From IMG/VR virus record IMGVR_UViG_3300020392_000004: a DNA stretch of 64,000 nt; one strand, written 5' to 3'. The number at the start of each line of letters is the position of its first letter. Positions within the stretch are counted from its first letter, which is position 1. A program made the position numbers and the translations under genes. Source of the stretch: a virus. Positions 1-64,000 of this stretch are shown here, piece by piece. A model generated the notes under the pieces. It did no database searches, was not told where the DNA came from, and worked only from the letters and a program-made list of their open reading frames with translations.

Positions 1-1928
1 GCAGCCACAAAGTTGAGAGTGATAAAGTTAATACTTCTAGCAGGTTTCACAAAGATAGAACAAACAAATTCGTTTCTATCTATAACTGTATCAGTGTTGT
101 TAGTTTCATCACATAATACAGCGAAGTCTACTAGACCCCTTCTGTTCTTAACATCTCTTAAGAAAGGTTCTACTGCAGCTCTAAACTGTGCTCTTGTGAA
201 TGCATCGTTGAATTCAAAGAGTTGTGCTTTTGCAGCTGTTGAGATTGCCTTTTCTAATACGATGAACAACCTTCTGACATTGATTCTATCAAATGCTGAA
301 GGTGTCGATAATGCAGTTTTGTCTCCGAAAAGAACTGTTCCTTGGCCTGGGAATGTGACGATTGGGTTAATTCTTGCACTGTATAAGTCGTCTCTAGACG
401 ATTGCGATGGGTTGAATGCAAGTTTTGTTATACCCAAGTATTGACCTCTTGAGAATCCTGCTGGTGAGAACCATGGGTCTCTTAATAGGTCACTTCTAGC
501 CATAATCCCTGCTGTGTGTCCATTGCCTGGCACCCAACAGAATCTATCGTTATATCTGTCATATTGATAGACCCAACCTGAATCTAACACTGCATATGAA
601 CTTGATGTCACACTCGCGTAGTCTGCAATCACATTTACTGATTGTGCTGACTCTGATGCAACATTTACGACTGATACTTTTTTAGGTGAAGCAACAACCA
701 TACAGTCTTTTCGACTTTCTGCTATTTGTATAAGTTGATTTACGATAGTGTTGTGGTCTGCCTCATTTGCATTGTCTGTTCTAGTTGAACCTACAATTAA
801 GAATGAAACATCTTGTGTCTCACTATCTCCGAATAGGTCTACATATGCACCGAACTTCTGACCCGCTGTGTGTTGACTTCCGTCAGCACCGTCTGCAAGT
901 GAAGTATTAATTGGTGCAGAAGGTCTACCGAAAGCACTTGACCCTGAAGCAGCGTGTGTTGTCACACTATTTGCAGCTGCATGAGTCGAGGTGCTATGAC
1001 CTGTCCACCAAACCCAATCGGATTGATTATTAATTACTTGTTTGTAATAGTTAGACGCACCTTGTGAATCTTTTGCGTCTGAAGCACATGAAACAAATCC
1101 GTATGTTTCCATAACTTCGTGTTGTTTACCTGTGATTGCACCGTCTTCGTCTACGACTACTACATGAATTTCGTCTGCACTTCCTGAAGCAGCTGATGCT
1201 GATACAGATGTGCCTGGAGCTTTTTCAAATTGATTGAAGAACTCCCAATATCTGTGAACTTGAGCTCCCGAAGATAATGCTTCTACGAGACCTGTTCCTG
1301 CTGGTTTGTTTAAAGCTTCGATGGTTATAGTTCCTGTTGCAGTAGCAGTCACTCTATATTCCTGAACATTAGTTCCAAATCTGACAATGTCTCTTACTTG
1401 GAATCCTGCTTCGGAAGTGACTGATATTACTGTCTGACCCACAGCTTCGTTTGCATCTAAAGTAGTCACATTGTCATTGAAATATGCATCAGATGATGCA
1501 CAAACACTGACTTTTAGTGAATTACCTAGTGCGCCTGGGTATTTTGCAGTCCATGAACCTACAGTGCCTGCAGCTCCACCATTCTCAAATCCTGATTGGT
1601 AAGCATCTAGGTTTTTGATAACTGCATCGCTATCATTACCTGAATTTGCATTATAGGTTGTTGCACTTGCAACACGAACAACTTTGAGTGATGAACCATA
1701 TCTTAAGAAACTCTCTGCAGCATAGAAATCCTCGGCACCTGCGTCTGTGTCAGCAGGTGTGTAGAATGTATCTACTAAATCGACAGCATCTGAAACCGAT
1801 ACTACTTCATCAACAGGGCCCCATCGAAATGCACCCGCGAATGCTCCAGTGACACTGGAAACTGCAGGCACAACATTTGTCAAGTCTATTTCTTTGACCT
1901 GAACGCCTGGTGATACTTGAAATGCCAT
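1..1928 (-). CDS. gp18: Tail sheath protein (T4 gp18-like), 3' end runs off the window
   Basis: Missing from the ORF track; manual translation from ATG at 1928 gives MAFQVSPGVQVKEIDLTNVVPAVSSVTGAFAGAFRWGPVDEV... and the window edge reads ...VKPARSINFITLNFVA, both typical gp18 motifs; follows gp17, late promoter upstream. Confidence 0.96.
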   Translation of the reverse strand, partial: MAFQVSPGVQVKEIDLTNVVPAVSSVTGAFAGAFRWGPVDEVVSVSDAVDLVDTFYTPADTDAGAEDFYAAESFLRYGSSLKVVRVASATTYNANSGNDSDAVIKNLDAYQSGFENGGAAGTVGSWTAKYPGALGNSLKVSVCASSDAYFNDNVTTLDANEAVGQTVISVTSEAGFQVRDIVRFGTNVQEYRVTATATGTITIEALNKPAGTGLVEALSSGAQVHRYWEFFNQFEKAPGTSVSASAASGSADEIHVVVVDEDGAITGKQHEVMETYGFVSCASDAKDSQGASNYYKQVINNQSDWVWWTGHSTSTHAAANSVTTHAASGSSAFGRPSAPINTSLADGADGSQHTAGQKFGAYVDLFGDSETQDVSFLIVGSTRTDNANEADHNTIVNQLIQIAESRKDCMVVASPKKVSVVNVASESAQSVNVIADYASVTSSSYAVLDSGWVYQYDRYNDRFCWVPGNGHTAGIMARSDLLRDPWFSPAGFSRGQYLGITKLAFNPSQSSRDDLYSARINPIVTFPGQGTVLFGDKTALSTPSAFDRINVRRLFIVLEKAISTAAKAQLFEFNDAFTRAQFRAAVEPFLRDVKNRRGLVDFAVLCDETNNTDTVIDRNEFVCSIFVKPARSINFITLNFVA

Positions 1929-1966
1929 ACTTTTCTCCTGTTAATGTAAAAAGTTGTTTACTGTTT

Positions 1967-1974
1967 TATTTATA
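1967..1974 (-). promoter_or_regulatory. T4-type late promoter TATAAATA for gp18
   Basis: tatttata on + strand, in the gp17-gp18 intergenic gap. Confidence 0.85.
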
Positions 1975-1993
1975 ACTAAACCTTCCCTAACAA

Positions 1994-3598
1994 TTACCAT
2001 TTAATCTCCACATCATTAGAATTAGAGAACCAACGGTCACCTTCATCGTCTACGAAAGTGGTCTCTTCGGGTTTTTGACCCCCGAATACTCCTGCTGGAA
2101 GTAAATCGTCTTCTATCATCTTCTGTTGTTCTGCATATAACAGGTCTTTCACCTGTGTATCTGTTAAATGATAGAAGTAATCAGTTGTTATAAACCATGA
2201 AAATAATACTAGATTCATTACCATATCGTCATGATATCCTCTGTCTGCTTCAAATGAATTACCCTTATTGACAAATGTCATTAGCTCTGTTATAGTAGGT
2301 CGGTCTATTACAGATAGACGGTCTTCCTCTAATAGTTCTTTTAGAGTAGAACACCCAATTCTCTTAATTTTTTTGTTGACCGATATCCCTATATCTTCTG
2401 ATTTTAACTGTCCTTGAGTAAAAACATTTGGATACTCAATATCATAATGCAATTGTGTTGCAACAATTCCACCCTCTGCATTATTTTCTATAATTACAAG
2501 AGCCTCGTTAAAAGGTCTTGCATATTTATTTATAATATCAGGAAACAGCATGGGACTTATCATGTCGTCTCTGAATGTGCAAACTTGTCTGAATGGTTTT
2601 GTTGTGACATCAAAAATACTAAATGTAGAGAAGTCCATACCTCTTCCTTTTGCAACATCAACTGTGCAAACATAATTATGACCCTCTACTGGTTTCTCAT
2701 ATAGACTTACATTGTCTTTTGACCATTCGGGGTCTACTGCTCTCATTCCTAATAAAGTATTAGAATTAATTAATGTATTACCAGTTCCAAGGAAACTATT
2801 ACCATACTCTTGTTCAAATTGTGCCTCTGATGTGTTTGCAATGGTCATTTCCTTCCATTCTTTATCACGGCCCGGCACATCATACCAGTTTATTATAAAA
2901 CTCTTGTATTCGGACTGCTCGTGGACAGCACTCTCATATATTTTATGGAACATATTACCCACACCATTTGCAGTTGAGGTTATAATAACCTTTGAATCTT
3001 TACCCGAGGTAATAACGGGATATGTTGCAGTATAGAATGTCTCTGCATCGTCCACGAATGCAAACTCGTCCAAGTATAGTAAATTGATTGACATACCACG
3101 AATTGAACTTGAACTTGTTGCAGCTGCAACTACTTTTGAATCATTTGAAAATTCTATAGAACCTTTGTTGAGAATCTTAACGCCTGGCTGTAAAAAGAAT
3201 GGAACAGACTCTAACATGGTCACGATTCTTGCAATCATTTCTCTTGCAATTGCACCTTTGTTTGCAAGAACAGCTACAGTGACTTCGGGGTGAAACAATA
3301 AGAACCATAATAGATATGCACACGAGGTTATTGATTTACCACTCTGTCTACTTGCAAGAACTACATTAAATCTATTTTTATCATAGAAGTTTATAAGGTC
3401 TTCTTGATAACCGCGAAGTTTAAATGGAACCATACCTTCATCAAGAGATATAATCTGTGTATAATTCTCTATGAAATGTGCTGGGTCTTTGGAACATTTA
3501 AGATACTCCTCCATTTGTTCAGAGGTATAAGCAGTATCAACACCAGCTCTCTTAATGAGTGTGTTTCCTAGATATCCTTCATTAGTCGGTTTAACCAT
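1994..3598 (-). CDS. gp17: Terminase large subunit
   Basis: Walker A-like ASRQSGKS, Walker B LLYLDEFAF, STANG coupling motif, nuclease motifs VDVAKGRG and HDDMVM. Confidence 0.97.
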   Translation of the reverse strand: MVKPTNEGYLGNTLIKRAGVDTAYTSEQMEEYLKCSKDPAHFIENYTQIISLDEGMVPFKLRGYQEDLINFYDKNRFNVVLASRQSGKSITSCAYLLWFLLFHPEVTVAVLANKGAIAREMIARIVTMLESVPFFLQPGVKILNKGSIEFSNDSKVVAAATSSSSIRGMSINLLYLDEFAFVDDAETFYTATYPVITSGKDSKVIITSTANGVGNMFHKIYESAVHEQSEYKSFIINWYDVPGRDKEWKEMTIANTSEAQFEQEYGNSFLGTGNTLINSNTLLGMRAVDPEWSKDNVSLYEKPVEGHNYVCTVDVAKGRGMDFSTFSIFDVTTKPFRQVCTFRDDMISPMLFPDIINKYARPFNEALVIIENNAEGGIVATQLHYDIEYPNVFTQGQLKSEDIGISVNKKIKRIGCSTLKELLEEDRLSVIDRPTITELMTFVNKGNSFEADRGYHDDMVMNLVLFSWFITTDYFYHLTDTQVKDLLYAEQQKMIEDDLLPAGVFGGQKPEETTFVDDEGDRWFSNSNDVEIKW

Positions 3599-4485
3599 TA
3601 ATAAAGATTCCCATATGAATATTGATTAGGACTATCATTCCATTCATTATGGAAGTCCCAATAATTATGTAAACACCAGTGTGTAGGTTCTCTAAAATTA
3701 CTAAACAAATACTTGTTATCAAATCCTACTTCCCAACCACAACAGTTGTCACTGTAGAATTCATATTCTAATCCACCGTAAAAGTCTCCATCGTAAATAA
3801 GTTTCATATCTGCTATGTTATCTCTAGAGTCGAACCACCTTTGTCCAGTATATCTTGAACCCATACCTTCTATTATAGGTTCCATTAGTTTTAAAAACTC
3901 TGCTGTATAAGGTTCTATCACGCCACCATCGTCTGTCATAATTTTCTTTTCTTCTTTTAATTTGATATCATACAGTTTGACTGTGTTCGGATATAATTTA
4001 TCGTAGACACCTCTGTCTTTAGCAGCGTCACATAGGTCTATCAATCCTTCTTGATATACATTGTTTCCAATCATTTCATGGATATAGATATCTGCTTCAG
4101 GCCATTCAATATCTAAAAAGTCTCCTTGAATTACTTGCCACTGTGGCATTCTTCCTTTCAAATAAACAATAGGGTGAAATTGTGCATCAACTCCGATACA
4201 CTTTTTTGCACCAAAAAAATCTGCAAGAAATAACAATGCACCAGGCCCACAACCTAAATCACATACAACTTTACCTTCTGCATTTGCAGCTAAAAAATCT
4301 GCATATGCTTTTTGTCTCTGTGAATCTCTAATCATTCTCCAATATCCACCTGCTCTTTTACTCATGGTTTCAACTGCAAGAAACCACGCAGGGTGTGATT
4401 CGTCCACATGTGCTGGTGCAATCGGGCACTTATCGTTTTCTACTTCTTGTCTTAATCTTTGTAAGTGTTGTTCACGGTTATTCAT
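3598..4485 (-). CDS. SAM-dependent methyltransferase with protein-arginine methyltransferase (PRMT) signature motifs
   Basis: MIRDSQR (MxxDxxR), motif I VCDLGCGPG, post-I CIGVD, double-E loop EMIGNNVYQE, LYP, C-terminal PTHW. Confidence 0.8.
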   Translation of the reverse strand: MNNREQHLQRLRQEVENDKCPIAPAHVDESHPAWFLAVETMSKRAGGYWRMIRDSQRQKAYADFLAANAEGKVVCDLGCGPGALLFLADFFGAKKCIGVDAQFHPIVYLKGRMPQWQVIQGDFLDIEWPEADIYIHEMIGNNVYQEGLIDLCDAAKDRGVYDKLYPNTVKLYDIKLKEEKKIMTDDGGVIEPYTAEFLKLMEPIIEGMGSRYTGQRWFDSRDNIADMKLIYDGDFYGGLEYEFYSDNCCGWEVGFDNKYLFSNFREPTHWCLHNYWDFHNEWNDSPNQYSYGNLY

Positions 4486-4876
4486 CTTTATTTTTCTTCA
4501 AGAACTTTTGCAACTCACTTGTCGAACCGACATATAAATGGTTGTGTTGAGTCTTGATAGAACTATCCTCTTTCTCTAAATCCTTTAATTTTTTCTGTAT
4601 GTCAATAAGTTTCTCTGCCGTCTCTGAAACGGTTTTTATCAATTGACCAGCAACCTCATATGCACGAGGGTGTTCTGTTTCTTTGGATAGTTCTAATATG
4701 CCGTCTATGGCGTCTTGTCCTCGTTCTACGAGGTCGTAGAGGTTCTCACGGGCATATTTGTAGTCAGTTTCAATGTTCTCTGTCCTAGCAGGAACTTTGA
4801 CTAACTTGGTTTCTTGTTTGATATCAGAATTGATATCTAGAAGATTATCTAATGTTTTATCTATTTCCTTTGTCAT
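4478..4876 (-). CDS. gp16: Terminase small subunit
   Basis: DYKYARENLY...HPRAYEVAGQLIK...YVGSTSELQKFLK typical of marine T4-like gp16; position between gp15 and gp17. Confidence 0.92.
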   Translation of the reverse strand: MTKEIDKTLDNLLDINSDIKQETKLVKVPARTENIETDYKYARENLYDLVERGQDAIDGILELSKETEHPRAYEVAGQLIKTVSETAEKLIDIQKKLKDLEKEDSSIKTQHNHLYVGSTSELQKFLKKNKDE

Positions 4877-4878
4877 AA

Positions 4879-5931
4879 TTAACCGTCACTGGTTCTATCC
4901 TCTGAATATGTAGAAGTAGCTCCTTCATCATAAAAAGTCACTGTCTCTGCAACAACAAATGTGTCGTTTGGTTGAACTGAACCAACAAATTTCAGTTTTG
5001 TTCCAGCAGATATAGTAATTGGATTATTCAATACAATTGATAAATTATCAGATGCAATGGACGAAATAGTTGGGTTTGTTGTTAAATTAGTTCCAAACAC
5101 TTCGTCTCCAACTCCTATCTTACTATTTATTGCACTAGTAAATGACACTGTTGCACTGTTAGATACTGCATTATTTGTAGTTTCTGCAAACGCAGGTTCA
5201 TAGTGTTTAACTTCTTTGACTAATCCACTTCCCTCTATCTGTGAAGTTGTGAATCCTGCTTGTAGGTCTGTATTAATATAATCTCTTTCGATAACATTTT
5301 TAATAACCTCACCTGTATATACAGGGCCAAAGAAATAAGTTTTCATAGTAAACTCTAAAGAATATTCTAATACTCTTCTTTCTTCAAATGTTCCCTCGTA
5401 TTGGTCTTCCATTGATACACTATTCAATGTAATAGGAACATCTCTAGTTTCTGACATTGAATCAACCAACTTCATAGTCACCGTATACTCGGGTTGAAAA
5501 TATGGTAGTATTTGTTCTACTATTTGAATTGCATCTATAACATTTTTTGCAAGTATTGATAATGTGAATGTTAAGTTATACGGAGCTGGTTGATATTGGA
5601 AACCTCTCTTTCCAACATCAGAAGTTTCTAAATTTGTTTTTTGTGTTCTGATTAATTTGTTTTGTTGTCTAGTTGAATCGTATTCTAATCCAGTCATTTC
5701 AAAAGCCATACGAGGTAAAGATATAGAAGTCACACTTCCGTCTCTTGCTTTCAAGTCGTCTTGCAATCTCAATAGAAACTTTTGTTTAGGCCCGTATGAT
5801 ATAGGAACTAGGTTTTTAGATAAAACAGTTCCGTCTGATTGTATCTTACTGGTGTATATCTGATTAAATAAAGTTCCGAATACTGAAATCGACCTTTTTA
5901 TAGTTTCATTGTAAAAGAAAGTTCCAAACAT
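4879..5931 (-). CDS. gp15: Tail sheath stabiliser / tail terminator
   Basis: MFGTFFYNETIKRSISVFGTLFN, VPISYGPKQKF, LPRMAFE, QIVEQILPYFQP motifs. Confidence 0.93.
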   Translation of the reverse strand: MFGTFFYNETIKRSISVFGTLFNQIYTSKIQSDGTVLSKNLVPISYGPKQKFLLRLQDDLKARDGSVTSISLPRMAFEMTGLEYDSTRQQNKLIRTQKTNLETSDVGKRGFQYQPAPYNLTFTLSILAKNVIDAIQIVEQILPYFQPEYTVTMKLVDSMSETRDVPITLNSVSMEDQYEGTFEERRVLEYSLEFTMKTYFFGPVYTGEVIKNVIERDYINTDLQAGFTTSQIEGSGLVKEVKHYEPAFAETTNNAVSNSATVSFTSAINSKIGVGDEVFGTNLTTNPTISSIASDNLSIVLNNPITISAGTKLKFVGSVQPNDTFVVAETVTFYDEGATSTYSEDRTSDG

Positions 5932-6791
5932 TATGGTTCTCCAAATGGATTGATTTCAGATAGGTCAAGATAACTAGTATCCTTATCTTCAAACTCTTTG
6001 TTTTGTGCAGAAGATAAGTTGTTAAATGTTAATACATCTGTAATAGTTTGTATAGTTCTTGAAGTTCCTGATGTCTCACCAATTATTGTATCACCAACTG
6101 ATAGAGTTCTTGTATTGTCTTTGATTGTAAGAACCCTTGTATCTGACCTCCATAGTAATACTTCACCAACAATACTTTCTGTTCCACTGATAGTAGCTTT
6201 CACATTCTCTCCTACTGTATAGTTTCCTGAACCAGTATTCATGGTCATTTCTATTGTATAAGCTTGGTCTGATTCCACCAAGTCTGCAGCTGTTCCAGTA
6301 TCGAAATCCTCTCCACTGTATTCGAACAATGAACATTTTAATTTGAAAACAAATAATTTTCCTAACTGGAAGAAAGGGTCTTGGTCTTCTACAAATCTAA
6401 TTTCAAACATGGAACCTGACAATGGGAAGTATATTAAATCCCCTTCATTAGGTCTTAAGGAAGTTGCAAGGTTTGAATCAAGTGAAACAAATCTTTCCCA
6501 TGTTCTCAAACTGATTATGAAACTTGCTTCTTCTTGAATTTGAACACCAAACTTTGATACTAAATCTCCTTCACCTTCAAATCCTTCTGTATTTTCTAAA
6601 TACATTTCTACAGAATATGCGTCACCGTATCTAGATTGAACATCTTCTGTAAAAATAGTATCTTCTTCTATAATTTCTCTAGGAAGATACAAAACATCAT
6701 GACCATAGAATCGTAAAGATTCAACAACTAAATCTTCATAAAGGTGTTGTTCTGTGTTAACAGAATGGTTAAAATATACATTTGTAGGCAT
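5931..6791 (-). CDS. gp14: Neck protein
   Basis: EQHLYEDLVVESLRFYG, RPNEGDLIYFP, PFFQLGK, C-terminal EINPFGE. Confidence 0.93.
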   Translation of the reverse strand: MPTNVYFNHSVNTEQHLYEDLVVESLRFYGHDVLYLPREIIEEDTIFTEDVQSRYGDAYSVEMYLENTEGFEGEGDLVSKFGVQIQEEASFIISLRTWERFVSLDSNLATSLRPNEGDLIYFPLSGSMFEIRFVEDQDPFFQLGKLFVFKLKCSLFEYSGEDFDTGTAADLVESDQAYTIEMTMNTGSGNYTVGENVKATISGTESIVGEVLLWRSDTRVLTIKDNTRTLSVGDTIIGETSGTSRTIQTITDVLTFNNLSSAQNKEFEDKDTSYLDLSEINPFGEP

Positions 6792-6795
6792 TTAT

Positions 6796-7611
6796 CTATC
6801 CCATTAAATCCATAACTGGAAGTTCATAATTCAGTCTAGATTCTTCTTCTAATTTTGTTATTTCCTCTTGTGCTTGTGATTTCATTTCAGCTGCACTCAA
6901 TGTCACTCCGCCTGGCAATGCAATACCGTCAAATTTAGATAAGTTCTCTGCCCATTGATATTTGACTAATGCAGTTGCATATCGTTTCAACCACATATCA
7001 TTAAAGATATCTGTGAAGTCTGTTGGGTCAATTTTTCTATGACATTCTATGACTATAAATTCACCAGCCGAGAAACTTTCAATATCTGCATCTAGATATA
7101 ACCTATTCATATTTTGTTTATATCTAATAGGAGTTTGACCTGTCAATATCATATCCATCATAGAAATGTGTTGTTGAACCATTTCGTAATGTAATATGTT
7201 TGTTGAGGTTAGGTCGTATAAATCATTCAACCTTAATTGATATCGAAGGTCGAACATGTTTAAATTACTTTTATCGTTGAACGGAAATATTCTATTTACG
7301 GCTAATACAAATTCAGGTAATACAATATAATTTTTTTGTTGTTTGACTATTTGATTATCATAATCATGTGTTCCTGCTGAACTCTCTACAAACTGTTCGT
7401 CTGTTCTCATAGTTGCAAGATTATCTGATGTTAGTTGGTGTTTAAGATAAACACGCATAGAACCGTCATAATGATACTCTTGGAAGTATTGTATTGCTTC
7501 GTCCATTCTATCGTCAAATTGGTCATCGTCAACATTGATTTCTAGAACAGGGGCTCCAAGTTTTCTCTTTATGTATTCTTTAAGTGTTGATTTAGAGTTT
7601 GGTTTTGCCAT
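6796..7611 (-). CDS. gp13: Neck protein
   Basis: LKEYIKRKLGAPVLEINVDDDQ, WLKRYATALVKYQW..NLSKF.GIALPGGVTL. Confidence 0.94.
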   Translation of the reverse strand: MAKPNSKSTLKEYIKRKLGAPVLEINVDDDQFDDRMDEAIQYFQEYHYDGSMRVYLKHQLTSDNLATMRTDEQFVESSAGTHDYDNQIVKQQKNYIVLPEFVLAVNRIFPFNDKSNLNMFDLRYQLRLNDLYDLTSTNILHYEMVQQHISMMDMILTGQTPIRYKQNMNRLYLDADIESFSAGEFIVIECHRKIDPTDFTDIFNDMWLKRYATALVKYQWAENLSKFDGIALPGGVTLSAAEMKSQAQEEITKLEEESRLNYELPVMDLMG

Positions 7612-7636
7612 AATAGTATAATCCTGTTTATACTAC

Positions 7637-7644
7637 TATTTATA
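7637..7644 (-). promoter_or_regulatory. Late promoter TATAAATA for the gp13 operon
   Basis: Exact motif in the intergenic gap upstream of gp13. Confidence 0.85.
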
Positions 7645-7650
7645 CTAATA

Positions 7651-7911
7651 CTACTCTTGGAAATAAGTTTTAGATTGTAAACGGTCTAACTTCTCGTCAA
7701 TTTTGTTTATTGACGCCATTAGTTTGTCAAAATCTGCTTCGATTTGTTCTCTAGTGACATAGTCTTTTGCTATCTCTTCCCTTGTTTTATTAACAAGTAT
7801 ATCGAGTCTTTTCTGTTCTGAAAGGACATTACGGATAAGAAAACCCAATGGCAAAATGATAATTGTCATTATGAGATTCCAAAGAATATAAGGTGATACA
7901 GTGATTTCCAT
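7651..7911 (-). CDS. Small membrane protein with coiled-coil tail (hypothetical)
   Basis: One N-terminal hydrophobic helix followed by a heptad-like charged region. Confidence 0.7.
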   Translation of the reverse strand: MEITVSPYILWNLIMTIIILPLGFLIRNVLSEQKRLDILVNKTREEIAKDYVTREQIEADFDKLMASINKIDEKLDRLQSKTYFQE

Positions 7912-7916
7912 ACACT

Positions 7917-7924
7917 TATTTATG
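7917..7924 (-). promoter_or_regulatory. Late promoter variant CATAAATA, 5 nt before the ATG at 7911
   Basis: tatttatg on + strand; no Shine-Dalgarno between motif and start codon. Confidence 0.65.
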
Positions 7925-7928
7925 AAAA

Positions 7929-8618
7929 TTACTTTGTTAAATTGAATGTTTCGTCTAAATCAAACAAGTTCCAATCTTCATCTATTTGACCTACTTGGTG
8001 ATTTCTCTGATTACCTATGTGATTAGTATTAACATTAAATGAAATAGAGTATCTATCTTTATCAGTTCTATTAGGTTCAACCATATGCATCATGGCACTT
8101 GGAAACATAATTAAACTTCCTGTGACAGGTTTTACTGCATAACTTTCTATACACCTTGCATTTGGTGGGTAATCTGATACAACCTTTGGGTCTGTATTGA
8201 TAGCTAAAAATTGACCTTCGTCTCCTTCTGAATGTATATAAAAAGCTCCACTATACCAACAACCATTGTGTAAGTGAGGTCTATTCCATGCAAGGTGGTC
8301 GTTTATATTTGCCCATGAATTACCTATATCTATCTGAACTTTTCCTCTATCGATACCATGGAATCCTGCTATCTCATTATTTAATATGTCTTTTAAAACT
8401 CTCATCAACTTAATAAATGTAGGGTGATTTTCACAACCGTCATTTGATTGCCAACCAGTATAGGCATTTGATATCTGTCTTCCAACTGGGTCTTTTTTTC
8501 TCATACCATCTATTGCGTCCTTCAACATTCCACAATATTCACTTGTAATCCTACCACTCTCTACAAGGTTTTCCTCATAACAAATAGTTGGAAATAGTAA
8601 TCTAATCCCTTTCTTCAT
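7929..8618 (-). CDS. Putative 2OG-Fe(II) oxygenase (TIGR02466-like)
   Basis: SWANIN...PHLHNGCWYSGAFY...GSLIMFPSAMMHMVEPN...RYSISFN. Confidence 0.85.
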   Translation of the reverse strand: MKKGIRLLFPTICYEENLVESGRITSEYCGMLKDAIDGMRKKDPVGRQISNAYTGWQSNDGCENHPTFIKLMRVLKDILNNEIAGFHGIDRGKVQIDIGNSWANINDHLAWNRPHLHNGCWYSGAFYIHSEGDEGQFLAINTDPKVVSDYPPNARCIESYAVKPVTGSLIMFPSAMMHMVEPNRTDKDRYSISFNVNTNHIGNQRNHQVGQIDEDWNLFDLDETFNLTK

Positions 8619-9546
8619 GTCCGTCCCAGTTTAAGTCTGTCAAACTTCTTTGTTTCTCTTTGAAATCCATTTCTAATTGAACTTCTTCTTTCTTATGCAT
8701 AGGGCATTCGGGTGGAGGATTTTCACCTTCTGCATATAGATTAGCTTTATTAGTTTTAAATCCACCTTTTCTATAACCACCGATATTCAGTCTATCGTCA
8801 ACTGATTTATAAGCACCAGTTTCCATATCTATTAATCCTTGTTTCACTTGCCATTTTTGCATTGATTGTTCTGATATTCCATGGGTATTAAACCAGTCTT
8901 TAGATTCTCCATAAAAATAAGTTGATTTCCATTCGTCTCTTTTATAGGGAACTATTTGTAGTATAGGTGTTCCTTTCGGTATAATAAAAGAATGTTTTAC
9001 TTTAGGATAGAATATAATTTGTGCATTATCCATACCTAAATTAAAAGTATCTGTATCAATTATACCTTGCCATACTGCAAAATATTTATTTTGAAATAAG
9101 AATGGGTCTATGAAAAAAACTGAATAGCCTGGAGGTGTAGTTATGTTCCAAAAGTTTCCCATTTTAAATGCATCTTTTACAGGCCCTTCGTCACCCATAT
9201 ATTCAAATGAATCTTGGAACTGTGCAGCTGGGTGAGTTGGTGACGCTTGCATATTATCACTTCCGTCTAAATGAAATGGGCTAGTGGTCATTCTTTCACT
9301 TTCTTCTGGCCAATCCCAATCAAATCCATTCATAACAGGAATGTCACATGCAGTAATAATATACCAACCAGTTTTTAAATAATCGTCCATGGCTGGACAA
9401 GACCTAACAGTTTGAGCTCCCTCTCCTCTATGGTCAATTCTAATCTTTGCAGTTTTCCACCATTCAGGCATGTATGTTTTTGCAACAACAGGCTTGAATC
9501 TCTGAAAAGCTTCGGGATTATATGTTCTAAATTCAATTGTTGGCAT
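8602..9546 (-). CDS. DUF6065-like hypothetical protein
   Basis: PEWWK, TVRSCPAM.D...GW, W.ITTPPGYS.FF..P, GIIDTD, IPKGTPILQIVP motifs; sits between two oxygenases. Confidence 0.7.
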   Translation of the reverse strand: MPTIEFRTYNPEAFQRFKPVVAKTYMPEWWKTAKIRIDHRGEGAQTVRSCPAMDDYLKTGWYIITACDIPVMNGFDWDWPEESERMTTSPFHLDGSDNMQASPTHPAAQFQDSFEYMGDEGPVKDAFKMGNFWNITTPPGYSVFFIDPFLFQNKYFAVWQGIIDTDTFNLGMDNAQIIFYPKVKHSFIIPKGTPILQIVPYKRDEWKSTYFYGESKDWFNTHGISEQSMQKWQVKQGLIDMETGAYKSVDDRLNIGGYRKGGFKTNKANLYAEGENPPPECPMHKKEEVQLEMDFKEKQRSLTDLNWDGHEERD

Positions 9547-10270
9547 ATCTTTGGTGTTCGTCTAGTAAACGAACTTCGTCTCCTCTTAAAACAATAGACT
9601 TCCTATCTATATATCTTGCGTCTTTAGAGGGTGATTCTGCACCGTGTGGTATTCTTCCGTCAAACATTAAGAGACGATTCGGTTTGAATCCAACTCTTCC
9701 TATTTCATATCTATCCATGAGTTTTCTTGCACCCGTAGGGACATATCTGTCATAAAATCTTAAATCACCACCCCAGTTTTCATTCCAAAAAGTATTAGTG
9801 TAATATAAAAATGATAAATTATAATCGTCTTCCATACTACAATCAGAATGACAACTTCCGTCTAAACCGTGTGTTTGTGAGTTTGTTCCCATGTATTGAA
9901 ATCTTACCCACTCAAAAGCAAAATCAGTTCTAATCTTTCTATCAAACCAATACATTAAATGTGGAGTTCCATATTTGTGTGATTCACATTCTAATTTTAA
10001 GTATCTTCCGTCACCTGCTTCTCTTCCTCTGAAATATGAAGCTCCCCATAATTGGTGATTCGGTAAACCACCTCTACCACCGTCACCTTGAACTTCGTTA
10101 TGTTTTTGCCATGAGGTTCTTTGACTTAAAAAAAGGTCTACTGCTTGATGAAGTGAGGAATCTAGATAATTGTCTATAACATATACCTTATTACCAAGAG
10201 GCAACTCGGTTATATAAAAGGGAGAATCAATATCGATTCTTTCTATAGAGTTATAGGTTTTGCTCGGCAT
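9533..10270 (-). CDS. 2OG-Fe(II) oxygenase, prolyl-4-hydroxylase-like
   Basis: HSD iron-binding motif, LYY.N..W..NWGG.L.F, KPNRLLMFDGRIPH, distal Arg (DRKSIV). Confidence 0.85.
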   Translation of the reverse strand: MPSKTYNSIERIDIDSPFYITELPLGNKVYVIDNYLDSSLHQAVDLFLSQRTSWQKHNEVQGDGGRGGLPNHQLWGASYFRGREAGDGRYLKLECESHKYGTPHLMYWFDRKIRTDFAFEWVRFQYMGTNSQTHGLDGSCHSDCSMEDDYNLSFLYYTNTFWNENWGGDLRFYDRYVPTGARKLMDRYEIGRVGFKPNRLLMFDGRIPHGAESPSKDARYIDRKSIVLRGDEVRLLDEHQRYANN

Positions 10271-10826
10271 TATATCCTCCGTCCTTCAAAGTTGAAGGTG
10301 TAGGTAAAGCCATTAGATAATCTTCGATAGGTTTTAGTGTATCTTCTCTAGTGACAGATATTTCTCTAAATAAACCGTCAAGAACATTGTTAACTGCATC
10401 TGCATATTCAAGAACCCTTCTTGCGTCTGACCTGTAAGGGTGAGCAGAACCTTCTCTTCCAGCATATACTGATTCAAAAAAATCATCAAAACCATGCTTT
10501 TGTGCATGTATATGTATATTTTCTCTTGCAGTTCTATTGATTTCACCAATATATTGATTGTTCAAATTTACACCGTGAGGTGGTTCGGAATTTGCAATAT
10601 ATTGTTCAATACTATCTCTTTCTGTTTCAGATAAAGGTAATGTTTCTTGTTGTTCTAGGGGTTTATCATCTTCCCATTTCAATACTTTGACTTCTATTTG
10701 GTCATATATTAAAACTTCAAAATCAAAACCTAAATCAGGTTTATCGACATTGTCAAATCTATATTCTAGTCCATTTGGTTTTCTAATTGTTAGATTCCCA
10801 AATTCACAATAAGTTAATGCATTCAT
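10251..10826 (-). CDS. Hypothetical protein resembling tail-fibre assembly/chaperone proteins
   Basis: C-terminal pattern AQKHGFDDFFESVYA...PYRSDARRVLEYADAV...YLMALP recalls phage fibre-assembly proteins (recognised by eye only). Confidence 0.5.
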   Translation of the reverse strand: MNALTYCEFGNLTIRKPNGLEYRFDNVDKPDLGFDFEVLIYDQIEVKVLKWEDDKPLEQQETLPLSETERDSIEQYIANSEPPHGVNLNNQYIGEINRTARENIHIHAQKHGFDDFFESVYAGREGSAHPYRSDARRVLEYADAVNNVLDGLFREISVTREDTLKPIEDYLMALPTPSTLKDGGYNAEQNL

Positions 10827-10847
10827 AATAATCTCCAGTATATCACA

Positions 10848-12509
10848 CTAGTCTTTGTTTGGTAAGGTGCTTTTTACCTTATAGTATTGCTCCAACATAT
10901 TTATGTCTGAACAATCCATGTCTTTTATCCACGGCCCACCTCTTGTATAATGGACTGCATGGTGTGAATCAAGACACTCTGTTTCAAATCCCTCTGTTGC
11001 AATTTTCCCATGAGGTATTTTACTAATTTTATCTGTCCACTCAAACTGGTGTAAGTATTTACCAGTTGCAGTATTGACAACTTCGGGTGTTAACTTTTTA
11101 CAATCTTCATGTCCGTTATTAAATATCATCATACTAGACCATAATTTTTTAGGATATGATACATTTCTTTCTCCACCCATTTTAACTTCGTCATGGTGTT
11201 CAAAATCATACTGAACACATGCCACCGCATTGTCGGGGTCAAGGAAATAGAAAAATGGTAAAGGTGTTCTTTTCCATATGTAATCATTATCTATGAAGAT
11301 ACTAAATCCTTCATAGTTTTCAAGATATGGAATTAAAAATCTACTGTAAGTAAATTCAGTAGATTGATTTGCATAGTCTCTATTATAATCTTTTAATTTG
11401 CTAATGTCAAGTAATTTAACTTCTATTTTGTAATCATTGAAGTAATCTTCTCCGACTCCTCTACTTTTTGACTTTTCTATGCTATCATGTATTGACTTTT
11501 CACAAACTTCATGTATAATATTATCGTGAGAAGAATCATAACCAATGTATATGTTTAGAGGCTTCTTTTTACATAACAATGAAACCTTTTTATTGAAATC
11601 ATAAACATATTTTCTAAAATCTGTTCCCCCTCCCTGTTGTAAAGGAACACTAAATTCTATTTTTCTTTGGTCTGTATAAATTGCACTTACATTTTTAGAA
11701 TTTTCAGGGACTAGAGATAACCAATATGTTTTTAAATCTTCATATGATAAACTAGGGTGTCTTGGAAAACAATTTGCATAATCTGTGACTAGACAAGTAT
11801 TATCAGGATAATCCATAGATTGAAAAGACCTACTTCTCATTGAGCCTGGGTGTATAGATAAAGAATTTATACCGCCATGATTTCCTGTGTGTTGAGTTAG
11901 TCCTTGGATAGGTTGCCAGAGACCATTATTTTGTATGTCATTTATTAACCAGTGTGCTTTTGCAGCGTGATAAAACACAGATTGTATAGTATTTTCATGT
12001 TCTAATACCATTGATTCGTCCATGGAACCACCCATTAAATCAATATAATCTTGATTACCTTCTTGATAACCATACATTTTTGCAAATCTTTTTCTTTCTT
12101 CGTCTGTAATTTTTAAGGGTGTCGTTATGGTTTTATATTCTCCTTCCACTGTCATAAAATCCATGGAACCACCTTTTATTCCATGTCGAGGTCTACATTT
12201 TTCTGTCCAACCTTCATGTAAGAATTTTAAATATTGATAAGAATTATGGTCTAGTCCACCCCATGACATAATTTCTTTATTGTCCATTAAAGGTTTTATA
12301 TCTTTCCATGTGACTAATCTGATAGGAGGCATACATTCTTCTATGATATATTTCCAAACCTCTTCGGTTTCGTCTGTATCTCTTCTATGCTCTGGTATAG
12401 GGACTTGACCTAATTTCATTTGCCTAGTAGGCATATCTTCATAAGAAGTATAAGGTTTAAAAAACTGTTTTGCTTTTTCTAGGGTGTTGATTTCTTCAAA
12501 AGTATCCAT
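10848..12509 (-). CDS. Two-domain protein: N-terminal ParB/Srx-like domain fused to a GT-A glycosyltransferase
   Basis: C-half IYIGYDS...STEFTYSRFLIPYL...FIDND...YPKKLWSSMMIFN...HYTRGGPW; N-half WLINDIQNNGLWQPIQ...HPGSMR. Confidence 0.8.
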   Translation of the reverse strand: MDTFEEINTLEKAKQFFKPYTSYEDMPTRQMKLGQVPIPEHRRDTDETEEVWKYIIEECMPPIRLVTWKDIKPLMDNKEIMSWGGLDHNSYQYLKFLHEGWTEKCRPRHGIKGGSMDFMTVEGEYKTITTPLKITDEERKRFAKMYGYQEGNQDYIDLMGGSMDESMVLEHENTIQSVFYHAAKAHWLINDIQNNGLWQPIQGLTQHTGNHGGINSLSIHPGSMRSRSFQSMDYPDNTCLVTDYANCFPRHPSLSYEDLKTYWLSLVPENSKNVSAIYTDQRKIEFSVPLQQGGGTDFRKYVYDFNKKVSLLCKKKPLNIYIGYDSSHDNIIHEVCEKSIHDSIEKSKSRGVGEDYFNDYKIEVKLLDISKLKDYNRDYANQSTEFTYSRFLIPYLENYEGFSIFIDNDYIWKRTPLPFFYFLDPDNAVACVQYDFEHHDEVKMGGERNVSYPKKLWSSMMIFNNGHEDCKKLTPEVVNTATGKYLHQFEWTDKISKIPHGKIATEGFETECLDSHHAVHYTRGGPWIKDMDCSDINMLEQYYKVKSTLPNKD

Positions 12510-12519
12510 AATATAAAAG

Positions 12520-12527
12520 TATTTAGT
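12520..12527 (-). promoter_or_regulatory. Late promoter variant ACTAAATA upstream of the modification-enzyme cluster
   Basis: tatttagt on + strand, 10 nt from the ATG at 12509. Confidence 0.5.
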
Positions 12528-12536
12528 TAATTAAAA

Positions 12537-13433
12537 TTAACTAGAAATCGGAGTTCCAGGCCACTGTTGTTGTAATACACCGTCCCATCTTGGAACTGGT
12601 GTTCTTCCTTGTCTTGCGTAAGTGGTTGGATTCTGATTTGAATATGTAGTCGGTGTTTGACCCTGTCTAGCATAAGTCGAAGGACTTCTATGATTGTAAG
12701 TAAATGGTGTCTGACCTTGTCTTGCATAAGTTGTTGGGTTCTGATTTGCATAGGTAAAAGGAGTTCGTCCTGTTGCCTGATATGTTGAAGGTGACCTAAA
12801 GTTATATGTAAACGGTGTTTGACCTTGTCTCTCGTATGTTGACGGAGATTGATAATCATAAGTAGACGGTGTTTGACCCTGTCTTTCATAAGTTGAAGGA
12901 GACTGATAATCATATGTGAAAGGTGTTTGACCTGTTCTTTGATATGTTGAAGGTGACCTATAATCGTAAGTAGAAGGTTGCCTTGCGTCTCTTATGTTTG
13001 GTTCTTGTGCTGACCTAATGTTTGGTTCTTGTGCTGACCTAATGTTTGGTTCTTGAGCATTAGCAGGGTATGTAAATGGTTGTTGTCCTGACCTAATATT
13101 AGGCTCCTGTGCTGACACTGGGTTTCTGTAAGTGAAAGGTGACCTATGATGATATGTAAAAGGTTGTCTTGCTGGTGCTTGATATGTAAAGGGTGACCTA
13201 TAATGATATGTAAAAGGTTGTCTTGCTGGTGCCTGATAGGTGAATGGTGACCTATAATGATATGTAAATGGACTTCTAGCAGGTGCTTGATATGTAAACG
13301 GTGACCTATAGTTATAAGTGAATGGTTGTCTTGCACTTGCAATATATGGGTTTTGAGTTCCGTATGGGCTCTGATAACTTGCACCGACTGGTTGTCTTGC
13401 TTGAAATGTAAATGGACTCTGATAAAATGGCAT
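12537..13433 (-). CDS. Pro-anchored Q/P/Y/T/S/R repeat protein (zipper strand B)
   Basis: 31 units of 6-12 aa (e.g. PFTYHYRS, PSTYERQGQT, PNIRSAQE) over residues 7-278; start 2 nt after the upstream stop. Confidence 0.88.
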   Translation of the reverse strand: MPFYQSPFTFQARQPVGASYQSPYGTQNPYIASARQPFTYNYRSPFTYQAPARSPFTYHYRSPFTYQAPARQPFTYHYRSPFTYQAPARQPFTYHHRSPFTYRNPVSAQEPNIRSGQQPFTYPANAQEPNIRSAQEPNIRSAQEPNIRDARQPSTYDYRSPSTYQRTGQTPFTYDYQSPSTYERQGQTPSTYDYQSPSTYERQGQTPFTYNFRSPSTYQATGRTPFTYANQNPTTYARQGQTPFTYNHRSPSTYARQGQTPTTYSNQNPTTYARQGRTPVPRWDGVLQQQWPGTPISS

Positions 13434-14785
13434 AATTATCTCTTCTGCATGTTATGGACTACAAAGTCATTTGCAAAGAAGTTAGCATTATCACTTACAC
13501 GAGTCAAGTGATAGACCTCATGTTCTCCTTCCAGTTTGTTAATATTTGATATTTTTGCAGTTGATTGATTGTTTAAAATCAATGATAATGAATCTACAAG
13601 AATATCCCCCTCTTCAATTAGGCCAGAGATTTCTCCACCCCAAGCTGCACCCATGGCAACTTCTTTTTCCCAATCTTCCATGTTTATGACACACCAACCT
13701 TTATCTTGAATCAACATTGGGTGTCCACCAGTCACACCAGTAATCTTACCGTTGACTTCTATATCATATAATTCACATACTCTAGGTTGCATAATTTCTT
13801 CGACCACTCCAACTTCTAGTGTATCTCCTAGTGTCATGACTGACATACCAATCTCTATAGACTCGATAGGTCTGTATGTATTGTCTCCCATCCATATCAT
13901 AGTTCCCATTGCGAAACAACCGTGTCCAGTAGGTAAGCCTGGTGAACCACCGCCTGGGTAGTAAACTGGTTGTCTTGCTTGACCGATATATGGACTCTGA
14001 TATGAGAACGGAACTGGTTGTCTTGCACTGCCCGGCTGTCGTGCATGATAGGTAAATGGGTTTTGAGCAGACCTAATGTTTGGTTGCTGAATATTCGCAG
14101 GATATGTAATTGGTTGTTGAGCAGACCTAATGTTTGGTTGCTGAATATTCGCAGGATATGTAAATGGATTCTGTCCATTCCTGATATTCGGTTGTTGAAT
14201 ATTTGCTGGATATGTAAATGGATTCTGTCCATTCCTGATATTAGGCTCCTGTGCTGACACTGGGTTTCTGTATGTAAACGGTGACCTATAGTTATATGTA
14301 AATGGACTCCTTGCTGATGCTTGATAAGTGAACGGAGACCTGTAGTTATATGTAAACGGTGACCTATGATTGTATGTAAAAGGTGACCTATGGTCGTATG
14401 TGAACGGATTCTGTCTGTTCCTTATATTCGGTTCCTGTGCATTTGCAATGTAAGGATATGGCTGTTGTGCATTTCTGATATTAGGTTCCTGTGCATTTGC
14501 CTGATAAGGATAAGGAGTTTGTTTATTCCTTATGTTTGGTTCTTGAGCATTTGCAATGTAAGGATATGGTTGTTGTGCGTCCCTAATGTTTGGTTCCTGT
14601 GCATTTGCAATATACGGATAAGGTTGTTGTGCATTTGCAATATAAGGTGACCCACCGTTTGCAATATAAGGATAAGGTTGTTGTGCGTCTCTTATATTTG
14701 GTTCTTGAGCATTTGCAATGTATGGATATGGATTCTGTGCATTTGCAATGTATGGAGAACCACCCTGTGCAATATATGGGTAAGG
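12600..14785 (-). repeat. Coding tandem repeats (24/30/54-bp periodicity) in the two repeat genes
   Basis: Degenerate 54-bp units; a 35-bp identical segment is shared by the two genes at 13096-13130 and 14238-14272. Confidence 0.9.
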
Positions 14786-14947
14786 TTGTTGTGTTGCCTC
14801 TTGACCTGAAGCATTATTCCACCCGCCTGGAGCTTTGATATAAATTTGGTCAACTGCTTTCCAAGTAGACGGGCCTGTCTTGACCCATGCACCTTGAGTT
14901 GCATTCCAACCTGATGGGGTTTTAACTTTCTGTGAACCTGACGCCAT
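13436..14947 (-). CDS. Pro-anchored repeat protein (zipper strand A) with N-terminal Trp-rich adaptor and C-terminal Hint domain
   Basis: N-term KVKTPSGW/WVKTGPSTW/IYIKAPGGW; 31 repeat units over residues 55-326; Hint domain G|CFAMGTMIWMGD...VTGGHP...VYHL...NFFANDFVVHN. Confidence 0.9.
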   Translation of the reverse strand: MASGSQKVKTPSGWNATQGAWVKTGPSTWKAVDQIYIKAPGGWNNASGQEATQQPYPYIAQGGSPYIANAQNPYPYIANAQEPNIRDAQQPYPYIANGGSPYIANAQQPYPYIANAQEPNIRDAQQPYPYIANAQEPNIRNKQTPYPYQANAQEPNIRNAQQPYPYIANAQEPNIRNRQNPFTYDHRSPFTYNHRSPFTYNYRSPFTYQASARSPFTYNYRSPFTYRNPVSAQEPNIRNGQNPFTYPANIQQPNIRNGQNPFTYPANIQQPNIRSAQQPITYPANIQQPNIRSAQNPFTYHARQPGSARQPVPFSYQSPYIGQARQPVYYPGGGSPGLPTGHGCFAMGTMIWMGDNTYRPIESIEIGMSVMTLGDTLEVGVVEEIMQPRVCELYDIEVNGKITGVTGGHPMLIQDKGWCVINMEDWEKEVAMGAAWGGEISGLIEEGDILVDSLSLILNNQSTAKISNINKLEGEHEVYHLTRVSDNANFFANDFVVHNMQKR

Positions 14948-14973
14948 AAATTATCCTGTATATCTCCTATTTA

Positions 14974-17031
14974 TTAGGAGTATAGAATCCATAAATCACC
15001 AACTGCTCCGTCTGAACCCGTAGGTGCAGAAGTTGACTGATAAATGTTTCTTGCAGTTCCACCGTTATTTGTTGCATTCGTAATTGTGACTGCACCAGTA
15101 TTAACTGCACTTGGTGTAATTGTTAAATTACCTGTAGATGCACCTGTAAATGAACCTGTTCCAAATGTGATTGCATCTGCACTTTCGTCCCAACCAATAA
15201 ACACATTGTCTGAACTTCCTCTCTCAATGACTAAACCTGCGTCATTTGAAGGTGAACCTGATGTTCCATTTCCTAATTCTATCAATGCATCTGATATTGT
15301 TGTGTTGGTTGAACTAACTGTTGAAGTTGTTCCGTTAACTGTTAAGTTTCCTGAAAGTGTTAAGTTTCCAAATTGAACATTACTGTTTGTTGCAACTGCC
15401 TGACCGATACTAACTTCACCTGAACTGATTGAAACACCAGTTCCACCACTGATATGAGCTCTTACTTCTGAAGCACTTGGGCCAGTATATGTAATTACAC
15501 CTGTAGAGTTATTATATGCTAATCCACCGTCTCCACCTGAATCTGTGACCGATATCGCTTGTCTTGCATTTGCATCTGCATATTGTGTTATTGAAGTTGC
15601 AACTGTTAAAGTATTACTTGCATCGTCATATGTTGTTGTGATACCTGTTCCTTCTTGTATCAATGCATTTACTCTATCGTCAACTCTTTCGTTTGTAAAA
15701 TATAAATTAGAAGAACCTTCTGATAATGCATCTGTATTTGCAAGAACTGAACCACCCAATGAAGTTGCAGAACCACCAATTGTTATACTGGAGTTTGCTA
15801 ACATTGAATTTAAAATTACACCTGAACCGATTGAAAAGTCTAAAGTTCCGTCTCCGTCTTCGTATGTGACTGCAATACCAGTTTCAGTATTAGATGATAC
15901 CATTCCACCAACAATATCTTGAACTCTTTCAGTAGTCATATAGAGATTACTTGACCCTTCTCCGATATCGTCTGTATCTAATGTAAGTGTATTTCCTAAT
16001 GCAACTGTGTTTGAATTTAATGTAATTGAACTATTTGCAAGTTTTGCGTTTGCAATTGAACCAGCAAGTTTATCGTTTGCAATTGAACCTGCTAACATGG
16101 CATTTGTTATACCACTTGCTTTTACTTGAACTGTATCAGAATCTATCTCTAAAGAACTATCATCTACTTGAACATTAAGTGTGACATCTCCTGATGTTCC
16201 ACCACCTGTTAGACCATTACCAGCAACTACTGATTCTATGTCACCAGCGTCATTTGTAAATGATATAACACCAGTTGAACTATTGTATGATAAGTCACCA
16301 CTAGCACTGATTGCACTTCTTGCTCTTGCATTTGTAAAATATTGATTTGTTGAACCTTCTGTTAGTGAATCTGTGTTCTCTGCACCACCGAGTATAACTG
16401 AATTACCCATTCCACTGTGGTTTGAACAATAGAAATACATAGGGTTATTTGATTCTTGGTCAAATGCAACTTCTGTATATGAACCACTTGAGCCTGGAGT
16501 TCCTACTTTATTATAAATTGAATAACCGTCTGTCATTTCTGAACCGTCTGCTGATTCAGAGAATCTTAATGGGTGTGAAGCGTTTGAACTATCTGACTGG
16601 TCAAATCTATAAACTACATTTGGAGTTAGTCTTAAAGGTTGTGAGGACGATTGACCGTCAAATGCATACTTATTACCACCGTCACTTATAACTGTGACAA
16701 CTACTCTATGATAATAAGGTGCAGTAGTATTGTTTAGTTGTTGTTCTACATCTAGTGTGACGGTTCCACTGGTTCCACCACCATCTAGGTTTGTTCCAGC
16801 TGTGACTCCTGTTATATCTCCAACTTGACCGTTGATAGTAAGAGTTCCAGCAGAATCATCATATGATAATGATACTCCTGTTCCAGCTGTTAGTAAAGAA
16901 TTTACTTGGTCGTCTATCTTTTCTAGGGCTGCAGTTCCGAATGCAGCTGCAGTTAAATCACCTGAACTGTCTAATACTTCGGTATCCCCTACGGATAGAC
17001 CATTTTTAATTTTAAAGTTTACATCTGCCAT
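14974..17031 (-). CDS. Tail/virion fibre protein with cupredoxin-like domain
   Basis: G/S/T-rich; TDxLxEGSxNxYFTNARAR repeats; HPLRFS...YFYCSNHSGMG domain; C-terminal SAPTGSDGAVGDLW. Confidence 0.8.
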   Translation of the reverse strand: MADVNFKIKNGLSVGDTEVLDSSGDLTAAAFGTAALEKIDDQVNSLLTAGTGVSLSYDDSAGTLTINGQVGDITGVTAGTNLDGGGTSGTVTLDVEQQLNNTTAPYYHRVVVTVISDGGNKYAFDGQSSSQPLRLTPNVVYRFDQSDSSNASHPLRFSESADGSEMTDGYSIYNKVGTPGSSGSYTEVAFDQESNNPMYFYCSNHSGMGNSVILGGAENTDSLTEGSTNQYFTNARARSAISASGDLSYNSSTGVISFTNDAGDIESVVAGNGLTGGGTSGDVTLNVQVDDSSLEIDSDTVQVKASGITNAMLAGSIANDKLAGSIANAKLANSSITLNSNTVALGNTLTLDTDDIGEGSSNLYMTTERVQDIVGGMVSSNTETGIAVTYEDGDGTLDFSIGSGVILNSMLANSSITIGGSATSLGGSVLANTDALSEGSSNLYFTNERVDDRVNALIQEGTGITTTYDDASNTLTVATSITQYADANARQAISVTDSGGDGGLAYNNSTGVITYTGPSASEVRAHISGGTGVSISSGEVSIGQAVATNSNVQFGNLTLSGNLTVNGTTSTVSSTNTTISDALIELGNGTSGSPSNDAGLVIERGSSDNVFIGWDESADAITFGTGSFTGASTGNLTITPSAVNTGAVTITNATNNGGTARNIYQSTSAPTGSDGAVGDLWILYS

Positions 17032-17291
17032 TAGAATGAGCCTCCATTAACTGTTGGCAAACTTAATTCTCCATTTGAAGAATTGTATGATAAATTAGTT
17101 TCTCCACTTGCAAGTGAGATTGCACCTCTTGCTCTTGCATTCGTGAAATATTGATTTGTCGAACCTTCTGAAAGATTATCTGTGTCTAGTGTGCTTATTG
17201 CACTTGCTTGTAATTTACCCGAACTATTGATTATTTCAGTTGACCCGACACTGATACCATATTCTATAACAAAATTATTTGTAGTTGCCAT
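17031..17291 (-). CDS. Small fibre-associated protein
   Basis: N-terminus similar to 14974-17031, one TDNLSEGSTNQYFTNARAR repeat, ends VNGGSF. Confidence 0.75.
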   Translation of the reverse strand: MATTNNFVIEYGISVGSTEIINSSGKLQASAISTLDTDNLSEGSTNQYFTNARARGAISLASGETNLSYNSSNGELSLPTVNGGSF

Positions 17292-17321
17292 TTAGTGTCC
17301 TCAATTTAAGTTTTACAAGAT

Positions 17322-17329
17322 TATTTATG
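17322..17329 (-). promoter_or_regulatory. Late promoter variant CATAAATA
   Basis: Intergenic, just downstream of a terminator and upstream of the fibre/repeat operon. Confidence 0.65.
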
Positions 17330-17361
17330 AGAATGAGGTCTCTAAAGAAAAAAGAAATATG

Positions 17362-17388
17362 AAAAAAAGGGGGTCGATTGACCCCCTT
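17362..17388 (-). terminator. Rho-independent terminator
   Basis: Minus strand AAGGGGGTC-AATC-GACCCCCTT running into a T tract, right after the stop of 17393-17803. Confidence 0.88.
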
Positions 17389-17392
17389 AAGA

Positions 17393-17803
17393 TTATGCGT
17401 CTACCACTGTCCTATCAAATTTTATTACTGTAGAATTTGTAGAAGCAGGAGTGCATAGTAGTCTTACATTTGAACCACTAATGTCTGCGTCAAATGAAGC
17501 AAGTGTAGTATCTTTAAGTATACCATACTGCGTGATTGTCACAGTTGACCCGTCATGAATCAACATTATTTCAGTAGAATGGAAATTAGTCCCTTCTGAC
17601 ATTGCGACGATATATCTTGCAGCCCTAAAGCTTGCATGTGCAAATGTATCAAGACTAAATTGAGAAGTAGAAGTTTTAGTATCACTTCCTTTCTTTGTAT
17701 TTTTATCTTGAGTTGGTTTGCTTGTTTTAATTACATCGTCTGTCGAATCATACTCTATATGACGGATAAGTTCTGCAAGTTTGAAAGCGTTAGTTATTGC
17801 CAT
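17393..17803 (-). CDS. Virion structural protein (beta-sandwich domain shared with the C-terminus of 17814-18641)
   Basis: RAARYIVAM...HSTEIMLIHDG...QYG...ADISGSNVRLL vs KAIKYVIVA...HACEVLLVNNG...QYG...SDINSGNMRLL. Confidence 0.7.
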   Translation of the reverse strand: MAITNAFKLAELIRHIEYDSTDDVIKTSKPTQDKNTKKGSDTKTSTSQFSLDTFAHASFRAARYIVAMSEGTNFHSTEIMLIHDGSTVTITQYGILKDTTLASFDADISGSNVRLLCTPASTNSTVIKFDRTVVDA

Positions 17804-17813
17804 TTATATCCCC

Positions 17814-18641
17814 CTATGTAAGTCTGATTTGGAATGTATCCACTGTAGTATTAGTATTAACTGGAGTTATGAGTAATCTCATGTTTCCTGAATTAATATC
17901 TGAACTCAATGAAAACAAACTGGAACTTGAAATCACATCACCGTATTGAACGAAATATGAATTACTTCCATTGTTTACTAATAATACTTCACAAGCATGT
18001 GTGCCTGCAGAAGCATGTGTTGCGACTATCACATACTTGATTGCCTTGTTGGCAGTCCCGTTTGATGATAATACTTGGTTTGCAGTTGTTGCTGTGAATG
18101 AACTTTCTGTATAGTTCCCTTGAACTAAATCAGTTGCAGTCACGGATACAACTTCAACTACATCTCCACTTATAGCATTCTGTGCCAAAGTGACGGTTGT
18201 TGAATTTGTAGCGGTATAGTCTGTTCCTGCGTCAACTAGTTTAACACCGTTGAGGTAAACTTGTTCACTCCCTACTGTGTAGGCAAGTGCGTTTCCGTCA
18301 TCGTCATTACCAGTTATTGCAGTAGTATTAGAGGTTATAGTATATTTAAAGATAGATATACCAGCTCCACTACTTGCAGCTCCGAAACTTAATGTTCCTG
18401 AACCGTCTGTTTTTAGAACTTGACCACTAGAACCGTCAGCGGTTGGAAAAGAATATGCATCATTAACAGTTAATGTAGTTGGGTTAGACCCAATCTGAAC
18501 TATAGCTGCACTTCCATCATTTTTCTCTGTATACATTCTACCATGGTAGGTATTGATTGCAACTTCCCCAAGTGCTAAATCACTTGTTGAAGGAACATCA
18601 TTTTGAGTCGATGAACGCTTAAACTGTATAACTGTAGCCAT
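17814..18641 (-). CDS. Fibre/decoration protein with Mtd-N-like N-terminus
   Basis: MATVIQFKRS...DLALGEVAINT; PTADGSSGQVLKTDGSGTLSF fibre motif; QVYLNGVKL domain. Confidence 0.75.
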   Translation of the reverse strand: MATVIQFKRSSTQNDVPSTSDLALGEVAINTYHGRMYTEKNDGSAAIVQIGSNPTTLTVNDAYSFPTADGSSGQVLKTDGSGTLSFGAASSGAGISIFKYTITSNTTAITGNDDDGNALAYTVGSEQVYLNGVKLVDAGTDYTATNSTTVTLAQNAISGDVVEVVSVTATDLVQGNYTESSFTATTANQVLSSNGTANKAIKYVIVATHASAGTHACEVLLVNNGSNSYFVQYGDVISSSSLFSLSSDINSGNMRLLITPVNTNTTVDTFQIRLT

Positions 18642-18667
18642 ATCGTTTTCCTCCTATAAACGGTTAA

Positions 18668-20104
18668 TTAAAATGTTCCGCCGTCAATAGCAGTTATCGA
18701 TACTGCACCACTTGAAACTGTGAAGTTTGCAGAAGCAAAACTTGCAACACCTTTATTAGTTGTTGTTGCATCTTCACCAGCTATTGTGATACTCCCGTCT
18801 GCATTAGTCACATCGATACCTTCACCAGCAGTTAGAGTTCCAGCTGCAAAGTCACCGTTAGAACCGTGACCAATTAACAACTGACCTGCTGTTGGAGCAG
18901 AACCGTCTACGCTTGTGATTGAACCTGATAGTGCAAGACCTGTTGCTTCTAATCCACCGAAGACTGCATCTAATGCTGTTCCCGAGAATGTTGAAGAAGA
19001 GTCTGTTGCACTTCCTAATGCTATGAATTTACCTGTTGAATCATCGAAACCGAAGAAACCAACTTTTGCACCTGAACTGTTGTATTTGAATTTAATACCT
19101 CTGTCTAGGTTGTCGTCTGAACTATCGTCACCAATTTCAAAAACTGGGTCAGCAATACTAACTGTTGTAGAGTTAACTGTAGTAGTTGTTCCACTTACTG
19201 TTAGGTTTCCTGCGATAGTGACATTATCAGGTAAACCGATTGTGACGGTGTTTCCTGAACCTGATGTCTCAATTTCGTTTGCTGTTCCAGCAAAGACCAT
19301 AGTTTCACTATCTAAATCAATAGATAATGCACCACCTGAATCGGCTTGGAAATCCAAGTCTTGAGCAGTGTCCTGTGAATCTACATAATCTTTTACTGCA
19401 GCTGATGTTGGTAAAGTAGTATCGTTGTCGTTTGAACCAATACCTTCTGATTCTGTGACAAATACTGCGTCTGCAATCTTTGCTAATGTGATTGCGTCAT
19501 CTGCAACCATTGCTGTTTCCACAGCACCCGTTGCAATTGTTAATGCACCGTTAGATGCAAGTGTAGCGTCTCCTGATATTGAAACATTATCAAATGAGTC
19601 TGAACCATCGTGAACAAGAATTTGTCCTGATGAAGGCCCAGAAATATCTGTATCTGTTGCACCAGCAAGAGTCGATGTTGTCGATGTAAACGATAGGTTT
19701 CCACTTCCGTCTGTTCCCAAAACTTGTCCATTAGAACCGTCTGCGCCCGGCAAGGTTAATGTCACATTTGAAGCCACACTGTTAGGTGCTTTCAATGCAA
19801 CATAATGTGAACCGTTATCTGAATCTTCTAATAACTGAATCTCAGCTCCCTGCGTTGCACTATTACCAACTTTAAAGTTGGCTGGTGTTGCAGTTGAACC
19901 TGATAAAATATCAGTAAAGTATTTACCACCGATTGCATGAATCAATGGTGTTGAATTATCAGAATCTACGGATTCTATGTAAAGTTTTGCTCCAGCACCC
20001 GAATTAGACCTATCTTGCACATAAGCTAATTCACCTTCAGCTAAATCACTAACTGCTGGTGCTGATACTCCTGTGCTTCGTTTAATTTGAATTACTGTTG
20101 CCAT
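18668..20104 (-). CDS. Fibre protein with Mtd-N-like N-terminus
   Basis: [10 protein letters not shown]...DLAEGELAY; [22 protein letters not shown]; [15 protein letters not shown]; ends IDGGTF. Confidence 0.78.
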
Positions 20105-20244
20105 TTTTTTCTCCTGAAAAAATAGTTGTCTATTATATTAAAAATTTGCAAATTTTTCTCTGCACTATTCGAGAAAGATTATAATATATCAATCCTCTCA
20201 CAATGAGGGTCGTGTCTCACTGAATGACACCTTGATTGTATAAG
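20105..20244 (-). promoter_or_regulatory. Structured ~140-nt 5' leader of the fibre gene 18668-20104
   Basis: Hairpins GTGTC/GACAC and CCTC/GAGG with similar ATT..GTGA loops, TTTCTC/GAGAAA hairpin, and an 18-bp palindrome at 20140-20157. Confidence 0.55.
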
Positions 20245-20252
20245 TATTTATA
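20245..20252 (-). promoter_or_regulatory. Late promoter TATAAATA
   Basis: Exact motif at the start of the 150-bp intergenic region. Confidence 0.85.
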
Positions 20253-20255
20253 CTT

Positions 20256-20468
20256 TTAGAATGTTCCGCCGTCCAAAACATTAGTGGTTTCCCACTTGTC
20301 TGTAGAAGCGTTATATTGTAGAACTCCTTTGTCGTTTTCTGAAGCATCGACATCTGAAAGTTCATTTATAGATTTTGTTGATAAGTTCACCGTATCGGTA
20401 TTACCGATTGCGACTTGTTTTGCTCTGATATTACTATTGTTTAGTATTCTTGCTTTAACTGTTGCCAT
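20256..20468 (-). CDS. Small fibre-associated protein
   Basis: INELSDVD...GVLQYNASTDKW fibre motif; ends LDGGTF. Confidence 0.72.
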   Translation of the reverse strand: MATVKARILNNSNIRAKQVAIGNTDTVNLSTKSINELSDVDASENDKGVLQYNASTDKWETTNVLDGGTF

Positions 20469-20470
20469 AT

Positions 20471-20803
20471 TTACCTCGTCACGCCTGGGGTCACTGTTGC
20501 TTGTCCTTCGACAACTCTAGTCTTTTGACCACCTGAACTATTTATATTTAGGTCATATACATACCGACCTGCTTCTAAATTCGTAGTTTCAGAATCGGTC
20601 AAACTTAAAGTCACTTGTCCTGATGCAGCTGCAATACTTGTTGTGAATGTTGCAGATATTGCTGAAGAAGCATAAGTTTTTCTAATTTGTGCAGCTGCAG
20701 AATATCCCGTAAGATTTAATGCTGTCCCAGCTGCATCAGTCACATCTACTGTGATAGAAAAGTCTGTTCCTTGGTCAATGAATAAGTTTGCAATAATAGC
20801 CAT
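20471..20803 (-). CDS. Conserved virion adaptor protein (Ig/BppU-like fold)
   Basis: ANLFIDQGTDF...NLTGYSAAAQIRK...GRYVYDL...TRVVEG...VTPGVTR, a common T4-like structural family. Confidence 0.72.
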   Translation of the reverse strand: MAIIANLFIDQGTDFSITVDVTDAAGTALNLTGYSAAAQIRKTYASSAISATFTTSIAAASGQVTLSLTDSETTNLEAGRYVYDLNINSSGGQKTRVVEGQATVTPGVTR

Positions 20804-20808
20804 AAAAC

Positions 20809-20816
20809 TATTTATA
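20809..20816 (-). promoter_or_regulatory. Late promoter TATAAATA, 5 nt before the ATG at 20803
   Basis: Exact motif; no Shine-Dalgarno before the start. Confidence 0.8.
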
Positions 20817-20823
20817 TATTTTA

Positions 20824-22419
20824 TTATCCCTCGCCAGAGATATATGGTGTTTGTCCACCGTCACCTTCACTTCCTTTTTGGAATTGTGCGTTTGGAACTG
20901 CTTGGTGTATCTTTTCTATACCTTGAGGTGCATGGACATATACCTCTTGTGCTTTTGCAACTACACCTTGGTTATTTACAAAGACACCTTTTACTTTTGC
21001 AACAGCTCCAACTGGTCTAGTTGTAGTGTATGGTTGTCTAGCAATATACGGAGAACTGTAAATATACGGTTGTGGTTGTTGGTGTATATAAGGAAATGGT
21101 TGTCTTCCTGTTGCACTACTCGTGACTTGTTGAGTTCTCTGAACAGAATATTGAGAAGGTGATTGATAATCATATGTAAAAGGACTTCTTGCATCTGCAA
21201 TATAAGGATATGGATTTTGTTTATCTCTTATATTAGGTTGTTGTATAGAAGCAGGATTATTATAAATCGAAGGTGATTGATAATCATATGTAAATGGTGT
21301 TTGACCTGTTCTTTGATATTCAGAAGGTGACTGATAATCATATGTGCTTGGTTGTTGGTATTGATATATTACTGGTTGTCTTGCATCCTTAATAGTTGGT
21401 TGTTGTCCCTGTCTTGCCTCTGCATATGGTGAGTTATATTCATATGTGCTTGGTGACCTATTTGGTTGTCGAGAAATATAAGGTTGTTGTGTTTCGAATG
21501 TTGGTGTTCTCCCCTGTCGAGAATATGTAAATGGTGACTGTGTCTGTGCTTGTGCTTGGCCTGGGATTTGGTAAGCGTGGTCTTCCCCTGAAAAGGGGTT
21601 AAAATAAAATGTTGTATTTTGAGCCTGTGTAATATATGGAACAGGTTGACCACCATTTGCAATATACGGATACGGATTTTGTGTCGATATTGCTTGAAAG
21701 GAACTTGGAGACCGTTTACTAGCATTTGGGATAGATGTTTGATATTGATATATGGCAAAGCCTGGAGAATCATCATCAAAGAAACGCCCTGGCGCCTGTG
21801 GAAACGGAGAAGATTGATAAGTTCCGAGATTCGGTTGTTGGTGTTGGTATATAACAGGATTTTGAACATTATGTGGTTGTGATACTCCCGCCTGTGCAAT
21901 TGGTCTCTGTGCATTAAAAGAAGATTGAACACTTGTTTGTTTGTTTCTAATTACTGGTTGTGTAAATTGTCCAATATAAGGAAATGGTGATTGATAATCA
22001 TATGTAAAAGGACTCTGTTTACTTACATCTTGTTTAGTAGTTTGTTTATTTCTTATATTCGGCTCTTGTGCGCTTGCAATATATGGATATGGTTGTTGTG
22101 CGCTTCTTATAAAAGGGTTCTGTCCTTGAGTTGAATTCTGATATGTAAACGGAGACTGATAATCATATGTGCTTGGTTGTTGACCCTGTCTTGCATATGT
22201 AAAAGGTTGTTGTGCGTCCTTAATAGTTGGTTGTTGATTCTGTGCTTGGTGGACATAGAAAGCAGGACTTTGGTAAATGAAAGGATATGGTTGTTGTCCT
22301 TGTCTATTTACTGAAACCTGTGTTATTCTTTGTGTTGTTTCAAAAGCTTGATATGCAACTTGACCCTGATAGGGTTGTTGGATTTGTGTCCCTTGATTTA
22401 TGTATATTTCATCAGCCAT
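20824..22419 (-). CDS. Pro-anchored repeat protein, internally mirror-symmetric
   Basis: Same unit vocabulary (PFTYDYQS, PNIRDKQN, PYPYIASAQE); C-terminal adaptor KGVFVNNQG/EVYVHAPQG. Confidence 0.88.
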   Translation of the reverse strand: MADEIYINQGTQIQQPYQGQVAYQAFETTQRITQVSVNRQGQQPYPFIYQSPAFYVHQAQNQQPTIKDAQQPFTYARQGQQPSTYDYQSPFTYQNSTQGQNPFIRSAQQPYPYIASAQEPNIRNKQTTKQDVSKQSPFTYDYQSPFPYIGQFTQPVIRNKQTSVQSSFNAQRPIAQAGVSQPHNVQNPVIYQHQQPNLGTYQSSPFPQAPGRFFDDDSPGFAIYQYQTSIPNASKRSPSSFQAISTQNPYPYIANGGQPVPYITQAQNTTFYFNPFSGEDHAYQIPGQAQAQTQSPFTYSRQGRTPTFETQQPYISRQPNRSPSTYEYNSPYAEARQGQQPTIKDARQPVIYQYQQPSTYDYQSPSEYQRTGQTPFTYDYQSPSIYNNPASIQQPNIRDKQNPYPYIADARSPFTYDYQSPSQYSVQRTQQVTSSATGRQPFPYIHQQPQPYIYSSPYIARQPYTTTRPVGAVAKVKGVFVNNQGVVAKAQEVYVHAPQGIEKIHQAVPNAQFQKGSEGDGGQTPYISGEG

Positions 22420-22420
22420 A

Positions 22421-23719
22421 TCATGTCACAAACCATAAGTGACCGACACTAGTTGACCCAACACCTGTCGGTGCAGAAGACACTACCTCATAATCTAATT
22501 CGACATCGTCACCATCGATTTTCACTCCGTTAGATGTATTTACACTGAATGAACCTGAACCACTTAATGCAAGTCCAGCTCCACCACTTAAGTATGATTG
22601 AACATCTGAATCACCATATTGTGCAGAACCATTTATAGTTAGGGTATTATTTGCATCGTTATATGACAAAGATATACCTGTTCCACCGATTAAACCTTCA
22701 CCACCTGTAGTAGTTCCTGATAGATAATCTAATACTCTCTCTCCTGTAAAATAGAGATTAGTTCCACCCTCTGTGACTGTATCCGAGGTTTGTTGATTAG
22801 TTGGAACATATTTACTTGAAGAAGAATTATATACTAATATCTGTCCGTCTGTTGGTGAAGTAGTATCAACATCACTTAAATCTGTTATTTGGTGATTTGT
22901 AATACTTGATACTGTTCCAGTCAATGCACCTGTTGAGGCGTCTAATACAACTGAACCACCATGTTTAACATCACCAGTAATATCACCAGTGACATTACCT
23001 GTTAAATTACCAACCAATGCACTAGAAGTTATAGAACTAAATCCTGTTCCCACTCCACCTGTTATTGTTGCAGTTCCGTCTGTTATAGAAGGTGATTCAA
23101 AAGTATGTCCTGTATCGATTTTAACATCACCATTAATGAAAGTATTACCTTCATTTTGAATTTGATATCCTGATTGTAATGAAGTGGCTGCAGTTAGAGT
23201 TCCATTTAGAATTACTCCTGCTGAATTAGTATTGTAGATTGTGTTCGAAGCAGTCTCGGTAAACTTACCTCCACCGCCACCACCGTCAGCAGCGACTCCA
23301 CTTTCAGAACCAGTGTATGAATATATTGTTATGACATCATTAGCACTTGTTGCAGCGTTTATTAGTAATCCACTATTAAAAACATCACCAGAGCTTATTG
23401 CAGAAAAACCTGCTGTTCCTGACCCACCCTCGATTAGGTGATTACCATTTAAGTAAACTTGTATTTTACCTTGTCTATATTTTAAAACATTTCCATTTTG
23501 GTCTGGCCCTGAAAAAGTCACCTGGCCTGCGGTTGCAACATATTCAAATTGTTGAAAGAAGAATGTTTTATCTTCGATTACATTTATTGCATCTACTATA
23601 GTATTTGGACTTTTTAATGAGCCTCTTAAACCTGTAAGGCTCCCCACTTCATTTACAAGTGTGTTGTATGAACCTCTAAATTCATTTAGAGTTTGATTTT
23701 CATTTATTGTATTAGCCAT
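22421..23719 (-). CDS. Fibre protein
   Basis: N-terminal helical attachment region, QVYLNG domain, GNLTGNVTGDITG repeats, LSDVD..DGQILVYN motif, C-terminal SAPTGVGSTSVGHLW. Confidence 0.75.
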   Translation of the reverse strand: MANTINENQTLNEFRGSYNTLVNEVGSLTGLRGSLKSPNTIVDAINVIEDKTFFFQQFEYVATAGQVTFSGPDQNGNVLKYRQGKIQVYLNGNHLIEGGSGTAGFSAISSGDVFNSGLLINAATSANDVITIYSYTGSESGVAADGGGGGGKFTETASNTIYNTNSAGVILNGTLTAATSLQSGYQIQNEGNTFINGDVKIDTGHTFESPSITDGTATITGGVGTGFSSITSSALVGNLTGNVTGDITGDVKHGGSVVLDASTGALTGTVSSITNHQITDLSDVDTTSPTDGQILVYNSSSSKYVPTNQQTSDTVTEGGTNLYFTGERVLDYLSGTTTGGEGLIGGTGISLSYNDANNTLTINGSAQYGDSDVQSYLSGGAGLALSGSGSFSVNTSNGVKIDGDDVELDYEVVSSAPTGVGSTSVGHLWFVT

Positions 23720-23921
23720 GTGTTTTCTCTATAAGTTCCTTCAATAAACCTTTTATATCACTCAATTCATCTTTTAGATTATTTATGTCTTCTCTCTGAT
23801 TTCTCATAATTTGTCTTCTTCTCATTGTAAGACGATATTGTTCAACATCAGTATTAATGATTGCATGAGACTCTTCGTCTCTAACTAAATGTGAATGTCC
23901 TTCTACTTTTAAATCTGCCAT
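23712..23921 (-). CDS. Conserved small T4-like hypothetical protein
   Basis: KVEGHSHLVRDEESHAIINTD followed by a coiled coil; translationally coupled to both neighbours. Confidence 0.75.
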   Translation of the reverse strand: MADLKVEGHSHLVRDEESHAIINTDVEQYRLTMRRRQIMRNQREDINNLKDELSDIKGLLKELIEKTHG

Positions 23922-26900
23922 TATGCTAATGCCATGACTCTCAATGCAGATACCATTGGAACTACACTAGAGTTTTGACCTTGTCCTACAATTTTAATTA
24001 TGAAAGAAGAGAACTCTGGCAAGTCATTTACGGTATATTCATATTCCTTAAAGTTTCTTGCATCATTCTCAACTGCACTATCGGGTGAACCATCTGTATT
24101 AAAGAATTCAAATCCTATATCGTCAAGTGGTGTTTGTTCGTCACTCTTGACAATTTTAAACATATACTTCAATTCAGTTGTCGGTGGTCTAAAGTTATCT
24201 GCAATCACCTTGAGTGAAGTAGCTGGATTTTTAAGGTTTACCTTTCTTGTCACATAGATAAATGCATTTTGGTCACCTTCGGGTTCTGTTGAAGGTATAT
24301 GTGTAATATCTGATGGTAATGACACCGTCACTCCGTCAACTTTCTTACCACTTTGATTATCTATGTTATTAATTCTATTTGATATTGCAATACAACCAAT
24401 CGTTCCAACATCTATCACTGGTGATACATTTGGATTTCTTGACAACATTTGAGTTATCAATCTGAATGACCTTTGTGATTGCATTTTATTTGTTTCGTTA
24501 ACCACTGAAGCAACTATGCCTGGAGCGTCTAGGAATGTATTATCATTCAGTGTTATAAAGTTGTTTGTTGTTCTTCTATTGTAAACTGTATCTCCTGAAC
24601 TTATGAATCCTTCTGGCGATTTCATTGCAGTTGTATTGATACTTGATACTACTTTACAACTTCCAACTTGTGTAGAAGGTATCATAGTATGTAATGAATC
24701 AAAGATATAGTTTCTAGATACTTGGACTGATGAACCACCACCTGTTGTTGTTTCTAATGCAGTATAACCACTTACAAATTTACTTTTATCTATAAAACTA
24801 GTTAGATTACATGCAACATTGAATGAATCAATACCTATATTTGCAACACCATTAGTTGAGGAGTCTCCAAATGTTGTATTGATTGCAGCGACTGGGATAC
24901 CTCCTAGTGTATCACCGATTGCCACCACTGTGATTGTTAAGTCTGCTGTTCCACCGTCAAAGTTATCGAATGTGACTGTATTACCGACTGCATATCCTTG
25001 GCCTGGATTTACAATTCTTATACCATTTGTTGTCCCTATTGCACCACTTGCTATCTCTACATTTATTATCATACCTGTTCCACTTCCATCTGTGGAATCA
25101 GCAGTTTGTGCGTTATGATTACCGTCACTTGGTGTCTCTGATAAACTTGGACTTCCTACTTCTAATACAGAACCTACTCTATCTCCGACTACTCCTGATA
25201 TTTGAACATTTGAACTTTCGTCATATAATCCATGATTGTATGCAGAAACTTTCACATTATTACTACTTACAGTTGTTAATAATGGATTTTTTCCTAATGT
25301 ATCTAATTCAAGGTCTTTATTTTCAAAATGTATAGCAGGAATTTTAGTAGTATCAAACTTACATATCTTCATAGTAAATTTCATATCATCTGTTTGTTCT
25401 GCTGTCCATGTTGAAGCATTCTGTGATAAGAATAATGAACCTGCGTATGGTTGACCTGATATCTGTTGTCCTGAAGCTAAATCAGTTTCACCCATTCTTG
25501 ATATCCATTGTTCATATTCATTTGAGTTTGAGTAAACAATCAATGCATATTCTTTCTTCTCTTCAACATAAACTGGTGATTCGAATGAGAATGTTGTTGC
25601 AACTGTTCCGTCAGCAGATATATTAACATCACTTGGATTCTTTGTGACTGTTGAGAAAGGTAATACTATTTGGCCTGGATATCCATTTACCATGTTTCTA
25701 ATTTCAACTGAAACTGGCATGTGTGTATCTTTTGCTTGGAAGAATACATCTACGGAAGATATAAACATTCCTCCACTTGCCTCACATAAGAATGATTGTG
25801 CAAGTGGGTCACCCCAACCTCTTTCTAACCTAGAACCAATTCTAAATTCTAATTCAGGTGGTAAAGGTGGAACTGGTATTGCTGGTGGTTCTGGCACCTC
25901 TATTGGGAATACAATTACTGGGTCTGCCACAATAGGTTCAGGTATCGGTATAGTATCGACTGGAATATCGGGTGCAATCGTATCGGTTGGAGATATGTTT
26001 AATCTTTCACCTCTTCTTTGTATCTGTCTCTCACCCTCTGTTAATTGTGATATAACTCTTCCATTCCTTGTTGAAACAATTTCTGTTTGTGAACTTGACA
26101 ATAATCCTTGAGCTTGGTATACTGCTGAACCTGAACTTGGTGGATTAGATAAGTTATGGAATGAAGAGGTTAACTTTAATTCTCTTTGTCCTGTAGGGAA
26201 TCTTTGAGTTTCAGTATTTGGTAATTCAAAGAACCCTCTCAATCTTCCATTACCGTCTGATTTAAGATTTGAAGAGACTGTAGTTCCACCGTCCTGTGAA
26301 TATGCAGTTGATTGTGGTCTCACAAACTTATCTACTCTGATTCCGTCAAAGAAGAAGTAATGGTTTGTATTTGGTTTTAAGTTTGTTGCATCTATCTCAA
26401 TAGTTCTTGCCCTCATGAAAGGGATAATTGCAACTGATACTATTCTATCGTTTCTTGTTTCTACAAAATCTTCTACAACACTTGTAGTGATACCTGTTCT
26501 AGTTTGTATCTCGGGTGACTCTGTAATTTCTCTAGTGACTTCTTGACCCGCTTGCCATTCACCACCTTGAGCTGGGTCACCTGACCATGAACCTGCTGTA
26601 GTTGATTGAACTTCTGATTCAACTGATGAAGGTTCTCCAACCCATGTTGTTTGCCATGAGTTCCAAACTGTTCCTAAAGAGTTTCCAACTCCTGACATAA
26701 CAGCGTCAAAGTTTCCTTCTCTATTAACTCTAACATCGGGTAATCTTTCTGTATCGTTCCATATGTCGGTGCCTGGCGTTAATTTAACATTACCGATAAA
26801 TGCAAAGACATGATATGGGTTAACATTAATATGTCTTGAAGCTTTATCTTGATTAATATAATTTACTTCTGTAAATGGTAGAGTAATCAAGTCACCAGTC

Positions 26901-29900
26901 TGTTGATAGTTCGTTGAATTTGTTGTATCTAAATTCAAATCAAAGAACTGTTGCATATTTTGAGGTCTTAACATACCCATTTTTGTATCGATAGAACATT
27001 TATAATCGGGGTGGTTAACATCACCAATCTTATGTCCTCTAAAGTTATCGACCAAGAATCCTGACTTGAATCTATCGAATCCGTCTGCATCTAATACCTG
27101 TGCAGATTGTGTATCTTTTTCTAATAGAGATAGGGAAGTGACTCTTTCTAGGTTTGTGACTCTTTTATTAATACGACCTATGTCTTTCATGGTGTATCGT
27201 CTATGGTCAAAACTTCTAACTTTAATCTCTGATAATTTTTTTGTAAATGCTGGTATGAACAATTCAAACATTTCTATTGAATCGTCAATTGCTTTAGGTC
27301 TAGTTGGTGATAATGACGGGATACCTGTTGATATTTCAAATAGTCCGTCTTTACCAAGATAGATTCTATCTATTCTAGAAGTATAGAATTCTATATCTCC
27401 AACTGTTGCACCACCCTTCATAGGTGTGTCTAAAGCAGCTGCACCTGCTCCTGTAAATACTTTGTTTTCATATTTGAATGGGTCACCACTTAATCCACTT
27501 GATATGTTTGCTGGACTACTTGGGTCGGGATTTGCAGAAGAGAAGTTTGCATCTGAAAATAATTGTGCAACTGTTGGTCTATAATCGACTGCATCTGATA
27601 GTTCGTATTCACCATCAGGTTCTAATCCACCCATATCTATTCTGTTCGGTGAGTAAACTGGTATTTCTTTATAGTCTAAACCTGCGTCTGTATATGAATT
27701 TACATCATAAAACTCTCCACCATTTGAAGTGAAGTTATCGAAGACTATGAGAATTGAATTGTTTGGTGTAGGTTCACCAGGCTTCAGTGTAATTTTTGCA
27801 ATATCATAGAAACCATCTCTCTGACCATTGTCAAAGAAATATCTTTGTGTGATATTATCTGACCCTGTTGTTATTAGGTCTATATCTGCAGCTGCATTTG
27901 TTATTTGACCTACACATGTTTCTCCGTCTGTAAAGACAAAGTCATTTAAGTAATAGAAAAATGTTGACCCTGAATTTGCATATTTAACAATTCTTGCTTG
28001 GGCACCTGATGTTTGACCTATGATTACTTCGTCTTTTACAAAGTCTGTTCCTGTATAAGAAGCACCACCTAATCTTCCACTTGGAGGTAAAGGTGTAGAA
28101 CCACCGATACCTTCATAGACTGCTCTAACTGATAATACATCTGCAACACCTAATGTTATGTCTTTGTTATCATAACATGTTCCGTAATCTGAAGCACCTG
28201 CTACAAATGCAGTATCTACTATTGCACAACGAGACCTATTTAATACTTTGTTTCTATGTTCAGGTGAATCGTCAATAACTGTAAATGATACTAGATATTT
28301 TACTCCGTCTGAAGCAGTAGTATCGAACTGAATCGATTGACCACCACCACCGAGGTTAGATGCAGTTGGAGGTGAACTTGCAAAATCTATCTCTGCACCT
28401 AATACATTTCCTCCACCTGTATTACCGTCAGTATTTAAAATTGATAACTGGAAATTATCTCTATCTACTGTAGAGAAGGTTTCACCTGCTCCAGTTGTGA
28501 TTGTGACCTTACCACCTGAAGCTGCAATCACTTTTTGTCTTCTTATTGATATTCTATCAGGTGTATGTTTTTTTACATAATCTCTTGGCCATGCATATAT
28601 TGCTACTGCTTGGTCTTGGTCAAATAGTTTGACTCTCCTTCTTGTTGCAGAAGGGTTGACATCAAATGCTGTGACACTACTTGTTGCAACTGTTTGAGCT
28701 GTGACTGAATCTGTGACGGTAGAAATTACTTGTTCGTCACCATTACCATCGATAATGATATCACCCTCTTTAAGTTCAGCAGTAAATCTTGTTCCAAAAC
28801 CAGTGATATTACCATTGGCTGCAATTGATACACTTCCTGTTAATGTGTTATCACCGTCTGCAACTGCATCTGCTGTAAAGTCTGCATCACCTGAACCACT
28901 TCTTTCTTGTCCTATACCTCTAACTCTGTCTATGTTAAATGTTCTAACTTGGTTTGCAATACCTCTAAAGTTTTCTCCGACTACAGTGAATGTTGCAGTT
29001 CCGTCACCTTCTGATGTAATTGTCTCACCATGCACGAATGTTCCTACAACATCATGAACATACATATTTACACCGTTGACATGACCTACGATACCTGTTG
29101 CACCTGATGTTCCACCGATAACTCTATCACCAACATTTGAATTTGATATTGAGCTACCAGCTTTTAATTTAGTGAACATTTTTATATCAAAGAGATATAA
29201 ACCTGTGTTATCGTTTGTGGCTCCAAAGTTGTCTATATGTCTAACTCTTGCAAAACCAATATGGTCTTCACTGTTTAGTGTTCCTGCTACTGCTGTGATA
29301 CTTGGGAATAATTTACATATTGCATATGGTGTGATTGCACTTGCACCACTCTCATTACCAAAATCGGGAAACCCAAAACCATTTTTGACTTTTATGAATT
29401 GTCCTAATCTTGTTGGAGTATTTGCAGTATTTAATGTGACTGTTTGTCTTGCTTTGTTTATGTTTAGATTGGAAGTTCCAATTTTATCTATCTCATATCC
29501 CTTAACATATGCCTTTCCTGGCGATACTTGGAATACAAATTTTTCTTCTTTACCACCTTGTGCTTTGAGATAGAATCCTCTGTTTGTTGAATCGTCTAAA
29601 TGTTCTCTTAAACTATGTGTAAACTGATTGACTATGAAATCACCGTTTGCATCGAAAGTTCTTCGTGCAAGAGTGTTTTCAATCTCTGTATACATAGGTC
29701 GATTAGTATGAAGTTCAATCTGACCTTTGTTAACTCTAACTAACTCTATGAAGTTTGCATCTTCTGTGGAAGTTAAATCATATTTGGAAAGAGTTAATGT
29801 AAACTTGAGTCTATCAGCACCAGCTGCATTTTCATTTGAAGTTCCCTGTGCATTATCATAGAGAGAACTATCTTCTGCAACTGATATTAATTCTTCTTTT

Positions 29901-30580
29901 ATTGTAAGACCTATTCTATTTGAAGGTTTTGCATTGTATTTTTCTAGAATTAATTGTTGTTCGTCTACTTTTACAAAGAATCCTCTACAAAATACTACAC
30001 CCTCTGATATATTTGCAATAGAAGTTCTTCCAACTGGAGTTGTTGAAGCAGCTGCTACTTTAAAATCATTATTACTTGCTGTATCTTCTGCTACTGTTCC
30101 ACTTGAATCGAATCCACACTTAACTAAAGTTTCGTCTCCAGCGAATGAGAATGAGTTGTTTGCATCTGTTCCTTGTCTTTCTAATCGAACATATAGAGTA
30201 ATGAAATCTGTTGAGGTTTCTGCATCTGAATTGATAACTTTTGCAACGACACCTGTTGTTTGTCCTTTTATAAACTGACCATGGTAAGAAGTTCTGTATG
30301 ATTCTACTGCAGCGTCACCACTTGAATTAGGGTTTGCAGCTAAAACTTTTACATAATATAAATCAAAGTCAATATCTGACTGGGCTCCTGTGACGATGGA
30401 ACCTTCTTTGAAGAAATGGTCACCGAATCTTTCTATTTGATTCTGTAATACAGATTGTGATTGTGTTAGTTCCCTTGCTTGTAAGGGACGACCAGCTCTG
30501 TATAACAGTTTATGAAACTGTTTTGATTCCGAATAATCATCGTAATAGGGTGATATGTTTAAATCAGTCTTTTCTGCCAT
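23921..30580 (-). CDS. Large baseplate-associated structural protein (DUF4815/VrlC-like)
   Basis: LNISPYYDDY, GRPLQARELTQ.Q, AGADRLK, RRYTMKDIG, RFKSGFLVDNF, DPLAQSF, GSLFLSQNASTW; 2219 aa. Confidence 0.88.
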   Translation of the reverse strand: MAEKTDLNISPYYDDYSESKQFHKLLYRAGRPLQARELTQSQSVLQNQIERFGDHFFKEGSIVTGAQSDIDFDLYYVKVLAANPNSSGDAAVESYRTSYHGQFIKGQTTGVVAKVINSDAETSTDFITLYVRLERQGTDANNSFSFAGDETLVKCGFDSSGTVAEDTASNNDFKVAAASTTPVGRTSIANISEGVVFCRGFFVKVDEQQLILEKYNAKPSNRIGLTIKEELISVAEDSSLYDNAQGTSNENAAGADRLKFTLTLSKYDLTSTEDANFIELVRVNKGQIELHTNRPMYTEIENTLARRTFDANGDFIVNQFTHSLREHLDDSTNRGFYLKAQGGKEEKFVFQVSPGKAYVKGYEIDKIGTSNLNINKARQTVTLNTANTPTRLGQFIKVKNGFGFPDFGNESGASAITPYAICKLFPSITAVAGTLNSEDHIGFARVRHIDNFGATNDNTGLYLFDIKMFTKLKAGSSISNSNVGDRVIGGTSGATGIVGHVNGVNMYVHDVVGTFVHGETITSEGDGTATFTVVGENFRGIANQVRTFNIDRVRGIGQERSGSGDADFTADAVADGDNTLTGSVSIAANGNITGFGTRFTAELKEGDIIIDGNGDEQVISTVTDSVTAQTVATSSVTAFDVNPSATRRRVKLFDQDQAVAIYAWPRDYVKKHTPDRISIRRQKVIAASGGKVTITTGAGETFSTVDRDNFQLSILNTDGNTGGGNVLGAEIDFASSPPTASNLGGGGQSIQFDTTASDGVKYLVSFTVIDDSPEHRNKVLNRSRCAIVDTAFVAGASDYGTCYDNKDITLGVADVLSVRAVYEGIGGSTPLPPSGRLGGASYTGTDFVKDEVIIGQTSGAQARIVKYANSGSTFFYYLNDFVFTDGETCVGQITNAAADIDLITTGSDNITQRYFFDNGQRDGFYDIAKITLKPGEPTPNNSILIVFDNFTSNGGEFYDVNSYTDAGLDYKEIPVYSPNRIDMGGLEPDGEYELSDAVDYRPTVAQLFSDANFSSANPDPSSPANISSGLSGDPFKYENKVFTGAGAAALDTPMKGGATVGDIEFYTSRIDRIYLGKDGLFEISTGIPSLSPTRPKAIDDSIEMFELFIPAFTKKLSEIKVRSFDHRRYTMKDIGRINKRVTNLERVTSLSLLEKDTQSAQVLDADGFDRFKSGFLVDNFRGHKIGDVNHPDYKCSIDTKMGMLRPQNMQQFFDLNLDTTNSTNYQQTGDLITLPFTEVNYINQDKASRHINVNPYHVFAFIGNVKLTPGTDIWNDTERLPDVRVNREGNFDAVMSGVGNSLGTVWNSWQTTWVGEPSSVESEVQSTTAGSWSGDPAQGGEWQAGQEVTREITESPEIQTRTGITTSVVEDFVETRNDRIVSVAIIPFMRARTIEIDATNLKPNTNHYFFFDGIRVDKFVRPQSTAYSQDGGTTVSSNLKSDGNGRLRGFFELPNTETQRFPTGQRELKLTSSFHNLSNPPSSGSAVYQAQGLLSSSQTEIVSTRNGRVISQLTEGERQIQRRGERLNISPTDTIAPDIPVDTIPIPEPIVADPVIVFPIEVPEPPAIPVPPLPPELEFRIGSRLERGWGDPLAQSFLCEASGGMFISSVDVFFQAKDTHMPVSVEIRNMVNGYPGQIVLPFSTVTKNPSDVNISADGTVATTFSFESPVYVEEKKEYALIVYSNSNEYEQWISRMGETDLASGQQISGQPYAGSLFLSQNASTWTAEQTDDMKFTMKICKFDTTKIPAIHFENKDLELDTLGKNPLLTTVSSNNVKVSAYNHGLYDESSNVQISGVVGDRVGSVLEVGSPSLSETPSDGNHNAQTADSTDGSGTGMIINVEIASGAIGTTNGIRIVNPGQGYAVGNTVTFDNFDGGTADLTITVVAIGDTLGGIPVAAINTTFGDSSTNGVANIGIDSFNVACNLTSFIDKSKFVSGYTALETTTGGGSSVQVSRNYIFDSLHTMIPSTQVGSCKVVSSINTTAMKSPEGFISSGDTVYNRRTTNNFITLNDNTFLDAPGIVASVVNETNKMQSQRSFRLITQMLSRNPNVSPVIDVGTIGCIAISNRINNIDNQSGKKVDGVTVSLPSDITHIPSTEPEGDQNAFIYVTRKVNLKNPATSLKVIADNFRPPTTELKYMFKIVKSDEQTPLDDIGFEFFNTDGSPDSAVENDARNFKEYEYTVNDLPEFSSFIIKIVGQGQNSSVVPMVSALRVMALA

Positions 30581-30613
30581 AGTTTACTCTTATGTTGTTA
30601 AGATGTAATCAAA

Positions 30614-32056
30614 TTACATCTGAATAATCAGTTTAATATCTTCGATTTGGTCTGCAGCTCTTGTCACTGCACCCCTATTTTCGACATACATGATATTACC
30701 TGAATATTTTACTATTTCAGGGAATGAAGAATCTACTGAACTTACTGTTCCGATACTTGAACTCCCTTTATAGATTGTATCTGTTGCAGAAAAGTTTACA
30801 TATGTTCCACCACTGTTTGCTTGTGGGATATGAGAAACTACATTTCCACTAATTGATACTATTCTAGAAACTGCCACACCTGAACCGTCTGCATTTGCAT
30901 CACGGATAATGTCGTCTACTGATAGACCTGTGACAGATGACAATGTCATTTTGTTATAAGCTGCATAGTTAGCGTCTGTTGCAACTGTTGTTCCTGTAGA
31001 GAATGGGTCTTGAATCAAACCAATTCGTCTGAAATCGTTATCTGTTGGGAAATCACCTGAACCTTCAGCAAACTCTAATCTAGAGTTCACCATAACAAGG
31101 TTTCCACCTAATTCTTCGACTGGGTTTGCACCGTGTCCATATAAAGGTGATATGATAGGTGTGACCACTGCACTTGTGGTAGGAGTTCCAACTCCTGATA
31201 TACCGTCAATATTAATTGAAGCTCTTCGATAACCTGTTCCATTATTTGTGACTGTTATATGTGATACAACTCCTGATGCATTAACATGAACTGTGCATTG
31301 TGCAGAAGAACCGTCACCATTAATAGCAACAGTTTCATGTGTTTGTGAGGCTGTATAACCAGCTCCACCGTTCACAACTTTAACATGTAAAATACCACCG
31401 TCTATTGCGTCATTCTCTACATTCCATTGTGAACTTCCGTCATCGGATACTCCACCTAGAGCAGTCTTTGCACCAATAGTTTTAACAGGCATGAAATCTG
31501 TAGTAGTAAATTTAATTGTATCGGCAGCTGATACAGTATACATATACTTCCAAAGATATCCTCGTCCTGTCACGGTTCCAGTATCACTAGTTTCAACTAA
31601 TGCAGTTGAACTTGTTCCTGTTGGTTTTACTGTTGATTTTTGAAGAACTCCATTTGCATCTGTTCCTGTTCTAATACATTTGTAAACATTGAAATCCTCT
31701 GTGATTACATAAAATTTTGAATCGTATAGATTACTAGAGGAAGTTGCATTTGAAGTTGAAGAAGCTGATATTTCATGGTCATACTGGTCGTATATAGTAT
31801 TTCCTGTTGAGTCCCAGTTTCTTCGTGATAGTGCATGAGAAACATCTGCTGAAGATACTTTCTTCAATGCTACCATATCTGAATATGCGTCCATTTCTTC
31901 ACCTACTGAATTTGCTGGTGAAGGTGGTGCCGTGTCGTCTGTCCAAGGGAAAGGTCTCCCAATGAACATATATGTCGAGGAAGTTCCTTCCCCAAAATCT
32001 TCTATGAATTGTTTCGCACTATGTGTTCGAAACTTTTCGGTTATAATTGCTGCCAT
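30614..32056 (-). CDS. gp8: Baseplate wedge subunit
   Basis: MAAIITEKFR, FYVITEDFNVYKC, GYLWKYMYT, NDFRRIGLI.DP, YVENR..VTRAADQIEDIKLII. Confidence 0.92.
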   Translation of the reverse strand: MAAIITEKFRTHSAKQFIEDFGEGTSSTYMFIGRPFPWTDDTAPPSPANSVGEEMDAYSDMVALKKVSSADVSHALSRRNWDSTGNTIYDQYDHEISASSTSNATSSSNLYDSKFYVITEDFNVYKCIRTGTDANGVLQKSTVKPTGTSSTALVETSDTGTVTGRGYLWKYMYTVSAADTIKFTTTDFMPVKTIGAKTALGGVSDDGSSQWNVENDAIDGGILHVKVVNGGAGYTASQTHETVAINGDGSSAQCTVHVNASGVVSHITVTNNGTGYRRASINIDGISGVGTPTTSAVVTPIISPLYGHGANPVEELGGNLVMVNSRLEFAEGSGDFPTDNDFRRIGLIQDPFSTGTTVATDANYAAYNKMTLSSVTGLSVDDIIRDANADGSGVAVSRIVSISGNVVSHIPQANSGGTYVNFSATDTIYKGSSSIGTVSSVDSSFPEIVKYSGNIMYVENRGAVTRAADQIEDIKLIIQM

Positions 32057-32075
32057 TTTAAATCTCCGTTATTGG

Positions 32076-32094
32076 TATTTATATACTATTTATA
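32076..32094 (-). promoter_or_regulatory. Tandem late promoters (2 x TATAAATA) upstream of gp8
   Basis: tatttata at 32076-32083 and 32087-32094. Confidence 0.8.
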
Positions 32095-35000
32095 AAGAAC
32101 TCAATGTAGAATTCGTTATTTTTGATGATTTTACATATGCACTATGTGCTATATTACTTCTTTTCTTGTTTTGGATATCAAAGTTCTTAATTCTCATGCT
32201 TGGTAGTAAACTTTGCATTGAATCAAAAGTCAATCCACTTGGGTCTGAATCTTCTAATAATACAGAACCATACCCGTCCTCTAATACTATATGGTCTTCG
32301 TCTGCGTCATTTGATACATCTTCGTCCAATAGATAATGAGATATTTTGTAAATATCTTGATTTACAAGATTATTTATGTCACCTAATTTATAACTTACAG
32401 GTGCATAAGAAGTTAATGTTTGACCTTGAGTTGATTCGTCTAACATAACTCCTCCGTCCTCTAATGTTATTTGGAAGTTGTCTTCTGTTAACATAGAAGA
32501 TTGGTGAAGAGTTAAAACTCTTTCCGATAATATACTTCCTAAAGGTTCAGACATATATGTTCCGTCTTCTATTGCAATGTTGAACCCGTCTTCTGTCATA
32601 AATGTTCCACCGTGGTCTCCAAAGGTTGATTCCATTCTCAAAAGTGGGACTTCAACTTCTAGATGCATACGACCACCGTCTTCATATACAATGTTCTCTT
32701 CTTCCATTTGAACCGAAGGTATTACTATACCTAAATCTGCTGTTCGATACGATTCCATTCGTCTTTCGTATGGACTATGAGAAGGATTATTTACATTGTC
32801 TATGTTGATTGTTGTATCTCTATTCGTATCTATGACTGTGATTTGTCCACCCATACCATTATGGTGTTGACAATAATAATGTAATGTATCAGGTGTATTC
32901 GAATCAACTGTTATACTAGTGACATATGTGCTTGTCACTACACCTGTTGTATATGCACTACCACTATTATGTGTTCCGTCTGATGTTGTTGATAATCTTA
33001 ATGGGTGTGCATTTGGATATCCAAAATCATATGTGTATCCTCTTTGTAATACTAGAGAAGCATTTCTTAAACCGTTTATATTATAAACATTTTTGATTCC
33101 ATTATACTCAACTGATACATCTTTACTTTGCCTCATTGGGTTTGTAATTGTTCTCGTTGTCTTTCTTACTATTGCATTTGCAAGACTTGTAATAACTTCT
33201 ATATTGAATCTTCTTTGTTTGAAGTTTTCTCCTAAAGAAGAAGGGCCTAATCCATGATTGTTAGGTAATACAATATCTGCACCACCTTTAATAACTGGTG
33301 TTGTTGAACCTATAGAGGATTCATCGAAAGGTTGGTGAACGATTAATGGTGTATTCAAGTCTGAAGCATTTGTATACAACATTAATGTTGTGAGTAATTC
33401 TGTTATTGCATTTATATCGGGAGCTTCTTCTAGTATCAAATGATAACCGTCTTCCATAATAATATTAGACTCGTCATCTCTATAGAGTGAATCTGCACCT
33501 TCCAAATCAAAATGATATGTAGGGAAAGCTTGCATTATTATAGTTGGTATAAAATTAAATCTTGTTTCTGTTTCAATACCTACTTCGTTTCTAGGACTTC
33601 CACTATCAAGTATAACTGAATCATGTGGGTTTACAAATTGTTTAATTGCAACCTCACCAAAGAATATATGTCCCGAAGGGTGAACAAGGTCTTTAACCAC
33701 TGACCTCCACCTATTGATAGACTCACCAACTTTAACAATATAAGAGTGAGTCTGATATACATATCCGTCTTGAACATTTACAGCTGAAGAATCGATTGTT
33801 CCTTTATCTGTAAGTAGTTGTCTTTCAATAATACCTTCACCACCTAACTTACCTCTTGACTGATATGGATTAAATTTTAAAACTTTAAAAGTATCAACAC
33901 TATTGAATAAGACTTCTTCGTTATCCAAGAAGTGTCCGTCTAAATCAGTAAATGTTAATACTTGAGTATTTGCATCGAAAGATATTATCTTACCAGTAGA
34001 ACCTGTGATTCTTCCTGTGAATGTCGAATTTGCATTTAATGTTGCAGTCGGTGTTGTAATCAATGCTTTATAGTGTGATAAACTTGACATTACTGGATTC
34101 TCTTTAAAATTAAATCCTTGTTCTTTTACATTAATATGTCCTACACCACCTATCTCGTCTGAATATGCAAGTAGTTTTGCACCTGTTCCACTAGATACTT
34201 TAATTAAATCAGCTGCCCTCTGTGTTCCACTAGTTCCACCTGTGATTGTTTCACCTGATTGTGTAAACTGATTTGAGTCTGTTGACCTTCTTTTTACTAC
34301 TAGTCTTTTTTTACCGTCTTTTTCTTCTTTTCTTACTATGACAGCTGTTGCATTTGAAGTTCCACCAGTCACGACTTCGTTCTCTACAAATCCTGATAAA
34401 TCACTTAAGTAAATATATCCGCCTGGAAATACTTGAGGTAATTTTGTATAACCTGTTCCTGGCGATGTTATAACTGTGTTTCTAATTCTAGAATCTGTAG
34501 AAGTTAATTGTATTCTATCTCCGTCTTCCATTAACAAGTGATTGAAGTCTGTATAAATTTCTATTAAGTGACCTGCTGTTTGACCACTGGTAAATGTGAC
34601 TCTATCATTTTTAAATGTGTAATCTGTATAAGGTGTTTTCTCTATACCATTTACAAATACTCTTACACTATTGTCATTGAAAAATATTCTCTTACCGTTA
34701 TTATCTCTACCATTGAAAACTGTTTGCCCTGCCGTTGCAGTTATTTCAAATTGTCCTATGTCTGTTCTGTTTTCTAATATGACAACATCTTCTATTGCAC
34801 CGATAACACCTTCTGCAGCGTTTCCGTCTGCACCTGAATTATCAAAGACAAGAATATCACCACCGTTATATCCTGTTCCAGCGTCTTCAATAAAGATTTG
34901 TTCGACACCACCTTTTCTTAAACCGTCAATAACACCTTTTGCATTTGATTCATCTCTATCAGCTTTTCCTCCCTCAAAGAATAGAGGGTCATTTAGTGAA

Positions 35001-36349
35001 TACATGGAACCAAAAGATTGTTCTTCTAATAGTAATCCACCTGATGTTGAATTGTTAAATCCTATAACATTTGTTGCAGCTGCACTTCCATTTGCAGTCA
35101 AGGTTGCAGTCACATCGTCTGTGACAGTTGCAATGGTATCTGTATATACTGTGTTAGATACTTTATATGATATTGTATCTCCAACTTTAAGTTCTCTTAA
35201 AAATTTAGAACTTGAACCAATTAATGTTGTAGAATTGGTTGCAATTGTTAAATTACCTGTCAATGCAGTTGGTTCTAATAATATAGAATCATTATCTTCT
35301 TGAGCCATGTAGATAGAAGAATCAGTTGTGACTATATCTGAAAGTATTCCTTTAACTCTTGCACTAACTGTTGTGACTCCGTCTCTATCTACAAAATCAC
35401 ATGGTCTCTCTTCTTCAAAAGTCCCAAAATGATTATTTGATATCTCTAGAGAATACTGTCCTAGACTTGCATTAATAGTATATACATTTTCTACTATTGC
35501 TTCTGCTAGTATTGTGACTAAATCGTCTTGATATTGTATTACTTTATCTGTTGCACTCGGTATATGATTTACATTATTCATTGTGACAGCGATTCTTCTC
35601 TTATCACTGTAATCTGATTCTGAAGCAAATATAGTTTGGTCTATCGGATATATTATTTCTGCGTCTTGACCAAATAGTATTCTTAATAAAAATTGTAATG
35701 ACTCACCTGTTCCTTTCTTTTGATATAAGTCATTTATGTTTTTGATTGTTAGTCTTGCGTCTTTTGTATCGTCAATATCTAATGACGGGATAAAATCTTT
35801 TTGGAAATAATCTAAAAACTCTTCTGTTGTCGTATCAACATCTGAATAGTTTAATAATTGATTGTTTGCAAGAACTGTATTGTGTTTGTATGATTCAACA
35901 ACACCTGTTTGTGTTGCTTCTCCTAAATCTCTTCTATATCTTTTAGAGACTGTTTCTCCACTATCAAAACCTTTTCCTTCTATAGTTTCGATATAAAATG
36001 TATTACCATTTATTATTTTTATTTCTGCAACTGAACCAGTCTTCGAACCTACAAGATAGTCTCCAACTTCAAAAGGAGTTTTTTGTTGTTCGTGTAGAAG
36101 TCTCGATGTAGATGCATCGGGAGCTGGTTCGACAGTTTTTTCTTCTACTAATAAATAACCTTCGTCATTTTCTAATAATATTTCGTCCAAATCTCCTTGA
36201 GACGAGAGAGTTAATATCTCCGCCTCAAGGAATTCGAAGTATGCTTTTAAGAACTGTTCAAAGACTGGTGCTTCGTCCATGACGAAGTCAGGCAATAGAT
36301 TAGGTAATCTATCAGTTAGTCTTTGTATGTCAAAGTTCTTGTTTGCCAT
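32090..36349 (-). CDS. gp7: Baseplate wedge initiator (gp7-like) with insertions
   Basis: FEQFLKAYFEFLE, IKNINDLYQKKGT.ES..FL.RILFG, QDGYVYQTHSY.VK...W...VK.LVHPSG; many LxxEDG repeats and a cupredoxin-like insert. Confidence 0.82.
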   Translation of the reverse strand: MANKNFDIQRLTDRLPNLLPDFVMDEAPVFEQFLKAYFEFLEAEILTLSSQGDLDEILLENDEGYLLVEEKTVEPAPDASTSRLLHEQQKTPFEVGDYLVGSKTGSVAEIKIINGNTFYIETIEGKGFDSGETVSKRYRRDLGEATQTGVVESYKHNTVLANNQLLNYSDVDTTTEEFLDYFQKDFIPSLDIDDTKDARLTIKNINDLYQKKGTGESLQFLLRILFGQDAEIIYPIDQTIFASESDYSDKRRIAVTMNNVNHIPSATDKVIQYQDDLVTILAEAIVENVYTINASLGQYSLEISNNHFGTFEEERPCDFVDRDGVTTVSARVKGILSDIVTTDSSIYMAQEDNDSILLEPTALTGNLTIATNSTTLIGSSSKFLRELKVGDTISYKVSNTVYTDTIATVTDDVTATLTANGSAAATNVIGFNNSTSGGLLLEEQSFGSMYSLNDPLFFEGGKADRDESNAKGVIDGLRKGGVEQIFIEDAGTGYNGGDILVFDNSGADGNAAEGVIGAIEDVVILENRTDIGQFEITATAGQTVFNGRDNNGKRIFFNDNSVRVFVNGIEKTPYTDYTFKNDRVTFTSGQTAGHLIEIYTDFNHLLMEDGDRIQLTSTDSRIRNTVITSPGTGYTKLPQVFPGGYIYLSDLSGFVENEVVTGGTSNATAVIVRKEEKDGKKRLVVKRRSTDSNQFTQSGETITGGTSGTQRAADLIKVSSGTGAKLLAYSDEIGGVGHINVKEQGFNFKENPVMSSLSHYKALITTPTATLNANSTFTGRITGSTGKIISFDANTQVLTFTDLDGHFLDNEEVLFNSVDTFKVLKFNPYQSRGKLGGEGIIERQLLTDKGTIDSSAVNVQDGYVYQTHSYIVKVGESINRWRSVVKDLVHPSGHIFFGEVAIKQFVNPHDSVILDSGSPRNEVGIETETRFNFIPTIIMQAFPTYHFDLEGADSLYRDDESNIIMEDGYHLILEEAPDINAITELLTTLMLYTNASDLNTPLIVHQPFDESSIGSTTPVIKGGADIVLPNNHGLGPSSLGENFKQRRFNIEVITSLANAIVRKTTRTITNPMRQSKDVSVEYNGIKNVYNINGLRNASLVLQRGYTYDFGYPNAHPLRLSTTSDGTHNSGSAYTTGVVTSTYVTSITVDSNTPDTLHYYCQHHNGMGGQITVIDTNRDTTINIDNVNNPSHSPYERRMESYRTADLGIVIPSVQMEEENIVYEDGGRMHLEVEVPLLRMESTFGDHGGTFMTEDGFNIAIEDGTYMSEPLGSILSERVLTLHQSSMLTEDNFQITLEDGGVMLDESTQGQTLTSYAPVSYKLGDINNLVNQDIYKISHYLLDEDVSNDADEDHIVLEDGYGSVLLEDSDPSGLTFDSMQSLLPSMRIKNFDIQNKKRSNIAHSAYVKSSKITNSTLSSL

Positions 36350-36358
36350 TACTCAATA

Positions 36359-36826
36359 TTATGCAAGTGCATATCCATTACCTGCTAGCACATGCCAACC
36401 ACCGTTAGAAGAGCCTGCCCATACTAATACTACTGATTCACCAATTGTGCTCAATGTAATAGTAGAGTGACCTGCTAAAGTTGTAGGTGTGATAACAATG
36501 TTGTGTGAACCTGCTGGTTCTGTAGAAGCAACAATGATTTTTAATTCACCAGTGTCACTTGAATCAGGTAAACTCAAAGCAAGGTCTGCTGAAACTGAAT
36601 CAGCGTCTACTGCAACGATACCACCGTCTGCAATTGAACCTGCTGATGATACAACATTAACATCGTTAATTGCCAAGTGAGTTGGAATTGCTTCGAAAAG
36701 ACTTGAAATTGCAAGTCTTTTGTTTACAGGTGACCCACTAGGGTCATCTACAACATGCAGAATGTCGGCTGCACCAACTTCTGACTTATTCATTACGGTC
36801 AAAGCCGTGATTTTTTTATCTGCCAT
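36359..36826 (-). CDS. Small virion structural protein
   Basis: [10 protein letters not shown]...DILHVVD...NKRL N-terminus typical of phage decoration proteins; strong SD (GGAGG). Confidence 0.7.
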
Positions 36827-36896
36827 TCTCTTTTCCTCCTATAATCCAATTGAATGGGAAACTACTCGGGGGACTCCCGACCACTTTATACATTTA

Positions 36897-38771
36897 TTAA
36901 TATGAACTGGTAGAGGTTGTATTAAAACCTACACCAGCACTCGATTCACCACTTGCGATGGTGTCTACTTCACCAGTTGTTTTAATATCGTCAACGGAGA
37001 TATCAATTAGATTACCTCTTTCTGCAACGACATCAACACCCGAAGGTATAACTGTGAAGTCTATCGAAGTATCAGTATTAACCGTAGAGGTTAAAGTGAT
37101 AGCATTGATAGAAATAAGTCCAGTGGAATAATTTACTGTTCCAGCTGCACTGTCTTGATATATCCTAGTTGACCCTGATAAGTAGTATCTTCTCAATACT
37201 CCATTACCGTCATCGTCAAAATAATTTATATTGACGGAATCACCTTGGACATAAAAACCTGTTGTAATAATAATGCCTCCACTCGCTGCATTGTGACCAG
37301 CATGTGGATTGAATAATGCATTACCAAAAGAAACTGAATAACCTTTTGCATTTGAAGAAATAGTAGGTTTTAATTTTTTCTTCAATCTTATGTTTGTTGT
37401 ATTTGACAAGATAGCAGAATCTGACTCGTCAATAGTTTTAGTTAGATTCGAATGTCTAAAGATTGCATCGAATCCATTTAAGTTGTCTGTATCAAATTTT
37501 AAAATAGTGTTCTTGACTAATGTTTCTAATTCACCAGCTGTTAATGTAGTCAAAGCTGGATTATATTTGAATGTTGAAGATATCAATATCTTAACTATAT
37601 CTGCATCAACTATTTGTGGACGAACTGTCAACATGTTTAATTTATTTAGATTGTTTAAAACAACATTCTTTTCTGTTTCAGATAAGTAATCTGCATTTTG
37701 TGGTTTTAATGCAATGAATACTTTACCATATTCGGGTGGGTTGTTATCTTCACCACCCCATACTGCAACTGCATCTGCATTTGGATAATATTCCTGAACT
37801 TTTGCTTTATAGTCATTCAATGTGACTAATCTGTTTTGTGAAGTATAGAATTTTGTTGCTTTAAACTTGATAGATTCCATACTCTCTTTCTCTGCACCAC
37901 CTGTTGCAGCTGTAGATACAACAATACTTGAATCTGAAAATCCATTGACTGTATCTACTTGAGTAAATCTGTTTGCACCGTCAGCGTGAATATCGTCTAC
38001 AACAACATAATCAACTGTAATGATATCACCGTCTAATAGTTTTGCACCAAGTGTTCCATCACCAAAATATATTTCTAAATATCCGTCTTCGTTTTCTTGA
38101 GTGTAATATACTTTAGAGGTTGTAGTAATTGTTGATATATCTGTTGATAATGTATATGTTGAACTTGTCCCACCTGAATTAACTGTGATTGTTAATCTAT
38201 TTTTATCGACTCTTTGATTTGATAAAACATATTTTGCATTTTTGATTTGATTATCATTAATAAAGATATCTTGAGAGTAAGTTCCTTGAACTAATTCTAC
38301 ATTATTATATGTAAATTTATTTGAATCAACTGTTGGTGTATAAGAAGTTGCAGTGACAAACTCGTAATTACTTCCTTCGTAATTTGTTCTAAAGACTGTC
38401 CCTCTTGGCATAACCATAGAAGTTGTTGAAGGTATTGAACCGTCTGCATTTCTTACATTAGATAATACCATAGTCATAACTGCAGCTGAAGCTGATTCAG
38501 AAGCAGGTGTAAATCCTAAATCCTTTGCACGGGACACAACATTCTTTCTTATTTGTGCTGAATCTAGGAACAACTCTGAAGCTGCTATGTTTGTGTTGAC
38601 TGCACCAATATGTGATGCATATGCAAGTAAGTCTATAAGAATTGAAAGGGTTGCACCCTCAAAGTTATAGTCTTTAAAAATTTCTTGTCCCTTAAGATAG
38701 TTCTTAAGGTTATCTGATATGTTGTCAAAGTCTAAATCTGTGACATTTATTTGTGAACTGTTTACTGCCAT
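36897..38771 (-). CDS. gp6: Baseplate wedge subunit
   Basis: LDFDNI..NLK.YL, DYNFEG..LS.L.DLLAY, ELFLDSAQIR.NVVS.AK.LG, QNRLVT..DY, WGGEDNNPPEYGKVFI. Confidence 0.95.
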   Translation of the reverse strand: MAVNSSQINVTDLDFDNISDNLKNYLKGQEIFKDYNFEGATLSILIDLLAYASHIGAVNTNIAASELFLDSAQIRKNVVSRAKDLGFTPASESASAAVMTMVLSNVRNADGSIPSTTSMVMPRGTVFRTNYEGSNYEFVTATSYTPTVDSNKFTYNNVELVQGTYSQDIFINDNQIKNAKYVLSNQRVDKNRLTITVNSGGTSSTYTLSTDISTITTTSKVYYTQENEDGYLEIYFGDGTLGAKLLDGDIITVDYVVVDDIHADGANRFTQVDTVNGFSDSSIVVSTAATGGAEKESMESIKFKATKFYTSQNRLVTLNDYKAKVQEYYPNADAVAVWGGEDNNPPEYGKVFIALKPQNADYLSETEKNVVLNNLNKLNMLTVRPQIVDADIVKILISSTFKYNPALTTLTAGELETLVKNTILKFDTDNLNGFDAIFRHSNLTKTIDESDSAILSNTTNIRLKKKLKPTISSNAKGYSVSFGNALFNPHAGHNAASGGIIITTGFYVQGDSVNINYFDDDGNGVLRRYYLSGSTRIYQDSAAGTVNYSTGLISINAITLTSTVNTDTSIDFTVIPSGVDVVAERGNLIDISVDDIKTTGEVDTIASGESSAGVGFNTTSTSSY

Positions 38772-39187
38772 TATCGTGCCCTTGTTATATTGAACTCAAC
38801 TTCTTGTCCAGTTAAACCATTTTTGATATTATAGAAAATGATTACATTTAGACTATTACCCGAGGTATCAAATTTACACCTAACATTTTCTACTCTCGGT
38901 TCTAAAGCTGTGATTGTATCTGCAAGTCTGTCTCTTGCTCTGTTTAATTGTCTATCGGTATTCAATTCGAATAAGAGACCTCGAATATTACCACCTAGAC
39001 TTGGTTTAAAAGGTCTTTCATAATAATTAGTAAGAACTATATTCTTGACTGCTCTCTTTACAGCTTCTGAATCTGATTTAGTTGTGACATCACCTGTTAT
39101 GGGGTGTGCCATGAAGTTTAAATCAAGGTCTTTATATGCTTCCTTGATTGCAACATTCTTACTTTTGGGTTTTACATAATCGACCAT
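38771..39187 (-). CDS. gp25: Baseplate wedge subunit
   Basis: YKDLDLNF..HPITGD, AVKRAVKNIVLT..YERPF.P..G, EPRV. Confidence 0.94.
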   Translation of the reverse strand: MVDYVKPKSKNVAIKEAYKDLDLNFMAHPITGDVTTKSDSEAVKRAVKNIVLTNYYERPFKPSLGGNIRGLLFELNTDRQLNRARDRLADTITALEPRVENVRCKFDTSGNSLNVIIFYNIKNGLTGQEVEFNITRAR

Positions 39188-39192
39188 AATAC

Positions 39193-39200
39193 TATTTATA
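39193..39200 (-). promoter_or_regulatory. Late promoter TATAAATA, 5 nt before the gp25 ATG
   Basis: Exact motif; no Shine-Dalgarno before the start. Confidence 0.8.
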
Positions 39201-39204
39201 CAAC

Positions 39205-40461
39205 CTATTTACCTTTTTCAGAAGTCTTTGTAGAAAGACCTGATTTAACTAACTTAACTTGGTGTGTATGTGTTGCAAGTGTTGGTTTATTACCAGCGTC
39301 AGTTGAAATATCTTTCTTCGCATGAATTGTTGAATCGTTTGTTTGAGCCCCAGTCACATGTAATGTTCCTGTGACTGTAGTGTCTGATATAATCTCTGTT
39401 GTGTTATTACCTGTAATTGTTATCTTACCTTCCGACAATACATCTGTTGTTCCTTTGAGTATGTCTGCTTTGAGATTACCTTCTGTTATCTCGGAAGTCA
39501 CATTACCCTTCATTACTTTCATATCAACATTACCAGTATTTACTGTTATGTTTACATTACCATGACCAACCTGTAAATCTGTATTACCAGCTATATAAAC
39601 TTTATCGTCTTTTAGAATTGCAGTATAGTTATTGTTTACGATTCGTGTGACCTCTGAACCGTCTGCATGTATTTCATGGAATGTTCCTGACCTATGGTGA
39701 ACATTGATTCTTTCTTTACCTAATGTATCGTCTATTTCAAATACATGACCTGATTCTGACTGGTGAACTTTATTGTAAGGATATACTGGTGCAGAATCTA
39801 CATCTACAAAGTCTGATAAAATTTGTTGTGTTTGTGGGTGAACTATATCACCTTTTATTTTATGGTCTAATACTGAACCTCTTGCAAGTGAAGAGTAATC
39901 CGATTCGTCTGTATACAAAGGATAGTAAGGCAACATTTCTTTTGTCACCTCTAGTTCTTCTATTGTAGAACCTGTATTATCGTAATTAATTTTTAATTCT
40001 TTTGGAAACTTTGGTGCAGTATCCATTGCAGTAGTAAGACCAAAACCTCTTCTAGAATCTTGGACTGGGTTTGGGCCATCAGGTGTATCATTATAATCTG
40101 CAACTGTCAATTGTCTCGGGTCATTGAATCCTTTCTCGATTGACCTAGTAATAAGTTGGTCTGTAATAGATTCTTTATATCCTGCTTGAGGGATACCTGC
40201 CGATACACCTAGAACGATTGGGTCTTGTTTTGCCTTATCTCTAAAGTATCCAAAGACTGTAGTTCCTTCTACAAGACCGTGTCCTGTTCCTAGTCCTGAT
40301 AGACCAGCAGAAGTTGTAGGAAGTATTACTTGACACCATGGTAAATCAGGAGTTGCAATTAATATCTTCTCGTCTGTATGAATACCATGTATACGAACAC
40401 GAACTCTCCCAACCTTCAATGGGTCTTGTCTATCTTCAACTACTCCGTAAAAATATTCCAT
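39205..40461 (-). CDS. gp5: Baseplate hub/central spike protein without lysozyme domain
   Basis: OB-fold FYGVVEDRQDPLKVGRVRVR..G.H, YPYNKVHQSESGHVFEIDDT, beta-helix repeats, C-terminal THTH spike motif. Confidence 0.9.
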   Translation of the reverse strand: MEYFYGVVEDRQDPLKVGRVRVRIHGIHTDEKILIATPDLPWCQVILPTTSAGLSGLGTGHGLVEGTTVFGYFRDKAKQDPIVLGVSAGIPQAGYKESITDQLITRSIEKGFNDPRQLTVADYNDTPDGPNPVQDSRRGFGLTTAMDTAPKFPKELKINYDNTGSTIEELEVTKEMLPYYPLYTDESDYSSLARGSVLDHKIKGDIVHPQTQQILSDFVDVDSAPVYPYNKVHQSESGHVFEIDDTLGKERINVHHRSGTFHEIHADGSEVTRIVNNNYTAILKDDKVYIAGNTDLQVGHGNVNITVNTGNVDMKVMKGNVTSEITEGNLKADILKGTTDVLSEGKITITGNNTTEIISDTTVTGTLHVTGAQTNDSTIHAKKDISTDAGNKPTLATHTHQVKLVKSGLSTKTSEKGK

Positions 40462-41909
40462 TAATCTAAATCCTCAGCTGACGGTGCTTGTTCTAGAGGT
40501 TTAAAGTTTTCTATTTTACTTGCATAACTTTCTTTAACACATTCTAGATAACACACTCCAGTTTTATCTGTCGGGTCACATGATATAGATAGGTCTGTAA
40601 TTAAGTATCTATTATCATTTACCTTATCTTCTATCTCACCGTCTCCAGCAACTTCGGGTGAACTAATATCTAATTTTATTATCATACCTACAGATAAATC
40701 TGTTCTCAATGGTATACTTACGAGCATTCTATGTTGTTGTAAATTTTCTAACAAAGCTCTTCGTTCTAGAATACCAGTATCCTTTAATTTTCTCGGTTCA
40801 AATACTTCGGGGTCTGTTATATTCTCTGCATTATCAAAAGGGTGAGTTGCATGATAATCATTTACTATAATTGTGCTTGTTTCCTTTGTAGGTTGTAATT
40901 CTACAGATATCTCATCTATCGGTGGTGATACTTCGGGGTCAATCAGTAAGCCTGGTTGTAATACTCTTTCATAATCGTCAACATATAACATAGGATTTCC
41001 TGATACATGATTTCCCTTTTTCATAGTTTCTTCAAGGTTGTATACACTCTCTTCTTCTAGTTTTCTTATAGGGTCATATACTTTTAAAGTTGAGGCATAT
41101 GCACCACCGACTGTTCCTTGTAATGTATTAAATAATTGTGGTTTCTCATGATGTATAATAGTTGTATTCAATCCAGCTGGTGCATTTATATTTTCGTTTT
41201 CATTATCAATAACAACATTTTTTGGTTTATCATTGAACTCTACAGGAAATTCCATTTGACACATTTGGTCAAAACTTTGAAATCTAAATCCACCATTCAA
41301 TGTCTGAAAAAAGAACATACCATTTTTGTATGCATGTGATTCACCTGATTGTGAATTGTTAACAATGTAATCTATGAGTTCTGCAATAGTCCAGTTAGGA
41401 CATATAAATTGTTTATTTGCTGGAACTGTCTGTTCCCATGCGTCAAATTCTGCAACTCTAAATTTACATAAGTCAATCAAAACATTTTGTAAGATTTGGT
41501 CGTATCTTCCTCGTAATGTTTGACTTAATCTTTTTCTACGAACCGTAAACATTTTAGGGTCACATATTCTTATAACATAAGTTTGTGTTAGTGTTTGAGG
41601 TCTTTGAACATTATCTATTTTATATACTCGAAAAGTTTTATCTATTGCAAAATCGTCTGCAGCCTTTTCGTCTGTTCCTTCTTTCTGTCTAATCTTAATT
41701 CTAATAAATTCTTGACCTGTCATTCTAAAGTTTTTCAGAACATTTAATCCGTCAAATACATGGACTTCACCTGTCACAAATTTATTGTATATGGATTCGA
41801 ACAATTGAAAATTACTACACATTTGTTGTAGGTCAATTGATTCGTTATATTGATTTACTAGGGTGAATGAATCAAAAAAGAATTCACCCGCTGCATAGTT
41901 TCCACTCAT
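40461..41909 (-). CDS. Baseplate hub protein (gp27-like)
   Basis: Between gp53 and gp5; FESIY...G.V...DG.N....F..TGQE, FFFQTLNGGFRFQS motifs. Confidence 0.65.
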   Translation of the reverse strand: MSGNYAAGEFFFDSFTLVNQYNESIDLQQMCSNFQLFESIYNKFVTGEVHVFDGLNVLKNFRMTGQEFIRIKIRQKEGTDEKAADDFAIDKTFRVYKIDNVQRPQTLTQTYVIRICDPKMFTVRRKRLSQTLRGRYDQILQNVLIDLCKFRVAEFDAWEQTVPANKQFICPNWTIAELIDYIVNNSQSGESHAYKNGMFFFQTLNGGFRFQSFDQMCQMEFPVEFNDKPKNVVIDNENENINAPAGLNTTIIHHEKPQLFNTLQGTVGGAYASTLKVYDPIRKLEEESVYNLEETMKKGNHVSGNPMLYVDDYERVLQPGLLIDPEVSPPIDEISVELQPTKETSTIIVNDYHATHPFDNAENITDPEVFEPRKLKDTGILERRALLENLQQHRMLVSIPLRTDLSVGMIIKLDISSPEVAGDGEIEDKVNDNRYLITDLSISCDPTDKTGVCYLECVKESYASKIENFKPLEQAPSAEDLD

Positions 41910-42649
41910 GATTTCATTACACGCTCAAACTCTGATACAACTTTTCCTAGTCTAGCAGGTTTGATAATTTTTATATTTCTCTTCTCTTCGTTTCTTTCGT
42001 ATTCTTCCTCATAAAAAGATTTTGCTGTATATCCATTTTCAAATTGATTTTTTCGTAGAGTTCCTTTATAATAATAACATACCCCGTCTCTTTTATTAAT
42101 TGTTGATACTGGAGTAAATGACATAGGATTATCAGAAGTATCCTTTACTGATTGTGCAGAGGATAAAGCACCAGTTTTAAAATCCCCTTTTAATACTTTA
42201 ATTCCTAGTCTTTTATGTAGAGGGTCGACCTCTGTCACAACTCCTTCTGAATCAAGTGTGGTGACGGTTTCTCCTATTAAGAACTTGTATGATACACCAC
42301 TGGAATAATTGACTAAATCTGTAGAGTTAGGTGCAACACAATATATACCTTCATATTTTTTCTCTATATATGTTTCAAACTCTTGACTACTTTTAAACCA
42401 TTCAAGGTAATTGTCAAAATCATTAACTAGATAGAACACCCAGTGCAAATCACCATTACCGTATAATTTTGTTGCAACTGTATCAGGTCTATCTCCTTCT
42501 GATAACTCATAAGTTGTATATTCAATTAATCCTGTGACAGCTTCTTGTTCTATTTTTGACTTTCTAAAGAAATCTTTTATAGTGATAATCTTACCATTAG
42601 ATAAGGTATATTGCATTTCAGGAAAATTTTTAAAATATTCTTGAGCCAT
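41906..42649 (-). CDS. gp53: Baseplate wedge protein
   Basis: YFKNFP...Y, EGDRPDTVA.KLYG...LHWV..LVN, YEEEYERNEEKRNIKIIKP. Confidence 0.9.
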   Translation of the reverse strand: MAQEYFKNFPEMQYTLSNGKIITIKDFFRKSKIEQEAVTGLIEYTTYELSEGDRPDTVATKLYGNGDLHWVFYLVNDFDNYLEWFKSSQEFETYIEKKYEGIYCVAPNSTDLVNYSSGVSYKFLIGETVTTLDSEGVVTEVDPLHKRLGIKVLKGDFKTGALSSAQSVKDTSDNPMSFTPVSTINKRDGVCYYYKGTLRKNQFENGYTAKSFYEEEYERNEEKRNIKIIKPARLGKVVSEFERVMKS

Positions 42650-42650
42650 A

Positions 42651-43778
42651 TTATCCTCCTGTATCTTCGTCTAATATACTTGGTGAACCACCTGTCAAAT
42701 TACCAGCAATTGCTCTTGCACCAACATGTGAATCGTAAGTTTCTTGAGTTATCAATCTTATTTCAGAGAATGATAAATCCATTGTAGTGTGTGCTGGATA
42801 ATGAGTCACACCCTGACCAAACGGGTCTCCTGCTTCTGTTCCTCCAGCAATAATGGCTTTGGGGTCACCACCAAATGTTCCAACACTAACATCTGTGCAT
42901 ACGGAAGGTAAAAATCCTTCAACATTATCTGCAATTGGGCCTTCAAGTTTTATGTCAAAAACATTTGGGTAGTTAAAAAAGTTTTCATTTGGTGAGGTTG
43001 ATTCAAATGAAGCAAATGTATCGGGTAGAGCTGCAAGTTTGAAAGTTCTTACGATTTCCATAACCTCTCTTGCTTCTTCTTCACTCTTTGGCCAAAACTC
43101 AAATTGAAAAGATAAGTCTCTAAATTCTACCCCTTCTAACATTTGTTCTAACATAGGGTTTGCAGCCATGCCTTGTCGTAGATTACGAACTCCACCTGAC
43201 ATACCATTCATGATTTTATTTCCTAAATCACCAACTACACCTTTTACTTCGTTGATAACACCTTCTACTTTTGAACCTTTAAAATCTACTTCTGTGTTTT
43301 TAGTTGTATCTCTTCCTCTTTGGAATGTGCTTATACCTTCACTCCCTGAATAACCCACTGCAACATTGGAATCGTAATCAACAAGATATAATGCAACTGT
43401 TCTAGTCTCTGATGAAAAGTAATTACCACCTTTTTCGTTTCCACCGTCTCTTGCCTTTCTCGGTCTCATGTTAAAAACGATAAAATTGTCTCCTTCAGCT
43501 TCTAAAGGATATTGTAAATCTACATGATTTAGGTTAGGTGCATTTTTTACCTTTTTTCTTCCTGAATTTACACTCGATATTTGTGATTGTAAAGTATTTG
43601 CTCTATCAGCTAACTTTTTTCTGTTTTCTTCGGTTATAGATTGTAGTTTATCTACTTCTTCGGTGTTAACTCCACCCTTGTATCCTATACTCTCAATCTT
43701 TGACTTGATACCTTTGACTGATTTGATTGCTTGTGAAGCCTGATTTACTTTGTTTAATAATTTGTTAATATTTGGCAT
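42651..43778 (-). CDS. gp48: Baseplate tail tube cap
   Basis: LQYPL, ANPMLEQMLEGVEFRDLSFQFEFWPKSEEEA.EV..IV..FK, YPNVF.I, MDLSFSE. Confidence 0.85.
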   Translation of the reverse strand: MPNINKLLNKVNQASQAIKSVKGIKSKIESIGYKGGVNTEEVDKLQSITEENRKKLADRANTLQSQISSVNSGRKKVKNAPNLNHVDLQYPLEAEGDNFIVFNMRPRKARDGGNEKGGNYFSSETRTVALYLVDYDSNVAVGYSGSEGISTFQRGRDTTKNTEVDFKGSKVEGVINEVKGVVGDLGNKIMNGMSGGVRNLRQGMAANPMLEQMLEGVEFRDLSFQFEFWPKSEEEAREVMEIVRTFKLAALPDTFASFESTSPNENFFNYPNVFDIKLEGPIADNVEGFLPSVCTDVSVGTFGGDPKAIIAGGTEAGDPFGQGVTHYPAHTTMDLSFSEIRLITQETYDSHVGARAIAGNLTGGSPSILDEDTGG

Positions 43779-43816
43779 ATAAATATCCTAAAATAAAGGT
43801 CTTAATTCTATTTATG
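43778..43816. promoter_or_regulatory. Face-to-face late promoters at the gp48/gp4 divergence
   Basis: TATAAATA on + at 43778-43785 (towards gp4) and CATAAATA on - at 43809-43816 (towards gp48), each overlapping the opposite gene's start codon. Confidence 0.7.
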
Positions 43817-44260
43817 TCATACAGTGGTAAGTTTAAACCGAAGAATTACAAAAAATACAAGGGAGACCCTACAAAAATCTATTATAGGTCTTTGTGGGAA
43901 AGAAGATTCATGGTTTACTGTGATAATAACCCTAATATTGTTGAATGGGGAAGTGAGGAAATCATAATCCCTTACAAATCTCCTGTTGATAAAAGAGTTC
44001 ATAGGTATTTTCCTGATTTTTACATAAAATATGTAAATTCCAAAGGACAAGCAATACGAGAAATCATAGAAGTAAAACCAAAGTCTCAATGTAAACCTCC
44101 ACCAGTCCCAAAAAGACAAACTAGGAAGTTTAAACAAAAAGTTTTGACCTATATAATTAATCAGGCAAAGTTCAAAGCTGCAGAAGAGTTTTGTAAAGAC
44201 CGAAAAATGGGATTTCGTATTTTAACGGAAGACCATTTAGTCCCAAAAAAGAAAAAGTGA
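43814..44260 (+). CDS. gp4: Head completion nuclease
   Basis: MSYSGKFKPKNYKKYKGDPTKIYYRSLWE...WGSEE..IPY...HRYFPDF...IEVKP; start moved from 43772 to the ATG at 43814. Confidence 0.93.
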   Translation: MSYSGKFKPKNYKKYKGDPTKIYYRSLWERRFMVYCDNNPNIVEWGSEEIIIPYKSPVDKRVHRYFPDFYIKYVNSKGQAIREIIEVKPKSQCKPPPVPKRQTRKFKQKVLTYIINQAKFKAAEEFCKDRKMGFRILTEDHLVPKKKK

Positions 44261-44847
44261 AGAAATTAATAGTATTTGATTTAGACGGAGTCCTAATTGA
44301 CTCTTTACCCAATATGAAACTGTCATGGGATACAGTTAGACACACCCATAACATAGAAACACCTTTCGAATCATATCAAAAACACATAGGTAAACCTTTT
44401 CCTGATATAATGAATGCATTAGGAGTCCCTCTAAAGGTTCAATCAACTTATGAAGAGGCCTCTGAACAAAATTTAGATAAAATAAAATTATATGAAGGTG
44501 CATTTGATACACTTACTGTCTTAAAACAAAATTATAAGATTGCAATTTGCACTTCTAAAGGAGAAAAAAGAACAAGTCTAATTTTAGAACAATTGCCTGA
44601 CTTTGATTGGGTCTGTTCACCTACTATGGGCCTTCGAGGTAAACCTGCTCCCGACCAATTACTACATACTATGGCATTCTGTAATTCAGAACCAAGTGAA
44701 ACAATTTATATTGGTGATATGCAGACTGATTATGAATGTGCAAAGAGGGCTGGAGTAGATTTTATACATGCAAAATATGGATATGGAGAAGTTGAATGCG
44801 AAGTATCGCTAGAATCGATTACGAATCTGAACTCGTTGTTGGTCTAA
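44257..44847 (+). CDS. HAD-family phosphatase
   Basis: Motif I FDLDGVLIDS, CTSK, KPAP, YIGDMQTD; GTG start overlapping the gp4 stop. Confidence 0.9.
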   Translation: MKKLIVFDLDGVLIDSLPNMKLSWDTVRHTHNIETPFESYQKHIGKPFPDIMNALGVPLKVQSTYEEASEQNLDKIKLYEGAFDTLTVLKQNYKIAICTSKGEKRTSLILEQLPDFDWVCSPTMGLRGKPAPDQLLHTMAFCNSEPSETIYIGDMQTDYECAKRAGVDFIHAKYGYGEVECEVSLESITNLNSLLV

Positions 44848-45524
44848 TACCAGCAAGGTGGAAATCAACAAGATTTGAGGGTAAACCTCTTGTAGATATT
44901 TGTGATATACCTATGATAAAGAGAGTATATGACCGTGCCTGTATGGCAAAACAACTTGATACAGTTGTAGTTCTTACAGACGATTCTAGAATATCTAATT
45001 ATTGTTCAAAACAAGAAATGAGGTGTATAGTTATTGAGGAAGAATGTGCAACTGGAACAGACAGGTGTGCAAAAGCTTTGAGTTTGTTAGACGGAGATAT
45101 CTTTGTTAACATACAAGGGGACGAACCTTTGATTAATCCTGATGCAATCAATCAAATGATTACAGATTTTGACGATGATACTGATATCGTAAATGCATAT
45201 GTCGAAGTTGACCAAGAATATAAGTTAACTGACCCAAATGTAGTCAAGGTTGTCATGGATAAAGATAATCATGCACTATATTATAGTCGACTACCTATTT
45301 CTAGGAATCAACAATTAGGTCTTTATGCATATCGAAGAAATATGTTAGATATTTTTCCACACATGGATAGACATAGAAACGAAATAGAAGAAAATGTTGA
45401 AATGTTAAGATATCTAGAGAATGGTTTCGTAGTAAAAATGATTAGAGTTGAAGACGAAGGCCTATCCGTAGACACACCTGACGATTTAAAGCTAGTTGAA
45501 TTAAAAATAAAGAGTTATAACTAA
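44796..45524 (+). CDS. kdsB: CMP-KDO synthetase-like cytidylyltransferase
   Basis: IPARWKSTRFEGKPL, TGTDR, VNIQGDEPLI, PNVVKVV, LYYSR, GLYAY, E.LRYLENG, SVDTPDDL. Confidence 0.88.
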   Translation: MRSIARIDYESELVVGLIPARWKSTRFEGKPLVDICDIPMIKRVYDRACMAKQLDTVVVLTDDSRISNYCSKQEMRCIVIEEECATGTDRCAKALSLLDGDIFVNIQGDEPLINPDAINQMITDFDDDTDIVNAYVEVDQEYKLTDPNVVKVVMDKDNHALYYSRLPISRNQQLGLYAYRRNMLDIFPHMDRHRNEIEENVEMLRYLENGFVVKMIRVEDEGLSVDTPDDLKLVELKIKSYN

Positions 45525-46345
45525 TGCCTATAGAACATATTGCAGTCCAAGACCATGAGGGAAGACAACTTACAGACGAACAAGTCAAAGAATTGTTTAC
45601 ACCATACTTAAAATCAAATCCAAAACTCATATCCTTTGACCGTGCAAAGGCAGAAGGTATATACAACAATGTATCAGTGTATGAGAACGAACATCGTATG
45701 GAAACTATTGACTTTTATGGGTTGTATTTTCTGTATGGTTGGAATCTAGACTTCAAAGAAAGTGAATTTCATGAATTTATGTCAGACCACCATAGAAATT
45801 GTTTCTTTCATGCAGTAAAACTTCAATGGTTAGTAGATTGTATCAAGACCCAAGGTCTATATTCAGTCCCACAGGCAATCTTAAAAGAGAATAAACAACA
45901 TTGGTTTGCCCACCCAGGCCAGTTTAGAGTTCATGCAATAGAATATACAGACTCAAACGAAGACTTTGTGTTATGGGACATTGGAGATAAGATAAATTTA
46001 CCAAAATTAACCTTTGAAGAATGGTGGAAACTCTACAGTCACCATAATGAAAGGTCTATATTCTTTGCAAAGTTCGAAGATAAACTAGAAGTCCACATTG
46101 GAGAGGAGAGAATAGAACTCTATGGTCAAGTAAAAGAGACTATTGAGTGTTTTGGCGGTAAGAAAGCCACCCTAGAAGGCACCTGTGACCCGATTCTAGA
46201 GGATTTATTCGGTGAGGAGGAGTCTAATATCAAAATAGTAGGACATGTCGGTATAAAGGACTGTAGACACTTTCTAGATTTCATGCCAAATAAGAAAATA
46301 ATTGAAAAAGAAAACTTCACTTTATATAACAATTATCATAAATAA
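45524..46345 (+). CDS. Hypothetical protein with ParB/Srx-like domain, paralogous to the N-terminus of 10848-12509
   Basis: FFHAVKLQWLVDCIKTQGLYSVPQ...HPGQFR matches FYHAAKAHWLINDIQNNGLWQPIQ...HPGSMR. Confidence 0.65.
   Translation: MPIEHIAVQDHEGRQLTDEQVKELFTPYLKSNPKLISFDRAKAEGIYNNVSVYENEHRMETIDFYGLYFLYGWNLDFKESEFHEFMSDHHRNCFFHAVKLQWLVDCIKTQGLYSVPQAILKENKQHWFAHPGQFRVHAIEYTDSNEDFVLWDIGDKINLPKLTFEEWWKLYSHHNERSIFFAKFEDKLEVHIGEERIELYGQVKETIECFGGKKATLEGTCDPILEDLFGEEESNIKIVGHVGIKDCRHFLDFMPNKKIIEKENFTLYNNYHK
46337..46344 (+). promoter_or_regulatory. Late promoter variant CATAAATA for gp2
   Basis: 7 nt upstream of the ATG at 46352. Confidence 0.65.
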
Positions 46346-46351
46346 TAGACT

Positions 46352-46981
46352 ATGGCTAGTCTATTCCAAGAATTAATCACTGCAAGAGATGAAGCTCTCA
46401 CAGAAGGTCAGACAATATATTCAATAAGGGATTTAGAAGACCCTAAAAATAAAGGTGCAGTTCGTGAATCTTTACAATGGTTTAGAATTAACATACGAGA
46501 AATTAGAAGAACACCTGATTCTATTATGAAAGAGAATCAGAACTTTGTTTCGAGAATAGAACTCGGTAAATTCTACATGTTTTATTACGATGCAGAAACT
46601 AAAGATAAATTACCATACTATGATAACTTTCCAGTTGTAATGTGTTTAAAAAGATATTCAACTGGATTTTTAGGATTAAACTTTCATTACATATCACCAA
46701 AGTATAGAGTGTTCTTAATGGAAGCATTGTTAGGATTTATAAACGAAAATAAAGATAAGCCAGAAGATACAAGAATTAGAGTTTTTTATAAAATGATAAA
46801 AGGTATTAGTAGACTTCGTTGGGCAAAACCATGTGTCAAACAATACTATTACAAAAATATAGATTCAATGATGTGTCAAATAATGCCAAAACATTGGAGT
46901 CTAGTCACTATGTTGCCCGTGCAAAAATTTAAGGGTGAGGGTGCAAATACAGTTTACAAAAAAAGTAAGGATAAATTTTAA
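46352..46981 (+). CDS. gp2: DNA end protector protein
   Basis: GKFYMFYYDAETKDKLPYYDNFP, GFLGLNFHY, KPCVKQY, LPVQKF. Confidence 0.9.
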   Translation: MASLFQELITARDEALTEGQTIYSIRDLEDPKNKGAVRESLQWFRINIREIRRTPDSIMKENQNFVSRIELGKFYMFYYDAETKDKLPYYDNFPVVMCLKRYSTGFLGLNFHYISPKYRVFLMEALLGFINENKDKPEDTRIRVFYKMIKGISRLRWAKPCVKQYYYKNIDSMMCQIMPKHWSLVTMLPVQKFKGEGANTVYKKSKDKF

Positions 46982-47886
46982 TGGCAATCAATGACAAGTA
47001 TAAGGGTAAACCACCAGTCGAGGATTATTTAAAAGACCCTGGCTATGGTAAAACAACTACTGACAGAATCAAAGCATACATAGGACAACCGATTGTATCG
47101 AACAGATTTTTTGTTTCATTCCATGCATTACCTAAAGGCTTTGGTCAAGCAATACAACAGAGTGGATTACAAGGTTGTGGCCCCTATGCAGATGCATTAA
47201 ATATTATGTGTCAAGCTGTCACACTGCCAGGCAAAGCTTTAGATATTGCAGAACATTCAACATTTGGCCCAGATAGAAGTATGCCAGAAGGAAGAGTTGA
47301 TTTTGGAGATACTGTAGCTCTAACATTTTATTGTGACCCATTCTTTTTAGATAGATTTATTATTGAAGAATGGTTAAAAATGGTTCACTCTTCAAATATA
47401 GAAACAAATAGTGAACTAAAAGGAATGAATACAATATTCAGATTCTATGACGAATATGCAAAGAACTGTGAATTTTCAGTTTTTGTTTTGAGAAAAGACG
47501 GAACCGTTGCAATGAAATATACATTCCATGAAGCCTATCCAACATCGTATGACCCTATGTCACTCGATACAGAACAGACAGATACATTGTTAAAGTTTAG
47601 TGTTAACATGAATTACAGATATTTTAGTGTAGAATATCCCGAGACTACAGATAGAATCGAGCTGACACAACCGAAGGAATCAAACTTTTCTATAAGCAGA
47701 CTAAATAAAGGAAGAAGAGTATTTGATGCAATTCTCGATTCACTCAAGGTTGCATCAAGATTTAATTCAAAGGCAGGAGATATATTAAATAGTCTATCTA
47801 AAGTAGATTCATATATAACTCGTGCTGGGACTATAGGTCGGGACATAAATCCCGAGTTTATAACTAATAGAAGAAGGGGTCGTTAA
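46981..47886 (+). CDS. gp54: Baseplate tail tube initiator (gp54-like, tube fold)
   Basis: NRF.V, MCQAVTLPG, LTFYCD, W..MV, FYDEY, YTFHEAYP...L, F.V...YRY; between gp2 and gp26. Confidence 0.75.
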   Translation: MAINDKYKGKPPVEDYLKDPGYGKTTTDRIKAYIGQPIVSNRFFVSFHALPKGFGQAIQQSGLQGCGPYADALNIMCQAVTLPGKALDIAEHSTFGPDRSMPEGRVDFGDTVALTFYCDPFFLDRFIIEEWLKMVHSSNIETNSELKGMNTIFRFYDEYAKNCEFSVFVLRKDGTVAMKYTFHEAYPTSYDPMSLDTEQTDTLLKFSVNMNYRYFSVEYPETTDRIELTQPKESNFSISRLNKGRRVFDAILDSLKVASRFNSKAGDILNSLSKVDSYITRAGTIGRDINPEFITNRRRGR

Positions 47887-47907
47887 ACCCCATAGAGGAA
47901 ATATATT

Positions 47908-48621
47908 ATGGCTTTACCAATACAATCGGCACCGAAGTATACAATTAGTTTACCAAGTGACGGAAAAGAAGTGAAGTTTCGTCCTTTCCTAGTGAAAGAG
48001 CAGAAATTACTTATGCTTGCTCAAGAGGAAAATGACGAAGGGAAAGTTATGGAAGCTGTCAAAGACCTAATAAGGACTGTGACCTTCCAAGAAGTTGAAC
48101 CTGAAACCTTGCCTATTATCGATATGGAATATTTATTCCTCAAGATAAGAGCAAAGAGTGTAGGTGAAACTGCAAATATAAAGCTGACTTGCAATGACGC
48201 TGATTGCCCAGACGAAGGTCGGGGAACAGGTGATGCAGTCGTTAACATAGATGAAGTTGAAGTAGTAGGTGACGAACCTGAAATGAAGATTATGATTAAT
48301 GATGAAATAGGTATCGAGTTTAGATATCCTACAGTTGGAGACATGGGTGGAGTAGAAACACTTGACCAAGGTTCTCAAACTATTGAAGTGATAAAGAAAT
48401 CAATCAAGTCAATCTATACAGAGGAAGATGTTTTTTTAGCAAAAGATACTTCTGATAATGAACTAACTGAATTCGTAGAGAATTTAACAGTTCAACAATT
48501 AGAAAAACTAGGTGGTTTCTTTCAAGCATTACCAAGACTACAAAAAGATGTTAGTGCAAAATGTAATACATGTGGAAAAGGTATAGATAAGATTCTTATA
48601 GGATTACAGAATTTTTTTTAG
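47908..48621 (+). CDS. gp26: Baseplate hub assembly protein
   Basis: MALP....PKY...LPS.GKEVKFRPFLVKEQK.L..A.E, D.EYLFLKIRAKSVGE, CxxC near the end, terminates GLQNFF. Confidence 0.9.
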   Translation: MALPIQSAPKYTISLPSDGKEVKFRPFLVKEQKLLMLAQEENDEGKVMEAVKDLIRTVTFQEVEPETLPIIDMEYLFLKIRAKSVGETANIKLTCNDADCPDEGRGTGDAVVNIDEVEVVGDEPEMKIMINDEIGIEFRYPTVGDMGGVETLDQGSQTIEVIKKSIKSIYTEEDVFLAKDTSDNELTEFVENLTVQQLEKLGGFFQALPRLQKDVSAKCNTCGKGIDKILIGLQNFF

Positions 48622-48815
48622 TAGCCCTTTCACATGAGAACTTACTAAACTATTATAACACTAACTTTCAGTTAATGCAACACCACAAGTATTCATTAAC
48701 TGAACTAGATGATATGATGCCTTGGGAAAGGGAAATATACATCAAACTACTTCTTAATCATCTTGAAGAAGAACGAGAGAGAGAAAGACAAAGAAACTCT
48801 CGTGCTAAAAGATAG
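48618..48815 (+). CDS. gp51: gp51-like baseplate hub assembly protein; probably reached by -1 frameshift from gp26 (first in-frame ATG only at 48675)
   Basis: Not in the ORF track; manual translation LVALSHENLLNYYNTNFQLMQHHKYSLTELDDMMPWEREIYIKLLLNHLEEERERERQRNSRAKR*. Confidence 0.85.
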   Translation, partial: LVALSHENLLNYYNTNFQLMQHHKYSLTELDDMMPWEREIYIKLLLNHLEEERERERQRNSRAKR

Positions 48816-48824
48816 GAGAGAGAT

Positions 48825-49208
48825 ATGTCCGATAGAGAAAAATTTTCGGGTGACATGAGTAGGAATGAAGTTGAAATAGACTTAAGCAAGTTTATGGAAA
48901 TGGTGACAGAGAACAACGACCTCAAACAAAAAATTTGGGAGTTGGAACATGATAGTAAAACTAACCCTTGGCAGAAATATATATTTCTTGCAAAGGCAGT
49001 TGACGCATGGAGAATATGGCCAAGAGCATTTTTAAGTGTTTACATATTCTTAATTTACTTCGTGGTTATGTGGTTCCTCGATTTAGAAGCACCAACTATG
49101 GAACAATCAGGTTTGATATCAATTCTTGTTGGAGCAGGAGCTGCTTGGTTTGGACTATATGTTAATAGTGCAGCCAAGGAACACGATTCAGACAATCAAA
49201 AAAAATAG
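48825..49208 (+). CDS. Membrane protein with two TM helices (holin-like, hypothetical)
   Basis: VDAWRIWPRAFLSVYIFLIYFVVMWF and GLISILVGAGAAWFGLY hydrophobic segments; SD GGAGAG. Confidence 0.65.
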   Translation: MSDREKFSGDMSRNEVEIDLSKFMEMVTENNDLKQKIWELEHDSKTNPWQKYIFLAKAVDAWRIWPRAFLSVYIFLIYFVVMWFLDLEAPTMEQSGLISILVGAGAAWFGLYVNSAAKEHDSDNQKK

Positions 49209-49217
49209 GGAGATAAC

Positions 49218-49421
49218 ATGGTAGATTTACAAGAAAAAATGGAAAGTCTAGTAAGCATGAAACCTGAATTAGTTGCAGACGGATTAGACGAAAATCAATT
49301 GGAATCTGCAAAGAAGTCTTATGAAAATGCACTAGAGATTTGGGAAACACAAGTCCAAAACCTTCAAGATAGAATTGACGGTAAAGAAGTTTTAGTAGAA
49401 GAAGCTGTAGAAGAAGAGTAG
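49218..49421 (+). CDS. Small acidic hypothetical protein
   Basis: SD GGGAG, fills the gap in the operon. Confidence 0.7.
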   Translation: MVDLQEKMESLVSMKPELVADGLDENQLESAKKSYENALEIWETQVQNLQDRIDGKEVLVEEAVEEE

Positions 49422-49427
49422 TAATCA

Positions 49428-51443
49428 ATGGCAACATTCAAAGAGTTATTTGAAAAACAGGCGAAGCAAGCATTAGACGAATCCGTCAAGTATCAATTCG
49501 CAAAGGGAAAAGAAGAACAAGCCCGAATCAAATATGAAGAGAAGAGAACAGAAGCTCAACAAGCTCTTGGTGATGTTGCTAAAGCATACAGTGAAGGAAA
49601 GGCTACTTTTAAAGCAGCTGCAAGTGACGGATTTGGATTTACTGCAACATTCAATCAAATCAATAATGATATCGAAGGTGCATTTGGTTCTGTTGAAGAA
49701 AACTTCAAGAAAGGTGCAGACATGGTATCTTCGGGTATGGCAGATGTTAAAGGTGCCTTTAGTTCGTTTTCAGAAAACTTTAAGAAAGCAAAATTCAACC
49801 AATTAGAAAAAAAGACAGACCCCAATAGAGACGGTGGTGTTGAACTTGAGGGTGTTAAAAAAGAGTTTGGTAGGGCAAATGATGCAATCAAAGAACTCAC
49901 GGGTGGTATCGTTGATATCGGAGAGTATATTGAAGATGCAGTAAATGCTGTTAAGGCAGTTGGTGATTTGGTCATGGCACCTTTCAAGATTGCAAACGAA
50001 GCTATAAAAGTCACTACAAAATTCTTTACTGGTAAAGAGGTTGACCTAGGTGGTCAATTAAATGAATGGTGGTCAGGAACAGCACAAGAATTAGATAAAG
50101 ACGGTAATGTCATAAAACAAGCACAGGAAGGATTCTCTGCAAAAGTTCAAGCAGCTGGTTCAACTCTAATGGCAGGCGCAAGTGCATTCTTTGCTTCTGT
50201 CATGCAATTTATCAAAGGTGGTCTTCGAACAATAGGTGGTGTATTCGTCACAATAGGAACTGCACTTCAAGGTGCAGCCATAGCATTTATTGGTGGATTC
50301 ACTGCACTCATGGCTTCTATCGGTGGATTTATTTCTGCAACATTAACATTTGCAAGTGGACTTGCTTCAGCAACAATAAGATTTATTGCTTCTAGTGTCA
50401 CATTCATAGGTGCAACACTTGCCTATGCAGCTGCAGCGTTAACTACTGGTATTATAAAATTAGTCACAGTAGTCCCTGCCTTTATTGTTGCAGCGGGAAC
50501 TTTAATCGCAGGTATTATGTCAGCAGTAGGTGCATTCCTTGTTGCAGCTGCACCGTTCATTGCAATCGGTCTTGCAATTGCCATTGCTGTTGCAGCTCTC
50601 ATACTGGGTGTAATGTATCTTGTTAAAAACTTTGACGAAATTAAAGCAAATATCCAAGAGAAAGTTGCAGCCATAAAAGAAAGAATATCAACTATCATAC
50701 AAAACATTAAAGACGCATTTGTCAATACATTCCAAATGATATTCGATGCAGTAAGAGAAAAAATCCTACAAATGAAAACTTCGATTCCATTCCTTTCAAG
50801 TGATGAGGACTTAAAAGAATTAGAAGAGATTAGAGCAAGACAAGAAGAAAGGAAGAAAAAGAAAGACGGAAAAGAAGAAGTCACTGCAACTCCGACTGGA
50901 TTGGAAGATAAGACTGATGAACAGTTAGAGAACCAACAAAAATTTGCAAGAAAAGTAATAGACGACAGAGAAGCTTTCATTGCCGAAAAGGAAGCAAAGA
51001 ATGACTTGGGAGCAGAAGGGAATGCAGCTCGAGCAGAAAAAATAAGGTCGGGTAAAATGGACGAATTTGTTTACAGTCAGTCAAGAGATATCGAGGGTGG
51101 TAAATTTGACCCTAGTCAAACAGAAGGCTTTAGTTCAGACTTTTTAGTTGGTAAAGATAGTGAAATCATGACAGAACAAATGGCAAGAATGAAAGCAGAG
51201 GCTGAAGCTTCTTCAACAGACCTTGCACCAGTTGACCCTAATGCACCAGTTAGTGATATAACACAAGCAAGACAAGCTGTAGATGCAGAGAGAGATGCTG
51301 GGGGAGGTGGTTCTGCAACTGTAAATTCAGTAGTTCAAAATAATATGAGTGGAACAACAAACAATAATACATACCAACAAGGTCGTCCTACACCAAGGAA
51401 TGAAGACCCTACTGGTTCTCGTCTTTCAGCAGTTCCTGCTTAA
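49428..51443 (+). CDS. Tape-measure-like protein (gp29 position)
   Basis: Long Ala/Gly-rich helical protein with an extended hydrophobic centre, downstream of gp26/gp51; C-terminal VNSVVQNN..TTNNNTY. Confidence 0.7.
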   Translation: MATFKELFEKQAKQALDESVKYQFAKGKEEQARIKYEEKRTEAQQALGDVAKAYSEGKATFKAAASDGFGFTATFNQINNDIEGAFGSVEENFKKGADMVSSGMADVKGAFSSFSENFKKAKFNQLEKKTDPNRDGGVELEGVKKEFGRANDAIKELTGGIVDIGEYIEDAVNAVKAVGDLVMAPFKIANEAIKVTTKFFTGKEVDLGGQLNEWWSGTAQELDKDGNVIKQAQEGFSAKVQAAGSTLMAGASAFFASVMQFIKGGLRTIGGVFVTIGTALQGAAIAFIGGFTALMASIGGFISATLTFASGLASATIRFIASSVTFIGATLAYAAAALTTGIIKLVTVVPAFIVAAGTLIAGIMSAVGAFLVAAAPFIAIGLAIAIAVAALILGVMYLVKNFDEIKANIQEKVAAIKERISTIIQNIKDAFVNTFQMIFDAVREKILQMKTSIPFLSSDEDLKELEEIRARQEERKKKKDGKEEVTATPTGLEDKTDEQLENQQKFARKVIDDREAFIAEKEAKNDLGAEGNAARAEKIRSGKMDEFVYSQSRDIEGGKFDPSQTEGFSSDFLVGKDSEIMTEQMARMKAEAEASSTDLAPVDPNAPVSDITQARQAVDAERDAGGGGSATVNSVVQNNMSGTTNNNTYQQGRPTPRNEDPTGSRLSAVPA

Positions 51444-51661
51444 AATCCTAAATCTTTACCCCAAGGCCCTTCGTAATTAGGTGAGGGATATTTGTCTTTT
51501 CTTGGAATTGTTTTAGTCTTATCTTTATGGACTTGAGTCTGTCCATGTTTAGGTGTCTTCTTATGAGGTTTAATTTTCTTTAAGGGTTTACCCCAAATCC
51601 TTTCCCAAGCTTCTTCATATTGCTTGGTGTCCTCGGGTCTTCTTTTAGAACCTTTACCCAA
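51440..51661 (-). CDS. Small basic hypothetical protein
   Basis: Likely TTG start at 51661 overlapping the bS21 stop: [25 protein letters not shown]...HKDKTK..PRKDKY. Confidence 0.6.
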
Positions 51662-51902
51662 GTGGGCCCCATTTTCTTCTAGATTGTGCGAGTGCTTCCC
51701 TGTGTGCATTAAGTTTTTTTCTTCGTGCAATTTCTTGATTCTTTTTGTGCTTTTTCTGATTCGGTTTTTCATAATATTGTCTATCACGAACTTCGTTTAC
51801 AATGTTTGCTCTCTCACACTGCTTTTTAAATCTACGAAGCATTCTGTCAAATGGTTCAACATTTTTATTCTTCGGATTTATTCTTGGTTTTACACTTGGC
51901 AT
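51654..51902 (-). CDS. rpsU: Phage-encoded 30S ribosomal protein bS21
   Basis: [32 protein letters not shown] matches the S21 signature. Confidence 0.92.
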
Positions 51903-52783
51903 TATTTAAAAAATTGTTCTAAAGATTCCTCTTTGTTTTTAATCTTGTCTGAACTAGAAACTAGTTCCCCTTCTTTTCGGAATACTAAAATGTATTCATG
52001 AACTTTACTTGTATATCTTTTACTTGCACACTTACCCATTTGTAAAGCTGCAAAGATAGTATCGTTCTTCATGACTATAATGTCATGTAATATCAGTCCC
52101 GATTTAGTGAACATATTTATGCAATCAGAATGGAAGGGTCTGTATTGACCACCTCGTCTCCAATCTCCACATACCCAAACACAAAAACCGCCTGGGACTA
52201 AAACTCTTTCCATGTTATCACCACATACTTGTATTCTATCACAGAACTTTTTGTAGTCTCTTATGTCTGATAACTGACCTGTTGCACTCTCATACTTTTC
52301 TATATCACCGTATGGTGGACAAGTAAGAATCATGTGTGCAAAGTTATCGGGTGTTGCATTCATTTCACACCCGTCTTCCTCATGAATCACTGCGTCTAAT
52401 TCATGTCTTTTTAATTCTTCTCTAACCTTCTGAACTGTCATAGGTGAAACATCATATCCAAAGTATTGTCTTCCTAGAGATTGAGAAACAAATGCTCTTG
52501 TCAATCTTCCAGCAAAAGGGTCTACTATTGTATCCCCAACCATACTCCAATAATGAATTAGATTCTCTGCTAGTCCAGCATGAAACTCTGACATCATTAA
52601 TCCATTTGGAAGTCTTTCACATATCCCTCTCTTCTCTTCATATGCAGTTAGGTATGCGTCTTCCCAATTGTTCTTTGAAGATTTAGTAGGTGTTATTACT
52701 GATTGTGGACTCCAACCAAACTGGTCAACGACTCTTTCGTTCTCGTTGAATGGTAATATGTTTTTGTAGTATTCACTCTTCAT
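51902..52783 (-). CDS. DNA amino-methyltransferase (N4-C/N6-A type)
   Basis: IVDPFAG (motif I), TCPPY (motif IV), [16 protein letters not shown]. Confidence 0.85.
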
Positions 52784-52794
52784 AATAATAAAGT

Positions 52795-52950
52795 GTTAAG
52801 TCACCCCACGCCTTACAGCAACCCGTTCTTAACCGATTGACCCGCAATGTTGCCGTCAATCTTTCCCTTACGAAGCACCCCCAATTTTTTCCACGGTCTT
52901 CGTGTTGTGGTCGTCTGTTTCAAGGACACATTATAAAACACGACCACCCC
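52795..52950 (-). ncRNA. Candidate structured RNA downstream of gp32
   Basis: GC-rich non-coding gap with four consecutive hairpins (see findings); family unknown, strand inferred from the flanking genes. Confidence 0.55.
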
Positions 52951-52960
52951 AAATTAGAAA

Positions 52961-53860
52961 TTAACTATCTGAAGCTAACTTCTTAAAGTAATCCATCGCG
53001 TCATCTTCTGATTCACCTACAGAAGCTTCTGCTGATGCGATTACAGGTTCTTCTGCAACTGAATCAGTATTCACATTTCCCCAAGGCACTTCTTCTTGGT
53101 CTTCTGCAATTGATTCTGCTGTAGAATTACTTACACCACCAGTGAGACCTAGAACTCTATCTAGTTTCTCTTTGAGTTCTTCGTAAGACTTAAACTCATT
53201 TGGTGATATCACATCTGATAATGAATGTGTTGAACTATTTATATCATTCAACCTACTTTCATCATCAAAAAGTGGTGCTGGTGTATCGAACTCTGACTTG
53301 TCATAGTTCCAATAACCGTCTACTTTTCTAATCTTGATTTTGAAGTTTGCACCTTCTCCTCTTAAGTCAAAAGGATTGATTGCTGCATCGTCCTCAAATT
53401 GAGGATTGAGTGCGTCTCTCAAATGTTCAAAGATTTTTTTACCGTATCTGTATTTGAATACTTTACCTTCGTTGTCGGGATTCTTTGGGTCTGAAACAAC
53501 ATAGACATTAGAAACATAATGAAGTCTACGCTTCTGTTTCCTTGCTTGGTCTTTGTTTGCTTCAATACCTGTATTCCACAACTGTGTGTTGTATTCAGAC
53601 ACAGGGTCTTTCTTGTTAAGAGTAGTCAGAGACTTCTCTATATACCAACCGCCAGGGCCTTGAAAGCCATGATCCCAGTATGAGACCCATGGGTTTTCTT
53701 CTCCTTCGGGTGTAGGTAAGAAACGAATGATTGCAAACCCATTACCAGTTTTATCCAGTTCGGGTTTCCACATTGTTTCATCGGAATAGGACTTTTTTTC
53801 TCCTTGAGTCGGAGACGCAGATTCCATTGCTGCGCGTAGTTTATCTAATGATGTCGACAT
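52961..53860 (-). CDS. gp32: Single-stranded DNA-binding protein
   Basis: WKPELDKTGNGFAIIRFLP, HGFQGPGGWYIEKSLTTL, YGKKIF, GANFKIKIRKVDGYWNYDKSEF, acidic tail DDAMDYFKKLA. Confidence 0.97.
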   Translation of the reverse strand: MSTSLDKLRAAMESASPTQGEKKSYSDETMWKPELDKTGNGFAIIRFLPTPEGEENPWVSYWDHGFQGPGGWYIEKSLTTLNKKDPVSEYNTQLWNTGIEANKDQARKQKRRLHYVSNVYVVSDPKNPDNEGKVFKYRYGKKIFEHLRDALNPQFEDDAAINPFDLRGEGANFKIKIRKVDGYWNYDKSEFDTPAPLFDDESRLNDINSSTHSLSDVISPNEFKSYEELKEKLDRVLGLTGGVSNSTAESIAEDQEEVPWGNVNTDSVAEEPVIASAEASVGESEDDAMDYFKKLASDS

Positions 53861-53892
53861 TGTATCTCCTCGTATCGCATTGTATTAGCATT

Positions 53893-54636
53893 TTATTGAA
53901 AGTCAAAAAGAGAACTTTCTCCTAATGACCACCTATCCTTACTATTTTCATAATAAGTAAGTTCATTATATATGATAGGTTGTTTGTTGTCTAGAGGGTT
54001 TTCGAAAAAAACATCTATATCTTCAAACAACTTATCTTTCAATAAAGACACAAACTGAAATCTTTGAATCCAGTAAATTGTATCTTCTTTAGTATATTTA
54101 GTCTTATATTTAAGCAGTCCTGTATTTTCGTATACATTTCCTACACTATCTAAACTAGGGTCTAGTGCATCGAAACCTACTAATGTTATCGCTTTGTGTC
54201 CTTGTTCAGCTGCATATCCTAGTGCTGTTATTCCACAGAAAGTATTCTTGAGCTTTGGATAATTATACATAATAATGTTGTCGCCCAGAGAACTATTATA
54301 GCTAGTAAGAAATACTTCTTCACCTTCACCTTGAACAACAAAATGTGTGTCGTCCTCGGAACGATTTTCAATTACTTTCATATTCCCGTATGCAAACTTC
54401 ATTTGGTCGTATAGTTCTATCTCCATAGGGTTCCAATCTCCCACTGCAATAGGCATATCTTTATAAACTCCAGCTTCGAAAACTTCGTGTTGGACGGGAA
54501 TGTCATGAACAAATAATATATCGGGGACTGCTTCAGTATAGATTCCATTACACCCATACCACTCACAACCATAAGCACGACACTTTTCTAAATCAAAGTC
54601 TTTTCGACTTGGCCCATTCCCCACTATGTAGAGCAT
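53893..54636 (-). CDS. Cst-II/Maf (DUF115)-like putative glycosyltransferase
   Basis: IVGNGPSR..FDL...YGCN.IY and G..ALGYA...G.K.ITLVGFD resemble Cst-II/Maf-type motifs. Confidence 0.55.
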   Translation of the reverse strand: MLYIVGNGPSRKDFDLEKCRAYGCEWYGCNGIYTEAVPDILFVHDIPVQHEVFEAGVYKDMPIAVGDWNPMEIELYDQMKFAYGNMKVIENRSEDDTHFVVQGEGEEVFLTSYNSSLGDNIIMYNYPKLKNTFCGITALGYAAEQGHKAITLVGFDALDPSLDSVGNVYENTGLLKYKTKYTKEDTIYWIQRFQFVSLLKDKLFEDIDVFFENPLDNKQPIIYNELTYYENSKDRWSLGESSLFDFQ

Positions 54637-55217
54637 AGTTCTATTAACCTCTTTTTATATTCTTGTTGTGGATAAGATAAGAAAGCTTTGTATTTGTTTA
54701 TCTTAATATGAACATCGGGATATACAACCTTTTCTTGTATGAGTCTTTCCCAGTCTTTACTGAATCCGATTATCTCGTCCATGATACAAAGTGTCTCTAG
54801 ACTTATCTGACTTCCTAGATATGCTTTTAATAGTCTAGGGTGTTGTCCTTTACTTACCTTGAGTAAAGTATCTATCTTATATTTTCTTAACTGGTCTGAT
54901 ACTTCTGTCTCAAACATGTATTTTAGTTTTTGTTGTCTCTTCTTCCATTCTCTGTATCGTCCTTCACTCTCATTGTCTAGAAGGTCACCAGCCCATAAGT
55001 CATAAACAGAAAGATTTGCAATATAAAAATCTTGTAGATTGTTCTTATATTTTTTATACAGTTTACCAAAATGGTATTTGTCTTTTCGTTTTACAAACGA
55101 ATTGATATCTGCTTTAACCTTTCCGTTATATGTGACAAAGTTATAATCTTTAGAATAGAAGTGTAGCTTTATAGCAAGATAAAGTGTGTATGCATCATAT
55201 CCTTCACGACTTGTCAT
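54624..55217 (-). CDS. gp59: Helicase loader
   Basis: YDAY.LYLAIKLHF....YNF..YNGKV......F.KRKDKY.F.KL, ISLETL.I.D. Confidence 0.9.
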   Translation of the reverse strand: MTSREGYDAYTLYLAIKLHFYSKDYNFVTYNGKVKADINSFVKRKDKYHFGKLYKKYKNNLQDFYIANLSVYDLWAGDLLDNESEGRYREWKKRQQKLKYMFETEVSDQLRKYKIDTLLKVSKGQHPRLLKAYLGSQISLETLCIMDEIIGFSKDWERLIQEKVVYPDVHIKINKYKAFLSYPQQEYKKRLIELCST

Positions 55218-55489
55218 TACTTAACTAATTGTATATTAGTTGTTGCCTCGGTGTGTGCTTTACTTACTTGTTCGTTAGTAGGAACTATATACACTGGATT
55301 CATGAATGTCACCGTATCGGGATTCTCTTCACCCGTCACTGCAACACCCCTTGCAAAACCCATACCCTCTTTGGTTTGGATTATCATTCTTGGTTTACTT
55401 AAAGTCACCCTTAAGTCTTGTTGGGATTCTAGTATACCAACATACTCTCCGCTGATTGTCACCACTGTGACTGTATCACCTTTTTCCAT
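55217..55489 (-). CDS. Conserved small hypothetical protein (Sm-like fold possible)
   Basis: KGDTVTVVTISGEYVG.L...L.KPR...GMGF; translationally coupled. Confidence 0.65.
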   Translation of the reverse strand: MEKGDTVTVVTISGEYVGILESQQDLRVTLSKPRMIIQTKEGMGFARGVAVTGEENPDTVTFMNPVYIVPTNEQVSKAHTEATTNIQLVK

Positions 55490-55491
55490 AA

Positions 55492-55734
55492 TTAATCTCC
55501 TTTAAAAAACCCCGACAAAGACGATTGACTTCTTGAGGTTCGATTTATCATATTCAACCCTGTTGCCTCTGCCTCTAACTTTTCTTTTAGAGGTGGAGAG
55601 ATTAATCTCTTTGCACTCTCGGGTTCAATATTATTTGTTTCACAAACTTTGATAATGGCTGACATTACATCACAACCTCTACCTTTTGTTAACAATTTTT
55701 CCACTTGTTCAGTAAATTCTTTTCTAGTTATCAT
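55492..55734 (-). CDS. gp33: Late transcription coactivator
   Basis: F...VEKL...MSAII..CE.NNIEPES..RLIS..LKEKLEAEA..LN. Confidence 0.9.
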   Translation of the reverse strand: MITRKEFTEQVEKLLTKGRGCDVMSAIIKVCETNNIEPESAKRLISPPLKEKLEAEATGLNMINRTSRSQSSLSGFFKGD

Positions 55735-56414
55735 TATACACCATATAAATTTTTGTATTGTTTTCTCAAGTCAACCAACTTGTCAACATATTCTACAGGA
55801 TTACAGAAGAACATTTGAAAAGTATTCAGACCTTCCACTCCAACTAAAGCCATACACTCTTCGATAGGGTGACCTGTTAGTTCTTCCACCATAAGTGCAT
55901 AAGCTGTCATTTGAATAAACCATGGTTCTGCCATGTAGTCTTCTTTCATCTTTGCACTTGATTTAAAATCGATAATACATAATTTACCTTCGAACATTCC
56001 TACACAATCTACGCGTCCTGCCATTTTTAAATTAGGACTCCATAGTGGTGCTTCTAACGCAAGTGGAACTATCTCGTCAAGAATTGGTTGGACTGCTTTA
56101 AACATTCCTTCTTGAAGTATATTATCAAACTCTATAAATTCTTTTTCTTTCCGAAGATAATCTTCGACATGTTGGTGAAACTTTGTTCCTCTTCTTGCAG
56201 CCTGTGTGGATACTTTGTTTGCTTCTTTGTCACCAACTCGTTCTCTCCACAATTTGATATGGTCTCTTGTTAATAGACCTGCGACTGTGGTGACACTTGG
56301 ATATGCATTTCCAGCGTCGTCTATGTAATGTCTTTTACCGTCTCTTGTTTCTGTTTTGAGTTGGATATTCTCCAGTTCGGGAATATCATATAGGGTTGTT
56401 CTCACTTTAGTCAT
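55734..56414 (-). CDS. PD-(D/E)XK exonuclease
   Basis: YPSVTTV, WRERVG..EAN, RGT.FH...E.YL, AGRVDC, IIDFKSS, QMTAYA.M..E. Confidence 0.88.
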   Translation of the reverse strand: MTKVRTTLYDIPELENIQLKTETRDGKRHYIDDAGNAYPSVTTVAGLLTRDHIKLWRERVGDKEANKVSTQAARRGTKFHQHVEDYLRKEKEFIEFDNILQEGMFKAVQPILDEIVPLALEAPLWSPNLKMAGRVDCVGMFEGKLCIIDFKSSAKMKEDYMAEPWFIQMTAYALMVEELTGHPIEECMALVGVEGLNTFQMFFCNPVEYVDKLVDLRKQYKNLYGV

Positions 56415-56425
56415 AGTTTATTGTA

Positions 56426-56731
56426 TCACTTTCGGGACTGTATGTCCATATGCTTTTTAATAGTCTTTACAGACTTTTCTCTTTTAATATCTTTACTCCC
56501 ATGTCTTGCATGAACTTCGGAGCCTGGGTGTGCGTCACCTATCTTGTTTAACACATCTTTGAATCCACCGTCTACCTTCACACGGTCACCGTGACCACCT
56601 ATGATATTAGGAGCTCCAATAACTTGTTTGATATGTGGATTCTTTTTTAAGAACTTTTCTTTGTCTGCAATAGACATTAACATTTCAAATGATTCGTCTA
56701 GTTCTTCGTGGTAAAATTCGTATAAAGGCAT
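56426..56731 (-). CDS. FmdB-like small protein
   Basis: Start moved to MPLYEFY at 56731 (TAATG coupling); FLKKNPHIKQVI, DGGFKDVLNKI...HPGS. Confidence 0.7.
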   Translation of the reverse strand: MPLYEFYHEELDESFEMLMSIADKEKFLKKNPHIKQVIGAPNIIGGHGDRVKVDGGFKDVLNKIGDAHPGSEVHARHGSKDIKREKSVKTIKKHMDIQSRK

Positions 56732-57270
56732 TATGCATAACTCATAAATTGTGGGACTTCTCTTCCAGTCCATTTTGCAAAGTCTTTTTTGTAGACTGCA
56801 TAGTATTTATGATAGGCAGAAATAGAATCATTTGGAACCTTAACATCGTCAGGCATACATTGTGGTGGTTCAGACCACTCACCTAGTTTAATATTGTCAG
56901 GCAGACAGTTTAGTATGTCTCTCAATTTAGTATCAGTGAGGTGTTCTCTCTCATACCTGTATGTGTATTCGTTGCATAGATTCTCAAACATATCATATGC
57001 ATACTGATATTGAATTGCATTCTCACGAACCCATAATGTAGAAGGGTGATTGATATGAGAAGCTTTGTATAAGTAAGGTTCTCTGTCGGGGTCTAGTTCC
57101 CACCTTCTGATTCTACGACCACTTGAAGAATCGATATATTCATGACCGTCCAACATTCTATGTGCAGTCGATAACATTTGTGCATACTCAATAATCATTT
57201 TACATACATGTTTGTCACAATGTAATGTTGCAGAAATTCTAGGTTCTTTGTGTAAATAAAATAAATTCAT
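56731..57270 (-). CDS. Pyrimidine-dimer DNA glycosylase-like (DenV family) protein
   Basis: MNLFYL...A..HCDKHVCKMIIEYAQMLSTAH, H.NHPS..WVRE, EYTYRY...H, PQCMPD; start at ATG 57270. Confidence 0.8.
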   Translation of the reverse strand: MNLFYLHKEPRISATLHCDKHVCKMIIEYAQMLSTAHRMLDGHEYIDSSSGRRIRRWELDPDREPYLYKASHINHPSTLWVRENAIQYQYAYDMFENLCNEYTYRYEREHLTDTKLRDILNCLPDNIKLGEWSEPPQCMPDDVKVPNDSISAYHKYYAVYKKDFAKWTGREVPQFMSYA

Positions 57271-57443
57271 TATCGGTTCTCCTTCAACCATTCAATATAA
57301 GTCATGGGGTCTCTAGTTTTTTTCACATACTCTTGATATTTTTCTTTGTTCTCTTTTGACTCTGTCATGGACTTAACCCATTCATCGGAATTGTTCTCCC
57401 ACCTTTTTGAGTTGTTCATGTAGTCGTGCCAAAGTTGTTTCAT
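57270..57443 (-). CDS. Small hypothetical protein (57 aa)
   Basis: Manual translation MKQLWHDYMNNSKRWENNSDEWVKSM...EWLKENR*, coupled to both neighbours. Confidence 0.6.
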   Translation of the reverse strand: MKQLWHDYMNNSKRWENNSDEWVKSMTESKENKEKYQEYVKKTRDPMTYIEWLKENR

Positions 57444-57691
57444 ATCTGTTTATGTTGTATTGTTTCTACTGGATTCCATACTCCAACACCTAATCCATCT
57501 TCAAACATATCATTACAAATTAATCTCATTTGGTCTTTTGTTTGAAAATAATAATTAGTTAGTTTCACATTATAGTCAACACCTTGACTTTTAGTTGCAT
57601 TGGTGCTGTCTTCTAAAATATAGTAGGGCCATATACCTAGTAGTTTGTCATAGAAGACTCTAAACTTTTTTCCCTCTGCAACTCGTTTCAT
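57440..57691 (-). CDS. Hypothetical protein
   Basis: ATGA overlaps with both neighbours. Confidence 0.65.
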   Translation of the reverse strand: MKRVAEGKKFRVFYDKLLGIWPYYILEDSTNATKSQGVDYNVKLTNYYFQTKDQMRLICNDMFEDGLGVGVWNPVETIQHKQI

Positions 57692-58221
57692 TTATAAAAT
57701 ATATGATTGTTAATATAAACCGTCTCGTTTAAATGTTCTGCCCAATAGGGTAAAATATAATCTGCATGATACCACATTGCACCTTCTGTTATATCTATCT
57801 GTTCTTCTTTGATAAAGGACTGTGCAATTGATAGACACTCTTCCCATGTCTTACTGTCTTTTGGTTCGTCTGACTTACCGTCACAGAACCAACTGAATTG
57901 ACACATTCCTAATTTAGGAACTACATTTCCTGTCCAAGAAGTTCTCCATTCTTTTGTTTCATGTATCACATCACAATAAGTATCGGGAAACTGCCAAGAC
58001 TCCATTCGATTTTTCACTACATGGGCAACAGCAAGTTTGCCTGCCAGTGGCTGATTACCAGCTTCGAAGTAAATGTTTTTTGCAAGACAGAATGCGTCAT
58101 TGTTCGCGTCACTTGCATATACTTTAGGTGAAAAAACTCCTATCCCAAATCCTAGGGTAAGACCTATCAAAAACCAAACTATCATTGGTCTAAAATCTTG
58201 AAACATATTTACAGCCTCCAA
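57688..58221 (-). CDS. Cell wall hydrolase (SleB/Hydrolase_2 family)
   Basis: CLAKNIYFEAGNQ...G..AVA.VV.NR, CQFSWFCDGK.D, DITEGA.WYHA.Y..P.W, I..HIFY; N-terminal TM/signal segment. Confidence 0.9.
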   Translation of the reverse strand: MEAVNMFQDFRPMIVWFLIGLTLGFGIGVFSPKVYASDANNDAFCLAKNIYFEAGNQPLAGKLAVAHVVKNRMESWQFPDTYCDVIHETKEWRTSWTGNVVPKLGMCQFSWFCDGKSDEPKDSKTWEECLSIAQSFIKEEQIDITEGAMWYHADYILPYWAEHLNETVYINNHIFYK

Positions 58222-58462
58222 AGTAATGTTCGTTTACAAAGTCTTTATCCCACTTTGTAGATAACTTATTTAAAAAACTAGAACGGTCAACGAGATAATT
58301 TAGATACTCTAGTATCGTTATCCTAACATTGTGGGGTTCTTGTTTCTCTAGTGTTAAAAAATTTGCAACCAAAAAACTTCCCATGAATACTAAATCAACC
58401 CATAGAAATAGTAAGGGAAGTCCAAAAACTGCAAATGCAAATAGTAAATAAAATTCCGTCAT
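58190..58462 (-). CDS. Hypothetical membrane protein
   Basis: Hydrophobic N-terminus; SD GGAGG. Confidence 0.6.
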   Translation of the reverse strand: MTEFYLLFAFAVFGLPLLFLWVDLVFMGSFLVANFLTLEKQEPHNVRITILEYLNYLVDRSSFLNKLSTKWDKDFVNEHYFGGCKYVSRF

Positions 58463-58659
58463 GTTATGCCTCCTAACATTAATCCACTTCTAAATGCAAT
58501 TAGTATCTGCATAGTGGGTGGAAAGAAATAAAAATATGTTAAGACTCCCAAGATTATTATTAAGATTGCAACTGCAAGCTTTACTGTAAACTTAAGAACA
58601 CTGGGAAAAACTTTTATCCCTATGTATATAACAGTAAGTAATCCAATTAGTTCTAACAT
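58459..58659 (-). CDS. Hypothetical membrane protein
   Basis: Two hydrophobic helices. Confidence 0.6.
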   Translation of the reverse strand: MLELIGLLTVIYIGIKVFPSVLKFTVKLAVAILIIILGVLTYFYFFPPTMQILIAFRSGLMLGGIT

Positions 58660-58660
58660 A

Positions 58661-58777
58661 TTACTCCCAAGGTAATGGTATTCTCTTACCTCGTTTTTGT
58701 TCTTCGACTACATGACAACTCATGTAGCAAAAAAGACCTGCGACAGTGCATATAATTATTCCAATAAAAATATCCAT
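58661..58777 (-). CDS. Small membrane peptide (38 aa)
   Basis: Manual translation MDIFIGIIICTVAGLFCYMSCHVVEEQKRGKRIPLPWE*, TAATG-coupled to the upstream gene. Confidence 0.55.
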   Translation of the reverse strand: MDIFIGIIICTVAGLFCYMSCHVVEEQKRGKRIPLPWE

Positions 58778-58971
58778 TAGTATCCGCTGGTATGACATGA
58801 ATATTCAGTAGGACAATCTACAGTCCCACATACACATTCACCTTCTTTTAGATTTTCCTCTTCGGGTGCAAACTCACGAGGGTGTTTCACACCATAGGTT
58901 TCTAAATTGTAAACCTCTTCGGGTGATAGTTTACCACCCGAAGTCTCTGATAAAATTTTATAATGATTCAT
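58777..58971 (-). CDS. Small hypothetical protein with Cys/His-rich C-terminus
   Basis: CVCG..DC..EY.CHTSGY. Confidence 0.65.
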   Translation of the reverse strand: MNHYKILSETSGGKLSPEEVYNLETYGVKHPREFAPEEENLKEGECVCGTVDCPTEYSCHTSGY

Positions 58972-58973
58972 AA

Positions 58974-59324
58974 TTACCTCAAATAATCAGGGCCATACAA
59001 TCTCATTGAGTTTGGATATATTTCATATCCTTGAAAGAGATTGCCCCTTGGTGCATTCAGAGCTGGAGTGTTCCAACCAGCACACTTAAGAACATCACCT
59101 TCTTTGAAAGTGATACCTGTTGCACCTTTCTGAAATTCTTTCTTGTTAATAAAACCCCAAGCAGACCTTGGTTGTCCATCTTCTACTGAAAAAATACGAA
59201 TGTATTTTTGACCCACAGAATAGTTGTGAGTAGTGACTCCACGAGAATGTTCCCATTTCTCATGCATTGCATTAGTCAAGTCGTCACAAAGTTGCTCGAC
59301 TAACACTTTCAATTCTTTCTTCAT
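58974..59324 (-). CDS. Conserved phage early hypothetical protein
   Basis: KYIRI...SAWGFI...GDVLKCAGW..PA.NAPRGNL pattern; SD GGAGAG. Confidence 0.75.
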   Translation of the reverse strand: MKKELKVLVEQLCDDLTNAMHEKWEHSRGVTTHNYSVGQKYIRIFSVEDGQPRSAWGFINKKEFQKGATGITFKEGDVLKCAGWNTPALNAPRGNLFQGYEIYPNSMRLYGPDYLR

Positions 59325-59419
59325 ATAGTCTCTCCTAAAAAAATTAATAATATAAACCCAAACATAGGGACAATGAAGTCACTATCTAGGAGTCCGTGTT
59401 TTTCTATAAATCTCATCAT
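59321..59419 (-). CDS. Small peptide (32 aa), probably leaderless
   Basis: MMRFIEKHGLLDSDFIVPMFGFILLIFLGETI*; ATG 6 nt after a -10 box, ATGA overlap with the next gene. Confidence 0.5.
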   Translation of the reverse strand: MMRFIEKHGLLDSDFIVPMFGFILLIFLGETI

Positions 59420-59425
59420 GTTTAT

Positions 59426-59455
59426 AGTATACTAAAAAGCCGAACCCATTGTCAA
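59426..59455 (-). promoter_or_regulatory. Early sigma70-type promoter TTGACA-N18-TATACT
   Basis: Seen directly; shares GGCTTTTTAGTATACTA with the promoter at 60232-60261. Confidence 0.82.
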
Positions 59456-59458
59456 GGC

Positions 59459-59553
59459 AAAAAAGGAGGGGTGGGTCTCACACATCAATCGTGTAAATGC
59501 TTGTGGATTTTGTGATACTTGACCCATTATCCCTTCCCCGAGTCTTACGACCC
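59459..59553 (-). other. Structured intergenic element (GNRA hairpin plus long stem and U tract)
   Basis: GGGTC-GTAA-GACTC; TGGGTC/GACCCA and TCACA/TGTGA stems; closes with CCCCTCC followed by a T tract. Confidence 0.5.
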
Positions 59554-59557
59554 TAAA

Positions 59558-59911
59558 CTATGCAACCTCACTATATGCTGGTTCTATTGAGTTCTCAAGG
59601 ATTGCTTCTGCAATATCCTCTGCCTCATAACTGAACCCACCTACATTCCAAGAACATTCGTTCACAGGAATACAACCGTATTTCCAGCTGTATATTGAAA
59701 TGTCTTCGTAAGTGTAATCTTCTGAATCGTATGGGTCTTCAACCTTTACAGTCAAATTCCATTCACAGCTCACCTTTGCATAAGGGTCTGCGTCAGTGTA
59801 AGAAGGTTTTCCTAGAACGGAAACCAATTTATCGTATGTGGTAATTATATTACCCTTGAGGGAAGAACCTGTCTTCCCAACTTCGTTTACTTCATATTCT
59901 AATATTTTCAT
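59558..59911 (-). CDS. Conserved phage early hypothetical protein
   Basis: TGSSLKG.I.TTY..LV.VLG.P, KV..EW, IY.WK, WNVGG; start moved to MKILEY (SD GGAGAG). Confidence 0.75.
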   Translation of the reverse strand: MKILEYEVNEVGKTGSSLKGNIITTYDKLVSVLGKPSYTDADPYAKVSCEWNLTVKVEDPYDSEDYTYEDISIYSWKYGCIPVNECSWNVGGFSYEAEDIAEAILENSIEPAYSEVA

Positions 59912-59934
59912 AATACTCTCCAATCTATACAAGT

Positions 59935-59964
59935 ATTATAACATTTTTTGGGCCTTATAGTCAA
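59935..59964 (-). promoter_or_regulatory. Early sigma70-type promoter TTGACT-N18-TATAAT
   Basis: Seen directly, inside the 3' end of the upstream gene. Confidence 0.75.
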
Positions 59965-60199
59965 GGCCATATTTGTCCAAATAAAACTGAACAGCTTTCT
60001 TCTCTAAAACATTAAGGTCTTCTGCACCTTGAAATCTAGACCATGTAGTTCCAGTTGTGACTAACTTATTTCCAGCAGTCACAGCTGCATTCCACATTTC
60101 ATCATTCTTTGGGAATATCTCGTTCCTCTCACACATTGTGATAAGGTTCCGTCCCATACGGACAATCTTGTCTTCGTATCTATCGTATATTGAATCCAT
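59936..60199 (-). CDS. Hypothetical early protein
   Basis: SD GGAG and its own promoter upstream. Confidence 0.7.
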   Translation of the reverse strand: MDSIYDRYEDKIVRMGRNLITMCERNEIFPKNDEMWNAAVTAGNKLVTTGTTWSRFQGAEDLNVLEKKAVQFYLDKYGLDYKAQKML

Positions 60200-60231
60200 A
60201 ACAAATCTCCATTTAGTTTGTATTGGATACT

Positions 60232-60261
60232 AGTATACTAAAAAGCCTATGGCATTGTAAA
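60232..60261 (-). promoter_or_regulatory. Early sigma70-type promoter TTTACA-N18-TATACT
   Basis: Seen directly, with an A-rich upstream element. Confidence 0.78.
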
Positions 60262-60273
60262 GGGGTTTTTGAA

Positions 60274-60528
60274 TTATAATCCTGCTTTTATTTTATCTAA
60301 TTCGAGGATTTTTTTGTTTATGATATCGACACGGTTAGGCCAATAGATATATTCCTTATCAGAATCCTTTGCAAGATTCTCTAGTAAAGGTCTGATAAAG
60401 TCGTCTAGTTTTTCAATGATTACTTTTGCTTCTTGGGTCGAACTTGATATTGATACATCAACCTTCTTTAGTCCTTCACCGTCTAAAGCAGTAAAACCAA
60501 AATCGTTGTATTCTATTTCTGAACTCAT
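60274..60528 (-). CDS. Conserved T4-like hypothetical protein
   Basis: DFGFTA.D...PLL.NL.K...KEYIYWPNR motif. Confidence 0.75.
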   Translation of the reverse strand: MSSEIEYNDFGFTALDGEGLKKVDVSISSSTQEAKVIIEKLDDFIRPLLENLAKDSDKEYIYWPNRVDIINKKILELDKIKAGL

Positions 60529-60533
60529 ACTAT

Positions 60534-60541
60534 TATTTATA
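60534..60541 (-). promoter_or_regulatory. Late promoter TATAAATA, 5 nt before the ATG at 60528
   Basis: Exact motif overlapping the pyrD stop. Confidence 0.75.
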
Positions 60542-61697
60542 GTAATGGATTGCGTGAACCTACAGCTTCTCCTATAGAATTGAACCCGTCTTTCTTGAGT
60601 AGTTTGACTAGACCTCTGTTAATCTCATTGATATTTTGTGGGCCGTCAAATATCATTGTGGTAATCATGTGAAGTAAACTTGCACCTGATGTAATCTTTT
60701 CGTAAGCGTCTTTTGCACTAAAGATTCCGCCCACTCCAATGATAGTCACTTTACCTTTAGTTCGTCTGTATACATGTCGAATAACATCTGTAGATATTCT
60801 TGATAGAGGTTGCCCACTCATTGCACCCTTACCAGCTGGAAGTCTACCGTCTACTGTAGGATATTCTTCGGGTCTATGTTCAGTATTGAATTGTGGTTTT
60901 GCAAGGTTAGTGCAAACAAATCCGTCTATACCATGTTCCATACTTGTATCTACAATAGTATTGATTTCGTCTATCGTCATGTCGGCTGCAAGTTTTATAT
61001 AAATTGGTTTATCACTGATAGGTCTAATCTCTTCATTGACTGCACAAAGTAATTCACATAGATTGTCTTTGTCTACAAACGGTTCACCCTCTTGAGTATT
61101 AGGACAACTGATATTGATATCGTAATAGTCTCCTACATCTTTGAATGCTTTCATTGTCTTGAGGTAATCACTGATAGAATCTTCTAATATAAACTCGGGT
61201 GTTAAGTTAGAGTTGGCTGCATTGATACCGACCTTAAGTCTTCCAAAGTCAAAGTCTTTTAGTCGTGAAGATATCTTTTCTGCACCTTCGTTATTCAGAC
61301 CATACCATACAACAATAGCTTTAGACTTAATCATTCTGAATAATCTCTTGCCTGGGTTGCCTGGGCAAACTTCTCCAGTGAACGAACCAAGTTCTGCAAG
61401 ACCAAATCCCATTGAAGGATATATCTTTCCTAACTCTCCGTCCTTATCGAATCCTGCTGATAAACCTACGGGGTTCCTATACTGGATACCGTCAACCTCT
61501 ATGTTTAGACTCTTATGATTGTAGTCCATGAGTAAACTTGTTAATCCTCTAGTGATAGGATTACTGCCCAAGAATACACCTACTCTCTTCAAAGAGTAAT
61601 GAGCTTGTTCGGGTTCCATAAGGAATATAAGAGGTCTCATTAAACGATACCCCGCCCACATGATTTTATTTCTTATACCAATAATTGTGCTGTGCAT
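60537..61697 (-). CDS. pyrD: Dihydroorotate dehydrogenase (class 2-like)
   Basis: PEQAH, NPVGLSAGFDK, GN...RLFR, G.NN.G, INISCPNT, PIYIKLA.D, TN, G.MSG.PL, IIGVGGI.S..DAYEKI..GASL. Confidence 0.92.
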   Translation of the reverse strand: MHSTIIGIRNKIMWAGYRLMRPLIFLMEPEQAHYSLKRVGVFLGSNPITRGLTSLLMDYNHKSLNIEVDGIQYRNPVGLSAGFDKDGELGKIYPSMGFGLAELGSFTGEVCPGNPGKRLFRMIKSKAIVVWYGLNNEGAEKISSRLKDFDFGRLKVGINAANSNLTPEFILEDSISDYLKTMKAFKDVGDYYDINISCPNTQEGEPFVDKDNLCELLCAVNEEIRPISDKPIYIKLAADMTIDEINTIVDTSMEHGIDGFVCTNLAKPQFNTEHRPEEYPTVDGRLPAGKGAMSGQPLSRISTDVIRHVYRRTKGKVTIIGVGGIFSAKDAYEKITSGASLLHMITTMIFDGPQNINEINRGLVKLLKKDGFNSIGEAVGSRNPLL

Positions 61698-61770
61698 TAT
61701 AATCTCCGTTTATATTTGCATATTAGTATAATTTATTTAGGGATTCTAAACAGTGAACTTATGGAATATA

Positions 61771-62364
61771 TTAATTATCTTTATTGAATTTAAGGAAATC
61801 TTTTTCTAGTTCCAGTAGTGTCTGTTTATCATTCTGAACTTCTATATAGTTTGCATGTGCAGACACAGTCATGTCTGTAATTTCTATATTTGGATTTGCA
61901 ATCAACCATGAAACTAATTCTGCAACTTCTCCATGAGATAAACTTGGTAAGTCGTCATTGTTCAAAAGACCTAGATTCAAAGTTGTCATTTTGTATTGTC
62001 TGTCAGAATTATAAGTTAGATTATTTGCAAGGTGATTAAGTGCAGCTTTTTCAGCTGCATAAACATGACCTTTAGATATGTTTGGTTGAGCTGCTCGAGA
62101 ACTGAAATTAATTAGATATTTACTTCGGTCTTCTTTCCATGCTTGGTGTGTGATATCTAAAATCCTAGTTTGTTCAAAACCTTTGTGTGCAAAGTTAATT
62201 AGAACATCTACATGATTAGAATTATTAGAATCAAATCCCCACCAGTTAGTTCCGTTCATTGTAAGGTCTTCAACTCTTGGAGTAGATACCTTTATATCTT
62301 GTTCTTCTAGTTTATCTTTGATTACTCTTGCAAGACCACTAGTTCCTGTTATTGCCACCTTCAT
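61771..62364 (-). CDS. Short-chain dehydrogenase/reductase
   Basis: VAITGTSGLA, DVLINFA, INFSS, catalytic YAAEK. Confidence 0.8.
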   Translation of the reverse strand: MKVAITGTSGLARVIKDKLEEQDIKVSTPRVEDLTMNGTNWWGFDSNNSNHVDVLINFAHKGFEQTRILDITHQAWKEDRSKYLINFSSRAAQPNISKGHVYAAEKAALNHLANNLTYNSDRQYKMTTLNLGLLNNDDLPSLSHGEVAELVSWLIANPNIEITDMTVSAHANYIEVQNDKQTLLELEKDFLKFNKDN

Positions 62365-63304
62365 AATATTTCCTCACTATATCGAAAGACGGTTTACCAA
62401 ATAACGAACCGTCTACACTACATTTATTACACGGAGATAAACTTCTATCTCCTTTCATTAATTTTTTACGAATCTTTGTCATAGGTTTACTGAACCAAAC
62501 TTCATGTAGAGACATTGTCAAAAGATTACCCACGACATGTTCTCTTCCCCAATCGTTAGAACAGAATAAGACATCACCATTCCAATCTACAAACATTTTA
62601 TAAAAAGGATAATGACATGGTTTACCTTGAAGTGATTTGATATCACTTTCTTCAACACCGACCCAGTCTATCACTCCACTTCTATTGTTAAGTATTAATC
62701 CATGTTTCTCAAAGTCACCCCAGTGCATTCTAAATTTATATCTGTCTTCTCTAGTTTCTTTCAACATAGATTCGAAGTGTTCTATTTGTTCTATCCCGTC
62801 ATAAAGATTTATGTAAAGTAAATCAAGACCAGCTCTATACAAATCATTGATATATTTTTCTGTTAGTCTATCACCATTTGTATTACATTCTAATGTTGCA
62901 GTAGGTAAATAAAATCTAAACTCCTTCACTATCTCTATGAAGTTTGGATTGAGAAGGTTCTCTCCAAATCCACTGAAAGATATTTTACCATTATATTGAT
63001 TATCTGCTAACTCTTCTGCAATGGTTTGAGCACCCTTAATTGTAAGGTGGAGATTCCTGTTGGGAAATACTGTTGGGTCATGTCTTGGACAAAAGACACA
63101 TGACCTGTTGCACAGCTCAGTAGTATTAATTTCAACCGTAAGAATTGAGTCAAGGGGTTGAGTAAAATTTTTATCATTCCAGTGTTTCTTTTCCTGTTCT
63201 CTTCTATGCTCTAGAAAATCAAACTGGTCTACAGCATTTATAGGAATGTTCCTAGACATGTTCGACCATGAGATGTCTCTCTGTGTCTCCCTGTTCATGA
63301 ACAT
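62339..63304 (-). CDS. Radical SAM protein with SPASM/twitch domain (true start may be ATG near 63259)
   Basis: CNRSCVFC, FSGFGENLL, NTNG, C-terminal CHYPF...G.VLFC..DW...GNL...CNKC. Confidence 0.9.
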   Translation of the reverse strand: MFMNRETQRDISWSNMSRNIPINAVDQFDFLEHRREQEKKHWNDKNFTQPLDSILTVEINTTELCNRSCVFCPRHDPTVFPNRNLHLTIKGAQTIAEELADNQYNGKISFSGFGENLLNPNFIEIVKEFRFYLPTATLECNTNGDRLTEKYINDLYRAGLDLLYINLYDGIEQIEHFESMLKETREDRYKFRMHWGDFEKHGLILNNRSGVIDWVGVEESDIKSLQGKPCHYPFYKMFVDWNGDVLFCSNDWGREHVVGNLLTMSLHEVWFSKPMTKIRKKLMKGDRSLSPCNKCSVDGSLFGKPSFDIVRKYYEGGNNRN

Positions 63305-63674
63305 AATTAAATTTTATTTCTTCACCAATTTCAAATGGTGACCTATCACTTTGTATTAGAGTATAAGCATTATCCGTATCTCTATCAATAACAGTAGACC
63401 TAGGGTCTCCACCCAATGCAGAAAAGAATACAGGATACTCTGTCGAGTCTTCTAAATTGAATCTTGAAAAGATAAGCTTATCGTCTTCGAGGACGACATA
63501 GAGTTTATCGTCCCAACGAAAACCGACTTTGTTGACATAGTCCCATGGGATATCAAACCTTTGTAAGTCGGTTCTGTTTTTGTGTAGTTCTACAGAATCG
63601 TATAACTTTGATTGTTGTGAAACTTTGTGAGGAAGAACTTCACCATTAATTGAAGTATCCACCGTCTCTAACAT
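63252..63674 (-). CDS. Hypothetical protein (start uncertain)
   Basis: Open frame filling the gap between neighbours; MLETVDT chosen as the start to limit overlap. Confidence 0.55.
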   Translation of the reverse strand: MLETVDTSINGEVLPHKVSQQSKLYDSVELHKNRTDLQRFDIPWDYVNKVGFRWDDKLYVVLEDDKLIFSRFNLEDSTEYPVFFSALGGDPRSTVIDRDTDNAYTLIQSDRSPFEIGEEIKFNYVHEQGDTERHLMVEHV

Positions 63675-64000
63675 TGGTGTCAGTTTCTTCAGCATTGTCT
63701 TCCTCATCTGTTTGTGCAGAAACAAACTCCCCACTATCCTGTAAGTCTTGAATAAAAGCTTCTGTTTGATTTATAAAAGAATCAATCATTTCAGTTTTAG
63801 TATCTTTGATATTTACATCGAACCCTAATGCTTTTGCTTCTGCTTTGATTTTAGTTTTTGTAAAACTTTCTAATTCTGTTCTTGTTGGAATAGTGACTTC
63901 TTCATATTCTTCTGTCTCTTCGACTTCTGCAATATTATCTTCTTCAACCATTCTAACCTTTGGTGCTTGAATCGGTTCTAGTTCTTCTTGCATTGTTTCA
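63646..64000 (-). CDS. Acidic hypothetical protein with Rho-N/HeH-like motif, probably truncated by the window edge
   Basis: LESFTKTKIKAEAKALGFDVNIKDTKTEMI; the frame stays open to the end of the window. Confidence 0.55.
   Translation of the reverse strand, partial: ETMQEELEPIQAPKVRMVEEDNIAEVEETEEYEEVTIPTRTELESFTKTKIKAEAKALGFDVNIKDTKTEMIDSFINQTEAFIQDLQDSGEFVSAQTDEEDNAEETDTNVRDGGYFN

Follow-up and report, generated by a model that had tools for sequence, protein, structure and literature searches.

A PRMT-like methyltransferase gene between the terminase genes of uncultured marine phages

Arginine methylation of the PRMT type is regarded as a hallmark of eukaryotic regulation, and PRMTs require a head-to-tail homodimer for activity. 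Arginine residues of host proteins are modified by three ADP-ribosyltransferases of phage T4, Alt, ModA, and ModB; of these, Alt is a late product that travels in the head and is injected along with the DNA, which makes it a precedent for a late modifier acting on the next host. In PRMTs, the arginine pocket is formed by the double-E loop, THW loop, and helix αY (PMC4860837). SAM-dependent N-methylation of the arginine guanidino group is also known in bacteria, from SznE/StzE of streptozotocin biosynthesis (PMC11705231), and MepM-dependent methylation of the mycobacteriophage tail protein Gp34 is essential for the infectivity of the progeny (PMC13445384).

Here we analyze a PRMT-like protein encoded within a window of 64,000 nucleotides, i.e., the whole stretch of viral DNA studied (IMG/VR record IMGVR_UViG_3300020392_000004). 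The closest known proteins are the eukaryotic type I PRMTs PRMT1/Hmt1, PRMT3, PRMT6, and Trypanosoma brucei PRMT1 (PDB 1or8, 1g6q, 2fyt, 5lv4, 6dnz). The phage protein shares with them Rossmann motif I, an acidic post-I residue, an arginine equivalent to R54 of PRMT1, a double-E loop with the identical spacing of eight residues, an L-x-P following this loop, a THW preceded by an F-S-N/T segment, and the two-domain fold (Z up to 15.4). It differs from them in sequence (17–24% identity), in length (295 aa vs. approximately 320–350 aa for the PRMT core), in a shortened C-terminal barrel, in the unrecognizable YFxxY motif, and in belonging to a bacteriophage.

PrmA, the L11 lysine/N-terminal methyltransferase, is likewise a class I protein methyltransferase of prokaryotes, with a similar motif I, but it contains neither the double-E loop nor THW, has another substrate-binding domain, and is structurally similar in the Rossmann part only. 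The substrate of SznE/StzE is free L-arginine, and their genes belong to a biosynthetic cluster. MepM and Gp34 demonstrate that a phage may depend on methylation of one of its structural proteins for infectious progeny, but MepM is a host-encoded enzyme of an unrelated family and acts at an ELS motif rather than at arginine. Alt, ModA, and ModB differ in chemistry (ADP-ribosylation) and have an unrelated fold.

Location and distribution of the gene

A reading of the window made from the sequence only had proposed a PRMT-like gene between two terminase genes, overlapping gp16 and coupled to gp17 by TAATG, and both proposals hold (Table 1). The minus-strand open reading frame occupies exactly 3598–4485, from an ATG start to a TAA stop, and the identities of the neighbors as TerS and TerL are borne out by both Pfam and PHROGs. 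The ATG of the methyltransferase gene (4485–4483) sits within the final codons of gp16/TerS, with an 8-nt overlap, ATGAATAA. At the other end, the final A of its TAA is the first base of the gp17/TerL ATG (3598). The 295-aa protein itself was assigned to no family in PHROGs, and its matches in NCBIfam were generic and far below threshold.

Table 1. Features of the methyltransferase locus, protein domains, and candidate promoters
Feature	Position	Strand	Details
PRMT-like SAM-dependent methyltransferase	3598..4485	-	295 aa; sequence, alignment, profile, structure model
Small terminase subunit, gp16-like (TerS)	4478..4876	-	132 aa; PF11053 E 2.9e-8; phrog_445 E 1e-43
Large terminase subunit, gp17-like (TerL)	1994..3598	-	534 aa; PF03237, PF17289; phrog_5989
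N-terminal helical extension	residues 1-45		
Rossmann catalytic domain	residues 46-180		motif I D76-G82, post-I D100, double-E loop E137/E146
Shortened C-terminal domain	residues 165-295		helix pair 192-214; T268-H269-W270
TATAAATA, T4-type late-promoter word	7637..7644	-	just upstream of gp13 (ORF 6796-7611); candidate
TATAAATA, T4-type late-promoter word	1967..1974	-	upstream of gp18 tail sheath gene (start 1928); candidate

The PRMT-like family was observed in about one hundred related phage contigs, all of them from uncultured marine phages. Of 97 loci, 88 have the gene between TerS and TerL; these loci are not mutually independent and were gathered with nine closer members as the query, so that the set is biased toward the subfamily occupying the terminase slot; other family members were found away from this slot. 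A tblastn search of 50,697 GenBank phage records with the window protein and two distant members retrieved zero members of the family. Weak matches to motif I were seen in the same search, all to prmA of an Acinetobacter phage. Genome contigs of 185,579 species yielded a single locus, which encodes a short form and lies on a contig of 11 kb from a Flavobacteriaceae MAG. As the gene is surrounded there by gp15, TerS, and TerL of a phage, the contig is most likely phage DNA in the bin and hence no sign of a cellular homologue. A literature search on phage, viral, or prokaryotic PRMTs returned nothing relevant, and no paper on this family was found.

The sequence-only reading had described the gene as inserted, suggesting a recent event, and in this respect it has to be revised. 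Across the loci, TerL proteins are 77–97% identical, compared to 27–90% for the methyltransferase; the gene has long occupied the terminase slot throughout a deep lineage of phages. Recent acquisition from a eukaryote was considered and rejected, given that the best identity to canonical PRMTs is approximately 20–25% and the phage family itself is deeply diverged. The resolution of a tree of the catalytic domain (141 columns) was too poor to place the phage clade among the PRMT types or to name a donor.

Relationship to PRMTs in sequence, profile, and fold

All motifs listed in the sequence-only reading were recovered, and in the same order: M51-x-x-D54-x-x-R57, D76-L-G-C-G-P-G82, E137-MIGNNVYQ-E146, L164-Y-P166, and T268-H-W270. 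The spacing of the double-E loop, eight residues between E137 and E146, is that of PRMT1. In both phmmer and hhalign alignments, the residues of motif I (D76–G82), D100, and R57 fall on the respective PRMT positions, R57 being the counterpart of Arg54 in PRMT1, which contacts the carboxylate of SAM, and E137 and E146 align with the two double-E glutamates of PRMTs. The column of T268-H269-W270 matches THW of the Entamoeba type I PRMT P0039 in a MAFFT alignment, and the conservation of W270 is 90% or higher. The hhalign alignment does not reach beyond residue 178 and thus stops short of this region, so that the equivalence of THW is drawn from MAFFT and from the span of the structural alignment. 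By sequence reading, YFxxY of helix αX, found in type I PRMTs, could not be recognized upstream of M51 at the distance seen in PRMTs. W34-F35, part of the N-terminal helix and four residues further off, might be its equivalent. The N-terminal region is entirely absent from most phage members of the family.

Among the 60 phmmer matches listed from all PDB sequences, approximately 40 are PRMT1, 2, 3, 4, 6, or 8, and these take all of the leading places, the best one being a Trypanosoma PRMT (E 3.6e-9); the PRMT alignments cover residues 46–182. At the profile level, hhalign of 29 phage-family members against six canonical PRMTs gave a probability of 99.85% and E 7e-31. In an HMM search of 1.84 billion representatives, the proteins that follow the phage-type family are those with a canonical PRMT C-terminal domain (75 of the best 150). 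Judged from these sequence comparisons, the resemblance to PRMTs is far beyond chance. In comparisons of the window protein with PrmA, PF06325 gave E 0.046, below the cut-off and for residues 69–101 only, and the NCBIfam prmA models scored 13–15 bits vs. cut-offs of 183–269.

The assignment is borne out in structure as well. For the AF2 model of the 295-aa protein (pLDDT 88.4, pTM 0.87), the best 50 Foldseek matches in the PDB are all PRMTs, and a structural search against 48,161 chains placed PRMT1–9 at ranks 1–15 (Z 10.2–15.4), in place of small-molecule or nucleic-acid methyltransferases. The best non-PRMT match is DIMT1 (Z 8.8). PRMT alignments comprise 193–225 residues and span residues 40–294, compared to 127–182 residues for the other methyltransferases listed. 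Hence, the C-terminal domain adds to the structural match, and a reduced form of the PRMT C-terminal domain appears to be present. The protein terminates 25 residues past THW and thus lacks the final barrel strands of PRMTs, and in the model the helix pair 192–214 occupies the place of the PRMT dimerization arm. PRMT_C (PF22528) was undetected in the window protein and in all phage-type members, whereas it was detected in the canonical PRMT matches. Thus, sequence, profile, and fold agree in identifying the gene product as PRMT-like, and all of the closest solved relatives found are eukaryotic.

Conservation of the putative arginine pocket and alternative functions

The residues of the putative arginine pocket are retained to a degree that contrasts with the overall identity of only about 30%: E137, E146, and H269/W270 are all present in 48 of 64 distinct variants. 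Both glutamates are found in 51 variants, and the remaining 13 have lost E137, E146, and H269/W270 together; HW in the absence of both glutamates was observed in none of the 64. Where a C-terminal domain exists, [S/T]HW is nearly universal (48/52). In the SAM site, the three glycines of motif I and an E or D at position 100 are each conserved in 63 of 64 variants, and R57 in 51, its loss affecting 12 of the 13 variants without the double-E loop, namely, the short forms. The gene evolves under purifying selection (dN/dS of 0.16, with dS of 0.34, and 0.26 in comparisons with two relatives) and at 3–5 times the rate of its neighbors. Forms without the double-E loop have arisen by decay in several sublineages. 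This decay indicates that the gene is dispensable or that its role is able to change.

These patterns bear on the possible functions. One alternative is an RNA or DNA methyltransferase, e.g., an rRNA adenine methylase or a DNA modifier acting during packaging, with only the common Rossmann fold behind its similarity to PRMTs. It would account for the weak Pfam matches of 11 out of 30 family members to RrnaAD (best E 6.9e-8), and those to FtsJ, for the "predicted RNA methylase" label given to one family cluster by JGI, and for the rRNA dimethylase being the top non-PRMT structure; a slot between terminase genes could also fit an activity directed at DNA. Nevertheless, we regard this function as improbable, because the lead of PRMTs over all nucleic-acid methyltransferases exceeds 6 Z units and amounts to approximately 50–70 aligned residues, PRMTs also head the PDB sequence matches, motif IV, (D/N/S)PP(Y/F/W), is absent from the 295-aa sequence, and conservation outside the SAM site is highest at the double-E and HW residues, for which nucleic-acid methylases have no use and which are lost jointly. 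Slightly less probable is methylation of a protein residue other than arginine (lysine, N-terminus, glutamine, or histidine) in the manner of PrmA. PrmA and PrmC are well known in bacteria, and 21 of 30 family members, though hardly the window protein, match Pfam PrmA (best E 7.6e-11). However, these matches are confined to the motif I region and are produced by canonical PRMTs likewise, PrmA structures reach Z of 8.3–8.6 vs. 15.4 for PRMT6, and the family retains a PRMT-spaced double-E loop and THW.

The shortened C-terminal domain could reflect the loss of contacts with a protein substrate, in which case a metabolic or auxiliary enzyme would methylate free L-arginine or another small guanidino compound, for which SznE/StzE provide a precedent (PMC11705231). 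The fusion of the PRMT-like domain to a 2OG-Fe(II) oxygenase in one phage clade points the same way, since methylation followed by oxidation is known in small-molecule arginine pathways, but the fused oxygenase is structurally closest to prolyl hydroxylases acting on proteins, i.e., PHD2 and the Pseudomonas P4H complexed with EF-Tu. Moreover, the gene resides in a late structural and packaging operon devoid of biosynthetic neighbors, and its closest solved relatives all act on proteins; this substrate class seems to us about as improbable as the two preceding functions, ranking between them. The lowest probability is assigned to a mainly non-catalytic role, such as scaffolding or regulating the terminase, with the methyltransferase fold as a relic. 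In 23 loci, the same slot holds intact open reading frames lacking the double-E loop and HW, i.e., the short forms (178–200 aa), which also lack R57, and one full-length form; their persistence implies that a function other than arginine methylation is kept there. A relic is at odds with the intact SAM and arginine-pocket residues of the window protein and 47 other variants and with dN/dS values far under 1.

The reading that we prefer, with a probability of about 0.6, is that the window gene most likely encodes a late-made protein arginine methyltransferase, a compact two-domain enzyme of the PRMT fold for which we infer the activity, the arginine specificity, and the timing. Its mechanism can be proposed by alignment to solved PRMTs. 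SAM would be bound by the Rossmann domain via motif I, the acidic post-I D100, and R57; the guanidino group of the substrate would be gripped between E137 and E146, with H269/W270 as a cover; and the methyl group would then move to a terminal guanidino nitrogen. A protein arginine is the most likely substrate. Such an abundant and well-defined minimal PRMT-fold family in marine phages, whose predicted arginine pocket is intact and whose position in the packaging operon is fixed, would open to study a post-translational modification new to phage assembly or host takeover, would offer a compact natural PRMT scaffold of 235–300 aa for structural and mechanistic work, and would help to show how far the PRMT fold extends in evolution beyond eukaryotes. 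The intact, degenerate, and truncated forms found in one slot constitute a ready comparative series.

Plausible late expression and candidate substrates

The gene cluster is flanked by two TATAAATA words, which, from what is known of T4, we take to be late promoters. No minus-strand terminator-like site was found between them, and by analogy with T4 the word upstream of gp13 is likely to be the start of a late transcript comprising gp13, gp14, gp15, gp16, the methyltransferase gene, and gp17. Late expression of the methyltransferase, as anticipated in the sequence-only reading, is therefore plausible, with the timing read from these signals. The gene would be transcribed late within the gp13-to-gp17 unit and its translation coupled to that of both terminase subunits, so that the enzyme would be expected at the time when heads are being filled.

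Its targets may be a late phage protein of the packaging machinery or the virion, a host protein modified late in infection, or, if the enzyme travels on into the next cell, a host protein there. More tentatively, and with a probability that we consider low, a minimal PRMT co-translated with the terminase would methylate arginines of packaging or virion proteins or of host proteins in the next cell, a eukaryote-style step within head filling. The short forms without the double-E loop would in this case be pseudo-enzyme derivatives, by analogy with the trypanosome PRMT1 prozyme. If true, a PRMT-type arginine methylation system would for the first time have a defined role in a virus of bacteria.

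Covariation between the arginine columns and the intact vs. degenerate state of the enzyme was seen in none of gp15, TerS, and TerL; the power of this test is low, since the degenerate forms stem from few lineages. The sequence-only reading had named the regular arginines of a "zipper" fiber as a possible target, an idea that gains no support here. Homologues of the fiber occur in a related 70-kb phage record whose only homologue of the methyltransferase gene is devoid of both the double-E loop and the entire C-terminal domain; this argues weakly against such a target, as the record is only about 38% complete. Overall, fiber homologues were observed in all five of the long records, including this one, which carries only a short-form methyltransferase.

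Relationship to protein arginine methyltransferases

The 295-aa ORF (MT) contains, in the order proposed by the sequence-only reading, every named motif of protein arginine methyltransferases (PRMTs), i.e., M51xxD54xxR57, D76-LGCGPG82, the double-E loop E137-(8 residues)-E146, L164-Y-P166, and T268-H-W270. PRMTs constitute approximately 40 of the 60 PDB sequence matches listed, including the entire top of the list (e.g., a Trypanosoma PRMT, E 3.6e-9; yeast Hmt1, 7e-8; PRMT3, PRMT1, CARM1, PRMT6, and PRMT8), and span MT residues 46–182. In these alignments R57 coincides with the SAM-carboxylate arginine, M51 with Met48 of PRMT1, and E137 and E146 with the double-E glutamates. Pfam yields generic methyltransferase matches only, all sub-threshold, and PHROGs yields none. 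Exhaustive searching of 1.84 billion representatives with an HMM identified 579 relatives (33 at E < 1e-10). The top ~26 are short phage-type proteins; after these, a canonical PRMT C-terminal domain is found in 75 of the best 150 relatives. A profile of 29 phage-type members matches six canonical PRMTs with 99.85% probability (E 7e-31), over the catalytic domain only.

AF2, given a 30-sequence alignment, produced a confident model (pLDDT 88.4, pTM 0.87). Foldseek against the PDB returns nothing but PRMTs in its first 50 matches, and PRMTs also hold ranks 1–15 among 48,161 representative chains in a structural alignment (PRMT6, 7, 3, 9, 2, 10, CARM1, PRMT1, and PRMT5; Z 10.2–15.4); neither search thus places a small-molecule or nucleic-acid methyltransferase first, the outcome that would have spoken against the sequence-only reading. 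The first non-PRMT match is DIMT1 (Z 8.8), followed by PrmA, Trm5, and others. Since the PRMT alignments are longer (193–225 residues, spanning 40–294, vs. 127–182), the C-terminal domain contributes to the match. Pfam PRMT_C does not detect this domain, which in the model is a reduced version of the PRMT one: MT ends 25 residues past THW, and a helix pair (192–214) occupies the place of the dimerisation arm. MAFFT sets G-W-E-V-G-F-D, F-S-N-F, and T-H-W of MT against the equivalent strand, S-T-S, and T-H-W segments in a type I PRMT from Entamoeba. Support for MT being PRMT-like is good, and the protein is best regarded as a minimal variant of the PRMT fold that is new and carried by phages.

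Genomic context and distribution

The location between the terminase genes, the overlap with TerS (gp16), and the TAATG junction with TerL (gp17), all noted earlier, are read directly in the sequence: the ATG of MT lies within the final 8 nt of TerS (ATGAATAA), and its TAA shares one base with the TerL ATG. The T4-type late-promoter word TATAAATA occurs 12 times in the window vs. 7 expected, 11 of them on the minus (coding) strand, and no minus-strand terminator-like site was found between gp13 and TerL. By analogy with T4, the placement of the word and this lack of terminators suggest a late gp13-to-gp17 transcript covering MT.

Features of the window and of related loci (L numbers; positions within the locus)
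Feature	Position	Strand	Remarks
TerL, gp17-type	1994–3598	-	PF03237, PF17289
MT, 295 aa	3598–4485	-	between TerS and TerL
TerS, gp16-type	4478–4876	-	PF11053, phrog_445
TATAAATA	1967–1974	- (coding)	just upstream of sheath gene
TATAAATA	7637–7644	- (coding)	just upstream of gp13
2OG-Fe(II) oxygenase	7929–8618	-	PF13759; upstream of gp13
ORF, 314 aa	8602–9546	-	no Pfam family; overlaps the oxygenase ORF
Short forms, 178–200 aa	L037:1331–1900, L029:4016–4612, L044:4010–4612, L057:3191–3739, L094:1666–2202		TerS-TerL slot
Extra ORF, 191–192 aa	L045:4564–5139, L049:1445–2023		five loci; between short form and TerL
EE-less member, 269 aa	L024:2611–3420		terminase slot; E137->G, E146->D, THW->TSF
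PRMT-like gene; terminase region	L022:1562–2320; 4906–6204		different phage
Oxygenase/PRMT-like fusion, 580–589 aa	L053:2936–4705; L066:2960–4702		2OG-Fe(II) oxygenase half

Homologues occur in marine metagenomes (Tara and others), both close (90 and 69% identity) and distant (28–45%), with the shared order gp13-gp14-gp15-TerS-MT-TerL-sheath-tube-portal. An IMG/VR scan gave at least 97 related stretches, with 80 loci kept. Among 97 loci examined from IMG/VR and metagenomes, which are non-independent and were found with patterns favouring the terminase-slot subfamily, 83 have direct TerS-MT-TerL, five have one additional ORF ahead of TerL, seven carry MT elsewhere, and in two its position was not established. 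No family member was found in the 50,697 GenBank phage records searched; in the closest by TerL, Phage C48C1 (Kyanoviridae, 55% identity), TerS overlaps TerL directly, without an MT gene. Viral structure-database searching gave as its top hits two proteins of uncultured phages, the unnamed D6PIP9 and one with the generic label "AdoMet_MTases". The KEGG label K11434, which we take to be the PRMT1 orthologue group, is already attached to one Tara annotation; a literature search returned no paper on a phage PRMT.

A 42%-identical copy in a different phage (L022) lies 2.6 kb upstream of a TerL lacking similarity to the window TerL detectable by tblastn, suggesting that the gene has moved from one lineage of phages to another. 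This copy adjoins another methyltransferase (phrog_24759); the surroundings of another relative include genes for DNA ligase and peptide deformylase.

Conservation and degenerate forms

Across 64 distinct proteins, the SAM-site residues, P129, D132, and P166 are near-invariant. Both double-E glutamates (EE) and H269/W270 (HW) are kept in 48, EE with SSW or NNW in three, and neither in 13, and HW without EE was seen in none; such joint retention or loss is expected if the residues form one functional pocket. Twelve of the 13, from several sublineages, are 178–200 aa long, keep motif I, lack R57, the double-E loop, and the entire C-terminal domain, have H-K/N-G where H-E-M stood, and share an end tail ...R-A-F-K-E-L-I-R-L-G; possible roles are those of a pseudo-enzyme or of a protein that binds SAM. 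The remaining one is full-length (G/D and TSF at the EE and THW positions) and, by its sequence, looks like a catalytically dead paralogue retained as an intact ORF.

The dN/dS of MT against two relatives (0.16 and 0.26) implies a functional gene; values for its neighbours gp15, TerS, and TerL are 0.035–0.09. Across the lineage TerL holds ~80% identity and MT falls to ~30%. These comparisons indicate an old, fast-evolving accessory gene, occasionally discarded, with a profile more typical of host-interaction genes than of core assembly genes.

Oxygenase fusion and possible substrates

One clade has a 580–595-aa protein, encoded between nrdA and nrdB, whose C-terminal half is the PRMT-like domain with EE and SHW preserved; the family is therefore not bound to packaging. 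The N-terminal half, also a very common stand-alone marine-phage protein (~320 aa, no Pfam family), has invariant H-x-D and distal His and folds in a predicted model (pLDDT 89) as a 2OG-Fe(II) oxygenase; its PHROG label "ferrochelatase" is probably a misnomer. In fold it comes closest to two protein prolyl hydroxylases, PHD2 and Pseudomonas P4H (the latter solved with EF-Tu); small-molecule oxygenases rank next.

We consider MT to be an arginine methyltransferase with a probability of roughly 0.6. The next most likely reading, methylation of RNA or DNA, is improbable, and methylation of a small molecule, free arginine or another, slightly more so. Both fusion halves most resemble protein-modifying enzymes, and hence a protein substrate is weakly favoured. 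Modification of another protein residue is given a little less weight still, with the double-E aligned to that of PRMTs. Least probable is a non-catalytic role, as conceivable for the short forms; MT itself retains both EE and HW.

As to the target of an arginine methyltransferase, no arginine column in gp15, TerS, or TerL tracks intact vs. degenerate enzyme, a weak test. Each of the five long related records has homologues of the "zipper" fibre protein suggested earlier, even the one in which the sole MT copy is short and double-E-less; this speaks weakly against the suggestion, that record being ~38% complete.

Where the window has its 2OG-Fe(II) oxygenase and the 314-aa ORF, ahead of gp13, two or three oxygenases of this type (PF13640, PF13759) are encoded in related loci.

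Follow-up and report, generated by a model that had tools for sequence, protein, structure and literature searches.

Mirror-image repeat arms in two adjacent genes of marine T4-like phages suggest a modular pairing code between two protein chains

Two neighboring viral genes raise the question of how two different proteins came to carry the same series of repeat units in opposite orders, and whether this correspondence reflects pairing between the two chains. The genes, here called A and B, lie on the minus strand of the window, the 64,000-nucleotide stretch of IMG/VR record IMGVR_UViG_3300020392_000004 that was analyzed; all features below are on this strand. Gene A (13436..14947), as read from its ORF and translation, encodes a 503-aa protein composed of a base domain, a repeat arm, a Gly-rich tail, and a Hint domain. 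Gene B (12537..13433) encodes 298 aa and begins 2 nt past the A stop codon. In total, 409 homologues of gene A were found in marine metagenomes, none of them named, and gene B had no match in Pfam, PHROG, or the PDB (the last by sequence search). No A/B homologue was detected in cultured phages by megablast and tblastn, and a query of the ESM Atlas with B returned no model and no usable match. The genes belong to the host-recognition region, a hypervariable part of the genome in abundant marine T4-like phages; the closest relatives in culture infect SAR11 and OM43.

The initial annotation proposed that the repeat arm of A is an exact mirror image of that of B. When both proteins were cut at the anchoring Pro, translation confirmed 31 units and 272 aa for the arm of A (aa 55–326; 13970..14785) and likewise for the arm of B (aa 7–278; 12600..13415), and superposition showed that the two arms mirror each other without a gap. 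The unit lengths of A (10,8,10,8,...,12,...,8,6,8,8) are the series of B reversed, down to the one 12 and the one 6 that each contains. The internal prolines are mirrored as well, with 35 of 37 B prolines falling on A prolines in a single gapless superposition. The facing rules that had been read from the units also held. All 14 PNIR-type 8-mers lie opposite PxTY-type 8-mers, with either protein as the carrier, and all seven PYPY 10-mers lie opposite xTYxRQG-type 10-mers; the two PYIANAQx units stand opposite the two PxTYxNQN units, the PFTYPANxQ units opposite PFTYQA[PS]AR units, and the 12-mer opposite itself. This 12-mer, which is the same in A (aa 223–234; 14246..14281) and B (aa 99–110; 13104..13139), combines a TY-type 6-mer with a non-TY 6-mer. 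It is therefore no exception to a heterotypic code, since it forms two heterotypic 6-mer pairs once the prolines are taken as anchors. The exact mirror architecture of A and B was thus confirmed.

The symmetry was also correctly described as something other than a DNA inverted repeat. Facing units have chance-level reverse-complement identity (0.13–0.38), and no inverted repeat of at least 24 nt was found within 12537–14947, which rules out an origin by inverted DNA duplication or antisense translation. An antisense-codon origin is also incompatible with Pro standing opposite Pro. At the DNA level, the B copy of the 12-mer is identical to the A copy at 33 of 36 nt in direct orientation, and it lies inside a 35-nt exact direct repeat.

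The mirror was then examined in 61 distinct homologous A/B gene pairs from marine viral contigs, which were compared by a segmentation-free proline superposition. Reciprocal gain and loss of units, named beforehand as a test that could refute the proposal, was borne out: 47 of the 61 divergent pairs were gapless mirrors in one fixed register. These 47 pairs span 37 architectures of 178–532 residues. In cognate pairs, a median of 94% of B prolines landed on A prolines, compared with a median of 36% and a 95th percentile of 60% in non-cognate A/B combinations (n = 3624). In the 22 pairs that carry the Hint domain, the arm lengths of A and B were correlated with r = 0.999 (B arm 186–468 aa). Unit count ranged from 23 to 69, and unit order varied freely. 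The 14 pairs without a gapless mirror were all Hint-less. In six of these, the arms were mismatched by entire modules (18, 28, 44, or 88 residues); a sibling contig with a perfect mirror existed for some of the six. The presence of such mismatches in 6 of 61 pairs indicates either that perfect complementarity is not obligatory or that some contigs are misassembled.

The repeat units follow a strict two-residue periodicity. All 1823 joint Pro–Pro spacings were even, and the prolines occupied a single two-residue phase in A (2224/2225) and in B (1892/1921), whereas the other phase held 99% of Tyr, 98% of Phe, and 95 to 99% of His. A preference for code-matched partners, the second test named in advance, was evident, as 878 of 897 facing 8-mer pairs were heterotypic and TY/TY pairs numbered 0. 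Heterotypic pairing was likewise found for 6-mers (529/577) and 10-mers (212/230). The anti-diagonal covariation between the two proteins that the annotation had called for was also observed. The top position pairs all joined two odd positions, with i+j equal to L or L±2, and lay on one face only; their Z values against within-locus shuffles were 19–59 in 6-mers and 8-mers and 11–13 in 10-mers. No covariation was found for the directly opposite Pro-face pair (4,4). The covariation was independent of which gene bears which unit, and a fine code trained on one orientation predicted the other with accuracies of 81% and 94% against baselines of 40% and 70%. In this code, when the residue that follows Pro in a TY unit is Phe, it pairs with Ala/Gly; Leu in that place pairs with Gln plus Glu, and Asp with Arg. 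Directly opposite and diagonal residues alike are matched by size and charge. Pro, Ile, Asp, Thr, and Arg lie on one face, and the code residues on the other. Part of the covariation could stem from co-duplicated modules rather than from contacts.

Even spacings, a two-residue phase, and anti-diagonal covariation on one face together form the pattern characteristic of an antiparallel β-ladder in which prolines face prolines. At the sequence level, its features are these: 98 to 100% of prolines in phase, 95 to 99% of Tyr, Phe, and His in the other phase, and Pro facing Pro throughout. The strict periodicity supports an extended β conformation, and the mirror relation of the chains implies that they run antiparallel. 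The mirrors, the heterotypic pairing, and the anti-diagonal covariation lend support to the original proposal that A and B would pair antiparallel in a sequence-programmed register.

The explanation we favor, and consider quite probable, is that A and B are the two chains of a long, thin, hetero-oligomeric fiber that a marine T4-like myovirus encodes in its host-recognition region. A bolder reading, with a probability of roughly 0.55, makes A and B a naturally occurring protein duplex in which partner and register are set by a modular pairing code of equal-length, opposite-type units whose opposite and diagonal residues are matched. Each arm would be an extended, β-strand-like chain with prolines at even spacings of 4–12 residues, and the arms would run antiparallel along their whole length. 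An aromatic TY-type unit, with Phe, Tyr, or His as knobs, would face an equal-length Ala/Asn/Gln-type unit of the other chain, so that the unit and residue code would write both register and partner into the sequence. Compensatory insertions and deletions of whole units in both genes would keep the register during evolution. If the chains pair physically in β conformation and as strictly two strands, the ribbon in the window would be about 90 nm long. A fully exposed two-stranded ribbon of about this length with an aromatic face has no structural precedent known to us, and the exposure of that face makes it likely that several such ribbons pack together. Because the genes lie in a hypervariable host-recognition region, they may encode a fiber of adjustable length. 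The arms of A, B, and the related protein C matched no Pfam or PHROG family, including phage tail fiber families, and the one fiber-like feature is the genomic context.

The N-terminal domain of A (aa 1–54; 14786..14947) is a conserved, Trp-rich β domain in the alignment, near-invariant across 49 homologues (alignment A1), and it would form the base at the open end of the duplex together with the conserved C-terminal P..RWDG...WP motif of B (aa 279–298; 12540..12599; alignment A2). The first Pro of this motif stands opposite the first Pro of the A arm at the base end, and this register is fixed in all mirrored pairs. At the proposed tip, the aromatic and Gly-rich tail of A (aa 327–343; 13919..13969), whose last residue is Gly343, would meet the N-terminus of B. 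Complex prediction with the base-end fragments A 1–126 and B 207–298 (alignments A1 and A2) gave a score of 0.04, which speaks neither for nor against binding.

A rather unlikely alternative is that A and B do pair but in another geometry than an isolated two-stranded ribbon, with the A/B ladder forming part of a larger assembly in which two or three ribbons pack by their aromatic faces or the ladder runs along another fiber protein. One face of the ladder is nearly all aromatic and small residues over hundreds of residues, which would hardly remain in solvent. Phage fibers are usually trimeric, and both zipper-type genes come after fiber genes whose C-terminal ends carry a similar motif. However, the sequences demand no third partner, and because unit order is free and the A/B mirror is the sole constraint, the dominant lateral contact should be that between A and B.

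Protein C (20824..22419) is a related single-chain protein of 531 aa in which units of the N-terminal and C-terminal halves face each other by the same code. The self-mirror was significant in six distinct homologues, in which 0 of 200 shuffles reached the observed value; for the window's own protein C, the gapless self-mirror was not significant (43 of 200 shuffles). In an AF2 model of the single-chain relative L155 (alignment A3), the N- and C-termini were brought together with a pLDDT of ~70; only this joint β domain of the two termini was usable, and the repeat arms had a pLDDT below 40. The C-terminal domain of protein C showed weak similarity to aa 1–54 of A (E 0.025).

The existence of single-chain relatives lends something to the view that A and B do not touch, and that the mirror either reflects antiparallel binding of both to a common third scaffold or was left by a palindromic ancestor that split and has persisted through linkage. 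The 35-nt direct repeat joins both genes, so one- and two-chain forms could interconvert. This view is nevertheless very improbable. Each of the 37 architectures is mirrored, and neither ancestry nor linkage can hold later indels reciprocal; the residue covariation is anti-diagonal, confined to one face, and transferable between orientations; and a third scaffold would need to co-vary, and none was seen. Equally improbable is the reading that the arms are disordered or polyproline-like substrates, resembling extensins or mussel proteins, of the neighboring oxygenases and putative transferase, and that unit order has no structural meaning. In the loci examined, genes for two 2OG-Fe(II) oxygenases and for a conserved protein of 553 aa lie directly downstream, and Pro, Tyr, Ser, and Thr are abundant in the arms. 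Disorder, however, cannot account for the exact mirror or for covariation between two genes, and the even spacings give a two-residue repeat, not the three-residue repeat of polyproline II; modification and pairing are, moreover, not mutually exclusive. Other folds were rejected: a collagen-like triple helix by the lack of Gly triplets and by spacings that are even rather than multiples of 3, a gp5-like β-solenoid or triple β-helix by freely varying unit order and length and by the mirrored chains, and polyproline II and α-helical models by the periodicity and variable unit order.

The preferred duplex resembles several known rods in principle. The streptococcal antigen I/II stalk (SpaP, SspB, BspA) exceeds 50 nm and has two different antiparallel repeat regions of matched number with interlocking tyrosines, terminal domains that clasp its ends, and a functional tip domain (PMC7732690). 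In that stalk, an α-helical Ala-rich region is wound with a Pro-rich region of the same chain, and the repeats are few and of fixed order. In contrast, A and B are encoded by two genes, have a strict two-residue periodicity, 23–69 units whose order varies freely, a code at the level of units and residues, and no sequence similarity to the stalk; neither the heptads nor the single chain of an antigen I/II-type stalk was found, and the principle alone is alike. The coiled-coil arms of SMC/Rad50 proteins and the α/β-spectrin heterodimer are also long antiparallel rods, of two paired segments or, in spectrin, two chains, whose lengths must co-vary, but they are built of α-helical heptads or 106-residue repeats and have no proline punctuation or heterotypic code of 4–12-residue units. 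The C-terminal triple-stranded β-helix of T4 gp5, like other phage fiber β-structures, is a phage structural β module with octapeptide repeats and one residue class per face (PMC3004832); gp5 is a parallel homotrimer of constant period, whereas A and B have periods of 4–12 and are different, mirror-image chains.

No description of a mirror-complementary fiber pair was found in the literature searched. If the duplex is real, it would be the protein counterpart of strand complementarity, evolving by compensatory unit indels, and physical pairing would represent a new principle of fibrous protein architecture, with two chains recognizing each other over 60–180 nm by a legible modular code. It could also serve the design of addressable β-ribbon heterodimers of chosen length, offering protein science a ready rule set for programmable heterodimers of a kind that designers find hard to control. 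The 37 mirrored architectures would then amount to a natural mutational experiment and a clean case of inter-protein coevolution through compensatory indels.

In A, the repeat arm and tail are followed by a Hint domain (Cys344–Asn499; 13451..13918), assigned by profile, fold, and catalytic residues. Profile comparison with the PDB matched BIL2 (7e-15), BIL 2LWY (2e-13), and a DnaB mini-intein (7e-12); a single-sequence Pfam scan gave 24.5 bits, under the curated cut-off of 35.8. The AF2 model of the domain had a pLDDT of 89.8, and Foldseek returned BIL2 6Y75 as the best match (E 4e-10, TM 0.75/0.84); the top matches, BIL2 and 2LWY, had TM scores of 0.7–0.84, and a DnaB mini-intein was matched as well. 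This best structural match is a BIL domain of the Tetrahymena BUBL locus. The N-terminal Gly-Cys and the block-B His-Pro were invariant in 19 aligned homologues, the nucleophile and the block-B Thr-x-x-His of the Hint superfamily are present, and the domain ends in an invariant His-Asn. The fold, Cys1, the block-B His, the terminal His-Asn, the lack of a +1 nucleophile, and the position at the end of a variable protein are shared with BIL and Hedgehog-type Hint domains (PDB 6Y75/6TMM, 2LWY).

Past the His-Asn, A has a four-residue tail and a stop codon (13436..13450), and the residue after Asn is Met, which is not a nucleophile. Among 20 distinct homologues with tails of 4–27 aa, the +1 residue was never Cys, Ser, or Thr (it was Met, Leu, Arg, Phe, Gly, Tyr, or Ile). 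A splicing intein that joins A to B was rejected on the grounds of the missing +1 nucleophile, the intervening stop codon, and the position of B in a different frame 2 nt downstream. Judged by its residues, the domain is BIL- or mini-intein-like and incapable of splicing. With Cys344 as the nucleophile, mature A would end at Gly343, and about one-third of lineages make A with a C-terminal Hint domain that probably removes itself by cutting at Gly343/Cys344. In Tetrahymena, the BIL domains of the BUBL locus conjugate proteins via amine attack on a thioester. It is conceivable, but unlikely, that the thioester at Gly343 is resolved not by water but by an amine positioned by zipping, such as the N-terminus of B, which would covalently close the hairpin. 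No report of a BIL or Hint domain at the tip of a phage fiber-like repeat protein was found in the literature searched, and a Hint domain at this position would be a possible case of autoprocessing in fiber assembly. The domain is dispensable, since 39 of the 61 pairs lack it; the A homologues that lack it end a few residues past the same Gly run.

Genes A (13436-14947, minus strand; 503 aa) and B (12537-13433, minus strand; 298 aa) are separated by 2 nt, and each encodes a Pro-anchored repeat arm. In protein A, the arm (aa 55-326) is preceded by a conserved, Trp-rich N-terminal domain (aa 1-54) and followed by a Gly-rich tail (aa 327-343), a BIL/mini-intein-like (Hint) domain (Cys344-Asn499), and four final residues. 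In protein B, a six-residue lead precedes the arm (aa 7-278), and a conserved C-terminal motif of 20 residues follows it. The initial annotation had described the two arms as mirror images, and this observation is confirmed: when cut at the anchoring prolines, each arm comprised 31 units and 272 residues, the reversed unit-length series of B was exactly that of A, and all of the listed unit pairings were correct on re-checking. In a gapless overlay of reversed B on A, made without segmentation, 35 of the 37 B prolines, internal ones included, coincided with A prolines. As had also been claimed, the symmetry is not a DNA inverted repeat; the reverse-complement identity of facing units was at chance level (13-38%), and no inverted repeat of at least 24 nt was found in the A/B region. 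Between A and B, DNA similarity runs in direct orientation, in the form of 54-nt repeat families and, at the 12-mer, an exact match of 35 nt (A 14238-14272, B 13096-13130). Recombination at this 35-nt repeat would remove 1142 bp and join A units 1-20 to B units 13-31, and the product would be a self-complementary single-chain hairpin. Long open frames also cross the arms, out of frame with A and B on the minus strand (12527-12913, 12992-13384, and 13897-14232) and on the plus strand (14018-14257, 14390-14650, and 14590-14838); most likely they are a side effect of the low stop-codon content of the repeats rather than genes.

A search of 50,697 cultured-phage records returned no homologue of A or B. 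More than 100 related loci were found in IMG/VR, together with 409 protein homologues in a protein collection, all unnamed and from marine metagenomes, and 61 distinct A/B pairs were extracted for comparison. In 47 of these pairs, at least 85% of the B prolines fell on A prolines in one gapless superposition with a single fixed register, in which the opening proline of the B C-terminal motif stands opposite the first proline of the A arm. The median proline match was 94% over all 61 cognate pairs and 36% over 3624 non-cognate combinations (95th percentile 60%), showing that the unit series of homologous pairs are correlated. Perfect mirrors occurred in 37 distinct architectures, whose arms were 178-532 residues long, and the closest relative (81% identical), which has 28 units including an extra 6-mer, was again an exact mirror. 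Among the 22 Hint-bearing pairs, the arm lengths of A and B were correlated with r = 0.999 (B arm, 186-468 residues), and every pair departing from the mirror was Hint-less. Six pairs (L014, L020, L022, L024, L034, and L058) were off by exactly one or two whole modules (18, 28, 44, or 88 residues), and perfectly mirrored sibling contigs were found for L022 (L021), L020 and L034 (L035), and L058 (L047). These mismatched pairs are either collapsed tandem-repeat assemblies or uncompensated evolutionary intermediates.

With prolines as anchors, a single rule summarized the pairing code: units carrying the aromatic xTY motif (TY units) stand opposite equally long units that lack it. Facing units were heterotypic in 878 of 897 8-mer pairs, in favour of a preference for code-matched partners, and TY/TY pairs were absent among the 8-mers. 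The same held for 529 of 577 6-mer pairs, and PYPY-type 10-mers stood opposite xTYxRQG-type units in 212/230 pairs. The 12-mer that appeared to face itself consists of two 6-mers, the first TY and the second non-TY, and thus obeys the rule.

Residues within facing units were then numbered from the proline (position 0), with alpha denoting the non-TY unit and beta the TY unit. In 545 PNIR/TY 8-mer pairs, beta position 1 covaried with alpha positions 5 and 7 (mutual information 1.3 and 1.0 bits; Z 53 and 66, respectively, from within-locus shuffles). Phe at beta 1 corresponded to Ala/Gly and Gln at alpha 5 and 7, Leu to Gln and Glu, Ala to Asn/Ser and Thr, Thr to Lys and Asn, and Asp to Arg and Asn. 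Covariation between the proteins was anti-diagonal: in all unit classes the top couplings joined odd positions to odd positions, and i+j was the unit length or differed from it by 2. The strongest were (5,1), (7,1), (3,5), (3,7), (1,5), and (1,7) in 8-mers, (7,1) and (9,1) in 10-mers, and (1,5), (3,1), (1,3), and (5,1) in 6-mers. This is the pattern predicted for contacts between directly facing residues and between diagonal ones, all on a single face of an antiparallel ladder with a Pro-opposite-Pro register. Covariation can be inflated by co-duplicated modules, yet these would not easily confine it to a single face and the anti-diagonal band. The rule learnt with alpha in A predicted alpha-in-B units with 81% accuracy (baseline 40%), and that learnt with alpha in B predicted alpha-in-A units with 94% accuracy (baseline 70%).

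Prolines shared by A and B were always an even number of residues apart (1823 spacings, range 4-26). In 46 pairs, 2224/2225 A prolines and 1892/1921 B prolines lay in one phase, which was shared by Ile (95%) and Asp (92%); Tyr (99%), Phe (98%), His (95-99%), Val (96%), and Ala (83-96%) occupied the opposite phase. Alpha-helical, collagen, and polyproline II periodicities are incompatible with this two-residue repeat. A solenoid is unlikely, because its coil length would need to be constant while the unit order varies freely. A two-residue repeat that never slips over as many as 530 residues is what would be expected of a beta strand in extended conformation whose two faces differ.

Taken as comparative sequence evidence, these results support the zipper interpretation, in which A and B would pair directly and antiparallel in a register set by the code (probability roughly 0.85). 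An extended beta ladder with proline opposite proline is quite likely; at 3.3 Å per residue, fully extended arms would span ~90 nm in the window and ~60-175 nm among family members. Of the two-stranded antiparallel beta-ribbon originally proposed, the antiparallel pairing stands at this level, and "two-stranded" is the least secure part; several ribbons are expected to pack together, since one face is aromatic throughout.

Protein C (20824-22419, minus strand), a single-chain relative, has N-half units opposite C-half units by the A/B heterotypic rules, and in its family (L154-L182) a central non-repeat region of ~150 aa lies between the facing halves. The gapless self-mirror of the window's own C was broken at a 9-versus-8 unit and was not significant (43/200 shuffles as high); that of six distinct homologues was significant (0/200 shuffles). 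Facing units were heterotypic in 13/14 cases in L155 and 9/11 in L156. AF2 gave no fold for the arms of the L155 protein and brought its N-terminal strand and C-terminal beta domain together (pLDDT ~70), a modelled contact that would fit a hairpin topology.

A profile of 19 Hint homologues matched PDB entries for BIL2 domains (7e-15), a bacterial intein-like domain (2e-13), and the DnaB mini-intein (7e-12), and the AF2 model (pLDDT 89.8) had TM scores of 0.7-0.84 to these structures. Gly-Cys1, the block-B His-Pro, and the terminal His-Asn were invariant. The +1 residue was never a nucleophile and only 4-27 residues remained after the terminal Asn, which rules out a splicing intein and points to a probable autoprocessing domain. 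Hint most likely releases A with its C-terminus at Gly343. The domain was absent from 39 of the 61 pairs, and most Hint-less A proteins stop a few residues past the same Gly run; a few have a different C-terminal domain of ~170 aa and a small extra ORF ahead of B. In the L043-L045 variant module (e.g. L043:6001-10172), A lacks Hint and has a C-terminal non-repeat domain of ~170 aa, an additional ORF of 86 aa separates A from B, and the mirror is still perfect over arms that exceed 520 aa. The mirror would place Hint beside the B N-terminus, at the duplex tip. Residue 2 of every B examined (window and L001-L153) was Pro, Ala, Ser, or Val, so the initiator Met should be removed, which should leave a small, free N-terminal residue beside the A C-terminus at the tip.

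SMC/Rad50 arms and the spectrin heterodimer have only antiparallel length matching in common with the A/B pair. In phage beta-helices, for example T4 gp5, the period is constant and the chains form a parallel homotrimer (PMC3004832). The nearest analogue in principle is the streptococcal antigen I/II stalk (>50 nm), in which tyrosines interlock two antiparallel repeat regions of the same chain (PMC7732690); it differs in being alpha-helical plus Pro-rich, single-chain, and without variable order. No published description of the A/B family or of such a code was found in the literature searched.

The window is a piece of a T4-like myovirus and carries genes for tail sheath, terminase, and baseplate wedge and hub, as well as fibre-like genes. 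Judged by gp6, the cultured phages closest to it are Methylophilales phage Melnitz and Pelagibacter phages Mosig and HTVC008M (~40% identity). We lean towards a virion fibre role for A and B. Fibre-like genes (14974-17031 and 22421-23719, minus strand) immediately precede A and C and share a similar terminal SAPTG...G[DH]LW motif; the base domain may attach to such a product. Directly downstream of B, a conserved block (7929-12509, minus strand), kept in the related loci examined, encodes a 553-aa protein (phrog_28018, DxD-like motif), a 191-aa protein, a 2OG-Fe(II) oxygenase (PF13640), a 314-aa protein, and a second oxygenase (PF13759), and may hydroxylate or glycosylate the Pro/Tyr/Ser/Thr-rich arms.

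Follow-up and report, generated by a model that had tools for sequence, protein, structure and literature searches.

In an uncultured marine myophage of the T4-like type, we have found that the fibre-like protein A carries, four residues short of its C-terminus, what its modelled fold identifies as a genuine Hint domain of the HINT superfamily (residues 344-499), and that by both fold and sequence profile this domain is closest to the bacterial intein-like (BIL) domains. Most probably the domain is optional and removes itself, acting as a passenger or as a maturation module, and is neither the structural tip of the fibre nor a ligase that joins protein A to the product of the neighbouring gene B. 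The window analysed here, a single stretch of 64,000 nucleotides (64 kb), is a structural module of the phage, with terminase, gp13/14/15-like, gp8, gp6 and gp5 genes, and it contains this one Hint only. Judged by TerL, the closest phage among deposited sequences is Phage C48C1 (Kyanoviridae; 55% identity). The gene order, a 685-aa fibre protein followed by A and then by B, recurs on TARA and other marine contigs.

Protein A (503 aa) is encoded on the minus strand at 13436..14947, as are all its parts. The head (residues 1-52, MASGSQKVKTP…GWNNASGQE; 14792..14947) is the best-conserved part of the family, with many invariant columns in the alignments. It is followed by a Lys-poor shaft (residues 53-330; 13958..14791) of 8-10-residue Pro/Gln/Tyr/Arg repeats, in which the units PYPYIAN, EPNIR, RSPFTY and PFTYPAN can be read and whose DNA repeat families have a period of 54 nt. 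The Gly/Pro-rich stretch PGGGSPGLPTGHG (residues 331-343; 13919..13957) then forms the end of the N-extein, with Gly343 at position -1. The type-A BIL-like Hint domain (156 aa, 17.3 kDa; 13451..13918) opens with Cys344 (codon TGT, 13916..13918), its Cys1 and the expected nucleophile of an N-S acyl shift at Gly343-Cys344. The block B TxxH motif is Thr406-Gly-Gly-His409 (TGGH; 13721..13732), and block G ends in His498-Asn499 (13451..13456), where the Asn would cyclise and so cut the C-terminal junction. A C-extein of four residues, Met500-Gln-Lys-Arg503 (MQKR; 13439..13450), homologous to the ends of Hint-free proteins (HQQK and similar), precedes the TAA stop codon (13436..13438). The original prediction had described a Hint domain running from Cys344 (13918) through TGGH to a His-Asn followed by MQKR, and all of this is present in the sequence.

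On its own, protein A gives sub-threshold Pfam matches (Intein_splicing, 2.7e-5; Vint, 2.4e-3), and neither NCBIfam nor PHROGs holds a family for A or B. A phmmer search of 1.84 billion representatives returned 828 relatives, many of them above the Pfam Hint thresholds (P0006, for example, matches Hint at 1.6e-47). The AlphaFold2 model of the domain, built on an alignment of 35 relatives, has a pLDDT of 89.8 and a pTM of 0.84; the linker PGGGSPGLPTGHG has low pLDDT, and disorder is confined to linker and tail. In Foldseek the best match is BIL2 from the Tetrahymena BUBL locus (6tmm/6y75; E 5e-10, TM 0.75-0.85), followed by the type-A BIL of Clostridium thermocellum (2lwy; E 7e-8) and then by mini-inteins, with Hedgehog far weaker. 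There are 56 PDB matches at E<=1e-3 and, among the matches listed, all are BIL, intein or Hedgehog Hint domains. A profile of the 35 relatives gives the same order: 1e-22 for 6tmm, 2.7e-20 for 2lwy, with inteins at 1e-13 or weaker and Hedgehog at about 1e-5.

The catalytic residues are kept in nearly all related domains (Cys1 in 180/181, the Thr in 169/181 and the block B His in 180/181), as is the C-terminal pair (penultimate His in 175/181, terminal Asn in 179/181). The block B His and the Pro after it are invariant in the alignment of relatives, and G343, C344, F345, H409, P410, H498 and N499 are invariant within the fibre family. The loss of the catalytic Cys and His from most homologues, one of two outcomes named beforehand as refuting the proposed roles of the Hint, is not seen. 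Canonical class-1 splicing had not been expected of this domain, and we agree: a class-1 intein has Cys, Ser or Thr at +1, whereas protein A has Met500, and the 181 related domains mostly have Lys or Arg there (Ser in 9, Cys in 6). Canonical inteins also sit in a conserved motif of a housekeeping enzyme, whereas the host of this Hint is a fibre protein and the site is its Gly-rich C-terminal tail. A further mark of canonical inteins, element-free alleles equal to the joined exteins, is found here (L082, L087, L091, L092 and L069, compared with protein A of the window, P0004, P0155, P0008 and P0167). The Hint of protein A is contiguous and carries no homing endonuclease, and its host is a fibre protein of variable repeat number.

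With the type-A BIL domains (Amitai 2003; Dassa 2004), such as 2lwy, the domain in protein A shares the Hint fold, Cys1, TxxH, His-Asn, the lack of Cys, Ser or Thr at +1, the lack of an endonuclease domain, and residence in a variable, non-housekeeping protein. It differs in its place close to the C-terminus of a phage fibre protein, which it precedes by four residues, with a Gly run before it and a Lys tail after it, and in that its family has Hint-free alleles matching the spliced product. A C-terminal His-Asn is what distinguishes type A from type B (PMC4031507), and on sequence and modelled structure the Hint of protein A has every feature by which type-A BILs are recognised (PMC4031507, PMC7664689). 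BIL2, from the BUBL1 polyubiquitin-like locus of Tetrahymena thermophila, is the best structural and profile match and likewise has Gly before Cys1 and a downstream Lys. It is set between two ubiquitin-like domains and passes one of them to lysines of other proteins (PMC8616854). In protein A, by contrast, a fibre shaft lies on the N-terminal side of the domain and MQKR alone on the C-terminal side.

Other systems are less close. The phage mini-inteins (gp41-1, DnaB) share the fold, blocks A, B and G, and element-free alleles equal to the joined flanks, but protein A has Met at +1, a C-extein of four residues, and a site in a low-complexity C-terminal tail rather than in a catalytic motif. Hedgehog/Hog proteins (1at0) also use a C-terminal Hint to free their N-terminal part via a thioester; in protein A, however, no sterol- or adduct-recognition region follows the Hint (four residues only remain), the His-Asn is kept, and the match is poor (TM 0.54, profile E 4.5e-5). 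A pre-toxin Hint (PT-HINT) does not fit either, as there is no toxin domain, MQKR only, and PT-HINT is not among the Pfam matches. The peptidase S74 chaperones of tailspikes and fibres are a functional analogy only, being self-cleaving C-terminal modules on phage fibres; their fold is unrelated and they use a Ser-Lys dyad instead of the Cys thioester of a Hint. Protein A has no Pfam or PHROG match to peptidase S74, and its C-terminal fold is that of a Hint.

In a quick tree the fibre Hints fall in one 63-row clade (SH-aLRT 92), in which Hints of a few unrelated phage proteins (the P0065 type and the gpI-like P0101) are nested. The tree support is too weak for a claim of repeated transfer. The P0065 group (L011:6001-6996) has an N-terminal non-repeat domain of about 170 aa, followed by a stretch of six or seven Gly that leads into a Hint from that clade; a phage with a protein of this group also encodes NAMPT and NMNAT-Nudix. 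P0101 (L013:6001-7302) carries a C-terminal Hint of the same family in a lambda-like siphophage, at the position of the tail-tip assembly protein gpI, with a gpK-like gene (JAB/NlpC) on one side and an 1830-aa gpJ-like gene on the other. P0006, P0007, P0010, P0014 and others carry up to seven tandem Hints joined head to tail (…VHN-K-(G)-CF…).

A search with residues 1-60 found 58 proteins that share the head of protein A at 74-100% identity; they span 276-881 aa, a length filter that biases the sample by leaving out the shortest Hint-free alleles. A Hint is present in 51-52 of the 58, arranged as a Gly run, Cys-Phe… Hint …His-Asn, and a tail of 4-15 residues that usually contains Lys. The six that lack it have in its place a globular, Ser/Thr/Gly-rich C-terminal domain of 150-230 residues; such tip-bearing homologues include P0177, P0179, P0187, P0197 and forms from IMG/VR. 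An IMG/VR scan with a homologue gave 79 loci and 35 distinct head-bearing ORFs, six with a Hint, about 17 with tip domains, and ten that are short (251-333 aa) and have neither. The family thus appears to follow the usual fibre layout of head, shaft and variable end, and in many members the shaft runs from head to tip without folding back. The same tip domains also occur behind MASGSQKVKTP heads and behind MSDDIFIK or MSDEIY heads (P0177/P0291, P0187/P0251), which points to shuffling of head and tip modules within a marine phage fibre family of >300 relatives.

The Hint-free alleles come from independent metagenomes (L082/L083, L087, L091, L092/L093, L069/L070). Their ends read …PGGGSPG-HQQK, …SGGGPG-HQQK, …SGPGLPQ-HQQK, …YFYGGGGGGGG-FFPQQLK and …FGGGGG-FQSNPF…DQR, and those of Hint-bearing alleles …PGGGSPGLPTGHG[Hint]MQKR (in the window), …PGGGRGGG[Hint]RQQK, …PGPSG[Hint]GQKK, …FGFGGGG[Hint]FNDKR and …SPGGGGG[Hint]FQSFQPGF…KL. 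In a joint alignment the Hint is one clean block with the Gly run on one side and the last few residues on the other. The data show this block-insertion polymorphism, and they likewise show the fold, how well the motifs are conserved, and that the element is independent of B. As the Hint-free alleles keep both the Gly run and the short tail, these are the native end of the fibre. The Gly/Pro linker of the original prediction does exist (residues 331-343), but it belongs to the host protein and not to the Hint module. The Hint-free ends have the sequence that splicing of Hint-bearing alleles would be expected to give.

The similarity extends over whole proteins. Residues 1-337 of protein A match residues 1-305 of the 309-aa L087 protein end to end at 61% identity, and residues 1-270 of P0008 match residues 1-314 (of 323) of L092 at 70%. 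P0008 resembles the Hint-free L092 more than it resembles several Hint-bearing alleles, so that presence and absence are interspersed. Identities between Hint-free and Hint-bearing alleles are 57-70%, short of near-identity, at which level insertion and precise loss look the same. Since the Hint-free alleles have the same ends and are still accompanied by a B-like gene, the Hint is an optional block insertion, and it appears to be needed neither for fibre assembly nor for the pairing of A and B. Against a purely passive passenger, it is hard to see how a non-mobile, endonuclease-less Hint would last in 51-52 of 58 homologues with zero benefit, although the length filter biases that sample.

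The tail itself carries a signal. Lys is found in the tail of 106 of 114 terminal Hints and makes up 17-18% of tail residues compared with 4.7% overall, an enrichment of about four-fold, and His-Asn is retained even where just 1-15 residues follow. This retention, the likeness of the tails to the Hint-free ends and the Lys enrichment together argue that the tail is part of the mature product; they suggest that it is under selection and still present there.

These observations lead us to favour self-removal of the Hint by type-A-BIL chemistry, either by splicing onto its own four-residue tail or by plain cleavage, as the probable course of events. Self-removal was among the roles originally put forward, and a catalytically intact domain together with Hint-free alleles makes it the best reading of the domain. 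After translation, Cys344, with Thr406 and His409, would carry out the N-S acyl shift at Gly343-Cys344; Asn499 would then cyclise with the assistance of His498, and the 17.3-kDa Hint would be released. The thioester could be resolved by the freed tail of the same protein, attacking through the alpha-amine of Met500 or through the epsilon-amine of Lys502 to give …G-MQKR, or by water, in which case the fibre would end at Gly343; in either case the mature fibre would correspond to the Hint-free alleles of related phages. We infer from the sequences both that processing occurs and which nucleophiles may resolve the thioester. Two precedents exist for the route that retains the tail. Type-A BILs are able to splice if the thioester is attacked by the amino group set free on the C-fragment (PMC4031507; PMC7664689), that is, by aminolysis (PMC4031507), and BIL2 forms an isopeptide bond to a lysine, so that a tail Lys might capture the thioester in a BIL2-like manner (PMC8616854). 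However, type-A BILs have no +1 nucleophile and mostly cleave in vitro (PMC4031507; PMC7664689), which makes restoration of the tail uncertain.

A different role for a Hint that is likewise cleaved in the end, as a removable intramolecular chaperone or timer that nucleates or registers the shaft or blocks premature assembly, seems to us unlikely. A nucleus at the C-terminus is a common starting point for the folding of repetitive phage fibres, the Hint takes the C-terminal place held by a globular tip in P0177, P0179, P0187, P0197 and the IMG/VR forms, and it is kept in most database homologues, all of which would suit such a role. The short Hint-free alleles nevertheless have the same shaft without tip or Hint, so the shaft can apparently be made alone; protein A has no S74 or other chaperone signature; and we know of no Hint domain that oligomerises. 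The folding or registration chaperone of the original prediction is thus weakened as an obligatory function, and it is a facultative one that we retain among the alternatives to self-removal of a passenger.

The relation between A and B bears on the remaining alternatives. Gene B (298 aa; 12537..13433, minus strand) is a separate cistron, 2 nt downstream of A and in another frame, and the end of its product is conserved (RWDG…WPxTPxSS). Residues 129-330 of A align co-linearly with residues 7-210 of B at 50% identity (E 3e-49), and the block RSPFTY… RNPVSAQEPNIR… PFTYPAN is nearly identical in the A shaft and in B. The start of B resembles the last shaft unit of A over 38 nt at 87% identity (13387-13424 and 13965-14002); the middles of the two genes also match over 196 nt at 78% identity (13023-13218 and 14165-14360). 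A and B thus appear to be tandem, co-linear, recombination-prone paralogues, and this undercuts the earlier placement of the Hint at the tip of a hairpin split between them. When one of two co-linear X-m-Y arrays is reversed, X faces Y by construction (here PxIR and PxTY units), so the 'complementary pairing code' lends an antiparallel hairpin no independent support. A complex prediction for A(1-343) with B scored 0.00 and weighs neither way, the partner's own fold being uncertain.

B-like genes lie about 20 nt downstream of Hint-free alleles and also downstream of the tip-bearing, Hint-less P0177, so an A-B pair exists, and presumably works, independently of the Hint. We have for the same reason discarded an association between B and the Hint. 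The N-terminus of B differs among orthologues (MPFYQ, MPTYQ, MATGFY). A fused A-B gene lacking the Hint, the form that had been suggested as worth looking for, is absent from the 58 head-bearing homologues (276-881 aa) and from the 35 IMG/VR head ORFs. We have also set aside P0009, in which a Hint is fused in frame to B-like repeats, as an artefact of a long-read contig full of frameshifts.

These data weigh on the idea that the Gly343 thioester is caught by an amine outside protein A, so that the end of the fibre is cross-linked or 'armed'; the acceptors proposed are the N-terminus of B, a Lys or N-terminus of another virion protein, an amine of the host surface, or a small molecule. The closest structural and profile match, BIL2, does conjugate its N-flank to lysines without ATP (PMC8616854), the -1 residue of protein A is an invariant Gly that follows a run of Gly, much like the C-terminus of ubiquitin, and A and B are adjacent and probably co-expressed. 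By analogy, the Hint could be a natural device that conjugates the C-terminal Gly of a fibre to an amine in trans, free of ATP and of added enzymes, and a Hint-free allele would on that view be a variant that dispenses with the covalent bond; we consider this improbable. Hint-free and tip-bearing Hint-less homologues retain the B-like gene, so that the fibre evidently works unligated, and neither an A-B fusion nor a conserved B N-terminus is found. Ligation of A to B, as first proposed, accordingly finds no support here, and trans-ligation in general is a doubtful reading.

The lysine content of the shafts does not alter this picture. The shaft of protein A has 1 Lys and 19 Arg, and B has 0 Lys and 27 Arg, which might be read as avoidance of Lys in favour of the B N-terminus as acceptor. 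We have rejected this reading because Lys is scarce in every shaft of the family, whether a Hint is present or absent: the pooled shafts of 19 homologues have 7 Lys and 414 Arg, with 0.28 Lys per 100 aa in Hint-bearing and 0.46 in Hint-less proteins and about 10.6-10.9 Arg. The repeat shafts (12537-14947 and homologues) are nearly Lys-free and Arg-rich despite the 36% GC genome. In the Hint-less paralogue at 20824-22419, the full length contains 13 Lys and 22 Arg. The C-terminal end of this paralogue (KVKGVFVN…KAQEVYVHAPQG, 20824-20990) resembles the head of protein A (KVKTP…KAVDQIYIKAPGG, 14792-14947), which suggests that the same small motif domain lies at opposite ends of the two proteins.

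It is very improbable that an unprocessed Hint serves as a permanent distal domain, whether as the end of the fibre or as a binding module. It does lie where other homologues bear tips, but every residue needed for the two cleavage reactions is near-invariant in Hints that share just 30-56% identity, and a purely structural domain would need no catalytic residues. A true intein inside a single A-B protein has next to no chance of being correct, in spite of the 2-nt spacing of the genes and the 87% match between the final repeat of A and the opening repeat of B, because frameshifting or read-through across the gap is ruled out by gaps of 2, 14 and 13 nt with frame offsets of 2, 2 and 1 at orthologous loci and by a B frame that is closed 1-6 codons upstream of its ATG, because B in L001 has its own Shine-Dalgarno, and because the sole apparent fusion is P0009.

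Hints are known from inteins of replication enzymes, from Hedgehog processing domains and from the poorly understood BILs of bacterial surface and toxin proteins; what protein A adds is a large BIL-like family that caps phage fibre and tail-tip proteins. We found no paper on Hint or intein-like domains at the ends of phage tail fibres. Deposited phage genomes gave no match to the whole of protein A (tblastn) or to 9-20 kb (megablast), and no cultured phage with protein A was found; the Hint alone matched nothing but true inteins in helicases of Vibrio phages (26-27% identity). In UniProt, proteins of uncultured phages bear the automatic label 'Hint domain containing protein'. What appears to be new is the set of Hint-free, 'empty-site' alleles of the fibre protein, together with the rejection of A-B ligation. 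The result is a natural polymorphism, with and without the element, in which the Hint-free allele is the predicted spliced product. It offers a handle on natural splicing without a +1 nucleophile, and it bears on the benefit or cost of a non-mobile intein-like element to a virus and on the covalent use of a glycine thioester. Such compact Hints, tolerant of Gly at -1 and nearly free of C-extein, could also become self-cleaving tags.

Two further features of the window may be mentioned. Downstream of B, at 7929-12509, lie genes for a 553-aa protein (phrog_28018), a 191-aa protein, a 2OG-Fe(II) oxygenase (P4H-like), a 314-aa protein and a second 2OG-Fe(II) oxygenase. This block is syntenic and is found in all related contigs, which suggests modification of the Pro-rich fibres. 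Finally, a phage dihydroorotate dehydrogenase (Pfam DHO_dh, E 4.8e-58) is encoded at 60537-61697.

What the first reader, a model, noticed from the sequence alone, without database searches (positions are those of the whole stretch)
20824..22419. Third repeat protein obeys the same code intramolecularly: a long, branched protein hairpin
Seen: N-half units read forward match C-half units read backward in length and type: PTIKDAQQ/PFTYDYQS, PFTYARQGQQ/PYPYIADARS, PSTYDYQS/PNIRDKQN, 12-mer/12-mer, PFIRSAQQ/PFTYDYQS, PYPYIASAQE/PSEYQRTGQT, PNIRNKQT/PSTYDYQS, one irregular 9/8 pair, PFTYDYQS/PTIKDARQ, PFPYIGQFTQ/PYAEARQGQQ, PVIRNKQT/PSTYEYNS. Inside this stem a nested pair (PYPYIANGGQ/PFTYSRQGRT) closes a loop containing FYFNPFSGEDHAY. 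A second, less regular arm is centred on PGRFFDDDSPGF. This independently supports the code derived from the A/B pair. Inference: a Y-shaped, RNA-like stem-and-branch fold with two aromatic/acidic tips that could bind a receptor or surface.
Basis: partly seen in the sequence, partly recalled or inferred. Interest (0 to 1): 0.9.

Follow-up and report, generated by a model that had tools for sequence, protein, structure and literature searches.

The report
Self-zipping hairpin phage fibre protein
A 531-residue protein in the tail-fibre region of an uncultured marine T4-like phage is built so that its first half, read forwards, matches its second half, read backwards, repeat for complementary repeat; it therefore most likely folds back on itself into a long thin fibre, a design not described before.

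Summary
Observation confirmed. ORF 20824-22419 (minus strand, P0001) has an N-arm (aa 64-162) and a C-arm (aa 323-420) made of proline-started units. Read in opposite directions they match in length and are complementary in type in 10 of 11 pairs (PNIR-type with PFTYDY-type, PYPYIA-type with RQGQ-type, 12 with 12). The register i+j=484/485 extends to the conserved termini (16 with 468). Shuffling types within their slots reaches this score in 23 of 4000 trials. No DNA palindrome explains it.

Homologues support arm pairing:
- The distances from each terminus to a conserved central hairpin covary (r=0.86, 11 subfamilies). One homologue carries +45 aa in both arms.
- Other phages encode the same hairpin as two adjacent genes, with a perfect mirror over 336 aa.

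The gene lies in the host-recognition cluster, next to an LtfC-like fibre-assembly gene.

Interpretation partly supported. Antiparallel fold-back is well supported by comparison. AlphaFold2 predicts only the apex hairpin (267-286) and leaves the arms unmodelled. The RNA-like Y branch, the monomeric state and receptor binding are unproven. The closest known analogue is the T4 gp37 needle, but P0001 is not a member of that family.

The scan had already noted two-gene mirror pairs on other DNA. This is the single-chain form.

The parts
20824..22419 (-). Whole ORF P0001, 531 aa plus stop. Hairpin ('C-type') fibre protein, translationally coupled to the upstream fibre gene (stop TGA, then one base, then ATG).
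   Evidence: 417 homologues in marine metagenomes; no Pfam or PHROG family
22375..22419 (-). N-terminal base module, aa 1-15 (MADEIYINQGTQIQQ). About 135 family proteins share it, with various C-termini.
21934..22374 (-). N-arm, aa 16-162. The regular stem is aa 64-162 (window 21934-22230), units K R D T K Y K x D Y K.
21454..21933 (-). Central tip region, aa 163-322. Holds the N-side surplus of about 70 aa, including the tip-1 motif PGRFFDDDSPGF (aa 210-221, window 21757-21792), and the nested stem-loop.
21505..21675 (-). Nested stem-loop, aa 249-305. Y unit 249-258 faces R unit 296-305. Inside them is the AlphaFold2-confident beta hairpin 267-274/279-286 (window 21562-21621), with the family-conserved turn NPFSGED.
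21016..21453 (-). C-arm, aa 323-468. The regular stem is aa 323-420 (window 21160-21453), units D R K D D R D T K Y D.
20827..21015 (-). C-terminal base module, aa 469-531 (AKVKGVFVN...EVYV...EKIHQ). Predicted small beta sheet 480-506, pLDDT about 80.
   Evidence: the same module ends the separate C-arm proteins of L006 and L007
20471..20803 (-). Downstream neighbour, 110 aa. LtfC-like 'L-shaped tail fiber protein assembly' protein. It keeps this place next to the hairpin gene in all related loci examined.
   Evidence: phrog_3304 E=2e-25; weak Pfam LtfC
22421..23719 (-). Upstream neighbour, 432-aa fibre-like protein ending ...LDYEVVSSAPTGVGSTSVGHLWFVT. A homologue with the same C-terminal motif precedes every hairpin or N-arm gene examined.

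Best explanation
P0001 is a structural fibre protein of the host-recognition (tail-fibre) cluster of a T4-like marine myophage. The chain runs out along the N-arm (aa 16-162), forms a distal tip from the central ~160 aa, and returns along the C-arm (aa 323-468). The two arms lie side by side, antiparallel and in exact register, each proline-started unit facing a unit of equal length and complementary type: PNIR/PTIK with PxTYDY (basic opposite acidic), PYPYIA with PxTYxRQGQx, and 12-mer with 12-mer. Both termini (MADEIYIN... and ...AKVKGVFVN..EVYV..EKIHQ) then meet at the virion-proximal base. The aperiodic order of complementary units acts like a barcode: it fixes the register and the partner in an otherwise slippery repeat, so arm length can change only by matched changes in both arms. 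Unit lengths are almost always even, which points to extended beta conformation. The assembled fibre is probably an oligomer of such hairpins, as in the T4 gp37 needle, rather than a free monomer. Shown: the mirror-complementary sequence, its conservation, the covariation of the arms, the existence of split two-gene forms, and the gene context. Inferred: physical pairing, beta structure, oligomeric state, attachment to the virion, and a receptor-binding tip.
For: - Mirror complementarity in 10 of 11 unit pairs, register i+j=484/485 out to both terminal motifs, p about 0.006 under a slot-preserving shuffle. 6 opposite-charge and 0 like-charge pairs.
- Over 37 hairpin-type homologues aligned only by their terminal anchors, opposite charges outnumber like charges 66:6 at register 0. 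Most other registers give mixed or reversed ratios (17-56 opposite, 5-90 like); only register 0 combines the highest opposite count with a near-lowest like count.
- Distances from the N anchor and from the C anchor to the conserved apex motif covary (r=0.86, n=11 subfamily representatives, p=7e-4). P0010 has +45 aa in both arms relative to P0001. The N-side surplus is 52-76 aa in 10 of the 11 representatives (30 aa in P0013).
- Subfamilies that replaced the 8/10-mers did so in both arms at mirrored places. P0037 has seven 7-mers facing seven 7-mers. P0104 has six SEYQ 4-mers facing five PVRQ 4-mers at offsets about 91-114 against 91-110.
- Permuting C-arms among 12 representatives lowers the unit-length match (178 against 115 +/- 20, p=0.004).
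- The same N-terminal and C-terminal modules occur on two separate adjacent genes in other phages, and their arms mirror each other. L006 has 36 coincident boundaries with no indel over 336 aa. L007 shows the same with two 1-aa steps.
- The window's A/B pair (31 units) and the L001 pair (26 units in a different order) are exact mirrors.
- AlphaFold2 places its only confident intra-repeat element, a beta hairpin at 267-286, at the predicted apex.
- 395 of 434 units have even length.
- Context: conserved order gp8, VrlC/DUF4815, 69 aa, fibre, hairpin, LtfC-like. This is the 'host recognition cluster' of pelagimyophages (PMC7029224).
- No DNA-level palindrome.
Against: - AlphaFold2 with 44 homologues gives pLDDT 30-40 and no secondary structure for either arm, so no predicted or solved structure shows the pairing.
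- A proline every 8-12 residues would interrupt a continuous beta ladder. With the exact mirror register the two prolines at each boundary sit diagonally, which costs a hydrogen bond.
- If the arms formed one flat ribbon, the aromatic face would flip between K-D and D-K pairs.
- Exceptions exist. P0009 lacks the four outermost C-arm units that its N-arm keeps. P0013 has an N-side surplus of only 30 aa.
- Much of the mirror pattern is inherited within the family, so homologues are not independent trials. The arm-length correlation is not phylogenetically corrected.
- No proteomic or imaging evidence shows that the protein is in virions. Cultured relatives (HTVC008M, Melnitz) carry other fibre genes at this place.
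Confidence: 0.6

Rival explanations
1. A monomeric, RNA-like Y-shaped fold: one long stem plus two short arms, each ending in an acidic/aromatic tip (PGRFFDDDSPGF and FYFNPFSGEDHAY) that binds a receptor.
For: The main stem and the nested stem-loop are supported as above. The N side carries a surplus of conserved size, 52-76 aa in 10 of 11 subfamily representatives. Acidic/aromatic/Gly-rich motifs recur at the tip-1 position in homologues. P0048 carries two near-identical copies of a tip motif, PVNIP[NS]GGYFGGP[LI]AYRS.
Against: Residues 163-248 show no regular unit complementarity around 210-221, and AlphaFold2 gives pLDDT 35-40 there. In the split forms the equivalent position is a globular beta-sandwich head attached to the N-arm chain, so the surplus may be a small head rather than a second hairpin arm. 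Nothing bears on the monomeric state. Phage fibres are usually trimers.
Confidence: 0.15
2. The arms pair between chains, not within one. The N-arm of one molecule zips onto the C-arm of another (antiparallel dimer or open-ended polymer), giving rods or networks with base modules at both ends.
For: The two-gene forms prove that pairing needs no covalent link between the arms. Sequence complementarity alone cannot tell intra-chain from inter-chain pairing.
Against: The split forms place both base modules at one end and the head at the other, and the single-chain form reproduces this only by folding back. The conserved, AlphaFold2-confident hairpin lies at the symmetry centre of the nested pair. 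Closing a hairpin within one chain is favoured over pairing between chains.
Confidence: 0.1
3. The arms do not touch each other. Both track a third, periodic scaffold, for example by running up and down the trimeric fibre encoded by the upstream gene, and that scaffold imposes the mirrored unit lengths.
For: A fibre gene with a conserved C-terminal motif always precedes the hairpin gene or the N-arm gene. Such a scaffold would explain mirrored lengths.
Against: It does not explain why unit types are complementary rather than identical. It also does not explain why basic residues sit exactly opposite acidic ones. The upstream fibres differ in length (399-540 aa) without relation to arm length.
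Confidence: 0.07
4. No defined pairing. The protein is a disordered or amyloid-like Q/P/Y-rich low-complexity protein, or a parallel solenoid or trimer. On this view the mirror pattern is a by-product of how the repeats were duplicated, plus chance.
For: AlphaFold2 leaves the arms unstructured. The composition (Q 19%, P 12%, Y 12%) resembles prion-like and glutenin-like repeats. The same phage group carries curli-type secretion genes (PMC7029224).
Against: Direct duplication gives parallel, same-type repeats, not antiparallel complementary ones, and no DNA palindrome is present. The exact mirrors of 26-33 units in four separate gene pairs, and the matched indels, are not expected without a constraint. 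P0001 has no signal peptide-like N-terminus and no Curlin or other Pfam match. The gene sits among fibre genes.
Confidence: 0.06

Closest known systems
Needle (domains D10-D11) of the phage T4 long tail fibre tip, gp37
   Same: A fibre in which each chain runs from a proximal knob to the distal tip, turns back, and returns. N and C termini lie at the same end and the receptor-binding residues lie at the turn (PMC9603124; iron sites in PMC6957217). Gene context is also similar: a T4-like tail-fibre region with a fibre-assembly gene next door.
   Different: There is no sequence or Pfam relation. P0001 has no HxH iron-binding motifs. Its arms are 147 aa, and up to 336 aa in split forms, far longer than the D11 insert of gp37 (residues 882-1019 for both strands and the tip; PMC9603124). 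P0001 has proline-delimited units with a two-letter complement code. It also exists as two separate genes. The trimeric state is unknown here.
Mirror-complementary two-gene fibre pairs of the same phage group
   Same: Same unit vocabulary and same pairing rules (K with D, Y with R, 12 with 12). Units of even length. Exact mirror of lengths. Same genomic cluster.
   Different: P0001 carries both arms on one chain, joined by a 160-aa tip region with a conserved apex hairpin. It uses the Nc/Cc base modules rather than the B-type N-terminus and A-type C-terminus, and it has no Hint domain.
Heterospecific coiled coils and the register-specific collagen heterotrimer (general knowledge)
   Same: Partner choice and register of a long fibrous repeat are set by complementary charged or hydrophobic positions in the repeat units.
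   Different: Those are helical and parallel, or short. Here the periodicity is 2 residues (even unit lengths), the units are 8-12 aa and proline-started, and the arrangement is antiparallel over hundreds of residues.

Membership tests
T4 gp37 needle / GxHxH tail-fibre tip | The chain goes to the tip and returns, so two antiparallel segments of one chain are co-extensive | tested here: met
   Met by sequence comparison only: mirror register i+j=484/485, arm-length covariation, and the apex hairpin predicted by AlphaFold2. No structure of the arms.
T4 gp37 needle / GxHxH tail-fibre tip | HxH motifs that coordinate iron along the needle axis | tested here: not met
   No H.H anywhere in P0001; only 7 His in 531 aa.
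T4 gp37 needle / GxHxH tail-fibre tip | Sequence or profile similarity to known tail-fibre families | tested here: not met
   No Pfam family at E<=0.01, no PHROG at E<=0.001, no tblastn hit in 50,697 phage records (the low-complexity filter was on).
T4 gp37 needle / GxHxH tail-fibre tip | Interwoven homotrimer (six-stranded needle) | not testable with these tools
Mirror-complementary fibre family (A/B-type zipper) | Proline-started units of even length drawn from the K, D, Y, R and 12-mer types | tested here: met
   395 of 434 units are even in 12 representatives.
Mirror-complementary fibre family (A/B-type zipper) | Antiparallel equality of unit lengths with K:D, Y:R and 12:12 complementarity | tested here: met
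   10 of 11 pairs in P0001. The same rule holds in A/B, L001, L006 and L007.
Mirror-complementary fibre family (A/B-type zipper) | Location in the fibre cluster downstream of VrlC/DUF4815 | tested here: met
   PMC7029224.
Curli (CsgA/CsgB) amyloid subunits | Sec signal peptide and Curlin repeat (Pfam Curlin_rpt) | tested here: not met
   The N-terminus MADEIYINQGTQIQQ has no hydrophobic stretch. No Pfam hit.
Parallel trimeric fibre shafts (triple beta-spiral, triple beta-helix) | In-register parallel chains, with identical repeats stacking on themselves | tested here: inconclusive
   The sequence favours antiparallel over parallel complementarity (score 19.5 against 7.5), but no structure was obtained.

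The most novel reading that the evidence does not exclude
These phages use a true protein pairing code. Short proline-started beta units come in complementary types (basic/aliphatic PNIR with acidic/aromatic PFTYDY, PYPYIA with RQGQ, 12 with 12). Their aperiodic order programs which chain segment zips onto which, and in what register, much as base order does in a nucleic-acid duplex. P0001 is the 'hairpin' form of this duplex and the neighbouring-gene pairs are the 'two-strand' form. Fibre length evolves by compensatory insertions and unit swaps in both arms. If so, this is a natural, sequence-addressable beta-duplex that could be read, predicted and re-designed from sequence alone.
Probability: 0.5. 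Interest if true: 0.9.

Novelty: categorically new. Interest (0 to 1): 0.8.

Why it matters
If the arms really zip together, this is a new way to build a long, thin protein fibre. Register and partner would be specified by a readable unit code. The design occurs in single-chain (hairpin) and two-chain versions, and it shows compensatory evolution of the kind normally used to prove RNA helices. That makes a structural hypothesis testable from sequence alone: swap one unit to break it, swap the partner unit to restore it. It offers a template for designing addressable beta-sheet nanofibres of set length. It also assigns a role to a widespread but unannotated gene family in the host-recognition cluster of abundant marine myophages (relatives of SAR11 and OM43 phages), where tail-fibre genes have been hard to identify (PMC7029224).

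Tried and rejected
- Complex prediction: N-terminal half (aa 1-172) against C-terminal half (aa 313-531), each with its alignment. Score 0.23, mark 0.32, no verdict. Not used as evidence either way.
- AlphaFold2 on the full protein with 44 homologues: arms unmodelled, so the model was not used for fold searches.
- tblastn of P0001 and of its non-repetitive C-terminal 69 aa against 50,697 phage records: no match. The cultured relatives HTVC008M and Melnitz have unrelated fibre genes at the syntenic place.
- DNA palindrome or antisense-translation artefact as the cause of the mirror: rejected. Only three inverted repeats of 17-23 nt are present.
- Curli-substrate idea: rejected. No signal peptide and no Curlin repeat; the gene lies among fibre genes.
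- AlphaFold2 of the split-form protein P0011, with VIA-align against PDB and Foldseek against BFVD. The head is a generic beta sandwich (best Z 5.0, FN3/Ig/CBM-like rows tied) and the repeats are again unmodelled. No specific receptor-binding fold could be named.
- ESM Atlas feature search: only unnamed viral clusters.
- No whole genome is held for this window.
- Unit-length dynamic programming between arms is blurred where a 12-mer has an internal proline in one arm only. The diagonal is the row maximum in only 4 of 12 rows, although the permutation test is significant.
- BLASTP of the C-terminal module against the N-terminus of protein B: weak (E=0.019 for the single comparison). A lead only.
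Full report
**What is there.** The finding is the ORF 20824-22419 on the minus strand (P0001, 531 aa). It starts one base after the stop codon of the upstream fibre-like gene. The protein is rich in Q (18%), P (11%) and Y (9%). Between two non-repetitive ends it consists of short units that each begin with proline.

The window is part of a T4-like marine myophage. The gp6 baseplate wedge homologue at 36897-38771 is about 41% identical to those of the OM43 phage Melnitz and the SAR11 phages Mosig and HTVC008M. P0001 lies a few genes downstream of the 2219-aa VrlC/DUF4815 gene. This is the region that Zaragoza-Solas et al. call the hypervariable 'host recognition cluster' of pelagimyophages, where the tail fibres lie (PMC7029224). 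The next gene (20471-20803) is an LtfC-like 'L-shaped tail fiber protein assembly' protein (phrog_3304, E=2e-25). P0001 itself matches no Pfam or PHROG family.

- A simple regex tokeniser gives K R D T K Y K x D Y K for aa 64-162 and D R K D D R D T K Y D for aa 323-420. Here K = PxI[RK]xxxx, D = PxxYxxxx, Y = PYPYIxxxxx, R = PxxxxxxG[QR]x and T = a 12-mer.
- Read antiparallel, 10 of 11 pairs are complementary (K:D, Y:R, T:T). The eleventh is the 9/8 pair.
- The sum of paired positions is constant: 484, then 485 after the 9/8 step. The same sum links the first residue after the N-terminal motif (P16) to the last residue before the C-terminal module (R468).
- In each of the six K/D pairs the basic residue lies exactly opposite the acidic one. 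No like charges face each other.
- When K/D and Y/R labels are shuffled only within their own slots, which keeps the 8-10-8 rhythm, 23 of 4000 shuffles reach the observed hairpin score (19.5 against 9.3 +/- 2.9). Parallel pairing scores 7.5.
- The gene contains only three short DNA inverted repeats of 17-23 nt. The mirror is therefore a property of the protein, not a nucleic-acid palindrome or an antisense-reading artefact.

**The code is real outside this protein.**
- The window's other two repeat proteins are A (P0002, 12537-13433) and B (P0003, 13436-14947). Each has 31 units, and the length series of B read N to C equals that of A read C to N exactly.
- A related phage (L001) has a B/A pair of 26 units in a different order. 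It is again an exact mirror with K:D and Y:R complementarity.

**Homologues of P0001.** There are 417 hits in marine metagenomes. About seven full-length clusters appear at 50% identity. Hairpin-type members share the N-terminal motif M-x-[DE]-E-I-Y-I-N...QQP and the C-terminal module ...TTR...AKVKGVFVN...EVYV...EKIHQ.

Thirty-seven of them were aligned only by these two anchors and their arms read in opposite directions. Opposite charges outnumber like charges 66:6 at register 0, the highest opposite count together with a near-lowest like count. Most other registers give mixed or reversed ratios.

A central motif (P0001 262-292, TTFYFNPFSGEDHAYQ) is conserved across the family. The distance from the N anchor to it and the distance from it to the C anchor covary (r=0.86 over 11 subfamily representatives, p=7e-4, not phylogenetically corrected).
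- P0010 has 45 more residues than P0001 in both arms (306/236 against 261/191).
- The N side is longer by 52-76 aa in 10 of the 11 representatives, mostly about 55 or about 70.

Subfamilies that replaced the 8/10-mers did so in both arms at mirrored positions. P0037 has seven 7-mers facing seven 7-mers. P0104 has (SEYQ)x6 facing (PVRQ)x5 at offsets about 91-114 and 91-110. Giving each N-arm the C-arm of another subfamily lowers the unit-length match (178 against 115 +/- 20 over 100,000 permutations, p=0.004).

**Split forms.** In L006 the syntenic place holds two genes.
- P0011 has the same N-terminal motif, a 336-aa N-arm and a roughly 200-aa beta-sandwich head.
- The next gene encodes 394 aa: six residues, a C-arm, and the same C-terminal module as P0001.
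- Anchored at the two modules, 36 unit boundaries coincide with no indel over 336 residues, against at most 24 in any other register. The types are complementary throughout, and an 18-mer 'long Y' unit faces a D+R pair.
- L007 shows the same arrangement with two 1-residue steps. Its N-arm protein carries a head plus a Hint domain.

P0001 is therefore the fused, single-chain version of a two-chain antiparallel shaft. The two conserved terminal modules form one end (the base). The head, which in P0001 is the central 160 aa, forms the other end.

**Structure prediction.** AlphaFold2 with 44 homologues gives mean pLDDT 40. Both arms are unmodelled. The only confident parts are a beta hairpin at 267-274/279-286 (pLDDT about 80) and a small beta sheet at 480-506. 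The hairpin has i+j=553, in register with the nested Y/R pair 249-258/296-305 (i+j=554). So the one anti-diagonal that is predicted sits exactly at the apex required by the code.

The low confidence elsewhere is not evidence of disorder. The alignment is shallow, repeats align poorly, and fibres usually need partners or oligomerisation.

**Most likely mechanism.** The arms lie side by side in an extended beta-like conformation. Evidence for this:
- 395 of 434 units in 12 representatives have an even length, which keeps a two-residue in/out rhythm across unit boundaries.
- Arm lengths match to the residue over hundreds of residues.

The complementary, aperiodic unit order would fix register and partner in a sequence that could otherwise slip. 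The base would dock to the virion or to the upstream fibre. That fibre's C-terminal motif ...LDYE.VSSAP..G.S.GH[LI]WFV precedes every hairpin or N-arm gene examined. The tip would carry the binding surface.

By analogy with the T4 gp37 needle, an oligomer of hairpins is at least as likely as a monomer. In that needle each chain of a trimer runs to the tip and turns back, with both termini at the knob (PMC9603124). An extended 147-residue arm would span roughly 40-50 nm. That figure is my estimate.

**Open points and counter-evidence.**
- Prolines every 8-12 residues and their diagonal placement would interrupt a continuous ladder.
- The aromatic face would flip between K-D and D-K pairs in a flat ribbon, so the real geometry is probably segmented or twisted.
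- P0009 lacks four outer C-arm units that its N-arm keeps, and P0013 has a smaller N-side surplus.
- The 'second arm' around PGRFFDDDSPGF has no regular complementarity and no prediction support. The conserved surplus may be a mini-head rather than an RNA-like branch. P0048 does carry two near-identical tip motifs.
- Intra-chain and inter-chain pairing cannot be told apart from sequence alone. The topology of the split forms and the conserved apex hairpin favour folding back.

**Comparison with known systems.** The T4 gp37 needle is the closest in topology, but P0001 is not a member of that family. It has no HxH motifs, no profile similarity, much longer arms, proline-started units with a complement code, and natural two-gene forms. 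I found no description of such a design in the papers searched. Earlier notes of this scan report two-gene mirror pairs on other DNA and reach the same closest analogue. I re-tested the rule here on independent loci.

**Verdict.** The fold-back reading is well supported by comparative sequence evidence but has no structural proof. The Y-shaped monomer and receptor binding remain hypotheses.

Noticed in passing
window 13436-14947 (-) and 12537-13433 (-): Proteins B (503 aa) and A (298 aa) have 31 repeat units each, and their length series are exact mirrors. B ends in a Hint/intein-like domain (weak Pfam hits; starts GCF, ends VVHN+MQKR) at the end where the N-terminus of A would lie.
   Followed up: partly
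L006 10001-11731 and 11731-12915; L007 2256-4001 and 4001-4816: Other phages encode the P0001 hairpin as two adjacent genes. One carries the N-terminal module, the N-arm and a globular head (plus a Hint domain in L007). The other carries the C-arm and the C-terminal module. The arms mirror each other over 336 aa without an indel (L006).
   Followed up: yes
window 22421-23719 (-), 14974-17031 (-); L001, L003, L006, L007 upstream genes: Every hairpin or N-arm gene is preceded by a fibre gene ending ...LDYE.VSSAP..G.S.GH[LI]WFV. Both B-type genes examined (window, L001) are preceded by one ending ...STSAP.G.DGAVGDLWILYS. This suggests a fixed docking partner.
   Followed up: partly
window 20471-20803 (-): A 110-aa LtfC-like 'L-shaped tail fiber protein assembly' homologue, conserved next to the hairpin gene and present in Synechococcus, Prochlorococcus, SAR11 and OM43 myophages (114 phage records).
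   Followed up: partly
P0009 (homologue, 446 aa): An exception to the mirror rule. It lacks the four outermost C-arm units (36 aa) that its close relative P0008 has, while keeping the matching N-arm units. This could be a repeat-collapse assembly artefact or a natural deletion.
   Followed up: no
P0048 (homologue fragment, 309 aa): Its central region holds two near-identical copies of PVNIP[NS]GGYFGGP[LI]AYRS, that is, two like tips in one hairpin protein.
   Followed up: no
window 23921-30580 (-): A 2219-aa VrlC/DUF4815 protein marks the start of the hypervariable host-recognition cluster. gp8- and gp7-like baseplate genes lie just upstream of it.
   Followed up: no
family-wide: About 135 proteins share the N-terminal M-x-[DE]-E-I-Y-I-N module and repeats. 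About 100 of them lack the hairpin-type C-terminal module: some carry a beta-sandwich head with a DGxDGDD motif or a Hint domain, and the C-termini of most (87) were not classified.
   Followed up: partly
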